Assembly (NCBI GenBank): GCA_963662715.1
Contig: OY759724.1
Span: 2,940,001 to 2,972,000 of the forward strand
DNA from: Candidatus Omnitrophota bacterium
Lineage (GTDB): Bacteria; Omnitrophota; Gorgyraeia; Zapsychrales; JANLHA01
DNA: 32,000 nt
Reading direction: 5' to 3'
The first letter of the stretch is position 1; every line of letters starts with the position of its first letter. The notes beneath the pieces were generated by a model. The model did not search any database. It was not told the origin of the DNA and saw only the letters and a list, made by a program, of their open reading frames with translations. The position numbers were made by a program, and so were the translations under genes. Below, one piece after another: positions 1 to 32,000 of this stretch.

Positions 1-417
1 ATCAAGATATCCATAGGGGTCTCTTTGTTGGGTTTGCTGGCGTCTTACGGGTTCTGCCTTGACCTCAACGCCTTCTCGCTGGGAGAAGAGGAAGCCATTC
101 ACCTGGGCGTTGACACGGAAAGGACAAAACGTGCCCTGTTTATTATCGCGGCCCTGCTGATCGGATACAGTGTTTCTGTGACAGGCATTATCGGATTTGT
201 CGGCCTGGTGATCCCTCATCTGATGCGCATGCTCGTTGGACGGGATCACCGCATTCTCTTGATATGCTCATTTCTCGGCGGGGCGGCTTTCTTGATTATC
301 TGTGACACATTGGCCCGGACAATTATTTCCCCCATGGAACTTCCTGTCGGAGTTATCACCGGGCTGCTGGGAGGCTCGCTTTTTGTCTATACCTTAGCCA
401 AAAAAGGAACATTGTAA
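1..417 (+). CDS. FecCD/BtuC-family ABC transporter permease, C-terminal fragment (5' end cut by the window)
   Basis: Frame 1 is open from base 1. The translation ...IIGFVGLVIPHLMRMLVGRDHR...ELPVGVITGLLGGSLFVY matches the conserved C-terminal core of iron-siderophore/B12-type permeases. The stop codon lies just upstream of the ATPase gene. Confidence 0.85.
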   Translation: MKISIGVSLLGLLASYGFCLDLNAFSLGEEEAIHLGVDTERTKRALFIIAALLIGYSVSVTGIIGFVGLVIPHLMRMLVGRDHRILLICSFLGGAAFLIICDTLARTIISPMELPVGVITGLLGGSLFVYTLAKKGTL

Positions 418-420
418 ATC

Positions 421-1269
421 ATGCTCGAAATAAAAAACCTGACCTGCGGGTACACAACAAAGTCTATTCTTCATGATATTGAGTTCAAGGCGGAGGACGG
501 CGAATTTTACGGTATTATTGGACCCAATGGTTCCGGGAAAACCACCTTTCTGCGGACCATCAGCCGCATACTCAAGCCGAGGAAGGGAGCGGTCCTTTTA
601 GATCAGCAGGATATCAGAAAAATGGGGCTGAAGGAACTCGCCCGTAAAATGGCTTTTGTGCCGCAGAGCCTGGAAATCAGCCGCCTGACCGTTGAAGAAT
701 TCGTCCTGCTGGGGCGGATCCCGTATTTTTCCGGACTGCAGTTTATCGAATCAAAGGAGGATTATCTTAAAGCCCGTCAATCCATGGAATTGACGGACGT
801 CCTGCACCTTAAAGATGTTTTTATTGACCAGATCAGCGGGGGCGAAAGACAGCTTGCCCTGATCGCCCGGGCTTTAACCCAGGAGCCGCGGCTGCTTTTG
901 CTTGATGAACCCACGTCGCATTTAGACATCAGCCATCAGGTTAAAATTCTGGATTTATTGAGGAGACTTAACAAAGAGCTGAAAATAACGGTGATGATGG
1001 TGCTGCATGATTTGAACCTGGCCAGTGAATACTGTCATAAACTGGTGCTGATCAATCAGGGAAGAATTCATCGTATAGGATCCCCGCAGGAGGTGTTGGA
1101 CTACCGGATCATTGAAGACGTCTATAAAACAATTGTCGTTGTGGAAAACAACCCTGTTTCGAACAAACCGTATGTATTAATCGTTTCGGAAGAGGCGAGG
1201 GATGCCGCCTGTTTAACAGCTAAGGCCCGGCGTAAAAACGGGGCTTCAAGAGGAAAGGACGCATTATGA
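421..1269 (+). CDS. ABC transporter ATP-binding protein, FepC/BtuD-like (siderophore/corrinoid importer class)
   Basis: Walker A GPNGSGKTT, signature ISGGERQ, Walker B LLLLDEPTSHLD and H-loop VLHDLN are present. The gene is tightly linked to the permease upstream and overlaps the next gene at ATGA. Confidence 0.9.
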   Translation: MLEIKNLTCGYTTKSILHDIEFKAEDGEFYGIIGPNGSGKTTFLRTISRILKPRKGAVLLDQQDIRKMGLKELARKMAFVPQSLEISRLTVEEFVLLGRIPYFSGLQFIESKEDYLKARQSMELTDVLHLKDVFIDQISGGERQLALIARALTQEPRLLLLDEPTSHLDISHQVKILDLLRRLNKELKITVMMVLHDLNLASEYCHKLVLINQGRIHRIGSPQEVLDYRIIEDVYKTIVVVENNPVSNKPYVLIVSEEARDAACLTAKARRKNGASRGKDAL

Positions 1270-1796
1270 AGCAAGGATTGACTCATATTTATACTGGCGA
1301 TGGCAAAGGCAAGACAACAGCCGCTGTCGGGCAGACGATCAGAGCGGCGGGGCAGGGTTTGCGCTGTTGTTTTATTTTCTTCTTTAAGGATCTTTCCCGC
1401 TATACAACCGGAGAATTGACCATTATGAAAACCCTGGGGATAACGGTCATGAATTTCGTCTCCAAATCCCCGTGTTTTTCTCCCGACGTATCTCATGAGG
1501 AGATGCGTCAGGGCTGCCTGCAGTCGCTGAAAGACATAGAAGAAAAAATATTTTCTGATAAGACCCTTGATCTTCTGGTCTTGGATGAATTTAACCTGGC
1601 TGTCAAACACGGATATTTAACGGAAAAGGACATTTTCCCCTTTATTCAAAAGAAGCCGGCCGAACTTGAACTGATTTTAACCGGACGCGGAGCAACGGAT
1701 GAGCTTATGGAACAGGCCGATTATGTGAGTCAAATTCATAAAATAAAACATCCTTATGAACGGGATATCCAGATACGTAAAGGTATTGAATATTAA
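1266..1796 (+). CDS. cobO: cob(I)yrinic acid a,c-diamide / cob(I)alamin adenosyltransferase (CobO/BtuR type)
   Basis: N-terminal P-loop GDGKGKTTAA, LVLDEF, ILTGRGA...ADYVSQIHKIKHPY and a C-terminal KGIEY fit the CobA/CobO/BtuR family. The start is translationally coupled to the ABC ATPase by a 4-nt overlap. Confidence 0.85.
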   Translation: MKQGLTHIYTGDGKGKTTAAVGQTIRAAGQGLRCCFIFFFKDLSRYTTGELTIMKTLGITVMNFVSKSPCFSPDVSHEEMRQGCLQSLKDIEEKIFSDKTLDLLVLDEFNLAVKHGYLTEKDIFPFIQKKPAELELILTGRGATDELMEQADYVSQIHKIKHPYERDIQIRKGIEY

Positions 1797-1854
1797 AACG
1801 GCACAAGGAAGGAAACAGCCCTCAAAATAAATCATTATTTGAAACATGTTATTG

Positions 1855-2035
1855 TCCAGGTGCTCCTCCCGAAGGAGAGAATAGGGAAGCCAGTGCAAAT
1901 CTGGCACGGACCCGCCGCTGTAATGGGGAACGAAAGCCGTATCAAGTCACTGTTCATCGCCGTATAAATAGGCATGAAGATGAACGGGAAGGCGCGGCCA
2001 GTAGGATGATCCTTGAGTCAGAAGACCTGCCTGTA
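1855..2035 (+). promoter_or_regulatory. Cobalamin riboswitch, full-length (class-I/AdoCbl-like) aptamer
   Basis: Conserved core AATAGGGAAGCCAGTGCAAATCTGGCACGGACCCGCCGCTGTAA. Peripheral extension elements GTCACTG and GGGAAGGC. B12 box GAGTCAGAAGACCTGCC. P1 candidates are CAGG(T) at 1857-1861 and ACCTG at 2024-2028. Confidence 0.85.
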
Positions 2036-2110
2036 CAATTTGTTTGCGTCTTTGCCGGGAAACGTTATGTCAGGAAGGCGCAAAGTCTTGTCGCTTAGGA
2101 TAAAACAGGG

Positions 2111-2150
2111 AGTCCTCAAGCCGTTCGGTTTGAGGACTTTTTATTGTTTT
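2111..2150 (+). terminator. Rho-independent terminator, probable expression platform of the upstream riboswitch
   Basis: AGTCCTCAAGCC-GTTC-GGTTTGAGGACT forms a roughly 12-bp stem with a 4-nt loop. It is followed by TTTTATTGTTTTTT and lies 46 nt upstream of the next start codon. Confidence 0.7.
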
Positions 2151-2195
2151 TTATGACAACTTAAGGATATAGAAAGCGGTTTTTTGAGAGAGAAA

Positions 2196-3101
2196 ATGAA
2201 ATTCATACGCATACAATATCTCCCTTTGATGATTGTTTTATCACTCGTTGTGTTGATGAAAGTTGAACCGAGCGGTGCTGCTGTGGTTCAGCAGGATTTT
2301 CTCTGGCTTGAATACCAGGACGCGATAAAAGAAAAAGACGGGAGCATGACATTGCCGCTGCAGATTCATTACGGGACCTTCCCGCAGGAAGAAAAAAAGT
2401 TCCCGGACTTCTTGAGCTTGAGGGCTTTTTATGTTTCCCCCGTCAAGGAGGAGACGGCTCAGGGATTGATTTATGAATCCGCGATTACTCCAAAGACAGA
2501 AGGTTTATTCCTGAATATCAATTCTTTGAAATCCCGTCCTTTCACCGTTTTTGTCGAAGCAAAAATTTCACAAAACGGGACGCCGCATACTTACCTGGCC
2601 AAAACATCTTTTGTGCTTTTCGGTTCTGTTTTAAAGGAAGAGGTTCCCCGTTATTCTCCTGTCTCCGGCTATCCGGTGGACCGTTCCCTGGAGATAACAA
2701 CGCGTCCGCCATTTCATTATTGGCCGCAAACCGGACAGCCGGTGGACATTATTCCTTTATGGCATGATCAGCGTTTGCAGCAGGACACCGTTCATATATT
2801 TGACGAGCATCAGGCTTTAGAAAGCGCAACGACCTCCCGGGAAGGTGTCTTGACATATTTGCCCCCGGATGATGCGGCTTTGAATGCCAGGGGGGATACG
2901 GCTTTTAAACAAACAGTGTTCGTCGTCCAAAAAGACGGGGACGGGGGAAGATACATATCGACATGCACCATGCTCTTACACCGGAACAGATTCAACAAAC
3001 ATAATACGGTTATGGGAATTTTTATTTTCGGGGCCGCCATGCTCGGTTGTTTGGGCGTGGTGCTCGGCAGAAGAAGGAGGTTCCGTTTTGAGTCTTTTTA
3101 A
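2196..3101 (+). CDS. Secreted protein with a C-terminal TM anchor; weak resemblance to DUF4198/COG5266-type periplasmic metal-uptake proteins
   Basis: ATG at 2196 sits inside the TTG-started ORF listed at 2184. N-terminal signal peptide (LMIVLSLVVLMKVEPSGAA). C-terminal TM plus basic tail (VMGIFIFGAAMLGCLGVVLGRRRRFRF). The pattern DFLWLEY...LQIHYGTFP...SLEITTRPP...GQPVDIIPLWHDQ recalls DUF4198, but the family call is by eye only. Confidence 0.6.
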   Translation: MKFIRIQYLPLMIVLSLVVLMKVEPSGAAVVQQDFLWLEYQDAIKEKDGSMTLPLQIHYGTFPQEEKKFPDFLSLRAFYVSPVKEETAQGLIYESAITPKTEGLFLNINSLKSRPFTVFVEAKISQNGTPHTYLAKTSFVLFGSVLKEEVPRYSPVSGYPVDRSLEITTRPPFHYWPQTGQPVDIIPLWHDQRLQQDTVHIFDEHQALESATTSREGVLTYLPPDDAALNARGDTAFKQTVFVVQKDGDGGRYISTCTMLLHRNRFNKHNTVMGIFIFGAAMLGCLGVVLGRRRRFRFESF

Positions 3102-4032
3102 TCTGCGGTCCTGGATTCAGGGCATCAGTTTTCTGATATTAACTTATGGCGGACGTTTCGGGCTGCGTTTAGGCCATTTTTTGCCGTGTTTTGCCTGCCC
3201 TTATGTGGGGAGTTGTTCTGGGCATTGTTATTTGATGGCTTTGCAGGGATCCATTTGGGGAGCCCAGATCCCCTGGGCCCATCTTATCAGCGTCAGGGGC
3301 CTCAGGGCCTTGGGCATGTTTGCCGGATTTTCTTTTTTAGTGATCATTTTCTCTAAAACCTGGTGCGGCTGGATTTGTCCTTTCGGCACTCTGCAGGATT
3401 GGATCTCCTGGGTAAGGAGAAAACTCGCTGTCCGGGAAGCGGAATTTTCCGAAAGTTTCCGGAACGCCTTGAAACCGGTGAAGTACATTTTACTGGTTTT
3501 GCTCATTATCATTCCTATGTTCATTGCCAATGCCGGCCTGCATCCTGACTTTAAACTGCCTTTTTGTCAACTATGCCCGGCCAAGCCTCTCATGCCTGTA
3601 TTTGAAGGAAATTTTCAACATTTTGCCATTGATACCACCAATACCATCACCTTTGTGATGAGTGCATTATCCATGCTGCTTACCGCCGGATTTTTGGTCG
3701 GCATGATGTTTAAAGACCGATTTTTCTGTATATTCTGTCCTCTTTTGGCGCTCATAAGCCTGTTTGACAGATTTGGACTTCTGCAGTTAAAGAAAAATAT
3801 TCGGTCCTGTACGGGCTGCGCCCATTGTGAACAAATATGTCCGATGGATATCAGCGATGTCCATCGGGAAGAACAGAAAGAGCCGGTCATCTCCCAGGAT
3901 TGTACGCTTTGTTTGAAATGCGCTGAACACTGCCCGGAGGATAAAACGCTCTCTTTGGAATTCATGAAAAAACCCCTTTTTTCTTCTTCCAGGAAATATG
4001 TGGCCCGGCATTCGATAAAAACAAAAAGGTGA
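3088..4032 (+). CDS. Polytopic membrane 4Fe-4S protein, NapH/MauN/YccM-like
   Basis: TTG start at 3088 lies 7 nt after SD AAGGAGG (3074-3080). Several TM segments carry CxxCP/CxxxCP motifs (CFACPY, CGWICPFG, CQLCPA, CIFCPL). The C-terminus has two ferredoxin motifs, CTGCAHCEQICP and CTLCLKCAEHCP. The longer ORF from 2884 overlaps the previous gene and is not used. Confidence 0.75.
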   Translation: MSLFNLRSWIQGISFLILTYGGRFGLRLGHFLPCFACPYVGSCSGHCYLMALQGSIWGAQIPWAHLISVRGLRALGMFAGFSFLVIIFSKTWCGWICPFGTLQDWISWVRRKLAVREAEFSESFRNALKPVKYILLVLLIIIPMFIANAGLHPDFKLPFCQLCPAKPLMPVFEGNFQHFAIDTTNTITFVMSALSMLLTAGFLVGMMFKDRFFCIFCPLLALISLFDRFGLLQLKKNIRSCTGCAHCEQICPMDISDVHREEQKEPVISQDCTLCLKCAEHCPEDKTLSLEFMKKPLFSSSRKYVARHSIKTKR

Positions 4033-4037
4033 TATTT

Positions 4038-5270
4038 ATGGACTTGAAGAATAGTCAACAAAGCAAGATCAGAATGAAACAGGAAAAGGTTAAAAAAGAA
4101 CTGCAGGATGAATATGCCTGCCAGATGGATTCGCTTAAACAGCGGGATGACTTTGAACCCGGGTTCGAATACTTTCTTGATATCCTCACTTTGCTTATTT
4201 TTCCAGCCAAACTGAAAGACAGAATGCAGGCTCCCTTAGCCGGGCTTTACTGCATTCAGGCTCCCTTGGAACTGTTTCATGCGTTGGGGTTTCATCCCGT
4301 TAGGTTCTGTCACGGGTCATTGGCTCTCCAGAAGCTTTCCGCCGCTTCTCTCCCGGCTTTGGCTTGCCCGATGATCAAATCCTGTTTAGGGTCGTTTCTT
4401 TCGGAGGAATCTTTGGAAAAAATTTGTGACGTCCTGATCGTGCCTACAACATGCGACTGGAATACCAAAATACCTGAACTGATAGGGGCAAATCTCCGGA
4501 GTCCCTATGTGATGGAACTTCCCCATCTGAAAGACAGTGCACGGGGGAAAAAACGCTGGCAGGAGGAGATTCATGAATTAAAGAATTATCTGCAGAAAAT
4601 ATCCGGAAGGAAACTTGAACGGCAGCGTCTCTGGACATCCGTGCAGACCTACATGCGGGCCTGGGAGGTTTTAGGCCGGATTCTTGAACTGCGGAGAAAC
4701 CAGCAGCTCTCAGGGACCTGGAGCCTCATTTTGACCAATGCTTTTCTTGTCGACAAGGTGGAAAACTGGACGGAGAATGTTCAGCATTTTCTAAAAAAAC
4801 ATCAGCCGCGACCCAACAGTGATCCCGCTGTATTCCTGGCCGGATCTCCGGTCTTTTTCCCATATTTGAAAATCACGGAATTAATCGAGGAAGCCGGTAT
4901 GTTCATCAAGGCCGATGAGCTCTGCACATCGGAACGGATTCTGGCGAGTTCCGTTCCGGACGATCTTTCTGAATACGGCCTGTTGAAGGCCCTTGCGGAC
5001 AAATGTCACCGGGGCTGCAGCTGTCCCACATATGCGGACAATCACCGGCGAATCAACACGGTTATGCATGCCATGCGTAAGAGTAATATCAAAGGGGTTG
5101 TTTATCATGTTCTCAAAGGATGCCATCCTTACGACATAGAAAGTTTTGTTTTTGAAAAAACCGTCAAAGAAAACGGGTTCCATTTTCTGAAAATAGAAAC
5201 CGGCTATTCCAAAGAAGACAGACAAAATATTTTAGCCCGCTTGGAGGCTTTTAAGGACACAATCGGTTGA
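4038..5270 (+). CDS. BcrC/BadD/HgdB-superfamily protein (2-hydroxyacyl-CoA dehydratase D-component / double-cubane-cluster-protein-like)
   Basis: About 410 aa. Family-typical segments are VPTTCDWNTK, DELCTSER, CHRGCSCPTYAD and VVYHVLKGCHPYD...FLKIETGYSKED. ATG at 4038 follows AAAAAGG, whereas the ORF track starts at GTG 4029. The gene lies directly upstream of a cognate-type activase. Confidence 0.75.
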   Translation: MDLKNSQQSKIRMKQEKVKKELQDEYACQMDSLKQRDDFEPGFEYFLDILTLLIFPAKLKDRMQAPLAGLYCIQAPLELFHALGFHPVRFCHGSLALQKLSAASLPALACPMIKSCLGSFLSEESLEKICDVLIVPTTCDWNTKIPELIGANLRSPYVMELPHLKDSARGKKRWQEEIHELKNYLQKISGRKLERQRLWTSVQTYMRAWEVLGRILELRRNQQLSGTWSLILTNAFLVDKVENWTENVQHFLKKHQPRPNSDPAVFLAGSPVFFPYLKITELIEEAGMFIKADELCTSERILASSVPDDLSEYGLLKALADKCHRGCSCPTYADNHRRINTVMHAMRKSNIKGVVYHVLKGCHPYDIESFVFEKTVKENGFHFLKIETGYSKEDRQNILARLEAFKDTIG

Positions 5271-5342
5271 ATTTGAGTCTTGTGTCGGGAATTGCGGCAG
5301 GCCCGACGTTCAGCAAATCCAGATTAAAAGGAGAGGAGAAGA

Positions 5343-6152
5343 ATGGTTATTGTCGGCATAGATATCGGGACGGCGGCTATCAAAGTCGCCTTTACGGACG
5401 GACAGCAATATCTTTGGACCAAGGCCCGGGATACTGTTCCGCATGCCGAAGAGGTCTGTCAAGCCCTGCTGGAGGAAGGCCTGAAAGCCCTGACCATGAC
5501 CGCCGATGATGTGGATGGGATTGCCACAACGGGTTATGGCAAGCGGCTATTCTCCCGCTCCTGTAAATTTGTCAATGAGATATCCGCCAACGCCATGGGG
5601 GCTTTTATCTTGAGTCAGGGGACGGCAGGAACTGTCGTTAACATCGGCGGGCAGGATGCCAAGGTGATTAAGATTTCTTCTCAGGGGAAAGCGGATGATT
5701 TTAAGATGAATACCAAGTGTGCGGCCGGAACAGGCCGTTTTTTTGAGATGGCCGCAAGGATACTAAACGCATCTCTTGACGATTTTGAACGTCTAAGCCG
5801 CTTAAGCCGGAGTCCTGTTTCGATCAACAGCACCTGTGTCGTTTTTGCCGAGAGTGAAATTGTCTCTTTGTTGTCCACCGGGCGGGACCGGAATGATATC
5901 ATCGCCGGCCTGCATAAATCGGTAGCCAGGAAAATATCGGAGATGTCAGAATCCATCCCGTTGGAAGATGTTGTTTATCTGGACGGCGGGCCGGCAAAAA
6001 ACAAAGGATTGTTGTCGGCCATTCAGTCTGAATTGATGAGAGAAGTCGCTGTGTTGTCGCACCCTCAATTTACGGCGGCCTTTGGTGCGGCCAGGATTCT
6101 TTTCAATGAAAGAAAAATATCAGGGAATAATCATTTCACGCTCAAAACCTGA
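5343..6152 (+). CDS. BcrAD/BadFG/HgdC-family ATPase (ATP-dependent electron-transfer activator of dehydratase/DCCP-type enzymes)
   Basis: ASKHA N-terminus VGIDIGTAAIKVA, then NIGGQDAKVI, CAAGTGRFFEMAARIL, VVFAESEIVSL and LDGGPAKNKGL. Strong SD AGGAGAGGAG precedes the ATG. Confidence 0.85.
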   Translation: MVIVGIDIGTAAIKVAFTDGQQYLWTKARDTVPHAEEVCQALLEEGLKALTMTADDVDGIATTGYGKRLFSRSCKFVNEISANAMGAFILSQGTAGTVVNIGGQDAKVIKISSQGKADDFKMNTKCAAGTGRFFEMAARILNASLDDFERLSRLSRSPVSINSTCVVFAESEIVSLLSTGRDRNDIIAGLHKSVARKISEMSESIPLEDVVYLDGGPAKNKGLLSAIQSELMREVAVLSHPQFTAAFGAARILFNERKISGNNHFTLKT

Positions 6153-6238
6153 AGGAAAGAGAAAGGAGGGTCACCTTGTAACGGGAACAATTTTTTGCAG
6201 TCTACATGAAATCGTTAGAAACTATGTTAACCCACCGG

Positions 6239-6324
6239 ATAGACAGAGGAAGTCCTGGTGTGATCCCAGGCGCTGCCCCGCAACGGTAATCTCGCATGAC
6301 GGATGAGCCCGGTCTATTGTCTAT
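6239..6324 (+). promoter_or_regulatory. Compact cobalamin riboswitch lacking the peripheral extension (class-II / AdoCbl-variant-like)
   Basis: P1 is ATAGACA (6239-6245) paired with TGTCTAT (6318-6324). Core GAGGAAGTCCTGGTGTGATCCCAGGCGCTGCCCCGCAACGGTAA parallels the E. coli btuB core GGGAAUCCAGUGCGAAUCUGGAGCUGACGCGCAGCGGUAA. A B12-box-like GAGCCCGG is present. There is no GCCACUG/GGGAAGGC extension. The element ends 28 nt before the receptor start codon. Confidence 0.55.
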
Positions 6325-6352
6325 TTTGGAAGTACACTCGAGGGAGAGGAAA

Positions 6353-8230
6353 ATGGTAAAGAATGTTTGTCTCATTACAGGATTCTTGGGTCTTATGGCA
6401 TTTCAACAAACAGCTGCGGGAGCGGAAATCCATATCGACGAAAAATATCATCTCGGGGAAGTGATCGTCTCCGCAACTAAAACAGAGACATACCAAAGCG
6501 AGGTAGGAAGCTCAACGACCGTCATTACGGCCGAAGAGCTGGAAAATTCGGGAAAAACCCAGGTCCTGGATGTTCTGCGGGATGCCCCGGGCGTGGCTGT
6601 CGTGCAGTATGGCAGTTATGGCGGAGGCACCTCTGTGTATTTAAGAGGCTCCAAGCCCGGACACACTCTGGTCATGATTGACGGCATTGAGGTGAATGAC
6701 CCGATGGTCAGCGACCGATCGTTTGATTTCGCTCATTTGCTGGTCGATAATATCGAACGCATCGAAATTGTCCGGGGGCCGCAATCAACGCTTTATGGTT
6801 CAGATGCTATGGGCGGCGTTATTAATATCATCACGAAAAAAGGTTCCGGCGACATGACGTGGGATGCTTTCTTTGAAGGCGGGACTTTCAAATCTTTTAA
6901 GGAAAAACTCGGTCTCAGCGGGGAGAAAGACAAGCTGGGGTATTCGCTGTCGGTCCTGCGGTTTGACAGTGACGGAGAATCGAAAGCCGCTGACGAATGG
7001 GAGGATGACGGTTACCGCAACACCACGCTTTCCTCGCGGTTAAGTTATCAGCTTCTGGAAAACACGAATATCGATCTGGTCTTCCGTTATATCGATGCGA
7101 AATATGATTATGATGACGGCGCCAACCAGGACGATCCTAATAAGATCGGCTGGTCGGAAAACATGATGACAAAGTTCGCTTTTGATCACGCCATAAATTC
7201 CATCTGGGATCATACGTTCACATTCTCCTATTCCCGGATAAAACGGACGTATCGGGACGAGCCGGATTCTACGGACCTTTATGACAACACCCACAACTGG
7301 TATAAAGGTAACAGGAAAAAATTTGAATGGCAGCATAACCTTTATCCGGTGGACTGGTCGATTTCAACCCTGGGAGTGGAATATGAAGAAGAACGCGGCC
7401 TGGCGGACGGCCGGTCCTCGTGGAACAGGATCGACAGAAAAACAGCGGAAACAGTCAGTTTTTATCTGCAGGATCAGCTGACTTTTTTCGAAGACTTGCA
7501 CGTTACCCCGGGTTTCCGGATCGACGACCATGACCGGTTCGGCACAGAAGCGACCTATAAAATTTCTTCGGCCTATCTTTTGCCGGAGAGCGGCACCCGG
7601 TTTAAGGCGAACTGGGGCACAGGTTTTAAGGCTCCGTCACTGTACCAATTGTATTCAGATTATGGCGATCCGGCCCTGAATCCGGATGAGAGCCGGAGTT
7701 ATGATGTCGGATTTGAACAGGAGCTTTTCGGACAGAAAACATCCTTCGGATTAACGTATTTTTATAACAATTTTAAAAACATGGTGGATTGGGATTCCAG
7801 TTTGAACAAGTATAAAAATATCGATAATGCCATAACCAAAGGTCTGGAATTTGAAGCGTCTTACCGCCCTCTAGAATCTTTGACTCTGGGGACGAACTAT
7901 ACCTATACAAAGACAAAAGACAAAGATACAGACAAGGAGCTGCCCAGACGGGTTCAGAATCAGGTCGGTTTTCATATCAACTGGACCTTGCTTGAAAAAA
8001 CGAACCTGAACTTGACGGCCACTTACATGGGACATCGATGGGATGATGCCGCGAATACGAACAAGTTGAAACCTTATACCCGCGTTGACTTCCGGGGGTC
8101 TTACGATTTGACGGATCATGTCCAGCTTTTCACCAGGATAGAAAATCTGTTTGATAAAAAAGCGGAACAAATCAGCGGTTACGGCACCCCCGGGACATCT
8201 TATTACGCCGGGATTAAAGCCACATTCTAA
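6353..8230 (+). CDS. btuB: TonB-dependent outer-membrane receptor, BtuB-like (corrinoid uptake inferred from the riboswitch)
   Basis: ATG at 6353 follows GAGGGAGAGGA, so the ORF-track start at 6296 would lie inside the riboswitch. Signal peptide, then TonB-box-like GEVIVSAT. Plug motifs are VLRDAPGV, YLRGSKPGHTLVMIDGIEVNDP, IEIVRGPQSTLYGSDAMGGVINIITK. A barrel follows, ending in YYAGIKATF with a terminal Phe. Confidence 0.9.
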   Translation: MVKNVCLITGFLGLMAFQQTAAGAEIHIDEKYHLGEVIVSATKTETYQSEVGSSTTVITAEELENSGKTQVLDVLRDAPGVAVVQYGSYGGGTSVYLRGSKPGHTLVMIDGIEVNDPMVSDRSFDFAHLLVDNIERIEIVRGPQSTLYGSDAMGGVINIITKKGSGDMTWDAFFEGGTFKSFKEKLGLSGEKDKLGYSLSVLRFDSDGESKAADEWEDDGYRNTTLSSRLSYQLLENTNIDLVFRYIDAKYDYDDGANQDDPNKIGWSENMMTKFAFDHAINSIWDHTFTFSYSRIKRTYRDEPDSTDLYDNTHNWYKGNRKKFEWQHNLYPVDWSISTLGVEYEEERGLADGRSSWNRIDRKTAETVSFYLQDQLTFFEDLHVTPGFRIDDHDRFGTEATYKISSAYLLPESGTRFKANWGTGFKAPSLYQLYSDYGDPALNPDESRSYDVGFEQELFGQKTSFGLTYFYNNFKNMVDWDSSLNKYKNIDNAITKGLEFEASYRPLESLTLGTNYTYTKTKDKDTDKELPRRVQNQVGFHINWTLLEKTNLNLTATYMGHRWDDAANTNKLKPYTRVDFRGSYDLTDHVQLFTRIENLFDKKAEQISGYGTPGTSYYAGIKATF

Positions 8231-8234
8231 CAGG

Positions 8235-8281
8235 GTTCGTCGCAGGGGACGGTAAAAAATTTTGCCGTCCCCCTGACGAAC
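8235..8281 (+). other. Long imperfect GC-rich hairpin between the receptor and exbB
   Basis: GTTCGTCGCAGGGGACGGTAAAA pairs with TTTTGCCGTCCCCCTGACGAAC. There is a 7-bp outer stem, a small internal loop and bulge, and an 8-bp GGGGACGG/CCGTCCCC inner stem. No U-tract follows. Confidence 0.4.
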
Positions 8282-8297
8282 AGAAAGGGCAAAAAGC

Positions 8298-8900
8298 ATG
8301 CTGGAATTTCTTATGAAAGGCGGACCGTTGATGTGGCCGATCATCCTGTGTTCGGTCATTTCCGGTTCAATCATTTTAGAACGGCTGTATAAGTTTTACC
8401 GTTCGAGGATAAAAATCCCGAACATATCGGCGCGAGTCAATAATCTGCTGAAAGAAAAAAAACCTCAGGAGGCGTTAAGGCTTTGTGAAAACACCGATGA
8501 TCCCCTTGCGCACATTTTAGCCATCGGGATACGCGTCCGGAAAAGAAATCTGGAAGAACGGGAAAAAATCATTTCCAGGGCGGGGTCCAAACTTGTCCGG
8601 GATATGGACCAGCACCTGCGCGGGTTAGCCATTATCGGAAACATTACCCCCTTAATGGGATTATTGGGCACGGTCACCGGGATGATCAAAGCCTTTATGA
8701 AGATACAGGAGTTGGAGGGAAGAGTCGATGCCTCTGTTTTGGCCGGCGGGATATGGGAAGCTTTAATCACAACGGCCGCCGGTTTAGCGGTGGCGATTCC
8801 GACACTTGTCGCTTATCATTATTTTGAAGGGAAAGTGGATAATATCAGTGCCAGGATGAAAGAAGCGATTGCCGAACTTCTAGAAATGGAACATGTTTAA
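8298..8900 (+). CDS. exbB: MotA/TolQ/ExbB proton-channel protein
   Basis: GGPLMWPIILCSVISGSIILER, then GNITPLMGLLGTVTGMIKAF and WEALITTAAGLAVAIPTLVAYHYF are typical ExbB/TolQ segments. Confidence 0.9.
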   Translation: MLEFLMKGGPLMWPIILCSVISGSIILERLYKFYRSRIKIPNISARVNNLLKEKKPQEALRLCENTDDPLAHILAIGIRVRKRNLEEREKIISRAGSKLVRDMDQHLRGLAIIGNITPLMGLLGTVTGMIKAFMKIQELEGRVDASVLAGGIWEALITTAAGLAVAIPTLVAYHYFEGKVDNISARMKEAIAELLEMEHV

Positions 8901-8915
8901 AAAAGGATTCATATC

Positions 8916-9332
8916 ATGGAATTCGAAGGGCGAAAAAAAGTCGTCACGCAGTTAAATATTGCGCCCCTGATAGATATTGTTTTTCTGCTTTTGATATTTT
9001 TCATGCTTTCAGCGCATTTCATTTCTCAGCCGGGGATAGAAATCACCCTGCCGTCCGCCGCCGCTTCGCAATACCAGGAGGAGGAAGAGATCCTTGTCTT
9101 CATAGTGTCCGGAAGAGAAATATATCTCGGGGAAGACTTGGTAACCTTGGAAGATTTCTCGGAGAAGTTGAAGATGAAACTCAAACATGCCAGAGAAAAA
9201 AGCGTGACCGTAAAAGCGGACGAGGGAGTGGACCTGGGCTTGGTCGTGAAGATCCTGGACTGGGCTAAGCAGGCGGAGGCCACCTCCTTGATTATTTCAA
9301 CACAAACGGAAGAAGAAGCTCATGCCGAATGA
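8916..9332 (+). CDS. exbD: ExbD/TolR biopolymer transport protein
   Basis: The N-terminal TM NIAPLIDIVFLLLIFFM and a periplasmic domain with VTVKADEGVDLGLVVKILD are present. The gene lies 15 nt after exbB. Confidence 0.85.
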   Translation: MEFEGRKKVVTQLNIAPLIDIVFLLLIFFMLSAHFISQPGIEITLPSAAASQYQEEEEILVFIVSGREIYLGEDLVTLEDFSEKLKMKLKHAREKSVTVKADEGVDLGLVVKILDWAKQAEATSLIISTQTEEEAHAE

Positions 9333-10179
9333 TAGAGTCATGCGGATGGCTTTCCTGGTGTCTTTGCTGGGACACTGTGTTTTGTTCAGTGCTCCCGGGA
9401 TGAAAATCCCGGAAAACCGGGATGATAAAAAAAATATCAAAGTAAGCCTAAAGATTGAAGATCCGGTTATTTTGCCGAAGATCAGGGAAATCGGGATGGA
9501 AAAGAAAATCCCTGAACTGCCCGAACTACCCGAGGAATCCGTCCCGGAAGAACCCGATCTCAAGGAGCCGGATGAGCCGCCAGAGGAGCAGCCCGAGGAG
9601 AAGGAACTGGAAGACGTTTCCCCTGAGCTCCCGCCGGCGCAAGAAGTTTTTAAGGCACCTCCCGAAACCCCAACGCCGGAACCGCCGGAGCAGGCAGTCC
9701 CGGAGCCGTCCCCCCAGCCCCGAACGGAGAAAATCGCCGCCCCAACAACACCTCCGGTCCAGGATATTGAAAAGCCGCCTCCTTTGCCGATGCCGACACC
9801 TCAGCCGGTGCCTGCTGTTAAAGAGTTGTCTGAAAACGTAGTCAAAGATAAAAATTTTGCAGAAAAGGTCAAGGTCCCTCATCCGGATACGGAAAAAATG
9901 CTTCGTTACCAGGACGCGGTTAAACAACGTATCCAGTCAGCAAGACGATATCCCCGCTGGGCCAGAAGACACGGGGTGGAAGGGGCTGTCGGGGTGAGTT
10001 TCCTTGTTTTATCTGACGGGTCCAGTAAAAATATTCGCCTGACGCGTTCTTCCGGATATAAAATCCTTGATGAAGAAGCCCTGGCGACAATCAAAAGAGC
10101 CGGGCCTTTCCCCCCCATACCTGAGAAAAATATTCCGCGGACACGAATACATGTCAGTATCGTTTTTAACCTGCAATAA
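9322..10179 (+). CDS. tonB: Energy transducer TonB
   Basis: N-terminal TM, then a long Pro/Glu-rich spacer (PELPEESVPEEPDLKEPDEPPEEQPEE...PTPEPPEQAVPEPSPQP). C-terminal TonB domain RYPRWARRHGVEGAVGVSFLV...SGYKILDEEALATIKRAGPFPPIP. The start overlaps exbD by 11 nt. Confidence 0.85.
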   Translation: MPNDRVMRMAFLVSLLGHCVLFSAPGMKIPENRDDKKNIKVSLKIEDPVILPKIREIGMEKKIPELPELPEESVPEEPDLKEPDEPPEEQPEEKELEDVSPELPPAQEVFKAPPETPTPEPPEQAVPEPSPQPRTEKIAAPTTPPVQDIEKPPPLPMPTPQPVPAVKELSENVVKDKNFAEKVKVPHPDTEKMLRYQDAVKQRIQSARRYPRWARRHGVEGAVGVSFLVLSDGSSKNIRLTRSSGYKILDEEALATIKRAGPFPPIPEKNIPRTRIHVSIVFNLQ

Positions 10180-10356
10180 ATCATGTGGCCTCTGAGAACA
10201 TTATGAACATAAATTATCCATGTGTTCAATATTATGATTAATATTTTGCCTTGGCATGGATAAAGTAGTATCCTGATTATTATTGCAGGAATTTCGAGAT
10301 GCCTGAGACAGAATGCGCAGTATCGGCGTCAGGCAAACATTAAAGAGGGAGGATCT

Positions 10357-11154
10357 ATGGCGTTCCAAAAACGGAAAACACTCATAATATCTCTGGTTAT
10401 TGTTTTTTGTTTCGGTTCAACGACATGTTGTCATGCGGTGGAGCTTTTTGAAGGGGTATGGCGCGCGCTGGGGGTTGATGTTAAAGAATTGGAAGGCGCT
10501 GTTCTCGGTCTGGGGGTTTTATACACGCCATCCGTATACAAAGACGCCGACGATAATGTCTGGCCTATTCCGCTTATTATCGGGAAATATAAAAGATTCT
10601 ATTCCGACGGCTCCAGTTTCGGATATGTTTTGAATGATAACAACACCCTGTTTTTCTCCCTGGTCGGACAACCCCGCTTTAACGGTTATAAATCTTCGGA
10701 CAGCGCGGCCTTATCCGGGATGGAAGACCGGGACTGGTCTCTGGACGGCGGTTTGAAAATGAGCTGGAATAATGAGTGGTTTTTGCTGAACATCACAGGG
10801 GTGACCGATCTTTTGAGCCGGCACAACGGCCATGAATTAAAAGCCGTTGTTTCCAAGGAACTGTTTAAAGGAGGGTTGACGCCTAAGCTGGGCATAAAAT
10901 GGTTAAGTGATAATGTCGTCGAGTATTATTACGGTGTCTCCGGAACGGAACATCGCGCTGAACGGCCCGCCTATGAAGGAGGCTCGAGCATAAATGTCAT
11001 TGCCGGCTTTACTTTAGCGTTGCCTCTAGGTGAAGACTGGGCTGCCATTACGGATTTTGAATATAGATATTTAGGCTCGGAAATTGAAGACTCTCCTATC
11101 GTGGACACCCATGATGACTTTACGGCTATTTTCGGGATAGTTTATCGATATTAG
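10357..11154 (+). CDS. MipA/OmpV-family outer-membrane protein
   Basis: Signal peptide, beta-rich alternating pattern, YKDADDNVWPIPLIIGKYKRFYSDGSSFGY, and a C-terminal aromatic residue (VYRY). SD AGAGGGAGGA precedes the start. The family call is by eye. Confidence 0.6.
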   Translation: MAFQKRKTLIISLVIVFCFGSTTCCHAVELFEGVWRALGVDVKELEGAVLGLGVLYTPSVYKDADDNVWPIPLIIGKYKRFYSDGSSFGYVLNDNNTLFFSLVGQPRFNGYKSSDSAALSGMEDRDWSLDGGLKMSWNNEWFLLNITGVTDLLSRHNGHELKAVVSKELFKGGLTPKLGIKWLSDNVVEYYYGVSGTEHRAERPAYEGGSSINVIAGFTLALPLGEDWAAITDFEYRYLGSEIEDSPIVDTHDDFTAIFGIVYRY

Positions 11155-11278
11155 CTGTGCCCCCGGATAATATCTTCTGTCCCGGCAATAAGTTAAGGGG
11201 CCCCGTCCTCAATCTGCTTTACCGTATCAACAAATTATAGTAATATATTAAGAATTTCATGTCGGGAGAGGATATTTT

Positions 11279-11662
11279 ATGAAAAAATCAAAGGGTGAAA
11301 TTGAATCCCAAATCAGCGAAGCTATCATACGTTTTGAAAAAGAATATATGGGGCGGGGCCCCAAGGAAACCAAAACCTATATTATCGAAGATATGATTTT
11401 TGTCCGGCTGAAAGGCGTTTTAACCCCGGCAGAAGAACAACTGTCCAAAACCAACGAAGGTTCTGATTTAATCAAAAAGACACGCGTTAATCTGCTGGAA
11501 GGGGCCTGGATGCTGCTGGAGAGTCTTGTTTTTGATATCACAGGGTGTAAAATACAAAGCCTGCATTCGGATATCAGCACGAAAACAGGAGAACGCATCA
11601 TCATTTTCACTCTGGACAGAGATTTTGAGGAACGTGTTAAGAACTCCGGGAAAATAATTTGA
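11279..11662 (+). CDS. DUF2294 domain protein
   Basis: GEIESQISEAIIRFEKEYMGRGPKETKTYIIEDMIFVRLKGVLTPAEEQL matches the characteristic DUF2294 N-terminal block. SD GGGAGAGGA precedes the start. Confidence 0.7.
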   Translation: MKKSKGEIESQISEAIIRFEKEYMGRGPKETKTYIIEDMIFVRLKGVLTPAEEQLSKTNEGSDLIKKTRVNLLEGAWMLLESLVFDITGCKIQSLHSDISTKTGERIIIFTLDRDFEERVKNSGKII

Positions 11663-11757
11663 CTTTGCGTTTTTTTGTGATATTTTATTAGACAATACAA
11701 ATTATTTGGAAGACTAAGGTAAGGACCTCATTGTTGAACCGGGGTTGTTGCAAAGTA

Positions 11758-11815
11758 AGCCAACATCAGAAATCCTTGCTACTTAATTATGGCGGGAGAG
11801 GATGTTGGCTTTTTA
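11758..11815 (+). other. Hairpin plus T-run in the pckG leader (possible terminator of the upstream gene or an attenuator)
   Basis: AGCCAACATC (11758-11767) pairs perfectly with GATGTTGGCT (11801-11810) and is followed by TTTTT. The 33-nt loop is atypically large for an intrinsic terminator. Confidence 0.3.
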
Positions 11816-11848
11816 CGTGTTTGTTATTAATGATAAGGAGGATGGCGA

Positions 11849-13738
11849 ATGGCAAATCCAGATTTTGATGACTTAAAACAAAAGTGTGGCGGGGAAGGAT
11901 ATGAGAAGTTGTCAGCATTAAATAATGCAAAATTAATGGAGTTTATCGGGAAATATGTGCGGATCTGCAACCCGGACAGCGTGCATGTCTGTACGGACTC
12001 TGATGCGGACAGGGAATATATCGTCAAAGAGACGGTGAAAAACCAGGAAGAAACGCCCCTTCACCTGAAAGGTCATACCATACATTTCGACGGCCCCAAA
12101 GATCAGGCCCGGGATAAAGCCAACACAAAGTATCTTTTGCCTCCGGGAACGGATTTGGGCGCCTCGCTCAATTCGACGGATAAAGACTCCGGAACCAAAG
12201 AAGTCCATGAATATTTGAACAACAGCATGGCCGGGAAAGAAATGTATATTTTGTTTTTCTGTCTCGGTCCGACCAACTCGGAGTTTTCTATCCCTTGTGT
12301 GCAGATAACCGATTCCAGCTACGTGGCCCATTCCGAGTATATCCTGTACCGCAGAGGCTATGAACAATTCAAAAAACTCGGCGACACCCCTCAATTTTTC
12401 AAGTTTGTCCACAGTGCAGGAGAACTGGAAAACGGGGTGAGCAAAAATGTCGATCAGCGCAGAGTCTATATTGATCTTGACGATCAGATTGTCTACAGCA
12501 CAAACACGCAGTACGCCGGGAACACTGTGGGGCTTAAAAAATTAGCTTTACGTCATGCCATTAACAAAGCTTCTCAGGAAGGATGGCTTGCAGAACATAT
12601 GATGCTCACCGGCATCCACGGCCCTAACGGCCGGAAATCCTATTTTACCGGAGCCTTTCCCAGCGCCTGCGGGAAAACTTCTACGGCCATGCTTCCAGGG
12701 GAAACGATTATCGGTGATGATATCGCTTACTTGCGGAAAATTAACAATGAAGTCCGGGCCGTCAATGTTGAGTGCGGTATTTTCGGCATTATCCGGGACG
12801 TTAATCCCAAAGATGATCCGGTCATCTGGGGGGCCCTGAACAATCCGGGGGAAGTGATTCTTTCTAATATTCTCATTGACGGGCAAAAAAATCCTCATTG
12901 GCTGGGAGACGGGAGACCGGAACCGGATCAAGGCACGAATTTTTCCGGGGAATGGACTCGCGGGAGGAAAAACGCCCAGGGACAGGAGATCCCTTTCGCG
13001 CATAAAAATGCCCGGTACACGGTCAGCTTGTATGCCCTGGAGAACTTAGACCCTAACCTCGATGAGCCGGACGGAGTTAAACTGACCGGAATGATTTATG
13101 GCGGCCGGGACTCGAGTATTTGGCCTCCGGTGCAACAGGCTTTTGACTGGGCGCACGGAGTGATCACGATGGGAGCTTCCCTGGAGTCCGAGACAACGGC
13201 AGCGACCCTGGGCCAGGAGGGCGTCAGGCAGTTCAGTCCTATGGCTAACCTTGATTTTGTTTCCGTCCCGCTGGGAAAATATATCAGCAATTATCTTAAA
13301 TTCATCGAGGATGTTGAGCAGCCGCCGGCGATATTCTCCGTCAACTATTTTCTTAAAGATGTGGACGGGAAATACCTTACCGGCATGGATGCCAAACGCG
13401 TCTGGATCAAGTGGATGGAACTGCGGGCTAACAATGATGTCGAGGCGATTGAGACGCCGACAGGTTATATCCCGCGATATGCTGACCTGCAGGCGCTGTT
13501 CAAAAAAGTTCTGAATAAAGACTATACTGAAGAAGAGTATGAAAAACAATTCTCGGTAAGAATCCCGGCGAGCCTTGAGAAGATCGAACGCATTAAGGAA
13601 ATTTACACAACCAAAGTCCCGGACACTCCGAAAATCCTTTTTGATATCCTGGAAGAACAGGAGCAAAGGCTCAAAGCCGCCAGAGCTGTTCACGGGAATT
13701 ATATTGCCCCAGGTCAAATCCAGGGAAAAAAAGTTTAG
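11849..13738 (+). CDS. pckG: Phosphoenolpyruvate carboxykinase (GTP)
   Basis: 629 aa. The GTP-PEPCK kinase-1a motif is GAFPSACGKTS. Other conserved blocks are IGDDIAYLR, NARYTV, IYGGRDS and FSVNYFLKD. SD AAGGAGGA lies 6 nt upstream of the start. Confidence 0.92.
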   Translation: MANPDFDDLKQKCGGEGYEKLSALNNAKLMEFIGKYVRICNPDSVHVCTDSDADREYIVKETVKNQEETPLHLKGHTIHFDGPKDQARDKANTKYLLPPGTDLGASLNSTDKDSGTKEVHEYLNNSMAGKEMYILFFCLGPTNSEFSIPCVQITDSSYVAHSEYILYRRGYEQFKKLGDTPQFFKFVHSAGELENGVSKNVDQRRVYIDLDDQIVYSTNTQYAGNTVGLKKLALRHAINKASQEGWLAEHMMLTGIHGPNGRKSYFTGAFPSACGKTSTAMLPGETIIGDDIAYLRKINNEVRAVNVECGIFGIIRDVNPKDDPVIWGALNNPGEVILSNILIDGQKNPHWLGDGRPEPDQGTNFSGEWTRGRKNAQGQEIPFAHKNARYTVSLYALENLDPNLDEPDGVKLTGMIYGGRDSSIWPPVQQAFDWAHGVITMGASLESETTAATLGQEGVRQFSPMANLDFVSVPLGKYISNYLKFIEDVEQPPAIFSVNYFLKDVDGKYLTGMDAKRVWIKWMELRANNDVEAIETPTGYIPRYADLQALFKKVLNKDYTEEEYEKQFSVRIPASLEKIERIKEIYTTKVPDTPKILFDILEEQEQRLKAARAVHGNYIAPGQIQGKKV

Positions 13739-14010
13739 TGTGATTTCAAACTGATCTTCCTTGGAGTAATGTTTTTCCCCCTCTCCCGGCCGCAACGGGA
13801 CAGGGGGCGTGCTGTGTCGCCTGGCAAACGGTTTTCTCCCGCCTTAGAAAAACAAGCAGGATTTCTATCCGGTTACAAACCTTCTTGATTATTTCCAGTT
13901 ATTACGTCATAATCATTCATCTTCATTTTAAAGATTCAGAGAACCTTTTAGCAGGGGCAGAATAAACTGCGTGACACTGTTCCTGACGATGAACCAACAG
14001 TGAGGCGACC

Positions 14011-14298
14011 ATGGGACATGAAGGTGAAAAAGTTCCCGGCAGGATCACCTGGGAGGAAACGACTCAAAAACAGCTTGAAGAAATTCTTGAACAGATCCCC
14101 GCTCTGATCCGCGGGATTGCCGAAACCAGGGTATGCAAAAAGGCTGAAAGCATTGTCAAACAGGAAAACCGATGGACCATCGGGGAAAAAGATATGGTTG
14201 ATGCTTTTTTTGCCGAGACACCGGAAGGATTTAAGGGGCCGATGAAAGAGAGCATGGAGGCCCTGGGCATCGATTATAAGAAATACGGTCATCAATAA
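14011..14298 (+). CDS. Small stand-alone PCP-reductase-C-terminal-like (PF08369-like) protein
   Basis: ITWEETTQKQLEEILEQIPALIRGIAETRVCKKAESIVKQENRWTIGEKDMVDA follows the W..(E/A)A...L..IP.F.R.....(E)..A......(I/V)T pattern of the protochlorophyllide-reductase subunit B C-terminal domain. Call made by eye. Confidence 0.5.
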   Translation: MGHEGEKVPGRITWEETTQKQLEEILEQIPALIRGIAETRVCKKAESIVKQENRWTIGEKDMVDAFFAETPEGFKGPMKESMEALGIDYKKYGHQ

Positions 14299-14350
14299 CC
14301 CCGGATCCGGGAGTGCAGGCATATTTCCCCATAATCCTCCCGAAGAAAGC

Positions 14351-15211
14351 ATGCTAAAGTTCCCGCCCAAAAAATTTTTGATAAGAACCTTAAACGCGGT
14401 CTTTTTGACTTGCGTCTGCTGTTTTGTCTATATGAAATGGGTCGAACCCTGTTGGCTGGAGATATCGGAACATAAAATCAAATTTTTGAAACAGCCCGGG
14501 CATACTGTCCGGATACTGCATCTCTCGGATTTTCACGCTTCAGCTTTCGTTTCCCTGGAATTCATCGATAAGGCCGTTGAAACGGCTGTGGCTCTTAAGC
14601 CGGATATCATCGTCCTGACAGGAGATTATATAACCGGAAAAGTGTCCCGGGATTTCATCCGTACGGATTACGTCAAGCAATATCAAAGGATCCTCAGAAA
14701 ACTGCCGCAGACCGCACCCACATTTGCCTGTCTGGGAAATCATGACGGGGGCGTCTGGGCCGGCTTTGATGCTGGTATTATTTCGGAAATGCTGCAGCAG
14801 AGCGGAATCACGGTTCTCCGCAACACATCAAAACACATGACAATAAGAAATGAGCCGTTTCTGTTGGTCGGGGTGGGGGATCTTTGGGCCAGGGAAGTCG
14901 ATGCGCGGAAAGCCTTCCGGGATGCCGGCTGCGACGATGAGATAAGAATCGTTCTCGCCCACAATCCTGATATTAAAGAAAGCATTAAAGAATATCCTTG
15001 GGACCTTTTGTTATGCGGACATTCCCATGGAGGACAATTACGGCTGCCGTTGATCGGAACACCTTTCGCGCCGGTCAAGGATCACCGGTATGTTGAAGGT
15101 CTTCGGCCCTGGGACGACCGTTTGATCCATGTGACACGGGGGATCGGGAATCTTCTGGGATTAAGGTTCAACTGCCGGCCCCAGATATCGCTTTTAATCC
15201 TGACATCTTAG
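14351..15211 (+). CDS. Membrane-anchored metallophosphoesterase (YaeI-like calcineurin-fold)
   Basis: N-terminal TM, then the motifs ILHLSDFH, LTGDYI, LGNHD, VLAHNP and CGHSHGGQ. Confidence 0.85.
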   Translation: MLKFPPKKFLIRTLNAVFLTCVCCFVYMKWVEPCWLEISEHKIKFLKQPGHTVRILHLSDFHASAFVSLEFIDKAVETAVALKPDIIVLTGDYITGKVSRDFIRTDYVKQYQRILRKLPQTAPTFACLGNHDGGVWAGFDAGIISEMLQQSGITVLRNTSKHMTIRNEPFLLVGVGDLWAREVDARKAFRDAGCDDEIRIVLAHNPDIKESIKEYPWDLLLCGHSHGGQLRLPLIGTPFAPVKDHRYVEGLRPWDDRLIHVTRGIGNLLGLRFNCRPQISLLILTS

Positions 15212-15277
15212 ACGGCGGTCATTCAATTCAAGTTTTGGGATTCATGCTCCGCAGCATTATAATAAACCTTACGTGCA

Positions 15278-16048
15278 ATGACCGGGGACGGTGCAAAAAA
15301 CATGAAATCGCTTTATTCACCCAAATCTGCAAAGCCATCGGACTTTTCCGCCCTGACGGGTCTCCTGCTCCTTTTTGCCATCTCTGTATTGTTCTGGGAC
15401 ACCATTTATCTTTACCCTATTAAAATTTTTGTTGTCATTCTCCATGAAATAAGTCACGGGATGGCCGCCGTGTTGACCGGCGGCCATATTGACAGGATTG
15501 AAATCAATGCGGCCATCGGGGGCGTTTGCTGGACAAGCGGAGGCCACCGGGGGATTATTCTGAGCGCCGGATACCTGGGAAGCATGCTCTGGGGAAGCCT
15601 GATTCTTTTCATAGCCGCAAAAACAAAGTACGACAATATTCTCGGGATATTCATCGGGGGAGGGCTTATTTTAATAGCCCTGTTTTTTATCAGAAATTTT
15701 TTTGGTTTTCTTTTTACCATGGTCCTGGGCCTTCTGATGATCATCCTTTGTGTCAGATCAAATAATACCGTTGCAGATTTCCTGATGAAGTTTATCGGCA
15801 TGACCAGCGCTCTTTATGTCATTATTGATATTAAATCTGACCTCATCGACAGGACCGTAGACGGAAACGCGCTGTATTCGGGGATGAAAAGCGATGCGTT
15901 TGCCCTGGCAGAATATCTGGGCTTCCCGCAACTTTCAGTGTTTATCGGAAGTGTCTGGATGATCATTGCCATACTTGTTTTTCTGCGGACCCTGGCTGCC
16001 GTAGGCAGCGGAAAAATCCCCCAAAAGGGTTCGGGTGACCGGTCCTGA
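15278..16048 (+). CDS. Polytopic membrane HExxH metallopeptidase, M50B-like
   Basis: VVILHEISHGMAAVLTGGHIDRIEI...GG...SAGYLGSMLWGSLIL plus several further TM segments. The start is ambiguous; the ATG at 15302 (MKSLYS...) is an alternative. Confidence 0.65.
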   Translation: MTGDGAKNMKSLYSPKSAKPSDFSALTGLLLLFAISVLFWDTIYLYPIKIFVVILHEISHGMAAVLTGGHIDRIEINAAIGGVCWTSGGHRGIILSAGYLGSMLWGSLILFIAAKTKYDNILGIFIGGGLILIALFFIRNFFGFLFTMVLGLLMIILCVRSNNTVADFLMKFIGMTSALYVIIDIKSDLIDRTVDGNALYSGMKSDAFALAEYLGFPQLSVFIGSVWMIIAILVFLRTLAAVGSGKIPQKGSGDRS

Positions 16049-16161
16049 GAGAAAAGACTCTTTCCATCCCTATGACTTCATTTTTCCGGGATATCAGTAC
16101 TATTTATAAAGTTTTTAAGACCGCATTCATGCCCATTTTGCCGCACAGGCAACTTTTTAGA

Positions 16162-16189
16162 TTGCCGATCGTTGTTGAGGTGTTATAAT
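16162..16189 (+). promoter_or_regulatory. Sigma70-like promoter candidate for the 16.2-22.2 kb cluster
   Basis: The -35 is TTGCCG (16162-16167). A 16-nt spacer ends in an extended TGT, and the -10 is TATAAT (16184-16189). It lies about 65 nt upstream of the TTG start at 16256. Confidence 0.35.
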
Positions 16190-16255
16190 TTATCTGATAA
16201 ATTAATAAGATAGTGTTTCTCCGAGATGCTCCGATGCGAAAGATGAGAGGCCCCA

Positions 16256-17233
16256 TTGAATATTAACGACGGAGTTATAAAACCCTGTTTTTTCCTGATC
16301 CTTTCTTTATCTCTTTTTCTGGGCCAGCCTGCTCCGGCCCAAAGCGACCAAGACCTGGAATATCTTAAATCTCTTTCCCGGCAAACCACCTTTTTTGCCG
16401 AACAGGAATACTCGCTGATTTTGGATAAAGGCCGGGATTGCTGGCCGGATGCGGATACCCTTAAAGTCCGCATGGTTTTTGCAAATAAAACTGTTTTTGA
16501 AAAAAATTTCCCGGCGAAGTTTCCTCTTAAAGTTGATTTTCAATATCCCCAGCTCAAACCGGGGGTTATCGCTGATCCGCTTCTTATCATTACGGCTTTT
16601 TCGCAGGAAGAGATGCTGAAAGGGATTTATCAAAAACAGCTGTTTTTTTTCCCGCAAAAGCAGAGCCCTGCTCCGGGACTTTATACGGAGGAGATCGGGA
16701 TTTTCGATCAAACCGGAGAGGGACTTTTAAAGAACAGTCTGCAGGAAATGGGAATCCCTTTTACGGAAATTTATGAGTTTTCTGATTTCAACGGGCCGTG
16801 GATTGTTGGCTCAGGACTCGATTTTTCAAACAATTATTCGCTCTTTGAAGAGATGCTGGAAGCTTTTTCCAAAGGAACGTCCCTGCTGATTTTAGCGCCC
16901 CTGGAAGGCGAATTCCCCTGGCCGGATATGAAAAAAATAACCCGGGTCATTTTCTCGGACGAGAGTATTGTGGCCGATTATGATAAACACCTGAACCTGC
17001 TGACGGACGGGATGAACGGAACAGAGGGGCATGTAACGTTTCAGGTTGGAAGCAACGGGGAAAGCAGTGTCATCAAATGCACCGGGGACCGCCAAGGATA
17101 CAACTGGCTGGAATTTCAGACCCCGGAATCCCGCATGATTTTTCTGGGATGGAATTTGCCGGCATACACCGGGAAGAACCCGACCATGTTCATGCTGTTG
17201 AATCGTATATTAACTCAAGAAGAAAAAAAATGA
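16256..17233 (+). CDS. Secreted hypothetical protein
   Basis: TTG start after GAGAGG. Signal peptide CFFLILSLSLFLGQPAPA|QS. I recognise no family. The stop lies 10 nt before the next gene. Confidence 0.55.
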   Translation: MNINDGVIKPCFFLILSLSLFLGQPAPAQSDQDLEYLKSLSRQTTFFAEQEYSLILDKGRDCWPDADTLKVRMVFANKTVFEKNFPAKFPLKVDFQYPQLKPGVIADPLLIITAFSQEEMLKGIYQKQLFFFPQKQSPAPGLYTEEIGIFDQTGEGLLKNSLQEMGIPFTEIYEFSDFNGPWIVGSGLDFSNNYSLFEEMLEAFSKGTSLLILAPLEGEFPWPDMKKITRVIFSDESIVADYDKHLNLLTDGMNGTEGHVTFQVGSNGESSVIKCTGDRQGYNWLEFQTPESRMIFLGWNLPAYTGKNPTMFMLLNRILTQEEKK

Positions 17234-17243
17234 GGAGGCTTAA

Positions 17244-18176
17244 ATGAAAAAGAATATTCTAACCATCTTGCTGGGGGTGGCGATACTGACTTGTTTTTTC
17301 GTGAAAATGGTCTCTGCCGAAGACATGTATCCTCTCGCGATCTTGTCTTTTGAAGAACGGGGAGCCGGGTTGAAAGGTCAAGGGGCCAATGTCCGGGACC
17401 TGTTATTCGCGAATCTGATTGAAAACCCCAAGCTTCTTATTGTTGAGCGTTCCGAACTGGACAAAATTCTGGATGAATCGGAACTGAATCTCTCCGGGAA
17501 TGTTTCGGCTGATCAAGCCACCCAAATAGGCCAGTTAACCGGGGCCAAAATCATTGTCACAGGGTCCATATTCAAGGTTGACAACAATACCCATATCGTG
17601 GCCAAAATCATCAGTACTGAAACGAGCAAAATGTTGGGGAAGAGCGTTAAGGGGGCGGAAGGTCTTGACGTTTTAGTGGGGCAACTGGCCCGGGAAGTCA
17701 ACACGGCTATCAATGAATCTGCCGAAAGCCTTTTGCCGCCTCCGGTTGATAAGCGCCAGAGCATCGAGAAGATTCAAAAAATGATCGAGGGCAAACAGCT
17801 TCCCGTGATCTCCGTGTCCATTCCCGAAATGCATCTCAGCCAGGCAGTTCCCGACCCGGCGGCAGAAACCGAGATTACCTACATTTACAAAGAAGTCGGC
17901 GGATCGATCATAGACGCCGGTACAGGAGATATCTCGAAAGTGGACTATAAAGTCGTGGGGGAAGGGTTCAGTGAATTTTCAACCCGTATTAAAAATCTTG
18001 TAAGCGTGAAGGCCCGGTTAGAAGTGAAAGTCTTGAATAAAGAAGGCCATGTCGTTGCCGTAGACCGCCAGACATCGGTTAAAGTTGATTTGAATGAAAT
18101 GCTGGCCGGAAAAGCGGCCCTGCAGGAAGCGGCGGCCATGATCGCAGAACGCATTATTCCCAAAATGGCTCAGTAA
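17244..18176 (+). CDS. Secreted protein with an N-terminal CsgG/LpoB-like module
   Basis: SD GAGGAGG and a signal peptide. LAILSFEERGAG...LLFANLIENPKLLIVERSELDKILDESELNLSG...IGQLTGAKIIVTGSIFK is the pattern typical of CsgG-fold periplasmic or lipoprotein modules. The C-terminal half is unassigned. Confidence 0.65.
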   Translation: MKKNILTILLGVAILTCFFVKMVSAEDMYPLAILSFEERGAGLKGQGANVRDLLFANLIENPKLLIVERSELDKILDESELNLSGNVSADQATQIGQLTGAKIIVTGSIFKVDNNTHIVAKIISTETSKMLGKSVKGAEGLDVLVGQLAREVNTAINESAESLLPPPVDKRQSIEKIQKMIEGKQLPVISVSIPEMHLSQAVPDPAAETEITYIYKEVGGSIIDAGTGDISKVDYKVVGEGFSEFSTRIKNLVSVKARLEVKVLNKEGHVVAVDRQTSVKVDLNEMLAGKAALQEAAAMIAERIIPKMAQ

Positions 18177-18226
18177 GCCCGGATATGCTGGCTCACACCA
18201 GATAAGGCAGAGCGAACACAACTTTT

Positions 18227-21200
18227 ATGTTTGGAATTAATAAATTCATAAAATTTTTTCTAATTATCATTTGTATTGCTGTTATTCCTGCTGTCGGGGC
18301 TGCCCAGCCGGCTGAGCATGTCCCGAAAGAACCTGTCAGTCTGGCGGTTATCCCCGGGGCAGGGGAGAGACAGCCGTCTGATTTGGTGATAGCCAATTTA
18401 GAAGTCCATTTATCCTCTTTGCCGGATGTCTCTTTGGTCGAAAGAAGCCTCATTAATAAGGTTCTTCAGGAAATTCATTTAGGGGAATCAGGACTGCAGG
18501 ATAAAAAACAGGCCGTCACAATAGGTCAACTGGTTGCGGCTGACATTCTGGTTTTTGTGAAAAAAGGACGCCCTTCCCTGGAACATAAGGAGCAGATAAC
18601 ATCCGGAACAGACACGGATATTGTGCTTATCCGGCTTATGGAAACCCGGACAGGAATTATCCTCGGCTCCCTGTTGGAAGATGCAGAACGCCTGGAATCT
18701 GATCTCCCATCCATTCTCTCGCATGTTCAAACGGCCATCAACAAAGAAAAAATTCCTTTAGAAAACCGCAAACATATCGGTATCCTGGCCATAAAGAATA
18801 ATGAACCCGGGACAAGTCTTGACGGGGCAGCGGAAGCTTTGCAAATGTTTCTGGCCATCGATCTACCCAAGGCGCCGAATGTGATCATGTTAGACCGTGA
18901 CCATTTGCAGTATCTGCAGACCGAAAGAGCCCTAACCGGGATGAATTTAAAACTGAAACACTCCACCTTTGTTGTTGAAGGAGGTCTGCAGTATGAAGAA
19001 GGGCGTCAGCAGATTATTGTTTCCGTTGTTCTCCGTTCCTTTTCCGGAACAAACAGCGCATCGGAAAAAATGACTTTCACCGTTGATAAAGACGACCTCC
19101 CCAAGGCCAGAGAGGTGATCGCCCAGGGCATCCTGCAAAAACTTGATGTGGAAAAGACTCCGGGACAATCTCCGGCGGCGGATAAAGAAGGAGAGCTTTT
19201 TTTAATGCAGGTGCCGCTTTATCTGTCCAGCGGTGATTTGGAGGCGGCTGTCAGATATGCCGAAGTGGCTTATGCTCTTCTCTCCAATCAAGAGGCCCGC
19301 TATTGGGCTGCCCGGGCATGGTATGCTCTTGGCTGGGATTTGGTTGATAAATCCATGGGCGATTCTTTTCGGAGTAGCGCGAGCGCTGTCAGAAGGACCA
19401 GAACCCTCGGAGATCAATTTTCACCAGGAGGGACTCAGGTTGTCCCCCTGCGCAGACCCGGTGAGGCAGGGAGAGCCGAGCGTTTCCAAAGCGGCAACTC
19501 CAATATCGTTCGAACAACAGAGCAGAGGCCCGGACAGCAGATAGAATTCTGGGGGGACGGGAGACAGGTTCGACAGCCAGCGGATTCTTCACGGCCAACG
19601 GCCGCGCGCATCGAAAAACCGCGTCGCCTTGAAGGACGGGAACATAATTCCTCCGGGGCAACATCATCCGGACAAGGAAGGGACCAGGATGCTTCCCAGA
19701 AAGACCAGAGAATCCGTTTTCTTTCCGCGTTAATCCGGTCTTACACCCTGATGGAAGAAATGCTTGCCGTTCATATCCGCGATTACGAGTCAGATACGCA
19801 AAAAAATATCGTCCTGCCCGACCCGCGGGATGATTTTGAGAATGTTTCCCGTCCGGAAGACCGCCAGCGCAACCTTGCCCTTAAGTACAGAATCGGCCGG
19901 GATGACACGGACGTTTTCTGGCTTTTTAAACAGCTGGTTCAAATTCGCAATAACCTAAATGAACAGCAACGTGATTTTTATTTGCAGCATTATACCGAAA
20001 GCCTCAAAGCCCAGACAGCTTACTGGCTGAGCTGGAAAGATAAGACGGAAATGATCAAGCAGTACTACCGTTATGACCCCAAACTATCCGCCCAAATCAT
20101 CCAGCAGGTCGTAGATGCCTTTATGAAAACCTCGGACGGGCCTCCGGCCCCTAGGCTCAAAGGTTTCATCGATATGCTGGCTCTGGGGCGCGGCAGAGCC
20201 TTGTCCCCGGAAGAAGAATATGTTTACCGGAAATTCACAACGCATGAGGATGTTTTTGTCCGCTTTGCCTCCCAGAAGCAGTTGATGCGTGCTGACCCGG
20301 TCGCTTATGCTCAAAAGGCTTTGAACATTTTTATTCAGGAATTCCCTTATGATCATCCCTACCGCACACTGGACAACGTGAGTCTTCTCCCTGACTTTGT
20401 GAAACCGGTGTTTCACCGTGCGGCTCTTTCCCATAGGCAAGAGATGCTCCTGTTAGCGGAAAAATTATTTGAACCGATGATAAGGAATCAGGACATGGTA
20501 CAACTGGTGGCCTGGCGGGACTGTTTCTGGCCGTATGTCAACGGATTGGAACTGGATGGAAAGAAAGAGGAAGCGCAAAGGCTTGTTCAGCAGGTGAGCA
20601 AGATTCTGGAACAGAAACAATATTTTAATTTTTCCAACGAAGCCAAGCGTCTGCGGGCGGAACTGGATTTGAAACTTGTACAACTTGGCGCTAAGCAATC
20701 TCCCAATACCGAACTGGAACGATATTTTTCTTTCCAGGAACGGCCTCATTATATCCGTCTGCGCCCGGAATTGGAGGCTCCGCGGCTGAATGATCCGCCG
20801 ATCGATGTTTCTTCCTTCAGTCCGATCCAGCTTCCCACGAAAGGGCTCAACACAACCACAAGCAGCCGGACCCGCGATGTTGTTAAGAACGGATTCTCCG
20901 GAAGCTCCTTTGCCAAAGGCTATACGCGGGTTATCGATGCGGAAGGCAATGAAACCTATACAATTATGGACATGGATATTCAGCGGGAAAAGACGAAAAA
21001 GAAAGGCGCCTGGCAGCAATACTCAACCCGCCGTATGCCGGTCCGGCTGGTCGCCACCCAGCAGATGGATATCAGAGGGAATCCACTCCAGGAGCGGATT
21101 CTCCAGAAGAATTATTGGATTGACCATGATAAAGTCTATATCCTGCAGCAGAGCCGGAGCAACGATGCCCTGCTCATAACAGCTTTTGAACAAAGCCTGC

Positions 21201-22234
21201 AGAATAATCAAAATAACCGCTGCTTAGGGGAAGTCTCGGTGCCTTTGGGCCATATTAAAGAATATTTCCCTTATTATGTTTCAGCCATGACAACGGGACC
21301 GGAAGCCCTTTACGTCGGGACAGCAGGAGGGCTTATCGTTTTTCCCAAAAAGGGAGGAAAAATTTTTCAAAACACTTCGCAATTCAGTTCCCTGCACCGC
21401 AGATATGAACCGTACTATCCGGATAAAAAAGAGAACACAAGCCCTCCCAATGCTTCCGGACAGGCAAAGTTGCTGACGGAAAAAGACGGTCTTCCGGATA
21501 ATAAAATATTGTCCCTGGCTTATTGTCAGGGGAAACTTTACATGGGCCTCGGCCCTTTGGCCGAGACACAGATGGGGTTAGTCGGCAATTGCGGATTTGC
21601 GGCTTATGATCCCGAAACAGGGTCCTACGAACTTATTGCCTCCAGCCGTTCTATGGAAAAACGTAATGCCCTTGAACAGGGAGACAGTTATCAAATCACG
21701 ACGATTTTAGGGGATGAAAAACGGAACTGTCTATGGCTGGGGCTCTCCGGCAATCCGGACTATAACGGGATCTGGCGGTATGATATGGAAACCGGCCGGC
21801 TCAAACGTATCCTTAAAGAGGACTTCTCCCTGCAGGATATGCGCTGGGCCGGCAGTAAAATTCTCTACTTAATGACCCAGACGGGGATTGTTCAATTTGA
21901 CCCGGACACGTCGACCCGGACATGGCTGTTGGGACAAATAGGTTCTGCTTTAAGCGGTCTACAGGGACCTCACCCGCCTAAAAATTTTTCTGGCCAACCG
22001 CTTTGCGGGCATCCGGAGACCCGTTTGTGGCCTTTTGCCATGAGGGATGACGATCTTTTTACTGTGAGCTGGGATGGTTATGACGTTCTTTTACACCGCA
22101 AAGGACAGGAAGCTGTGGGAAAAAGTGTCTTTGACCAGAGAGCCACCGCCGTTGAGTTTAAGGCCTTTATCGATGCCAATGACGAGGGCGTTTGGCTGAT
22201 CACCCAATATGGAAATGTCTACCTGATTCAATAA
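18227..22234 (+). CDS. Giant (1335 aa) secreted multidomain protein: two CsgG/LpoB-like modules, a disordered R/Q/S/G-rich insert, a helical/TPR-like region and a C-terminal beta-propeller
   Basis: One uninterrupted ORF with a signal peptide (IAVIPAVGAA|QP). Module 1 is LAVIPGAGE...VIANLEVHLSSLPDVSLVERSLINKVLQEIHLGESG...IGQLVAADILVFV. Module 2 is IGILAIKNNEPG...NVIMLDRDHLQYLQTERALTG. The C-terminus has Reg_prop-like strings (DGLPDNKILSLAYCQGKLYMG, CLWLGLSG...GIWRYD). Confidence 0.8.
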   Translation: MFGINKFIKFFLIIICIAVIPAVGAAQPAEHVPKEPVSLAVIPGAGERQPSDLVIANLEVHLSSLPDVSLVERSLINKVLQEIHLGESGLQDKKQAVTIGQLVAADILVFVKKGRPSLEHKEQITSGTDTDIVLIRLMETRTGIILGSLLEDAERLESDLPSILSHVQTAINKEKIPLENRKHIGILAIKNNEPGTSLDGAAEALQMFLAIDLPKAPNVIMLDRDHLQYLQTERALTGMNLKLKHSTFVVEGGLQYEEGRQQIIVSVVLRSFSGTNSASEKMTFTVDKDDLPKAREVIAQGILQKLDVEKTPGQSPAADKEGELFLMQVPLYLSSGDLEAAVRYAEVAYALLSNQEARYWAARAWYALGWDLVDKSMGDSFRSSASAVRRTRTLGDQFSPGGTQVVPLRRPGEAGRAERFQSGNSNIVRTTEQRPGQQIEFWGDGRQVRQPADSSRPTAARIEKPRRLEGREHNSSGATSSGQGRDQDASQKDQRIRFLSALIRSYTLMEEMLAVHIRDYESDTQKNIVLPDPRDDFENVSRPEDRQRNLALKYRIGRDDTDVFWLFKQLVQIRNNLNEQQRDFYLQHYTESLKAQTAYWLSWKDKTEMIKQYYRYDPKLSAQIIQQVVDAFMKTSDGPPAPRLKGFIDMLALGRGRALSPEEEYVYRKFTTHEDVFVRFASQKQLMRADPVAYAQKALNIFIQEFPYDHPYRTLDNVSLLPDFVKPVFHRAALSHRQEMLLLAEKLFEPMIRNQDMVQLVAWRDCFWPYVNGLELDGKKEEAQRLVQQVSKILEQKQYFNFSNEAKRLRAELDLKLVQLGAKQSPNTELERYFSFQERPHYIRLRPELEAPRLNDPPIDVSSFSPIQLPTKGLNTTTSSRTRDVVKNGFSGSSFAKGYTRVIDAEGNETYTIMDMDIQREKTKKKGAWQQYSTRRMPVRLVATQQMDIRGNPLQERILQKNYWIDHDKVYILQQSRSNDALLITAFEQSLQNNQNNRCLGEVSVPLGHIKEYFPYYVSAMTTGPEALYVGTAGGLIVFPKKGGKIFQNTSQFSSLHRRYEPYYPDKKENTSPPNASGQAKLLTEKDGLPDNKILSLAYCQGKLYMGLGPLAETQMGLVGNCGFAAYDPETGSYELIASSRSMEKRNALEQGDSYQITTILGDEKRNCLWLGLSGNPDYNGIWRYDMETGRLKRILKEDFSLQDMRWAGSKILYLMTQTGIVQFDPDTSTRTWLLGQIGSALSGLQGPHPPKNFSGQPLCGHPETRLWPFAMRDDDLFTVSWDGYDVLLHRKGQEAVGKSVFDQRATAVEFKAFIDANDEGVWLITQYGNVYLIQ

Positions 22235-22258
22235 ACTTTAAAAAATTCGGAAAATGTT

Positions 22259-23176
22259 ATGGACTATATCTTAAAAGAAAAAATCCGCGTGGGCATAAGC
22301 GCCTGTAACTTCGGGGCCAAGGTGCGGTGGAATCACGCCGGATGGGATAGGGCCAGCCTGATAGGCAGACAGAAATTCGATTATTTGTGGACTCCCATCT
22401 GTCCTGAAATCAACAGCGGCCTGGGAGTTCCCCGGCCGCCGATGAAATTGGTCAACGGCAACGGCGATGATCTTTGGGCAGGCCAGGCCAGGGTGAAAAA
22501 TAAAAACGGACGGGATGTCAGTGAAGATGTCAAGAAAGGAGCCTTAACCTCTTTGCAGATACTAAAACAGGCGGATGTCGAAGCTTTTGTTTTTATGGAA
22601 GGCAGCCCTTCCTGCGGCGTTTACCGGACCACATTAAAAAATAAAAGGCTGGGTAAGCCGCCGGGTGTCTTCGGGGCCCTTGCCTTAAAAGAAGACCTTT
22701 TTCTTATTCCGGCGATTGATTTAGAAAGCCCCTGGAAATGGTGGGATTGGAGCCGAAGACTGCATGCTTTTGTCTGGCTCAGACGCCAAGCCGTTAATAC
22801 CAAAAAGGATATTTACGACATCTGGCATATGCTTAAATTTCTTTGTCAGGAAGTCGATGTCGGACGCTCAAATGACATCGGCCAAAAATTAGCCAACGCT
22901 CCCCAGAAAATCTGTGATGATTTCGTGGTGCCATGGAAGACTGATGTTTTGCAGTTAATCAGAAGGCCATCCACCTTGAAAAAAATTTACGCCATCATGA
23001 TTAAACATTATGCCCATTACAGGAAACAATTTGGCCTTAAACCTAAAATTCTTCAGCCTCCGGAGATAACGCAGGGGAAACGGAACTTTATCGAGGAATT
23101 AGGGAAAATGGAACGGAAGGCGGCTCAGCAGGGTTACCCGTTTGCCGGCCGGCCGGTGATATATAACCCGTCATGA
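22259..23176 (+). CDS. DUF523 plus DUF1722 fusion protein (YbgA-like)
   Basis: IRVGISACNFGAKVRWNHAG, TPICPEINSGLGVPRPP and FMEGSPSCGV indicate DUF523. The C-terminal helical part (WKWWDWSRRLHAFVWLRR...MIKHYAHYRKQF) resembles DUF1722. Confidence 0.8.
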   Translation: MDYILKEKIRVGISACNFGAKVRWNHAGWDRASLIGRQKFDYLWTPICPEINSGLGVPRPPMKLVNGNGDDLWAGQARVKNKNGRDVSEDVKKGALTSLQILKQADVEAFVFMEGSPSCGVYRTTLKNKRLGKPPGVFGALALKEDLFLIPAIDLESPWKWWDWSRRLHAFVWLRRQAVNTKKDIYDIWHMLKFLCQEVDVGRSNDIGQKLANAPQKICDDFVVPWKTDVLQLIRRPSTLKKIYAIMIKHYAHYRKQFGLKPKILQPPEITQGKRNFIEELGKMERKAAQQGYPFAGRPVIYNPS

Positions 23177-23264
23177 AAATTCCCGAGAAAGTTATCCATT
23201 TAACCTTTGAAATATCCTAAAGGCATCAGAAACGAAGACTCATCGAAAAGGAGGGAATATCTTT

Positions 23265-23294
23265 TTGGCCCTACCCCGGGAGTTATGATATAAT
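23265..23294 (+). promoter_or_regulatory. Sigma70-like promoter candidate for the peptide/CPBP/radical-SAM operon
   Basis: The -35 is TTGGCC (23265-23270), the spacer is 18 nt and the -10 is TATAAT (23289-23294). It lies about 38 nt upstream of the small ORF. Confidence 0.35.
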
Positions 23295-23331
23295 TTTTTT
23301 GTCAGCGGTTTTAAAACAAAAGGGGAAATAA

Positions 23332-23496
23332 ATGAAGATTTATTCAGGGAGCTTAAAAGAACCCCCGGGCACTTTCCTGCATGCCGGATATTTATCGGCA
23401 GCGAATGAGAACGCGATCTTTGTTAAAACACCGATCGTATTATCGGCACTGCTTGTCTTATTATTACTTCTTAAAAAAATATTTCGTAAACCGTAA
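23332..23496 (+). CDS. Unannotated 54-aa peptide: candidate RiPP precursor or protease substrate
   Basis: Not in the ORF track because it is under 60 aa. ATG follows AAAAGGGGAAATAA. My hand translation is MKIYSGSLKEPPGTFLHAGYLSAANENAIFVKTPIVLSALLVLLLLLKKIFRKP*. The C-terminus is a hydrophobic helix plus a basic tail. The stop lies 21 nt before the CPBP gene. Confidence 0.55.
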   Translation: MKIYSGSLKEPPGTFLHAGYLSAANENAIFVKTPIVLSALLVLLLLLKKIFRKP

Positions 23497-23517
23497 ATAT
23501 GAATTTTTAAAATTTTC

Positions 23518-24240
23518 ATGAACCATGGTTGTTTAAAAAGAATGAGCTCTTCAACACAGGAGCTCTTTTTTATTTGGTTCGTTCTGCTGGTTTATGTCTT
23601 TTTATTTTACGGGATATGCAAGCTAACGACAGGTTTTTACTCTTGGCCAAGACTGCTTCTTCCGAATGCCTGGCTTTTCTTGGCATCCCTGTTATGGATC
23701 AGGCGGAAATCCACAACGTATTTTGCCATAAAACATATCCAAAATACCAAGGAGTTGTTTGTCCTGGGCACCGGGAGCGTCATACTTATGGTCTTTTTAA
23801 ATCAATATCCCGTGAAAGAGAGCCATCATGCCGTAATCCCTCATTTATTGTTAAAATTCATTTTCCTGGCCGCGATCGCCTCTATTTGTGAAGAGGTCTT
23901 TTTCCGGGGGATCATGTTGAATTCCCTAAAGAAATATTTCAACAACGGAATCATCTCTCTATTACTAACATCCGTTATATTTGCTTATCTCCATCTGTCC
24001 CAGGGGACTGTCGTTTTTATGCAAATGTTCATTTTGTCGGTTATATTATGCCGTTATACTCTGGTCAGCAAAAATATCTACGGGGCTTCGGTCATTCACC
24101 TCTGCTGGAACACCGTATATTACAATCAGTTTATCCTTGGCCTCAGTCAAAAACTGATTTTCACCTGTTGTGCCGTTATGACGTTCACCGTTTTCGTTTA
24201 TATTTTGTTTTCGGCAGAAAAGCATGAAAAAAATCATTGA
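23518..24240 (+). CDS. CPBP-family intramembrane glutamic endopeptidase (CAAX protease/Abi family)
   Basis: Polytopic, with the three family motifs: EEVFFRG (EExxxR), FAYLH (FxxxH) and HLCWN (HxxxN). Confidence 0.8.
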   Translation: MNHGCLKRMSSSTQELFFIWFVLLVYVFLFYGICKLTTGFYSWPRLLLPNAWLFLASLLWIRRKSTTYFAIKHIQNTKELFVLGTGSVILMVFLNQYPVKESHHAVIPHLLLKFIFLAAIASICEEVFFRGIMLNSLKKYFNNGIISLLLTSVIFAYLHLSQGTVVFMQMFILSVILCRYTLVSKNIYGASVIHLCWNTVYYNQFILGLSQKLIFTCCAVMTFTVFVYILFSAEKHEKNH

Positions 24241-25621
24241 AACCCGGTCGCTTTATTTTAAAAAGCCTTCCTTCAGAGATATCAGGGGAACATCCTGTTT
24301 GTTGATATGGGGGGATTTGGGGCAGTGGCTTATCGTTGATTCGGAGTTTTTAGACTTTCTTGACACATATGCATCCGGAGACTCCCTGAAAAACCATATC
24401 ACGAAATATATTCAAAGGAAAGGCTTGGAGCCCCGGAAGCCCTTTATCACGGCCCTGAAAAAGAACGCCGAGGAATTGTTCAGCCGGAATATCCTTTCCC
24501 ATTCCGGCACAGCCTTCAGTAAAAAACCGGAGGGAAGGGATATCGCCAATATAACAATTAACCTGAACAATGACTGCAACTTGAAATGTTCCTGGTGTTA
24601 CAATACGAAAAGGCAGACCCCGGAAATGCCAATACAAAAAATGACCCAAGCTATCGACAAAGGCAAAAGATTTTTTTCGAAAAATGCCTCCTTTTTTATC
24701 TTGGGGGGAGAACCCTTTATGAATCAGGAAAGATTGCTTGCGGCGGTGCAGTATGGATTAAAAAGCTTTCGAATGCCTGTTTTAGTGTCAACAAATGGGA
24801 CTTTAATCAAGAAAGAAGTCGCAAGGAAACTTGCCGCAAAGAATCTCCAGATTCAAATTTCCCTGGACAGCCCCTATGAAGAGAAACATGATGCCGTCCG
24901 GGGAGCCGGATCTTACCGGAAAGCCGTGAGAGGGGTCAAGATTCTCGTCGATGCTGGTGTTTATACCGTGTTGTCCATGGTCTATACCCGTGATAATTAT
25001 CATGATATTGAGGAATACTTTCGTTTAGCGGAAACTTTCAACGTGAATGAAGTGCGTTTTATCCCGCTGCGCCTGATTGGCCGGGGACTGGGCTTTAAGG
25101 AACTCATGCCGAATCAAATTTCGGTTTTCCGGCATCTCATCCAGTTGCTTAAAAAACATCCGGGCTTTTTCCGCCTTTTAAAAAGGGATTTCTTCACCAT
25201 CGCCATCAATAAATGCCGTTACTCGCAAACCGGTACGAATTGCGGATTGGGACGAAAAGTTATTTTTGTCGATGCTGACGGTAAAGTCTATCCCTGTCCC
25301 AATTTTGTCAAGGAAAGTTTTTTGTGCGGAGACCTGAACCGAACGGACCTGGGGGACATCTTGAAAACATCGCCATTCCTAGATGATCTGCAAAACCGGT
25401 ATAATATAACGCTATATTCAAAATGCCGGGATTGTCATTTCCGTTTCTGGTGTTCCGGGGACTGCCGGGCCGAAGCCCTGGCTGTGTCAAAATCACATTT
25501 AGCTCCGTCCCCGCACTGCCAAGAATTACAGTCTCTCTATAAAGAGATGTTCTGGTTAATCGGGGAAGGATATGTTAAGAATTTCTACCGGGATTATGCC
25601 CACGGCTTATCGTTTATCTGA
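24224..25621 (+). CDS. Radical SAM/SPASM-domain peptide-modifying enzyme with an N-terminal RRE/PqqD-like extension
   Basis: CX3CX2C motif CNLKCSWC (Cys118/122/125, nt 24575-24598). GGEPF. SPASM cysteines CGLGRKVIFVDADGKVYPCPNF and CRDCHFRFWCSGDCRAE. About 105 aa precede the rSAM core. The start overlaps the CPBP gene by 17 nt. Confidence 0.9.
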   Translation: MKKIIETRSLYFKKPSFRDIRGTSCLLIWGDLGQWLIVDSEFLDFLDTYASGDSLKNHITKYIQRKGLEPRKPFITALKKNAEELFSRNILSHSGTAFSKKPEGRDIANITINLNNDCNLKCSWCYNTKRQTPEMPIQKMTQAIDKGKRFFSKNASFFILGGEPFMNQERLLAAVQYGLKSFRMPVLVSTNGTLIKKEVARKLAAKNLQIQISLDSPYEEKHDAVRGAGSYRKAVRGVKILVDAGVYTVLSMVYTRDNYHDIEEYFRLAETFNVNEVRFIPLRLIGRGLGFKELMPNQISVFRHLIQLLKKHPGFFRLLKRDFFTIAINKCRYSQTGTNCGLGRKVIFVDADGKVYPCPNFVKESFLCGDLNRTDLGDILKTSPFLDDLQNRYNITLYSKCRDCHFRFWCSGDCRAEALAVSKSHLAPSPHCQELQSLYKEMFWLIGEGYVKNFYRDYAHGLSFI

Positions 25622-25726
25622 TAATTCAGGTGCAATGAAAATAGTGTCAGCGACCGGGGATATCCTTACAGGGTAAAAATCATTTTATTGACCATAAGCA
25701 AAAAATCTGATAAAAATTTTAATGTT

Positions 25727-26395
25727 ATGCGTATTTTGATTGTTGAGGATGAAAAAAAATTAGCAAGTGTGATCCGCAGGAGCCTCAAAGAAAAAGATTA
25801 TGCTGTCGACATTGCGCATGATGGCAATGAAGGACTGTTTCTCGCTGAGGTCAATCCGTATGATTTAATCATATTGGATATTATGCTGCCCCAAAAAGAC
25901 GGTATCTGTATTTGCCGTGCCTTAAGGAGGAAGAAAAACGACGTTCCCATTTTAATGTTAACGGCACGAGATGATGTTGAGGATAAAATTACCGGCCTCG
26001 ATTCAGGAGCTGATGATTATCTCACAAAACCATTTGCCTTTGGCGAATTGCTGGCTCGGGTAAGGGCTTTAATACGGCGGAAACAAGACGTAAAAACAAC
26101 CAGATTAAAGGTCGCTGATTTGGAGTTGGATCAGTTGACCCATACGGTGAGCCGGGGGGGACGGATTATTGAACTCACAAGTACGGAATATGCCCTTCTT
26201 GAATACTTGATGCTCAATGCCAATCAAGTCGTCACGCGGACAATGATATCAGAACATGTCTGGAATGATGATTTTGATACTTTCTCAAACGTCATTAATG
26301 TTTACATTAACTACCTCCGGAAAAAAATCGACAACCATTTTGAAAAAAAGCTGATCCACTCCATAAGAGGCACCGGATATATTTTAAAAGAATAA
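25727..26395 (+). CDS. OmpR-family response regulator (CusR-like)
   Basis: MRILIVEDE, DLIILDIMLP, LTARD and GADDYLTKPFAFGELLARVRALIRR form the receiver. A winged-helix output ends in IRGTGYILKE. ATG at 25727 is preferred over the TTG at 25688 in the ORF track. Confidence 0.9.
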   Translation: MRILIVEDEKKLASVIRRSLKEKDYAVDIAHDGNEGLFLAEVNPYDLIILDIMLPQKDGICICRALRRKKNDVPILMLTARDDVEDKITGLDSGADDYLTKPFAFGELLARVRALIRRKQDVKTTRLKVADLELDQLTHTVSRGGRIIELTSTEYALLEYLMLNANQVVTRTMISEHVWNDDFDTFSNVINVYINYLRKKIDNHFEKKLIHSIRGTGYILKE

Positions 26396-26403
26396 TCCCA
26401 ACT

Positions 26404-27882
26404 ATGCATATAAGATCGATTCGTTTTAAGACGACATTGCTTTATTCGGGAATCCTGTTGGGGATTCTTCTCGCCTATAACAGTGTGCTTTATTTTTCTC
26501 TTCGTTCCATTTTAGTGAGGGATGTTGATGAAGAACTGAAAATAAAAGCCGGTGAGATTTCCAATATTCTGCTGGCCTACGAAAAAATAAAGAATACGTC
26601 TTTGCACCCCATGAGTGTCCTCGAAAATCTTCTGCAAAAACATGGTGTTTTGCCGGATAGGGCTGTCATCGTTGACGATCTCTGGCGTTCAAACTTTAAG
26701 ACTTTAAAGCTGAAAGAGGACTATATCAACATCCTTAATGTTTCCGGGCGTTCTCTCCTGCATTCGAACAATGTGACACCGGGAATAAAAGATTTAATAT
26801 CTGAACAGTTCGGCTTTTCGAACAATGAAGTTTATTGTGGAACTGTAGAAAAAAGGTCTTTAAAAGTACGGGTCATTAATCTGCCGTTCATATATAAGCA
26901 CAATCTGCCCTTAACGATTCAGGTCGCAACGCCCCTTAGACCCGTTCATCAATTTTTGGCCAGGTTTATGATGATCAGTTCAGGATGTATCCTCGGAACG
27001 ATCGCTTTAACGAGTTTCCTGGGAAGTTTCTTTGTCAAGCATATTCTAAGGCCCGTTGTGGCGGTGACGAGAACGGCAAACGATATCAGCCACATGGATC
27101 TGGCCAAAAGAATCTCTATGGGAGATACGGACATCGAGTTGAAACAGTTAATCGATTCATTCAATGCCATGCTTGAACGGCTGGAGAAATCTTTTATTCA
27201 TATCAATGAATTTAATTCTTATGTCGCCCATGAACTTAAAACACCTTTGGCGATTGTCAAAGGTGAGCTTGAATTAGCGATTGAACAACTTAAGGAGAAA
27301 AATGAAAATGACACAATCCTTTCTGACTGCCTGGAAGAGATCGACAGGATGATCAAGATCATCAAAGATCTTCTCTTTTTAGCAAAAATTGATTATAAAC
27401 CTCAAATATTAAAATTTGAAAAAATAAATTTTCAGAAATTTTTTGAGGAGATCATAGAGCACGGCACGATACTGGCATCTGAAAAAAAAATAAAATTGAC
27501 AGCAGATTCTTTAAAACTAAAGGAAACTTTAACCATTGATGCTGATAAAGTACACTTGCGACGTCTCTTTCTGAATATAATAACCAACGCAATAAAATAT
27601 ACTCCGGCTAACGGAAACATTCATTTATCTGTAAAGCGGGAAAAAGACCATTTGTTTTTTGATATCTCCGATACCGGAGAGGGGATTTCGGAAGAAAACC
27701 TGCAGAAAATATTTGATAAATTTTTCCGGGTGGATAAAGAGGAAACGACACAGAATGCGGGTTTTGGATTAGGCTTAAGTATTGCGCTTTCTATCGCTAA
27801 AGCCCACAAAGGGGATATAAAAGTCAAGAGCAAATTCAATGAAGGAACCACCTTTACCGTTATCTTGCCATTATCAACATAA
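26404..27882 (+). CDS. Sensor histidine kinase (2 TM, periplasmic loop, HAMP, HisKA, HATPase_c)
   Basis: H-box SYVAHELKTPLAIV, N-box NIITNAIKYTP, DTGEGIS and GFGLGLSIALSIAKAH. The start lies 8 nt after the regulator gene. Confidence 0.9.
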   Translation: MHIRSIRFKTTLLYSGILLGILLAYNSVLYFSLRSILVRDVDEELKIKAGEISNILLAYEKIKNTSLHPMSVLENLLQKHGVLPDRAVIVDDLWRSNFKTLKLKEDYINILNVSGRSLLHSNNVTPGIKDLISEQFGFSNNEVYCGTVEKRSLKVRVINLPFIYKHNLPLTIQVATPLRPVHQFLARFMMISSGCILGTIALTSFLGSFFVKHILRPVVAVTRTANDISHMDLAKRISMGDTDIELKQLIDSFNAMLERLEKSFIHINEFNSYVAHELKTPLAIVKGELELAIEQLKEKNENDTILSDCLEEIDRMIKIIKDLLFLAKIDYKPQILKFEKINFQKFFEEIIEHGTILASEKKIKLTADSLKLKETLTIDADKVHLRRLFLNIITNAIKYTPANGNIHLSVKREKDHLFFDISDTGEGISEENLQKIFDKFFRVDKEETTQNAGFGLGLSIALSIAKAHKGDIKVKSKFNEGTTFTVILPLST

Positions 27883-28082
27883 AAAATCATTCGTTCCATC
27901 CGGACAGCTGTCCCTTCATAATATTTTTATTTCCAACGGCTTGCAGCATCCCTTGCCATTTTTAAAAAAATAAGAAAATTTTAATTTTATTCTAACGTTC
28001 TTCTTATCGATCGTTTGTTATAAATAGATCGGGAAAAAAGGATGTTTAGGGATGCCGTAAAAAATATACTGGAGGGATAAAC

Positions 28083-28223
28083 ATGTTTGAGATGATCATA
28101 ATGATAGCCTGGATTGTAGGTATTGTCTTGGGAATTATGTGGCTGTTCTTACCCTGGATCATGATTTCAAAAATTGATGAGGTTATCGAAGAGTTAAGGA
28201 AATTGAATGCCAAAAATATTTAA
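28083..28223 (+). CDS. Unannotated 46-aa small membrane protein (hypothetical)
   Basis: SD GGAGGGA lies 5 nt upstream of the ATG. My hand translation is MFEMIIMIAWIVGIVLGIMWLFLPWIMISKIDEVIEELRKLNAKNI*, giving one TM and an amphipathic tail. The stop lies 19 nt before the tandem-REC gene. Confidence 0.4.
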   Translation: MFEMIIMIAWIVGIVLGIMWLFLPWIMISKIDEVIEELRKLNAKNI

Positions 28224-28242
28224 GAGGGAGGAGGGTTTTGAC

Positions 28243-28959
28243 ATGGAAAAGATATTGATTGTCGATGATCAAGCGCGGATACGGGAAACCTTTGGCCGGG
28301 TATTAAGCAAGGACGGGTATTCCGTCTTCAAGGCCTCTGACGCCGATCACGCAAATGAGATTTTGAAGAGAGAAAAAATCGATTTGATGTTGCTCGACAT
28401 GAAAATGCCGGAAGTGGGAGGAGAAATTTTATGCGAAATAAAAAGGACATTTCATAAAGAAACGAAAGTCATTGTTTGCAGCGTTTATCCTTTGGATGAC
28501 CAAAAACAGATGATAGAAGGGGCCGATGATTATTTTGACAAATCCGAAGGGTTGCGTGTCCTCAGAGAAAAGGTTAGCCATGTCCTTAACCGTTCAGATC
28601 AAAAAAAAAGGCTCCTTATCATCGATGACGAACAAAAGGTAAGGATCCTTTACTCCATTATTTTGAATAAGGCTGGCTACCTGGTTAAAAGTTTCGGAGA
28701 TAATCAGACAGCGCTCAGTTATTTGAAACACACGGGAACTATGATCGATCTCTTGATTCTTGATTTAGCCATGCCTCAGATTGACGGGTGCTGTTTTTTC
28801 GAGATTATGAAAATAAGACATCCTAATACGAAAATACTCATTGCCAGTAATTATGGGCTCGACACCCAGAAATTTATGATTTTTGATGCGGATGATTATT
28901 TCGATAAAACACAAGGCAACGCTTTATTGCTTGGGAAAGTAAAAAAACTAATAGGATAA
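28243..28959 (+). CDS. Tandem receiver-domain protein (REC-REC, no output domain)
   Basis: ATG at 28243 follows GAGGGAGGAGGG. REC1 reads ILIVDDQ...LMLLDMKMP...ADDYFDKSEG. REC2 reads LLIIDDE...LLILDLAMP...ADDYFDKTQG. Both keep the acidic pocket, the acceptor Asp and the Lys. Confidence 0.8.
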   Translation: MEKILIVDDQARIRETFGRVLSKDGYSVFKASDADHANEILKREKIDLMLLDMKMPEVGGEILCEIKRTFHKETKVIVCSVYPLDDQKQMIEGADDYFDKSEGLRVLREKVSHVLNRSDQKKRLLIIDDEQKVRILYSIILNKAGYLVKSFGDNQTALSYLKHTGTMIDLLILDLAMPQIDGCCFFEIMKIRHPNTKILIASNYGLDTQKFMIFDADDYFDKTQGNALLLGKVKKLIG

Positions 28960-28978
28960 TCTAAAAAGGAGGTGGGCC

Positions 28979-29590
28979 ATGACGAACAAACTGATTATTA
29001 TCGCTGTTATTACAGGACTCATCATCGGAATCGTGTCTCTGGGAATTGAAGTAAAAAAACTGCGGGCAGAAGAACCGGCTTCGGCAACGGATACCAGACA
29101 ACAGCAAAATCCTTCTAAATTCCCTGACGTCTGGACAGCAGCTGGCAACCGTTGGGACCCTTACTCTGAACTAATGCAGTTTCAAAATGAGATGAATAAG
29201 CTGTTCCACGAAACGTTCAGGGACGAATTGTGGCGCATGGGAAACGGGGAAAACCTTTATGAGTTAAATACTGACATCAAAGATAATAAAAATAACTATC
29301 TTATCAGTATGGATATCCCCGGTATGGAGAAAGAAAACATCAATGTCGAAGTGAGGAATAATACGCTCTTGGTCTCCGGTGAACGCAAAGAAGATACCCA
29401 GGAGGAAAATGCCAATTACTATAGGCAAGAACGCAGTTTTGGTTATTTCACACAACGCTTGCCCCTGCCAGAAGATGCCGATTCCTCGGAAATTTCGGTC
29501 ACCTATAAAAACGGGGTTTTAAAGATTGCAGTCCCAAAATTAGCCAAGACCAAATTTCAAAAGGAAGCTATTAAAATAAAAGTCAATTGA
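28979..29590 (+). CDS. Hsp20/alpha-crystallin small heat-shock protein with an N-terminal TM segment
   Basis: SD AAGGAGGTGGG. TM segment LIIIAVITGLIIGIVSLGI. ACD region YLISMDIPGMEKENINVEV...LLVSGERK...RSFGYFTQRLPLPEDAD...YKNGVLKIAVPK. Confidence 0.85.
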   Translation: MTNKLIIIAVITGLIIGIVSLGIEVKKLRAEEPASATDTRQQQNPSKFPDVWTAAGNRWDPYSELMQFQNEMNKLFHETFRDELWRMGNGENLYELNTDIKDNKNNYLISMDIPGMEKENINVEVRNNTLLVSGERKEDTQEENANYYRQERSFGYFTQRLPLPEDADSSEISVTYKNGVLKIAVPKLAKTKFQKEAIKIKVN

Positions 29591-29617
29591 TTCCTATGCT
29601 AAAATAATTCATTTACA

Positions 29618-29655
29618 AAGGGCAGTAAATGCGTCGCTGCCCTTCGTATTATCTT
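29618..29655 (+). terminator. Possible intrinsic terminator after hsp20
   Basis: AAGGGCAG (29618-29625) pairs with CTGCCCTT (29637-29644) around an 11-nt loop. The following T-rich tract (CGTATTATCTT) is weak. Confidence 0.35.
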
Positions 29656-29709
29656 GTGGATATTAATAAATGTTACAAGTATAATTATTTAAAAATATTA
29701 TTCTAAAAT

Positions 29710-30930
29710 ATGGAATCGATCCTCATTGTCGGTATTATTTTATTTGCAGGCTTTCTTCTGGGAGAACTTGCAAAATTCATTAACCTTCCCAAGGTGACCG
29801 GGTATATTATCTCCGGGATCCTACTCAATCCGAGTATATGTCATATTATTCCAGTTGATTTCCCGGCCCACACAAATTTGATAACCAATATTGCCTTGGC
29901 TTTTATCGCTTTCTCGGTAGGGGGGACTTTGTCCTATCCCAAGATCAAAAAACTCGGAAACGTTATTTTGTCCCTTACATTTTGGGAAGCTGAATTTGCC
30001 TTTTTGACCGTCGCATTCATATTTATAATTGCTGCCCGCTATTTCCTCAATATCCCCGGGGCCTCATTCATAAATGTGTTTGTTCCTTTTGGACTTTTAA
30101 CGGCTTCTTTAGCCGTTCCGACAGATCCCTCCGCAACACTTGCCGTCATGCATGAGTATAAAGCCAAAGGAGACGTAAGTTCAACCATCATGGGAATCGC
30201 AGCTTTTGATGATATCTTAGGTATCATCAATTACAGCCTGGCTGTAGTTGTGGCAACGGTTCTTATTTCCCATACACCCTTGACCGCAAACACAGTTGTT
30301 ATAAAGCCGCTGATCATGATCGGAGGCGCCTTTCTGTTAGGAATAATCTTTGGAATTATCTTTAATGTCATTACGAAACTTATTAAACGGGAAACGGAAG
30401 GTATGTTTATCGTGCTTATCTTCGGGCTCTTATCCCTTTGTTTCGGCACGGCCTCTTTGCTTAAAATCGACGAACTGCTGGCGCTCGTTTCCATGGGATG
30501 CGTCGTGGTTAACTTTAACCATGCCCATGTGAAAATTTTTACTATGCTGGAACGTTACACCGAAGAACTTATATTTGTTCTCTTTTTTACTATAAGCGGC
30601 ATGCATCTTAATTTTTCTGTCATCAGCGAAAACTGGATGCTTATTGTTTTATTTATCCTGTTCCGGACCATTGGAAAATATTTGGGGGTGATGACAGGAA
30701 GTCATTTATCTCACGCTTCTTTTAAAATCAGAAAATACGTGACCGGCGGACTCATTCCCCAGGGGGGCATTGTGATCGGGTTAGCCCTTTTAACACAGCA
30801 GGAAGTCATATTTTCTTCATTTTCCAATATCCTGATTAATATCATTATCGGAGCGACGGTTTTTCATGAACTCCTCGGCCCGGTAGCGGCAAAAATTTCT
30901 CTCTTGAAAGCCGGAGAGATAAAGCATTAA
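29710..30930 (+). CDS. Cation:proton antiporter (Na+/H+ exchanger family, CPA2-like, no RCK/TrkA domain)
   Basis: 406 aa with about 11-12 TM segments. The N-terminus GFLLGELAKFINLPKVTGYIISGILLNPS is typical of Kef/NapA-type exchangers. Confidence 0.85.
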   Translation: MESILIVGIILFAGFLLGELAKFINLPKVTGYIISGILLNPSICHIIPVDFPAHTNLITNIALAFIAFSVGGTLSYPKIKKLGNVILSLTFWEAEFAFLTVAFIFIIAARYFLNIPGASFINVFVPFGLLTASLAVPTDPSATLAVMHEYKAKGDVSSTIMGIAAFDDILGIINYSLAVVVATVLISHTPLTANTVVIKPLIMIGGAFLLGIIFGIIFNVITKLIKRETEGMFIVLIFGLLSLCFGTASLLKIDELLALVSMGCVVVNFNHAHVKIFTMLERYTEELIFVLFFTISGMHLNFSVISENWMLIVLFILFRTIGKYLGVMTGSHLSHASFKIRKYVTGGLIPQGGIVIGLALLTQQEVIFSSFSNILINIIIGATVFHELLGPVAAKISLLKAGEIKH

Positions 30931-30996
30931 AGCAGAGGCGAAGCTACATGAGGCCTTTAGACACTCCCGGCTCGCGTATCTTTTCTCAAAAAACGT

Positions 30997-31410
30997 TCAG
31001 CCTCCGGTCTGTGACCGCAGGGTTATAACGATGTCAATAATAATAGCGGATATGGAAAGAATAAAGATAATCAGATAGTTGAGGTTTTCCCGGGAACGCT
31101 CGATGGATGTCAGCAGGTAAGTCAGCCCTTTGCGTTCCTGAGGATCAAGGGCATGCCCCTGTTCAAGTTTTGTAATGAGTGTCTGGCCGTGCACGGCATG
31201 CTTCCGTTTGCGGGAAATGTGATAACGGAAAAGGAAGAAGATCAGATTGGTGATCACGGCTAAATACCATAAAAGACGCACATAAGACGGGTGGGAATGC
31301 TGTACAATAATAATAGCGCGGAAAGAAAACGCCGAGGTCACGCCGACTAGGAAGAAAAGTGTCGCTACAGATTTAGGAAGGGCTTTCGGTTCACGCATAC
31401 TTTTTATCAT
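30997..31410 (-). CDS. Hypothetical membrane protein (about 3 TM), the only minus-strand gene
   Basis: The ORF runs 30997..31488 on the minus strand. The start at 31488 would overlap the divergent methyltransferase start, so the internal ATG at 31410 (MIKSMREPK...) is preferred. No SD is evident. Hydrophobic segments include LFFLVGVTSAFSF, LWYLAVITNLIFFLF and LIIFILSISAIIIDIVI. Confidence 0.45.
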   Translation of the reverse strand: MIKSMREPKALPKSVATLFFLVGVTSAFSFRAIIIVQHSHPSYVRLLWYLAVITNLIFFLFRYHISRKRKHAVHGQTLITKLEQGHALDPQERKGLTYLLTSIERSRENLNYLIIFILSISAIIIDIVITLRSQTGG

Positions 31411-31486
31411 AATGGGATTTCTGTTTTTTGCAAAGAGCAAAATGAAGCAATAAAAGCAAGCTGACGAATCAAGGAGGCATAGGATC

Positions 31487-32000
31487 ATGCAAAACTGGGT
31501 TTATGATGAACATAGACATTGCGGAGTAAATTATTCGGATGAAGACACGGCAGAAGATTATGACCGGCGACATCAGGCTTTCCGGGACTATGAAAGGGAA
31601 TTTAACGGCATGATAGAATTTCTTGATTTAAAAGACCTGCATGAACTTTCGGTTATGGATTTGGGATGCGGGACCGGGGCCGTGTCAATTTACGCGGCCG
31701 AACGTTTCAAAAAAGTCCGCGGCATCGATGTGTCTGAAGTCATGATTCAGCAGGCAAGAAAAAAAATGCCTGATACGGCTCATAGTCATGTGGAATTCAT
31801 CCTCGGCGGATTTCTTAGCTACCGGCATGAAGATGAACCCGTGGATGTCTTGATGACGAAAGCGGCCCTTCATCATCTGCCTGACTTTTGGAAGCAAGTG
31901 GCATTATTAAAAATGAACACAATGTTAAAACCCGAAGGAATATTATATATTCATGATGTTGTCTTTCATTTTGAAGCTGCCCAGTATAATGATAAAATAA
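31487..32000 (+). CDS. Class I SAM-dependent methyltransferase (3' end cut by the window)
   Basis: Absent from the ORF track because no stop falls inside the window. SD AAGGAGG (31470-31476) precedes the ATG at 31487. My hand translation is open to the window end and contains motif I VMDLGCGTG and motif II-like VDVLMTKAALHHL. Confidence 0.8.
   Translation, partial: MQNWVYDEHRHCGVNYSDEDTAEDYDRRHQAFRDYEREFNGMIEFLDLKDLHELSVMDLGCGTGAVSIYAAERFKKVRGIDVSEVMIQQARKKMPDTAHSHVEFILGGFLSYRHEDEPVDVLMTKAALHHLPDFWKQVALLKMNTMLKPEGILYIHDVVFHFEAAQYNDKI

What the first reader, a model, noticed from the sequence alone, without database searches (positions are those of the whole stretch)
2196..6152. B12-riboswitch-controlled module: periplasmic protein, NapH-like membrane ferredoxin, double-cubane/HgdB-like protein and ATP-dependent activase
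Four tightly packed genes sit between two cobalamin riboswitches, next to cobO and a BtuB/ExbBD/TonB uptake set. They start at 2196, 3088, 4038 and 5343. HgdC-type ATPases inject very low-potential electrons into HgdB/BcrC/DCCP-type partners, and the physiological substrates of stand-alone double-cubane-type proteins are largely unknown. From the B12-repressed context I infer a corrinoid-related reductive step. Options include reduction to cob(I) ahead of CobO adenosylation, removal of an upper ligand from scavenged corrinoids, or electron delivery across the membrane through the NapH-like protein to the periplasmic protein. I know of no described role of this kind.
Basis: inference. Interest (0 to 1): 0.65.

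Follow-up and report, generated by a model that had tools for sequence, protein, structure and literature searches.

The report
B12-controlled double-cubane membrane reductase module
Four genes (a periplasmic protein, a membrane iron-sulfur protein, a double-cubane iron-sulfur enzyme and its ATP-driven activator) form a fixed set that vitamin B12 switches off and that sits in B12 uptake and salvage loci across many phyla of double-membraned anaerobes, which gives a first physiological context for an enzyme class whose natural job is unknown.

Summary
Four tightly packed genes (starts 2196, 3088, 4038, 5343) follow a strong cobalamin riboswitch (1841-2048, 120 bits) and its terminator. A weaker riboswitch-like element (6219-6355) precedes btuB-exbBD-tonB, and btuCD-cobO lie upstream.

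- P3 is a double-cubane-cluster (DCCP-type) protein with all six cluster cysteines. It is not an acyl-CoA dehydratase.
- P4 is a canonical archerase ATPase.
- P2 is a NapH-like membrane polyferredoxin with six extra, near-invariant cysteines in its two predicted periplasmic loops.
- P1 is a membrane-anchored periplasmic two-beta-sandwich protein, a distant fold relative of DUF4198 without conserved metal ligands.

The order P1-P2-P3-P4 is kept in 74 of 75 informative loci, all from diderm lineages. A cobalamin riboswitch lies upstream, same strand, in 44 of 66 loci. Operon partners are BtuB-like receptors, BtuFCD, CobO, CbiZ, CbiB, CobQ, CobT/U/S and CobN. One metagenome contig fuses a BtuF-type binding protein to P1.

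Best reading: an ATP-driven, very-low-potential, membrane-coupled reductase for scavenged corrinoids, most likely reducing cobalt ahead of adenosylation. The substrate and the direction of electron flow are inferred, not shown. I found no published description.

The parts
25..417 (+). BtuC-type permease, 3' fragment (cut by the window edge)
   Evidence: Pfam FecCD 4.9e-41
421..1269 (+). BtuD-type ABC ATPase
   Evidence: Pfam ABC_tran 5.2e-31; collinear BtuC-BtuD-CobO-P1 string in relative L001
1266..1796 (+). CobO/CobA-type ATP:corrinoid adenosyltransferase
   Evidence: Pfam CobA_CobO_BtuR 3.9e-52; NCBIfam NF004637 147 bits and TIGR00708 136 bits, both below their cut-offs
1841..2048 (+). Cobalamin riboswitch aptamer (riboswitch 1)
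   Evidence: RF00174, 120.1 bits, E 7.5e-30, full-length model match; own model R1 gives 133.8 bits
2107..2152 (+). Intrinsic terminator (expression platform of riboswitch 1)
   Evidence: 16-bp stem with 6 GC pairs and a 4-nt loop, then ATTGTTTTTT; lies between the aptamer and the P1 start
2196..3101 (+). P1: periplasmic protein of two beta-sandwich domains, with an N-terminal signal-like helix and a C-terminal membrane anchor
   Evidence: No Pfam or NCBIfam hit. AF2 model with alignment, pLDDT 84.7: helix 6-21, strands 35-141 and 165-262, helix 271-299. Top Foldseek PDB hit is 9GCB, a DUF4198 protein, E 1.9e-5. Small family of 185 representatives. Directly upstream of P2 in 74 of 75 loci.
3088..4032 (+). 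P2: NapH-like four-helix membrane polyferredoxin with extra Cys motifs in its predicted periplasmic loops
   Evidence: Fer4_5 and 2x[4Fe-4S] motifs; NapH models below cut-off. 18 Cys conserved at 93-100% over 76 sequences. Hydropathy and charge profile.
4038..5270 (+). P3: double-cubane-cluster (DCCP-type) protein of the HGD-D superfamily
   Evidence: HGD-D 1.9e-70; NF040772 235 bits. Profile against PDB: DCCP 6ENO/7YYL at E 2e-65. Cys pattern CX18CX18CX28CX156CX32CX32C, six ligand Cys 99-100% conserved.
5343..6152 (+). P4: archerase-type ATP-dependent electron-transfer activase
   Evidence: BcrAD_BadFG 8.5e-49; TIGR00241 221 bits, above cut-off. PDB hits HadI 4EHT 1.9e-48, HgdC 1HUX, DCCP-R 7YYL_E. 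Cluster Cys126 and Cys165 100% conserved.
6219..6355 (+). Second, short cobalamin-riboswitch-like element that ends on the btuB ribosome-binding site and start codon
   Evidence: RF01482, 45.1 bits (gathering score 50), E 9e-6; sequence; RF00174 hit at the equivalent position in L002
6353..8230 (+). BtuB-like TonB-dependent receptor
   Evidence: Plug and TonB_dep_Rec_b-barrel; best NCBIfam model TIGR01779 TonB-B12, 328 bits, below its 600 cut-off
8298..8900 (+). ExbB
   Evidence: MotA_ExbB 2.1e-31
8916..9332 (+). ExbD
   Evidence: ExbD 2.2e-28
9322..10179 (+). TonB
   Evidence: TonB_C 3.4e-18

Best explanation
P1-P4 is one dedicated machine of the cobalamin regulon. It is made when AdoCbl is scarce and serves corrinoid acquisition and salvage.

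Steps taken from homologues:
- P4, a homodimeric archerase with a bridging [4Fe-4S] cluster, hydrolyses ATP.
- This drives an electron onto the [8Fe-9S] double-cubane cluster of P3, reaching a potential that dithionite cannot reach.

Inferred steps:
- P3 is wired through the cytoplasmic 2x[4Fe-4S] domain of P2 to Cys-ligated sites on both faces of the membrane.
- P2 sits in a complex with the membrane-anchored periplasmic protein P1.
- P1 works next to the BtuF/BtuCD import route.
- The job is to reduce the cobalt of scavenged corrinoids: Co(III) to Co(II), and the hard Co(II) to Co(I) step.
- That strips foreign upper ligands and yields the cob(I) form that CobO- or PduO-type adenosyltransferases need. 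Adenosylation in turn is needed before CbiZ, CbiB and CobU/T/S can remodel the corrinoid.

Whether the corrinoid is reduced at the periplasmic face (electrons exported through P2) or at the cytoplasmic face (P2/P1 acting as anchor or electron inlet) cannot be decided from sequence.
For: Shown here:
- A riboswitch and terminator lie directly before P1.
- The four-gene order is kept in 74 of 75 loci.
- A riboswitch lies upstream in 44 of 66 loci, 25 of them directly before P1.
- Same-strand neighbours are BtuB-like receptors (34 of 81 loci), BtuC/D and CobO. An operon-neighbour census gives CbiZ 10, BtuF-type binding proteins 7, CobQ-type 5-7, CbiB 4.
- L081 encodes a receptor, then a BtuF domain fused to P1, then P2-P3-P4, CobT, CobU, CobS and a PduO-type adenosyltransferase.
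- L001 carries one gene string starting with a CobD/CbiB-family gene and running, after three unlabelled ORFs, through BtuC-BtuD-CobO-P1-P2-P3-P4.
- In Pelobacter propionicus the module follows the B12-dependent mutase and MeaB genes.
- P3 is closest to DCCP and keeps all six ligand Cys. P4 is a canonical archerase.
- P2 has 10 non-ferredoxin Cys conserved at 93-100%, six of them in loops that hydropathy and charge place outside.
- P1 has a ~100% conserved Gly in its membrane helix, which fits helix packing with a partner (90% or more in the wider family).
- All confidently assigned hosts are diderm.

From the literature:
- The DCC cluster is reduced only by its ATPase, and the physiological role of DCCPs is unknown (PMC9351452, PMC7317905).

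From my own knowledge, not tested here:
- Co(II)/Co(I) of base-off corrinoids lies near -500 to -600 mV.
- No dedicated cobalt reductase is known for anaerobic-pathway organisms.
- CbiZ acts on adenosylated substrates.
Against: - There is no direct evidence for the substrate. Nothing in P1-P4 resembles a known corrinoid-binding domain.
- P1 has no conserved His, Cys or Met in its ectodomain.
- 22 of 66 loci have no detectable riboswitch.
- Some contexts point elsewhere: CobN-type chelatases directly upstream, a nitrogenase-like set in the same operon in Sporomusa, and B12-radical-SAM clusters.
- E. coli and Salmonella adenosylate B12 without such a system.
- A need for cob(I) or cob(II) in the periplasm has no precedent.
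- Fe-S clusters on the periplasmic face of a protein without a Tat signal would be unusual.
Confidence: 0.5

Rival explanations
1. Metal handling rather than cobalt-in-corrin reduction. The module works with CobN-type chelatases, CbiK and TonB-dependent receptors to load or unload a metal. This could be cobalt insertion, dechelation of a scavenged metallotetrapyrrole, or reduction of a chelated metal. P1 would act as a DUF4198-like periplasmic metal-binding protein and P2 as a CcoG-like metal reductase.
For: - CobN-like genes (1260-1430 aa) lie directly upstream of P1 in L035, L046 and L079, and downstream of the module in L073; L066 has a matching 1365-aa ORF that was not scanned. CobN also lies nearby in L085 and L083.
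- CbiK paralogues flank the module in Sporomusa.
- The only fold and Pfam link of P1 is to DUF4198, which binds Zn or Ni (PMC12663993).
- A few P2 homologues carry the CcoG-type Fer4_18 domain.
Against: - P1 lacks the His triad or any conserved metal ligand.
- CobN is present in only a minority of loci.
- The commonest partners act on complete corrinoids: CbiZ, CbiB, CobQ, CobT/U/S, CobO and BtuF.
- Cobalt is already Co(II) in anoxic habitats (own knowledge).
Confidence: 0.15
2. Other reductive chemistry on the corrinoid, not plain Co(II) to Co(I) for adenosylation. Examples are reductive removal of an upper ligand (cyanide, sulfur or alkyl), release of the corrinoid from a high-affinity binder during uptake, or a step of lower-ligand or ring remodelling.
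For: The same context evidence as for the best explanation applies. DCCP reduces small, hard substrates such as acetylene, hydrazine and azide (PMC9351452). CbiZ, CN_hydrolase and nitrogenase-like genes in the same operons hint at remodelling chemistry. The near-invariant periplasmic-loop Cys of P2 could touch cobalt directly, as Cys does in BtuM (own knowledge).
Against: No specific evidence separates this from cobalt reduction; ligand loss follows reduction anyway. Early ring-synthesis genes (cbiC, D, E, F, G, H, J, L, T) are not among the operon partners.
Confidence: 0.2
3. A B12-independent bypass. As with metE or nrdDG, the riboswitch represses an enzyme system that replaces a B12-dependent reaction when B12 is short.
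For: Riboswitch repression alone fits this reading. Rodionov et al. describe such logic for nrdDG (PMC545781).
Against: Bypass enzymes are not normally co-transcribed with btuB, btuFCD, cobO, cbiZ or cobT/U/S. The BtuF-P1 fusion and the obligatory periplasmic and membrane parts have no place in a metabolic bypass. The module also sits next to B12-dependent enzymes.
Confidence: 0.05
4. An ordinary 2-hydroxyacyl-CoA dehydratase or benzoyl-CoA-reductase-type enzyme with its activator, lying next to B12 genes by chance.
For: Depositors annotate the homologues as '2-hydroxyacyl-CoA dehydratase'. Pfam HGD-D and BcrAD_BadFG domains are present.
Against: - There is a single HGD-D gene, with no alpha/beta pair.
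- Scores to HadC, BcrC and BzdN are far below the score to the DCCP model.
- P3 carries six cluster Cys rather than three.
- No CoA-transferase or acyl-CoA neighbours appear.
- The context is conserved in 80 or more loci.
Confidence: 0.02

Closest known systems
DCCP / DCCP-R of Carboxydothermus hydrogenoformans (CHY_0487/0488; PDB 6ENO, 7YYL)
   Same: The P3 profile hits it best (E 2e-65). The six [8Fe-9S] ligand Cys are conserved. There is a single HGD-D gene with an adjacent archerase (P4 hits DCCP-R at 2.4e-37).
   Different: P3 scores below the NCBIfam double_cubane cut-off (235 against 350). Its Cys spacing is shorter (X156 against X166-170). The seventh Cys is kept in only 34% of members. 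An extra invariant His363 follows the last ligand. P3 always comes with a membrane protein and a periplasmic protein and sits under B12 control. The DCCP literature read here reports no membrane partner and states that the physiological function is unknown (PMC7317905, PMC9351452).
NapH (quinol dehydrogenase subunit of periplasmic nitrate reductase) and relatives NosH, NosR and RdhC/PceC
   Same: Four-helix membrane core, CX3CP-type motifs after helices 2 and 4, and a C-terminal 2x[4Fe-4S] domain. Best NCBIfam hits are TIGR02163 and NF007013.
   Different: Scores are far below the cut-offs (85 against 213 bits). There are six extra near-invariant Cys in the two predicted periplasmic loops (PCxxCPxxxxCxGxC and CxxCP). 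No NapG, NapA or NosZ partner is present. The partners are a DCCP/archerase pair and P1.
CcoG/FixG cupric reductase (own knowledge: Fer4_5 membrane domain, two [4Fe-4S] clusters, periplasmic Ig-like domain)
   Same: P2 plus P1 together recreate the same layout: a NapH-like Fe-S membrane protein plus a membrane-anchored periplasmic beta-sandwich. Some P2 homologues carry Fer4_18. CcoG reduces a metal for a downstream transporter.
   Different: The layout is split into two genes. No FixG_C Pfam hit was found for P1. The system is driven by an ATP-dependent DCCP system. The context is B12, not cbb3 oxidase.
RACE-type reductive activators of corrinoid enzymes (RACo, RamA)
   Same: The proposed chemistry is the same: ATP-driven uphill electron transfer to make Co(I) from Co(II) corrinoid, using an ASKHA-fold ATPase (PMC7317905).
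   Different: RACE proteins carry a [2Fe-2S] or ferredoxin domain on the ATPase, act on protein-bound corrinoid, and have no HGD-D partner or membrane parts. P4 is an archerase, a different ASKHA branch.
Known cobalamin reductases for adenosylation (FldA/Fpr with CobA, CobR, PduS): own knowledge
   Same: They would deliver the same product, cob(I) for an adenosyltransferase. CobO is adjacent here.
   Different: They are flavin-based and soluble, with no ATP coupling and no sequence relation to P1-P4.
DUF4198 periplasmic metal-binding proteins (Zcp of N. gonorrhoeae; Ni-bound protein of I. sakaiensis, PDB 9GCB)
   Same: Best structural match of the P1 model (E 1.9e-5, TM 0.50 on the target). 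5 of 117 P1-family members give weak DUF4198 hits. Both are periplasmic proteins of diderm bacteria.
   Different: The window protein has no Pfam hit. The three-His metal site (PMC12663993) has no counterpart among the conserved residues. P1 has a C-terminal membrane anchor.

Membership tests
Double-cubane cluster proteins (DCCP; NCBIfam NF040772) | HGD-D fold and closest similarity to solved DCCP rather than to HadBC, HgdAB or Bcr subunits | tested here: met
   Pfam HGD-D 1.9e-70. Profile against PDB: DCCP E 2e-65, HadC 1.7e-32, BzdN 1.3e-24.
Double-cubane cluster proteins (DCCP; NCBIfam NF040772) | Six cysteines that ligate the [8Fe-9S] cluster (motif CX19CX18-19CX29CX166-170CX32-34CX32C, PMC7317905) | tested here: met
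   C72, C110, C139, C296, C329 and C362 align with the DCCP Cys and are 99-100% conserved in 77 sequences. Spacing is CX18CX18CX28CX156CX32CX32C.
Double-cubane cluster proteins (DCCP; NCBIfam NF040772) | Seventh, non-ligating Cys next to the cluster (classes I and II) | tested here: inconclusive
   Present in the window protein (C91) but kept in only 34% of family members. In this respect it resembles 'class III' of PMC7317905, but it is not fused to its reductase.
Double-cubane cluster proteins (DCCP; NCBIfam NF040772) | Score at or above the curated model cut-off | tested here: not met
   235 bits against a 350 cut-off. It is therefore a separate subfamily, not an equivalog of the curated set.
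Double-cubane cluster proteins (DCCP; NCBIfam NF040772) | An actual [8Fe-9S] cluster and ATP-dependent reduction by the partner | not testable with these tools
   Needs anaerobic purification, EPR or Moessbauer spectroscopy, or a crystal structure.
Archerase activators (HgdC, HadI, BcrAD, DCCP-R; TIGR00241) | ASKHA ATPase domain above the curated cut-off, with two Cys per monomer for the bridging [4Fe-4S] cluster | tested here: met
   TIGR00241 221 bits against a 125 cut-off. HadI 1.9e-48 and HgdC 6.3e-43. C126 and C165 are 100% conserved.
2-hydroxyacyl-CoA dehydratases / class I benzoyl-CoA reductases | Two paralogous HGD-D subunits (alpha/beta, or BcrB/C) with three-Cys [4Fe-4S] sites, plus CoA-ester pathway neighbours | tested here: not met
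   One HGD-D gene per module. The Cys pattern has six ligands. HadC, BcrC and BzdN models score 41-90 bits against cut-offs of 420-700. No CoA-pathway families appear in the neighbour census.
NapH/MauN family (TIGR02163, NF007013) | Score at or above the curated cut-off; partner NapG/NapAB | tested here: not met
   85 and 79 bits against cut-offs of 213 and 234. No nap genes occur in the window or loci.
NapH/MauN family (TIGR02163, NF007013) | Four-helix core with two CX3CP-type motifs and a C-terminal 2x[4Fe-4S] domain | tested here: met
   C93-X3-C97-P and C214-X2-C217-P follow hydrophobic segments, and two CxxCxxCxxxCP motifs are present, all 100% conserved. The first helix falls below the hydropathy threshold, so the topology is inferred.
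DUF4198 (PF10670) | Pfam match above the gathering score | tested here: not met
   No hit for the window protein. 5 of 117 relatives hit weakly, best E 2.7e-5; the one score seen, P0163, was 20.7 bits against a 34 cut-off.
DUF4198 (PF10670) | Metal site (three His in Zcp, PMC12663993) | tested here: not met
   No His or Cys is conserved in the ectodomain.
DUF4198 (PF10670) | Two-domain periplasmic beta-sandwich fold | tested here: met
   AF2 model with pLDDT 84.7. 9GCB is the top Foldseek hit at E 1.9e-5, but the TM-score is only 0.38-0.50.
Cobalamin riboswitch (RF00174) | Full-length covariance-model match above the gathering score, in a 5' leader with an expression platform | tested here: met
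   120.1 bits against 31.5. A terminator at 2107-2142 precedes the P1 start.
AdoCbl riboswitch (RF01482), second element | Match above the gathering score | tested here: not met
   45.1 bits against 50, E 9e-6. The position on the btuB RBS and an RF00174 hit at the same place in L002 argue that it is real.

The most novel reading that the evidence does not exclude
The module is a transmembrane electron pump for corrinoid uptake. ATP hydrolysis in the cytoplasm (P4) charges a double-cubane cluster (P3). Its very-low-potential electrons are passed through P2 across the inner membrane to Cys-ligated sites on the periplasmic face. There a corrinoid held by P1 or BtuF is reduced, and so stripped of its ligands or released from its carrier, before BtuCD imports it. 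This would be 'reductive B12 uptake', the corrinoid counterpart of reductive siderophore-iron uptake. It would also be the first physiological function for any double-cubane protein.
Probability: 0.25. Interest if true: 0.9.

Novelty: new variant of a known kind. Interest (0 to 1): 0.72.

Why it matters
- **A role for double-cubane proteins.** They were discovered in 2018 and reduce acetylene, hydrazine and azide in vitro, yet their physiological role is stated to be unknown (PMC9351452, PMC7317905). This subfamily comes with a clear biological address: the cobalamin regulon and corrinoid uptake and salvage loci of many anaerobic diderm phyla. That turns an open question into a bench experiment, namely ATP-dependent corrinoid reduction coupled to CobO.
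- **A missing reductase.** The module may be the cobalt reductase that anaerobic corrinoid salvage has lacked.
- **A new coupling.** If electrons go outward, it would be a new way of coupling ATP to periplasmic redox chemistry.
- **Ecology.** The hosts include gut and rumen succinate users (Phascolarctobacterium, Succiniclasticum), acetogens (Sporomusa), syntrophs (Smithella), sulfate reducers and uncultured Omnitrophota. The module may therefore matter for corrinoid exchange in anaerobic communities.

Tried and rejected
- **Single-sequence AF2 of P1** gave a useless model (pLDDT 47). The alignment-based run replaced it, which left no AF2 job for P2 or a complex.
- **Sequence search of the P1 profile against PDB** found nothing.
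- **P2 against PDB** found only soluble polyferredoxins, so there is no structural template for the membrane part.
- **Exact-protein look-up of P3** gave no contig, and the cluster look-up gave no name, so the source organism stays unidentified.
- **Literature.** Ten full-text searches combined double-cubane, HgdB, activase, NapH, nitrogenase-like, DUF4198 or YjiM with cobalamin, riboswitch, btuB or TonB. None found a description of this module. The 2004 delta-proteobacterial B12-regulon paper does not mention it. The library lacks most subscription journals, so absence is not proof.
- **Ordinary acyl-CoA dehydratase**: rejected.
- **Cobalt-precorrin-6A (CbiJ-type) ring reduction**: considered and put aside, because the operon partners are late and salvage genes, not ring-synthesis genes.
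- **Monoderm hosts.** The apparent ones (L031 'Robinsoniella', L014 and L016 'Dehalococcoidales') look mislabelled or mis-binned. Their P3 is 71% identical to Phascolarctobacterium and 90-92% identical to Smithella.
- **Model R1** missed the short second element in the window, so riboswitch counts are lower bounds for short variants.

Full report
**Observation**

The window carries, on the + strand, a BtuC fragment (25-417), BtuD (421-1269) and CobO (1266-1796). A cobalamin riboswitch follows, then four packed genes, a second riboswitch-like element, and btuB-exbB-exbD-tonB.

Riboswitch 1 (1841-2048) is a full-length RF00174 match of 120 bits. A 16-bp terminator stem with a T-run at 2107-2152 follows it, 44 nt before the P1 start. 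This is a classical transcriptional OFF switch.

- 2196 is an ATG.
- 3088 is a TTG behind GAAGGAGG and overlaps the P1 stop.
- 4038 is an ATG, 5 nt after the P2 stop.
- 5343 is an ATG behind a strong Shine-Dalgarno.

The second element (6219-6355) reaches only 45.1 bits against RF01482 (gathering score 50, E 9e-6). It ends exactly on the btuB ribosome-binding site and ATG 6353. An Omnitrophota relative has an above-threshold RF00174 hit in the same spacer. I therefore accept it as probable.

**The four proteins**

- **P4** is a canonical archerase. TIGR00241 scores 221 bits, above its cut-off. HadI and HgdC are the best solved relatives. Both cluster Cys are invariant.
- **P3** belongs to the HGD-D superfamily, but its best model is the NCBIfam 'double_cubane' family (235 bits, below the 350 cut-off).
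  - Its profile hits the solved double-cubane protein of C. hydrogenoformans at E 2e-65, against 1.7e-32 for HadC and 1.3e-24 for BzdN.
  - The six Cys that ligate the [8Fe-9S] cluster are 99-100% conserved over 77 sequences. The pattern is CX18CX18CX28CX156CX32CX32C, against the published CX19CX18-19CX29CX166-170CX32-34CX32C (PMC7317905).
  - The seventh, non-ligating Cys is kept in only a third of members.
  - P3 is thus a distinct DCCP subfamily, not a dehydratase.
- **P2** is NapH-like: Fer4_5, two CxxCxxCxxxCP motifs, and NapH models far below their cut-offs.
  - Over 76 sequences all 18 Cys are 93-100% conserved.
  - Besides the two CX2-3CP motifs that follow hydrophobic segments 2 and 4, there are two more motifs: PCxxCPxxxxCxGxC between segments 1 and 2, and CxxCP between segments 3 and 4.
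  - Hydropathy and the positive-inside rule place these two loops outside. So does homology to NapH, whose CX3CP motifs are cytoplasmic (my own knowledge).
  - The first helix is weakly hydrophobic, so this topology is an inference.
- **P1** hits no Pfam or NCBIfam model.
  - Its family is small: 185 representatives among 1.84 billion.
  - An alignment-based AF2 model (pLDDT 84.7) shows a signal-like helix, two beta-sandwich domains and a C-terminal membrane helix with an Arg-rich tail.
  - The best PDB fold match is a Ni-bound DUF4198 protein (E 1.9e-5, TM 0.38-0.50). 5 of 117 relatives give weak DUF4198 hits.
  - The His metal site of DUF4198 (PMC12663993) has no counterpart. Across the family the conserved residues are a QTG motif, a Y-x-P-x-x-D-x-x-L motif, a juxtamembrane Arg and a ~100% conserved Gly in the membrane helix.

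**Conservation of the module**

A profile scan of one genome per species returned 151 confirmed P3 relatives, of which the best 80 loci were kept.

- P2-P3-P4 are collinear in essentially all loci.
- With a P1 profile HMM, a P1-like ORF lies directly upstream of P2 in 74 of 75 loci that have enough upstream DNA.
- By depositor labels the hosts are Omnitrophota, Desulfobacterota, Spirochaetota, Planctomycetota, Victivallaceae, Negativicutes, Synergistota and Acidobacteriota. Elusimicrobiota and Chitinispirillia also appear among the protein hits.
- All of these are diderm. The two apparent exceptions look mislabelled.

**Link to B12**

I built a covariance model from ten RF00174 hits and searched all loci with it.

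- Of 66 distinct loci with at least 2.5 kb up to the end of P1, 25 have a + strand cobalamin riboswitch immediately before P1.
- 19 have one further upstream in the same orientation, mostly in the order riboswitch, TonB-dependent receptor, P1.
- 22 have none detected.

Same-strand neighbours:
- BtuB-like receptors in 34 of 81 loci, BtuC/D and CobO.
- Among 135 further operon neighbours: CbiZ (10), BtuF-type binding proteins (7), CobQ-type amidotransferases (5-7), CbiB (4), B12-binding radical SAM enzymes (7-9), nitrogenase-like proteins (4), DUF2162 and DUF4019.
- CobN-like chelatases directly upstream in several riboswitch-less loci.

Three contexts are especially telling:
- A metagenome contig encodes a receptor, then a BtuF domain fused to P1, then P2-P3-P4, CobT, CobU, CobS and a PduO-type adenosyltransferase.
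- An Omnitrophota contig has one string that starts with a CobD/CbiB-family gene and runs, after three unlabelled ORFs, through BtuC-BtuD-CobO-P1-P4.
- In Pelobacter propionicus the module follows the methylmalonyl-CoA mutase and MeaB genes.

I put the probability that the module serves corrinoid acquisition, salvage or cofactor supply at about 0.85-0.9.

**Mechanism**

Shown for homologues: the archerase hydrolyses ATP to push an electron onto the double-cubane cluster, which dithionite or Ti(III) citrate cannot reduce (PMC9351452).

Inferred here: P3 exchanges electrons with the cytoplasmic ferredoxin domain of P2. P2 pairs with P1 in the membrane. The target is the cobalt of scavenged corrinoids.

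The argument is one of fit:
- The only step in late B12 metabolism that needs such a potential is Co(II) to Co(I) (my own knowledge).
- Its product is the substrate of the adjacent CobO.
- Adenosylation precedes the CbiZ, CbiB and CobU steps encoded alongside.

Four features suggest that part of the chemistry happens at or across the membrane, possibly on the periplasmic side:
- The periplasmic partner is invariably present.
- The outer-loop Cys of P2 are near-invariant.
- P1 occurs fused to a BtuF domain.
- The module is restricted to diderm hosts.

I cannot decide the direction of electron flow. I give the cobalt-reduction reading 0.5. The rivals are:
- other reductive corrinoid chemistry, 0.2;
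- metal handling with CobN/CbiK, 0.15;
- a B12-independent bypass, 0.05;
- an ordinary dehydratase, 0.02.

**Comparison and novelty**

The parts are known kinds: DCCP, archerase, a NapH-like polyferredoxin and a DUF4198-like fold. The fixed four-part assembly is not described in anything I could find. That covers the extra Cys motifs of P2, the membrane-anchored P1 and the B12 regulon membership (ten full-text searches). The search library lacks most subscription journals.

Functionally it most resembles RACE-type corrinoid activators in chemistry and CcoG in layout, and it is a member of neither family. I rate it a new variant of a known kind, with interest 0.72.

Noticed in passing
L083 (Sporomusa ovata DSM 2662, CP146301) 5338-12964: A single riboswitch-led operon carries a NifH-like gene and two NifD/K-like (Oxidored_nitro) genes directly before P1-P4. 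That puts two different ATP-driven low-potential reductase systems under one B12 riboswitch. Separate riboswitches precede cbiK-cbiZ and a TonB-dependent receptor downstream.
   Followed up: partly
L082 (Pelobacter propionicus DSM 2379, CP000482) 766-956: A 104-bit cobalamin riboswitch lies on the same strand about 950 nt upstream of the B12-dependent methylmalonyl-CoA mutase and MeaB genes that precede P1-P4. An OFF switch in front of a B12-dependent enzyme would be unusual, and it may regulate something else.
   Followed up: no
L047 1-3833 and 3954-9997: Two paralogous modules lie in tandem. A divergent P1'-P2'-P3'-P4' set (P3' 29% and P2' 36% identical to the window proteins) is followed by riboswitch, receptor and P1-P4. 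P2' lacks two of the four loop-1 Cys. L036 also has a second P3/P4-like pair on the other strand.
   Followed up: partly
L035, L046, L066, L079, L073, L085: CobN-type chelatase genes (1240-1430 aa) lie directly upstream of or next to the module, in L046 and L066 with a DUF4019 gene between CobN and P1. No riboswitch was detected upstream in L035, L046, L066 or L079. The L066 ORF (1365 aa) was not itself scanned. The role of CobN in these anaerobes' uptake loci is unexplained.
   Followed up: partly
L008 and L084 (Planctomycetia / 'Patescibacteria' label): Here the module sits inside a long same-strand string of B12-binding radical SAM enzymes, U32 peptidases, DUF2079 and DUF3108-like proteins, with no riboswitch and no transporter. 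This is a different B12-related context, one of cofactor users rather than uptake.
   Followed up: no
window 16256-22234: A 325-aa ORF with no Pfam hit (16256-17233) and a CsgG-like lipoprotein gene (17244-18176) are followed by a 1335-aa secreted or anchored protein (18227-22234) that was not scanned. They are unrelated to the finding.
   Followed up: no
window 23518-25621: An ORF (23518-24240, not scanned; it looks like a CPBP-type membrane protease by eye) overlaps the start of a radical SAM/SPASM maturase gene (24224-25621). This may be a small peptide-modification locus.
   Followed up: no
census (several loci): DUF2162 (6) and DUF2149 (3), together with MotA/ExbB-like genes, recur as same-strand neighbours of the module. 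This predicted transporter set of unknown substrate appears to travel with B12 loci.
   Followed up: no

Follow-up and report, generated by a model that had tools for sequence, protein, structure and literature searches.

What is a reading frame of 54 codons doing directly in front of the genes for an intramembrane protease and a radical SAM/SPASM enzyme, and is it a gene at all? This is the question raised by positions 23265-25621 of the 32,000-nt stretch of Candidatus Omnitrophota DNA analysed here (hereafter, the window), where an initial annotation had seen a candidate RiPP-like system. Time and again, new peptide chemistry has come from radical SAM/SPASM enzymes that carry a peptide-recognition domain (streptide, darobactin, triceptides, mycofactocin and PQQ are examples) and, to our knowledge, few bacterial CPBP proteases have defined substrates. 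The sequence comparisons and structure predictions described below suggest that the three genes very probably constitute a new peptide or protein maturation system, and its substrate looks like the tail of a membrane protein rather than a classical leader-core peptide. The RiPP-like reading is largely, though not wholly, supported.

Results

All features of the locus lie on the forward strand. The small gene (23332-23496) encodes 54 amino acids (MKIYSGSLKEPPGTFLHAGYLSAANENAIFVKTPIVLSALLVLLLLLKKIFRKP), none of them cysteine, and 5 nt separate its ATG from an AAGGGGA that can be read directly as a Shine-Dalgarno-like site (23320-23326); coordinates, length and lack of cysteine all agree with the initial annotation. 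So do the 21-nt gap to the gene of a CPBP (Rce1-like, type II CAAX) glutamic intramembrane protease of 240 amino acids (23518-24240) and the 17-nt overlap of the latter's stop with the gene of the 465-amino-acid radical SAM/SPASM enzyme (24224-25621). This overlapping and abutting of genes suggests translational coupling. The promoter-like signal attributed to the unit does exist, as a TTGGCC-18 nt-TATAAT site with a TG extension (23265-23294; 10 of 12 matches), but such sites are not enriched in the region (eight were found, with 8.2 expected from shuffled sequence), so that this one, weak evidence to begin with, is none when taken alone. Stronger support for the small gene comes from its product. 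A profile of the family N-terminus, made from 123 unrelated members and leaving the window peptide out, recovered the small ORF among the six-frame segments of the window with an E value of 2.8e-10 (35.3 bits), the second-best match in the window having an E value of 1. On these sequence grounds, the 54-codon ORF is a genuine gene.

The peptide is a minimal, and the shortest known, member of a family of membrane proteins with an N-terminal motif, which matches no Pfam or NCBIfam model and which was collected by an exhaustive search of cluster representatives (a word-indexed profile search gave just five proteins). The family signature, M-x-[IVL]-[LFI]-A-x-S followed by seven residues and [FY]-L-H-x-G-Y-x-S-A, starts at residue 1 in over 90% of the 135 cluster representatives, and [FY]LH begins at residue 15 in 123 of the 135. 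These 123 were picked by a pattern requiring His at position 17; G19, Y20 and S22 are present in every one of them, although the pattern permitted alternatives, whilst L16 is kept in 120 and F15 in 113. Likewise, L16, H17, Y20 and S22 are invariant in 19 precursor sequences derived from the loci themselves. In the window, alignments and column counts place the signature at residues 1-23 (23332-23400; M-x-I-x-[AS]-x-S ... [FY]LHxGYxSA), ending in F15-L-H-A-G-Y-L-S-A23, with departures from the family consensus at positions 4, 5 and 24-26. The invariant residues form one block of eight (F15-L16-H17-A18-G19-Y20-L21-S22; 23374-23397), the presumed site of modification by the radical SAM enzyme. 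Residues 1-8 make up another conserved block, and the distance between the two does not vary, which is the geometry expected of a docking element and a core. As for the aromatic residues first put forward as targets, F15, H17 and Y20 are indeed conserved, whereas Y4 and F30 are not.

Family members continue after the signature with a linker that is acidic, and then with a transmembrane helix and a basic cluster; the latter two are represented in the window peptide by a helix at residues 29-47 (23416-23472; hydropathy of 2.6 over 19 residues) and a C-terminal KKIFRKP, predicted to be cytoplasmic (23473-23493). The same arrangement of motif, helix and basic tail is seen in the complete short homologues P0149, P0172, P0177, P0183 and P0198, stand-alone short precursors spanning 54-140 amino acids. 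About two thirds of the precursors are two-helix membrane proteins of 320-410 amino acids with a folded C-terminal domain, against which residues 25-55 are predicted to be packed (pLDDT >90). The linker runs from 5 to about 100 residues, with no residue conserved between short and long forms. A first transmembrane helix is found in 121 of 136 sequences (the 135 representatives and the window peptide), and the family-wide net charge is -3.75 for the N-tail and +2.9 for the 15 residues after this helix, from which the positive-inside rule predicts an N-out, C-in topology; a cytoplasmic radical SAM enzyme would therefore have to act before translocation. When the five commonest residues are listed for each of the 28 positions of the 123 family N-termini, cysteine turns up at a single position, 23, and there just once. 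Its absence from the window peptide leaves no donor for sactipeptide or ranthipeptide bonds and excludes thioether chemistry, just as initially argued.

Two other interpretations of the long precursors were tried and abandoned. PF08334 and the PDB chains of the pseudopilin GspG match only some 35 residues (DGWG...S-x-G-x-DG-x-x-x-T-x-DD) and Foldseek gave no whole-domain match, which is why the label is kept to ‘local GspG-like motif’. A strict lipobox, as an internal lipoprotein signal made of the second helix and the Cys following it would have, occurs in 7 of 88 long forms only, too few for a general feature. A conserved cleavage motif was also looked for where the first helix reaches the cytoplasm, but this end has just a generic aromatic belt and then Arg.

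Both enzymes belong to the families initially named. The protease matches PF02517 (68.9 bits against a cutoff of 22.4; E 4.7e-19) and carries all three catalytic motifs of CPBP proteins, EExxxR, FxxxH and HxxxN, in the form of EEVFFR (residues 125-130; 23890-23907), FAYLH (residues 155-159; 23980-23994) and HLCWN (residues 194-198; 24097-24111). Eight transmembrane helices are predicted for it, with both termini inside, in line with a K+R count of 14.6 in the predicted inside loops as opposed to 2.8 outside (17 homologues); the catalytic glutamates of the first motif are placed by this topology at the cytoplasmic end of the fourth helix. The radical SAM enzyme, in turn, is a member of both PF04055 (79.7 bits; cutoff 29.5) and PF13186 (40.2 bits; cutoff 21.5). 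Its CX3CX2C motif (C118/C122/C125; 24575-24598) is invariant in 102 sequences, and its SPASM region (C331 to C432; 25214-25519) contains C340-x12-G-x4-C358, C401-x2-C404-x5-C410-x3-C414 and C432, plus the upstream C331. This agrees with the seven-cysteine pattern CX9-15GX4C ... CX2CX5CX3C ... C, which stands for two auxiliary 4Fe-4S clusters, and the cysteine set is as complete as had been claimed.

The enzyme's N-terminal extension of about 105 residues, attributed at first sight to a peptide-recognition element, is predicted as a folded domain. In an AF2 model with a barrel-type core (pLDDT 93.8), residues 1-105 reach a pLDDT of 83-97 and form beta strands (residues 10-12, 17-21, 24-29 and 34-39) followed by three helices (40-47, 55-66 and 72-87), which is the order known from the precursor-binding PqqD-like winged helix-turn-helix with its three strands and three helices; according to fold and Foldseek, this would be an RRE-like (PqqD-like winged helix) domain at residues ~8-90 (24245-24493). 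The entire model can be superposed, end to end, on CteB, SuiB, TigE and SkfB, maturases that contain an RRE, and PqqD chains from the PDB match the N-terminal domain weakly (E 0.045-0.5). The PqqD family model PF05402, suggested as a check, gives weak matches (E 5e-4 at best) in 14 of 30 homologues yet misses the window enzyme, so that the assignment as an RRE depends on the predicted structure. With more than 100 clusters at 35-48% identity, the enzymes make up a family of their own, and the subfamily has no dedicated Pfam or NCBIfam model. Among the 25 of 86 NCBIfam matches listed, the best are MftC, StsB and CbpB, all of them peptide-modifying, and every match listed scores far below its cutoff, including those of the SCIFF maturase, StsB, CbpB, PapB, DynA, WgkB, AlbA and QhpD. 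With the precursor motif occurring in no model either, the earlier failure to place the system in a named RiPP class is upheld. A contig search with a single radical SAM sequence gave at least two loci, one of them (L002) with an enzyme of a different radical SAM family.

If the small gene belongs with the two enzymes, it should accompany them elsewhere, which is what is seen. A motif-bearing precursor adjoins the radical SAM gene in 18 of the 21 assessable loci (two more have the C-terminal domain only), and in 22 of 24 the radical SAM gene is directly preceded by that of the CPBP protease, which the other two lack. No further conserved gene family emerged from the 35 loci examined. Starting from the precursors, three of the four tested adjoin a CPBP gene, two of these together with a full radical SAM gene, whilst for the third the ORF that follows the CPBP gene is truncated by the contig end. 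Such tight synteny supports the initial view of the three genes as a conserved functional unit. One locus (L016) has CPBP and radical SAM genes with no precursor nearby, within 5 kb of another precursor (P0137) neither enzyme is encoded, and a further locus (L028) has three precursors in tandem. The family, with over 100 enzyme and 135 precursor clusters, extends at least to MAGs of Planctomycetota and Myxococcota, besides the Omnitrophota window. The two-component system downstream in the window was considered as part of the unit and dropped, being not conserved in the other loci. A fusion of CPBP and radical SAM proteins (P0027), at first taken as proof of physical coupling, was downgraded: it is a single record and possibly an indel artefact, since the usual overlap of the two genes is out of frame, and one indel would be enough to fuse them.

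Discussion

We consider it likely that the trio is a maturation cassette for a membrane-anchored peptide. The 54-amino-acid product would be the substrate, whose N-terminus (M-K-I-Y-S-G-S-L) would dock in the form of a strand onto the RRE domain that the radical SAM/SPASM enzyme carries, thereby putting the block F15-L-H-A-G-Y-L-S22, fixed 14 residues from Met1, into the radical SAM active site. There, the 5′-deoxyadenosyl radical would take a hydrogen from the block and the two auxiliary clusters would complete an oxidative modification, the likeliest outcomes of such chemistry being a carbon-carbon or carbon-heteroatom crosslink at Tyr20 and/or His17, or the oxidation of Ser22. Helix 29-47 would enter the cytoplasmic membrane such that the acidic N-tail points outward and the basic KKIFRKP stays inside, and the co-translated CPBP protease would then cut the precursor near the membrane, either trimming the segment behind the helix or freeing the modified N-terminal peptide; the site of this cut and the order of events, like the type of chemistry and the motif as its target, are what we infer. 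What the sequences show is the gene trio and its conservation, the motif at its fixed position, the RRE/radical SAM/SPASM architecture and the topologies read from charge; of a RiPP system, in which a co-encoded enzyme modifies a ribosomal precursor that is then processed by proteolysis, this gives the genetic association. Weighing against the proposed reading are the need for the enzyme to act ahead of translocation, the miss of PF05402 on the window enzyme, the exceptional loci named above and the departures of the window peptide from the consensus. Judging from its sequence, the precursor does not follow the order of N-terminal leader and C-terminal core, as the fixed N-terminal signature comes first, and the conserved, and probably modified, part is the extreme N-terminus. 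Given that about two thirds of the precursors are membrane proteins of 320-410 amino acids, it may be their tail that is matured, and a diffusible product is not required.

As far as the models and papers searched can tell, neither the precursor family nor the radical SAM subfamily is described in Pfam, NCBIfam or the literature, and the invariant cysteine-free block L-H-x-G-Y-x-S fits no described class. A literature search found nothing relevant on RiPPs with radical SAM/SPASM enzymes and CPBP/CAAX proteases, on CPBP proteins with RiPPs, or on FLHAGY. Several known systems do, however, share parts of the cassette. The streptide operon had been offered as the precedent, but SkfA/SkfB/SkfC of Bacillus subtilis is closer, since a small precursor is encoded there together with a CPBP-family membrane protein and a radical SAM maturase whose N-terminal domain binds peptides, and the window enzyme has SkfB among its best matches in both sequence and structure. 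The thioether that SkfB reportedly forms runs from Cys to Met, and the auxiliary domain of SkfB is of the twitch type, whereas the window substrate has no cysteine and the window enzyme a full SPASM set. In SkfA, a leader at the N-terminus precedes the core at the C-terminus and a membrane anchor is lacking; the skf locus also contains transporter genes. The best structural and PDB-profile match, full-length over RRE, radical SAM and SPASM parts, is the SCIFF sactisynthase CteB (PDB 5wgg, 5why), yet the identity is just 18-19%, TIGR03974 scores 80 bits against a cutoff of 425 (among the matches listed), and SCIFF peptides are Cys-rich, unlike the motif of the window family. MftC and PqqE are RRE-dependent radical SAM/SPASM enzymes acting on a Tyr of a short ribosomal peptide. 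The former (TIGR03962) gives the best NCBIfam match among those listed, at 146.2 bits, still far below the 265-bit cutoff, so that the window enzyme falls outside the mycofactocin family, and the latter is among the PDB matches. In the window system, though, the predicted RRE is part of the enzyme itself, and it is near the N-terminus of a membrane protein that the Tyr is located; an MftA-like C-terminal GVY peptide, the chaperone MftB or PqqD, MftD-F, PqqB/C and other pathway genes are absent near the cassette.

In triceptides, the synthase joins a Trp, Phe, Tyr or His to the second residue after it, at the C-beta of the latter (PMC11499958). The triceptide or cyclophane synthases ChlB, HaaB and HtkB are also radical SAM/SPASM enzymes, and Y20-x-S22 would fit their crosslink motif, whereas H17-A-G19 cannot, because Gly has no C-beta. 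ChlB is a weak sequence and fold match to the window enzyme (47.9 bits, ~386 of 465 positions aligned), and triceptide precursors differ in having a leader followed by C-terminal, often repeated cores, with neither membrane anchor nor CPBP protease. The pairing of a CPBP protease with substrates made of signature, transmembrane helix and basic cluster is shared with the myxosortases (MrtC, MrtP, MrtS and MrtJ), whose models are among the best NCBIfam matches to the window protease, although at 14.9-33.8 bits against cutoffs of 75-250 (among the matches listed). The present signature is N-terminal, 5-100 residues ahead of the helix, long substrates extend beyond the helix, and a radical SAM enzyme is part of the cassette; the Mrt_core cutoff is not reached, and myxosortase substrates bear their sorting signal (MYXO-, Synerg- or JDVT-CTERM) at the other terminus, which places the window protease outside the myxosortases. 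Kinship with anaerobic sulfatase maturases, which the initial annotation had named as a point against its own reading, does not hold either. AnSME/AtsB share the SPASM fold and are a close fold match to the core of the window enzyme, and the residue that anSME oxidises is a Ser or Cys of the short sulfatase motif C/S-x-P/A-x-R, with Arg at +4, as in the family consensus S22-A-Y-P-R26. The consensus, however, has its Pro at +3 instead of +2, the window peptide reads S-A-A-N-E, anSME lacks an RRE (~374 aligned columns compared to ~465 here), and TIGR03942 scores 88.2 bits against a cutoff of 349 (among the matches listed). No sulfatase gene was found in the window region scanned.

How else could the locus be explained? 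Abi/CPBP proteins serve self-immunity in bacteriocin loci, and the peptide could be the precursor of a classical diffusible RiPP, with a modified N-terminus of ~23-30 residues cut free by the CPBP protein or with the latter as immunity protein. The general resemblance of the trio to the Skf and streptide loci, the existence of short stand-alone precursors and the tandem precursors of L028, as in many RiPP loci, speak for such an explanation. Even so, we find it possible but somewhat unlikely, since the 35 loci lack a conserved exporter or other tailoring gene, residues 25-55 of the predominant long precursors are predicted to be packed with the C-terminal domain, and the short forms do not share a conserved sequence behind S22-A23 that could serve as a cleavage site. 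It is distinctly improbable, too, that the signature is a recognition element only and that the enzyme modifies the variable linker or the transmembrane segment. In most RiPP families it is indeed the leader that is conserved and the core that varies, and blocks 1-8 and 15-23 could together form a single docking surface; but in the window peptide just five residues (A24-A28), none of them conserved, separate signature and helix, and the linker as a whole is without a conserved residue across short and long forms. Serine, for its part, is what anSME modifies. The invariant His, Tyr and Ser are moreover residue types that radical SAM peptide maturases do modify (PMC11499958 for His/Tyr cyclophanes).

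Still less probable, in our view, is that the enzyme acts on a lipid, a cofactor or another protein, the small protein being a scaffold, a regulator or an unrelated neighbor. The locus without a nearby precursor and the precursor without nearby enzymes would be expected then, but not the predicted RRE-type domain and full-length likeness to peptide maturases, the tight synteny with overlaps across phyla, or the fixed position of the motif at the very N-terminus. That the small ORF is a chance reading frame, only the CPBP and radical SAM genes being real, can hardly be entertained: it is short, was overlooked by gene callers and has a promoter-like site not above chance, but against this stand its recognition by an independent profile (2.8e-10, as opposed to 1 for the next match), a position and orientation like those of precursors in 18 other loci, the Shine-Dalgarno-like site, and a layout shared with complete short homologues.

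Coming back to the maturation of a membrane-anchored peptide, a bolder version, which we put forward as unlikely, would have the cassette install a new protein-derived group on N-terminal tails, with CPBP as a dedicated processing or sorting protease, in an envelope-protein pathway of PVC bacteria and Myxococcota. Candidate groups would be a Tyr/His crosslink, a cofactor of quinone-like redox or metal-binding type, or an aldehyde formed from Ser; MftC and PqqE, to which the enzyme is related, are themselves cofactor-forming, and the product would not be an antibiotic-type RiPP. Should the proposed modification be true, the system would represent either a RiPP class of its own or a novel way of modifying membrane proteins post-translationally, and a bacterial CPBP protease would gain a defined substrate. 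The substrates would be unusual in bearing their signature at a fixed distance from Met1, tethered to a transmembrane helix and usually within an envelope protein of 320-410 amino acids. The 54-amino-acid version of the window, as the smallest natural substrate, would be the handiest for reconstitution.

The cassette and its precursor family

Reading of the window sequence bore out the gene map of the initial annotation. A precursor ORF of 54 codons (23332-23496, + strand), with an AAGGGGA Shine-Dalgarno-like site 5 nt before its ATG, is followed 21 nt downstream by the 240 aa gene of a CPBP (Rce1-like) intramembrane protease (23518-24240, +; Pfam Rce1-like/CPBP, E 4.7e-19), whose stop overlaps by 17 nt the start of a 465 aa radical SAM (rSAM)/SPASM gene (24224-25621, +; Pfam Radical_SAM 79.7 bits, SPASM 40.2 bits). 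All three genes lie on one strand and are apparently translationally coupled. Besides these Pfam matches, the expected residues are all seen, namely the CX3CX2C cluster cysteines (C118-x3-C122-x2-C125), the SPASM set (C331, C340, C358, C401, C404, C410, C414 and C432) and the three CPBP motifs EEVFFR, FAYLH and HLCWN. The promoter-like signal earlier taken as evidence for an independent unit fares worse: the hexamers exist (23265-23294, +), yet they are no commoner here than in shuffled sequence.

In the first neighbourhoods examined, the loci L003 and L004, the gene directly upstream of the CPBP gene (402 and 99 aa, respectively) opens with M-[KH]-I-L-A-[GS]-S-L ... FLHAGY[IL]SA, like the window peptide. 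A 32-position profile, run exhaustively with HMMER against 1.84 billion representative proteins (E <= 0.001), returned 135 proteins; in nearly every one the match starts at residue 1, and in 123 [FY]LHxGYxS starts at residue 15. Among these 123, G19, Y20 and S22 are invariant even though the selection pattern permitted alternatives, whilst H17, which that pattern demanded, is also invariant in 19 locus-derived sequences and in 40 long forms. Other columns are strongly conserved as well (L16 in 120, S7 in 114, F15 in 113, A23 in 110 and I3 in 91). Three of the aromatic residues named in the initial annotation, F15, H17 and Y20, are conserved, and the other two, Y4 and F30, are not. When the window peptide is left out of a profile built from the 123 sequences, the window ORF still scores 35.3 bits (E 2.8e-10) and the next-best six-frame segment of the window reaches E 1. 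On this independent profile the 54-aa ORF is a true, minimal member of the precursor family, and its reading as a real gene stands.

The first reading was, overall, largely right, with important corrections needed to the anatomy of the precursor. Most family members are not small: 88 of the 135 have at least 250 aa, most of these being 320-410 aa long and having two hydrophobic helices, and the remainder have 44-195 aa. Complete short forms carry a helix and a basic tail at the C-terminus (e.g., ...IYIFRSFRSRAKRSPG), as does the window peptide (...LLLLLKKIFRKP). The C-terminal half of the long forms has the conserved blocks P-W-x-G-V, Y-x-D-P-x-x-A-T, Y-G-x-D-G-W-G and S-A-G-x-D-G-x-F-x-T-x-D-D, the last two of which resemble the GspG pseudopilin motif (PF08334, 24.2 bits in L010). 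In the PDB, matches recur for GspG chains alone (E 0.012-0.7), and Foldseek found no whole-domain relative there, just a local match of 37 columns. The long-precursor alignment A7 (e.g., L003 4078-5286, +) shows the local motif as DGWG ... S-A-G-x-DG-x-F-x-T-x-DD. A cysteine immediately follows the second transmembrane helix (TM2) in about half of the long forms, with a strict lipobox in just 7 of 88.

Gene neighbourhoods

To check conservation of the small ORF beside rSAM/CPBP pairs, metagenomes were scanned with the rSAM alignment, which added 30 loci; a profile made from the N-terminal 28 residues detected a precursor in nearly all loci having enough flank. A motif-bearing precursor is adjacent in 18 of the 21 assessable rSAM-anchored loci; two others (L008, L012) have only the precursor C-terminal domain, at a contig end or frameshift, and one (L016) has no precursor. 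The usual order is precursor-CPBP-rSAM with overlapping genes, the precursor lying downstream of the rSAM gene instead in L015, L018, L023 and L036. The CPBP gene is directly upstream of the rSAM gene in 22 of 24 loci. In L001 and L009 precursor and rSAM genes occur with no detectable CPBP between them, the two genes abutting in L001 and being separated in L009 by a 600-nt gap without CPBP match. Locus L028 (2511-4250, +) has three tandem precursors (93, 98 and 372 aa), all with the N-terminal signature, upstream of one CPBP-rSAM pair. L003 alone has an extra radical-SAM-like ORF (2979-3986, +) immediately ahead of its precursor gene, with a CSNTCRHC motif, PF04055 at E 0.002 and a weak YydG-like match. 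All-against-all ORF clustering of 35 loci revealed no other conserved gene, including no transporter and no second enzyme.

Lookup anchored on four precursors gave a CPBP gene adjoining the precursor in three, two of them with a full rSAM gene too, the third being on a contig whose end cuts the ORF after CPBP. The fourth precursor, P0137, has neither enzyme gene within 5 kb; therefore, some precursors are encoded apart from the enzymes. The full N-terminal signature is retained in P0137 (L038 5001-6053, L039, L040).

The radical SAM enzyme and its N-terminal domain

The rSAM family is discrete: over 100 clusters, with proteins of about 460 aa, are 35-48% identical to the window enzyme (its nearest relative reaching just 47-48%), and all share the N-terminal extension and the invariant cysteines. 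None of the NCBIfam models reaches its cutoff among the matches listed (25 of 86), and the best ones, MftC (146 bits vs a cutoff of 265), StsB and CbpB, are all peptide maturases. Tested against the non-peptide family of anaerobic sulfatase maturases (anSME), the enzyme proved not to be a member (88 bits vs a cutoff of 349).

The N-terminal domain had been expected to be a PqqD-like recognition element (RRE), which the predicted fold favours. In an AlphaFold2 model built from 102 homologues (pLDDT 93.8), residues 10-87 form strands and then three helices, the element order of RiPP recognition elements. CteB, SkfB, SuiB and TigE rank top in Foldseek against the PDB, mostly with alignments of about 450-480 columns, which therefore include the N-terminal domain, whereas anSME, lacking this domain, aligns over about 374 columns only. 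PF05402 (PqqD) does not match the N-terminal domain of the window protein and gives weak matches in 14 of 30 homologous ones, and PqqD PDB chains are matched at E 0.045-0.5. The RRE-like domain is therefore best described as structurally supported, and as a putative peptide binder.

Predicted topology, proposed mechanism and candidate chemistry

A first transmembrane helix (TM1) was found in 121 sequences (family representatives and the window peptide). Their N-tails have a median length of 78 aa and a net charge of -3.75, and the 15 residues past TM1 have a net charge of +2.9. By the positive-inside rule, the N-tail is predicted to face outward and the basic cluster to be cytoplasmic. The AlphaFold2 model of the long precursor P0128 (pLDDT 88.7) has low confidence at residues 1-20 and pLDDT 96-98 at residues 30-50, before the helical hairpin, implying packing of this segment on the C-terminal domain; on this model, both ends of long precursors should therefore be on one side of the membrane. 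An eight-helix N-in/C-in model of the protease, with a mean K+R of 14.6 in inside loops vs 2.8 outside (17 homologues), puts EExxxR at the cytoplasmic end of TM4. One protein, P0027 (703 aa, on a JGI contig, with a 349-aa unannotated gene upstream), is the sole fusion of CPBP and rSAM and would likewise demand a cytoplasmic CPBP C-terminus; this fusion may be genuine, or may be due to a 1-nt indel joining two genes whose usual overlap is in different frames.

The system is a conserved trio, in which an rSAM/SPASM enzyme of the peptide-maturase type, with an RRE-like domain, accompanies a putative substrate with two conserved N-terminal blocks at fixed spacing, then a membrane anchor. Block 1 (residues 1-8) would dock on the RRE, with block 2 (residues 15-22) entering the rSAM active site for oxidative modification in the cytoplasm, perhaps while the N-terminus is leaving the ribosome; insertion of the helix would follow, with the tail left outside. 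CAAX proteases trim a short tail beside a membrane anchor, and Mrt proteases process signals made of a helix and a basic cluster. By analogy, CPBP would cut close to the cytoplasmic face, past TM1; alternatively, it might release the modified N-terminal peptide.

As to the modification itself, the absence of cysteine rules out thioether chemistry, as the initial annotation had argued. A crosslink between His17 and Tyr20 or between Leu16 and Tyr20 is a candidate, the latter pair having the i, i+4 spacing of the Glu/Tyr pair of PqqA. Oxidation of Ser22 to formylglycine is another, sulfatase motifs having Arg at +4, as does the family consensus S-A-Y-P-R. Epimerisation is likewise a candidate, and so is, by analogy, a C-beta cyclophane of the triceptide type from Tyr20 to Ser22, given the aromatic-x-x motif of such cyclophanes (PMC11499958).

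By its architecture, the cassette would function as rSAM RiPP pathways do. None of those already named includes it, since every curated model tested misses its cutoff and the defining substrates are absent; the initial annotation had likewise left it without a named RiPP class. Streptide had been cited as precedent, but SkfA/B/C is a nearer one for a trio of peptide, rSAM and CPBP; by structure the nearest is CteB, and by profile MftC. What sets the cassette apart from all of these is an N-terminal signature whose spacing from Met1 is constant, a membrane-anchored putative substrate that in most cases is a large protein, the lack of an exporter, and a presumed target block, L-H-x-G-Y-x-S, free of cysteine. 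Neither the motif nor the SPASM/CPBP pairing is found in Pfam, NCBIfam (June 2026) or the searchable literature, though subscription journals could still describe them. The family has clear bounds, lends itself to experiments and shows an unusual substrate architecture, although uncharacterised rSAM/SPASM families are numerous and this is just one of them.

Taxonomic spread and surroundings

Homologues with a named source, for either the rSAM or the precursor, belong to MAGs of Pirellulales, Planctomycetales and Myxococcota, the cassette thus being spread over PVC bacteria and Myxococcota. In the window, a GTP-dependent PEPCK gene (11849-13738, +) has its nearest named relatives (66-70% identity) mostly in Candidatus Omnitrophota MAGs, a tentative pointer to the source lineage. 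Immediately upstream of the small ORF is a TudS/2-thiouracil desulfurase-like gene (22259-23176, +; PF04463, 95 bits, residues 11-146), extended at the C-terminus by about 150 aa and not conserved in other cassette loci. An OmpR-type response regulator and a HAMP/HisKA histidine kinase (25688-27882, +) start about 70-110 nt past the rSAM stop and are followed by a double-receiver response regulator (28207-28959, +); these regulators, not being conserved beside the cassette in other loci, probably have no part in it. Also close upstream of the cassette, a CsgG-like lipoprotein gene (PF03783, 45 bits) precedes a 1335-aa ORF (together 17244-22234, +) for a large uncharacterised envelope protein, with a weak N-terminal CsgG-like match and no other domain. 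A cobalamin riboswitch (1841-2048, +; RF00174, 120 bits, full-length match) lies upstream of a run of ORFs (2184-5270) that are presumably B12-regulated. In the first 23 kb, the G+C content is mostly about 0.45-0.53; it falls to 0.36-0.43 from the cassette onward (23000-31000).

Follow-up and report, generated by a model that had tools for sequence, protein, structure and literature searches.

Among the cross-links made by radical SAM/SPASM enzymes are those from His-C2 to C-beta, from Tyr-C3 to C-beta, and from Tyr-C-beta to His-N (PMC11002830). Among the proteases of the CPBP/Rce1 type, Rce1 cleaves only prenylated CAAX, and the myxosortase requires the Cys residues of MYXO-CTERM (PMC11980579). 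The signals processed by bacterial CPBPs, as described by Haft 2023, consist of an invariant-Cys motif directly before a TM segment, the TM segment itself, and an Arg cluster, and form the C-terminal end of secreted proteins that share no other homology.

The locus described here lies in a window of 32,000 nucleotides, i.e., the whole stretch of DNA that was analyzed, and looks less like a classical C-terminal sorting signal than like a new system of peptide maturation, in which a presumably RRE-dependent radical SAM/SPASM-type enzyme has a membrane-anchored substrate and an intramembrane CPBP partner. Neither the N-terminal module of this substrate nor the pairing of the radical SAM enzyme with the CPBP has a model in Pfam, NCBIfam, PADLOC, or PHROG, and a full-text search of the literature (radical SAM together with CPBP, CAAX, SPASM, or RiPP) found no relevant description. 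The reading favored here, which we regard as fairly probable, is that a short ORF encodes a dedicated radical SAM substrate with an N-terminal leader and core, which would be held N-out by a TM anchor and cleaved by the CPBP wherever this protease is encoded.

The peptide gene and its setting

The 54-aa ORF at 23332-23496 (plus strand), with the translation MKIYSGSLKEPPGTFLHAGYLSAANENAIFVKTPIVLSALLVLLLLLKKIFRKP, is a minimal member of its family, with an HxGY module, a TM segment, and a basic cluster, and is the presumed substrate of the radical SAM enzyme. Its N-terminal module (residues 1-24, MKIYSGSLKEPPGTFLHAGYLSAA; 23332-23403, plus strand) comprises a putative leader, at approximately residues 1-14, and the putative core F15-x-H17-x-G19-Y20-x-S22-A23. 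Further along, the hydrophobic TM segment (residues 29-47, IFVKTPIVLSALLVLLLLL; 23416-23472, plus strand), which reaches a Kyte-Doolittle value of 2.61 in a 19-residue window and has an equivalent TM in the homologues, leads into the basic C-terminal tail KKIFRKP (23473-23493, plus strand), which is predicted to be cytoplasmic. The net charge of the peptide is -1 before the hydrophobic segment and +4 after it. A sequence-only reading of this DNA had noticed a peptide with a hydrophobic helix and a KKIFRKP tail adjoining a CPBP/radical SAM pair, and the ORF is present as described there; the "last 24 residues" assigned to the tail have the composition given, but not the length, given that KTP (residues 32-34), IVLSALLVLLLLL (35-47), and KKIFRKP (48-54) add up to 23 residues.

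The gene order is peptide, CPBP, and radical SAM enzyme, with the CPBP gene starting 21 nt downstream from the peptide gene and the start of the radical SAM gene sharing 17 nt with the end of the CPBP gene. The peptide gene is preceded by a promoter-like site (23265-23294, plus strand), formed by TTGGCC, an 18-nt spacer, and a TG-extended TATAAT (10 of 12 matches, with the TG before the -10), which is a consensus match only, in a region that is not enriched for such matches when compared with shuffled sequence. The Shine-Dalgarno-like AAGGGGA (23320-23326, plus strand), also recognized from the sequence, lies 6 nt 5' of the ATG. A terminator-like hairpin followed by a T-run (23544-23575, plus strand, with the hairpin at 23544-23565) sits 48 nt past the peptide stop, within the first codons of the CPBP ORF; it is made up of GAGCTC...GAGCTC, with an 8-bp stem that includes 4 GC pairs, and the tail TTTTTTATTT, and is likewise a consensus match only, for a possible attenuator.

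The exact peptide sequence was not found in a collection of 15 billion proteins, and there is thus no public gene call for it, whereas the CPBP is included in the same collection, as is the radical SAM enzyme, in a 440-aa call with a downstream start (P0001). When the HMM of the N-terminal module was built without the window sequence, the ORF matched it with 28.1 bits (E 5e-8) and was the sole match among 740 ORFs of the window, with the runner-up at 5.6 bits, which indicates that the window gene is a genuine member of the family. It also stands in the same place where the homologous loci carry their own copy. Judged on this conservation, the 54-aa ORF is a real gene, more than a chance open frame. 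It is the shortest family member found, and a comparable minimal form (P0125, 62 aa) is encoded in a locus that has no CPBP (L086).

The protease, the radical SAM enzyme, and their loci

The CPBP/Rce1-like glutamic intramembrane protease (240 aa; 23518-24240, plus strand) matches PF02517 with an E-value of 4.7e-19 and 68.9 bits against a gathering cut-off of 22.4, and carries the motifs EEVFFR (125-130), FAYLH (155-159), and HLCWN (194-198). In 29 of the 29 associated CPBPs, EExxxR, FxxxH, and HxxWN are found at fixed spacing, and these proteins are therefore predicted to be active proteases. The window protein remains below all the Mrt cut-offs of NCBIfam, i.e., MrtS (33.8 against 130), MrtJ (26 against 75), Mrt_core (24.4 against 100), and MrtC (18 against 195). 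A word-index search with the CPBP retrieved only the protein itself, and a direct phmmer search against the PDB returned no match.

Several observations bear on the orientation of this protease in the membrane. In P0027, a single case, the CPBP and the radical SAM enzyme are fused, with approximately 25 residues between the last CPBP TM and the N-terminal (RRE-like) domain of the radical SAM portion, which places the C-terminus of the CPBP, together with the RRE-like domain that follows it, on the cytoplasmic side. The mean number of K and R residues per loop in 15 CPBPs (2.8, 1.2, 4.2, 1.0, 2.7, 0.0 ... 2.9) points to an N-in/C-in arrangement, with E125 and H159 on a helical hairpin whose turn is basic and cytoplasmic. 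In the solved structure of MmRce1, the mouth of the catalytic cavity is on the side opposite to the termini (PMC5874806), and the spacing from the Glu to the first His is 33 residues there and 34 here, with one TM past the HxxxN helix in both proteins. Given the N-in/C-in termini and this precedent, a CPBP cavity that faces the periplasm is moderately supported. The support is no more than moderate because the match of the CPBP profile to 4CAD, in the correct register, is weak (E 3.4) and an AF2 model made from the CPBP sequence alone is too poor to be usable (pLDDT 51, pTM 0.29); the assignment also leans on the counting of TMs.

The radical SAM/SPASM enzyme (465 aa; 24224-25621, plus strand) is assigned to PF04055 (79.7 bits), PF13186 (40.2 bits), and PF13353, and has a PqqD/RRE-like N-terminal domain. 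Its CxxxCxxC motif (C118/C122/C125) and the seven SPASM cysteines (C340, C358, C401, C404, C410, C414, and C432) are invariant in 27 sequences, and the closest solved structure is that of the RRE-containing sactisynthase CteB (5wgg), aligned from residue 35. With a profile of residues 1-105, the three best PDB matches were all PqqD, the prototype RRE (E 0.006, 0.057, and 0.077), over the whole winged helix, and the Pfam PqqD model gave 17 bits in one homologue and no match for the window enzyme alone, so that the identification of the N-terminal domain as a PqqD-like RRE is made with moderate confidence. This architecture, i.e., CxxxCxxC, SPASM, and the PqqD-like domain, fits that of a leader-binding peptide maturase. 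The NCBIfam equivalogs among the 25 matches listed are all below their cut-offs, the best being MftC, with 146 bits against 265, and the named equivalogs that were not reached include StsB, CbpB, PapB, DynA, WgkB, and the SCIFF maturase. The relatives of the enzyme make up a discrete family, with 298 proteins at E <=1e-20, mainly with 36-48% identity and with 29% in the weakest few listed; at least approximately 117 of the 120 listed, out of these 298, have 36% identity or more.

Genomic contexts were obtained by exact look-up, a genome scan, and a metagenome scan, which gave 57 loci with a radical SAM enzyme of approximately 200 bits or more against that of the window; the scan of genome contigs contributed one true relative only (L001). 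HMM searches of all the six-frame ORFs found a module-bearing ORF adjoining the radical SAM gene in approximately 36 of these 57 loci, where it precedes the CPBP or directly follows the radical SAM gene and is at times present in tandem, with five copies in L056, four in L030, and three each in L027 and L033. The loci that have no module copy are mostly on truncated contigs, and three of them (L008, L012, and L038) retain C-terminal fragments of the long form. The module is truly absent from L013 and L016, where the CPBP and the radical SAM enzyme are present with no recognizable substrate nearby, and from the outlying L035, L037, L039, L040, and L047. Radical SAM enzymes below 140 bits, which serve as a negative control, have neither module nor CPBP beside them, with the sole exception of L069, a family locus that is interrupted by the end of its contig.

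The CPBP is encoded directly upstream of the radical SAM enzyme in approximately 30 loci, usually overlapping its start. Other subclades (L036, L042-45, L048, L053, and L086) have the substrate and the radical SAM enzyme with no CPBP nearby, which indicates that the protease is not essential to the core system. The family loci were also searched for other recurring neighbors, transporters and two-component systems among them, and none were found; the two-component pair of the window (a response regulator and a histidine kinase, 25688-27882) is not conserved with the cassette.

The conserved module, the TM anchor, and the tail

The N-terminal module (residues 1-24, with M1, I3, Y/F15, H17, G19, Y20, S/A22, and A23) recurs in approximately 100 proteins, always from residue 1, as in the examples MKILAGSLEQAASAFLHAGYISA..., MHILASSLINVANTFLHAGYISA..., and MRIEHQGYVEVQPVYQHAGYVSA... 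from the family loci. The alignment of the module shows no variation at M1, H17, and Y20 and almost none at G19, S22, and A23. The information content in 95 non-redundant members amounts to 5.1 bits at M1, 3.2 at I3, 4.2 at Y/F15, 5.5 at H17, 3.7 at G19, 5.2 at Y20, 2.7 at S/A22, and 3.1 at A23, and to at most 0.7 bits per position between residue 25 and the TM. When the profile was run exhaustively against 1.84 billion cluster representatives, 72 proteins were recovered at E <=0.001, with all of the matches starting at residues 1-3, and in the database representatives inspected the H-x-G/A-Y motif is in register in 74 of 74 and His17 is present in 70. A 54-column profile run against an index of 5.8 billion proteins gave 5 matches only, given that E-values penalize a profile of this length too severely. 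No model of the module was found in Pfam or NCBIfam, and the proteins that combine it with a TM and a basic cluster are an undescribed family, with Pfam, NCBIfam, and the literature searched.

The members of this family vary considerably in length. The 74 database representatives measure 62-261 aa, and 66 of them have a second TM, while the copies from the loci range from 54 to 460 aa. Most of the members fall between 200 and 460 aa and carry both a second TM and a C-terminal domain, which suggests that "peptide natural product" may be the wrong frame for the family. The C-terminal domain of the long form in L010 is weakly GspG/pseudopilin-like (PF08334, 24.2 bits against a cut-off of 21), and a weak GspG-like domain is also found in L009; several long forms share the motif SAGxDGxFxTxDD, and the corresponding domain in L048 is a TPR. 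In several clades there are also cargo-less forms, of 54-96 aa.

The layout of the family is that of the module, a linker (5-116 aa), a TM, and an immediate R/K cluster. All 34 locus copies and all 74 database representatives have the TM followed by the basic cluster, and in the database representatives the first TM starts at approximately residue 35 and the mean net charge is +3.5 after it and +0.1 before it (n=74). The first post-TM position is R or K in 93 of 93 members by construction, as this position was picked as the first K or R past the TM core, and the evidence lies in the enrichment of R at the positions that follow. By the positive-inside rule, this asymmetry in charge predicts an N-out/C-in topology for the substrate, which also agrees with the pseudopilin-like C-terminal domain, normally periplasmic, of members with two TMs. 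What counts against the N-out arrangement is that an N-tail of 28-137 residues would have to be translocated without a signal peptide, following modification in the cytoplasm.

There is no signature or cleavage motif at the boundary of the first TM that holds throughout the family, with at most 0.7 bits at each position between -32 and -18, counted from the basic residue past the TM. A Cys at these positions is present in only 7 of 93 members, and the window peptide has no Cys at all. The loose pattern G-x-G-W/F-P before the TM was rejected as a candidate, given that it is confined to the closest clade and fails across the family. An N-terminal signal peptide is absent, with the N-terminus formed by the conserved polar module. 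The TM of most homologues lies within the protein, ahead of a basic loop, a second TM, and 140-270 further residues (up to 272 past the last TM).

These findings change the sequence-only reading in part. Of the tripartite tail that it had proposed, the helix and the basic cluster are common to the family, but the polar KTP motif before the TM is not conserved. The likeness to a C-terminal sorting signal was not borne out, as the conserved element is N-terminal and the TM is internal in most homologues, and aligning the ORFs of homologous loci, which it had suggested as a search for a conserved motif ahead of the TM, revealed at most 0.7 bits per position. Its view of the TM as a membrane anchor agrees with the TM and basic cluster common to all the family members, and the modification of the N-terminal part by the radical SAM enzyme, which it had presumed, is favored, together with a presumed recognition of this part by the enzyme, by the approximately 24 conserved residues, with 2.7-5.5 bits at the key positions and no more than 0.7 beyond. 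The link of the adjoining CPBP to the system, in turn, gained weight from the approximately 30 loci, the retention of the catalytic motifs, and the fusion in P0027. The "inverted RiPP logic" is not really inverted, given that residues 1-14 resemble an ordinary N-terminal leader for a maturase with an RRE-like domain, with the core adjoining and the C-terminal TM as a membrane follower. Overall, the earlier picture of an N-terminal part modified by the radical SAM enzyme, a TM anchor, and clipping by the CPBP is plausible.

Proposed maturation, rival readings, and known systems

The maturation pathway proposed here draws on the gene order, the conservation of the family, the co-occurrence, the catalytic motifs, the fusion, and the charge asymmetry, from which we infer the modification of the module and its chemistry, the topologies, and the cleavage by the CPBP and its site. 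In this pathway, the 54-aa ORF would be translated and would serve the adjoining radical SAM/SPASM enzyme as its dedicated substrate. Residues 1-14 (M-x-I-x-x-x-S/G...) would act as the leader, probably bound by the PqqD-like RRE of the enzyme, and Y/F15-x-H17-x-G19-Y20-x-S/A22-A23 as the core, which is probably radical-modified, most likely by a side-chain cross-link that includes His17 and/or Tyr20. Both Y/F15-x-H17 and Y20-x-S/A22 are compatible with the aromatic-X-X pattern of the triceptides, and H17-x-G19 cannot be a triceptide site, given that Gly has no C-beta.

The modification would take place in the cytoplasm, before or during insertion into the membrane, after which the TM and the basic cluster would hold the product in the membrane N-out/C-in and leave its modified N-tail in the periplasm. 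The CPBP, where encoded, may be docked to the radical SAM enzyme within the membrane, and would most likely cleave the anchored substrate on the periplasmic side; the predicted topologies of the two proteins fit such clipping at the outer face. This cleavage would free the modified N-terminal peptide or, in the long paralogues, the C-terminal domain, and may occur between the module and the TM or after the leader, or may not occur at all. Given the precedents of Rce1 and the myxosortase, an order in which modification comes before cleavage is a reasonable guess. A more elaborate version, which we consider speculative and somewhat unlikely as a whole, is that of a self-exporting RiPP, in which the CPBP-docked radical SAM enzyme would cross-link His17 and Tyr20, the TM would export the N-tail with no transporter, and the CPBP would cleave the modified form only, either freeing the cross-linked peptide or unmasking the pseudopilin-like protein. 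In this version, the system would stand as the N-terminal, radical-SAM-dependent counterpart of the C-terminal sortase, exosortase, and myxosortase systems.

The end product may also be the anchored membrane protein itself, with the HxGY module as an N-terminal tag on varied cargo (none, TPR, or pseudopilin-like) and a cross-link that would stabilize the fold of the extracytoplasmic head or endow it with a cofactor-like role; the 54-aa gene of the window would then be a cargo-less form. The predominance of members with 200-460 aa, a second TM, and a C-terminal domain is in line with this possibility, as are the variation of these domains (GspG-like in L010 and L009, TPR in L048), the existence of CPBP-free clades, and the lack of a conserved transporter. 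The cargo-less forms of 54-96 aa in several clades and the tandem arrays, which resemble RiPP precursors, are less easily accommodated, and a protease that is intact, conserved, translationally coupled, and once fused points to proteolysis in at least half of the family. We regard an anchored end product as possible but rather unlikely. A separate question is the role of the CPBP, given that CPBP/Abi proteins act in immunity in class II bacteriocin loci. The protein may hold the radical SAM enzyme at the membrane as a scaffold, or protect the producer, rather than process the substrate, as the fusion and the gene overlap couple it to the radical SAM enzyme and not necessarily to the substrate, it is dispensable in several clades, and no cleavage motif is conserved near the TM. 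We consider this role unlikely, however, when EExxxR, FxxxH, and HxxWN are invariant at fixed spacing in 29 of 29 proteins, the inferred side of the cavity is the predicted side of the substrate N-tail, and an experimentally characterized bacterial CPBP, MrtX, cleaves its substrate (PMC11980579).

Two further alternatives are far less probable. A true C-terminal sorting signal of the MYXO-, JDVT-, or Synerg-CTERM kind, read by a myxosortase-type CPBP, would explain the TM with its basic cluster, the CPBP next door in a dedicated operon, as in JDVT-CTERM, and the weak similarity to MrtS and MrtJ. Membership of this group was nevertheless rejected, and is very improbable, because there is neither a Cys in the peptide nor a conserved motif before the TM, the homology is N-terminal, the TM is internal in most homologues, a signal peptide is absent, and the Mrt scores are far below the cut-offs. 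The other alternative is that the ORF is a chance frame, or that the locus is an anti-phage defense module with an Abi-like CPBP and a viperin-like radical SAM enzyme, to which the absence of the ORF from public gene calls and the match of the PADLOC pVip models to the radical SAM core would lend themselves. The module is conserved in a fixed register and genomic position, which argues against a chance frame, and the defense reading was rejected, as the pVip match covers only the generic radical SAM core (residues 110-229) of an enzyme that has SPASM and RRE-like domains instead; PADLOC searches with the CPBP and the peptide gave no matches. This alternative is thus extremely improbable.

When the favored reading, i.e., that of a dedicated, membrane-anchored substrate, is set against known systems, the closest likeness is to the RRE-dependent radical SAM/SPASM systems (sactipeptides with CteB, triceptides, dynobactin, and mycofactocin), with which the locus shares the CxxxCxxC motif, the cysteines for the SPASM auxiliary clusters, and probably the PqqD-like N-terminal domain, as well as a small adjoining gene for the presumed substrate, sometimes in tandem, with a short, conserved N-terminal stretch for putative recognition beside an invariant aromatic/His motif. 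In dynobactin, a His/Tyr pair is cross-linked (PMC11002830), for which His17 and Tyr20 are the candidate counterparts here. In contrast with these systems, the substrate here, often a membrane protein of 200-460 aa, is equipped with a TM anchor plus basic cluster, and an intramembrane CPBP takes the place of the soluble or ABC-fused peptidase, with no conserved transporter; the C-terminal Val-Tyr hallmark of the mycofactocin precursor is also absent.

In terms of insertion, small N-out/C-in membrane proteins of the Pf3 coat protein type enter the membrane without a cleavable signal peptide. The peptide resembles the Pf3 coat protein in its shortness, its uncharged or acidic N-tail, its single TM, and its basic C-tail, but differs from it in that the N-tail is longer in many homologues, with a maximum of approximately 137 residues, and is presumed to be modified first.

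The myxosortase systems (MYXO-CTERM/MrtX, JDVT-CTERM/MrtJ, and Synerg-CTERM/MrtS) are similar in that a CPBP lies beside its presumed client, which is oriented N-out/C-in by a TM and an Arg-rich cluster, and in that cleavage probably depends on prior modification of a side chain. Here, however, there is no invariant Cys or signature motif, the N-terminus is conserved, the TM is mostly internal, and there is no signal peptide; the modifier would be a cytoplasmic radical SAM enzyme, and the CPBP is far below the Mrt cut-offs. With Rce1 and its prenylated CAAX substrates, the CPBP shares the PF02517 fold family, the same catalytic residues, and the proposed logic of modifying before cleaving, but not the substrate, the modification, or the compartment.

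If the favored reading holds, the locus would represent a new and fairly widespread maturation system, with at least 72 substrate clusters at 50% identity and approximately 300 radical SAM relatives (E <=1e-20), apparently mostly from Planctomycetes-like lineages in environmental metagenomes. It would unite the peptide chemistry of radical SAM enzymes with the protein sorting of intramembrane proteases, and would add a second type of client to the Cys-containing C-terminal signals for the bacterial CPBPs, which are largely orphan enzymes. A route for the export of a modified peptide with no dedicated transporter would also be suggested. The fixed tag of 24 residues, with its invariant His and Tyr, would be a clean target for a new radical SAM cross-link, for which the 54-aa gene of the window, as the smallest natural substrate, would be the most convenient test construct.

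The cassette and its neighbours in the window

A terminator-like hairpin (23544-23575), made up of GAGCTC, 10 nt, GAGCTC and then a T-run, is located 48 nt past the stop of the 54-aa window peptide, within the initial ~20 codons of the CPBP gene. This hairpin may act as an attenuator of read-through, which would yield more mRNA of the peptide than of the enzyme. Alternatively, the start of the CPBP gene may have been mis-assigned, and another ATG is found at 23542.

Downstream of the rSAM gene, at a distance of 66 nt and on the same strand, there is an OmpR-type response regulator with a HAMP histidine kinase (25688-27882), a pair that is not conserved with the cassette in the other loci and that could be its local regulator. 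Further on, a small hydrophobic ORF of 46 aa (MFEMIIMIAWIVGIVLGIMWLFLPWIMISK..., 28083-28223) lies directly 5' of a double-receiver response regulator gene (28207-28959), which it overlaps. Upstream of the cassette, three co-directional genes (16256-22234), which may represent an envelope or secretion module, encode a 325-aa protein with no family, a CsgG-like lipoprotein of 310 aa (PF03783, E 7e-12) and lastly a protein of 1335 aa, whose N-terminus likewise shows a weak likeness to CsgG.

Loci with an altered gene content

The CPBP-rSAM loci L013 (2326-4326) and L016 (3988-5825) have no HxGY gene, and share downstream both a secreted protein of ~185 aa (...WYQDMRLAC.DKRT...) and a ~406-aa protein with the N-terminus MS.D..IH..LR.APLFAG, which may constitute a different type of substrate for the same enzyme pair. 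The HxGY and rSAM genes of L009 lie ~600 nt apart (4343-4950), and given that no CPBP was detected in this gap, a decayed or highly diverged copy may be present in it. The two enzymes are naturally fused in P0027 (JGI 3300075153), a protein of 703 aa, and the gene immediately upstream, which encodes 349 aa without a Pfam match, probably encodes the HxGY substrate of the fusion.

Neither an HxGY gene nor a CPBP was found at the loci of two outlying rSAM relatives (L039:1973-3705 and L040:6382-8105, about 240-250 bits), where an ABC transporter ATPase and permease follow the rSAM gene. These loci probably mark the boundary between the HxGY-linked rSAMs and a conventional exported-RiPP family.

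Tandem arrays and long HxGY members

Arrays of 3-5 HxGY membrane-protein paralogues in tandem, each of ~220-255 aa, occur 3' of one rSAM gene in L056 (1201-4511), L030 (6277-9012), L027 (6324-8529) and L033 (2466-4250). Long HxGY members are encoded in L003 (3078-4286), L007 (441-1502), L009 (3354-4343), L010 (3178-4269), L015 (6357-7448) and L021 (1393-2775), and in these proteins TM1 leads into a basic loop, then another TM, and finally a C-terminal domain of 200-270 aa, in which the motifs YGxDGWGxxF and SAGxDGxFxTxDD are recurrent. The prepilin G|F...E cleavage motif is absent from these long members, and the scores against PF08334 (T2SS protein G) are 24.2 bits for L010 and 19.2 bits for L009. 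The C-terminal domains are weakly pseudopilin-like, and would be borne by an rSAM-tagged membrane protein.
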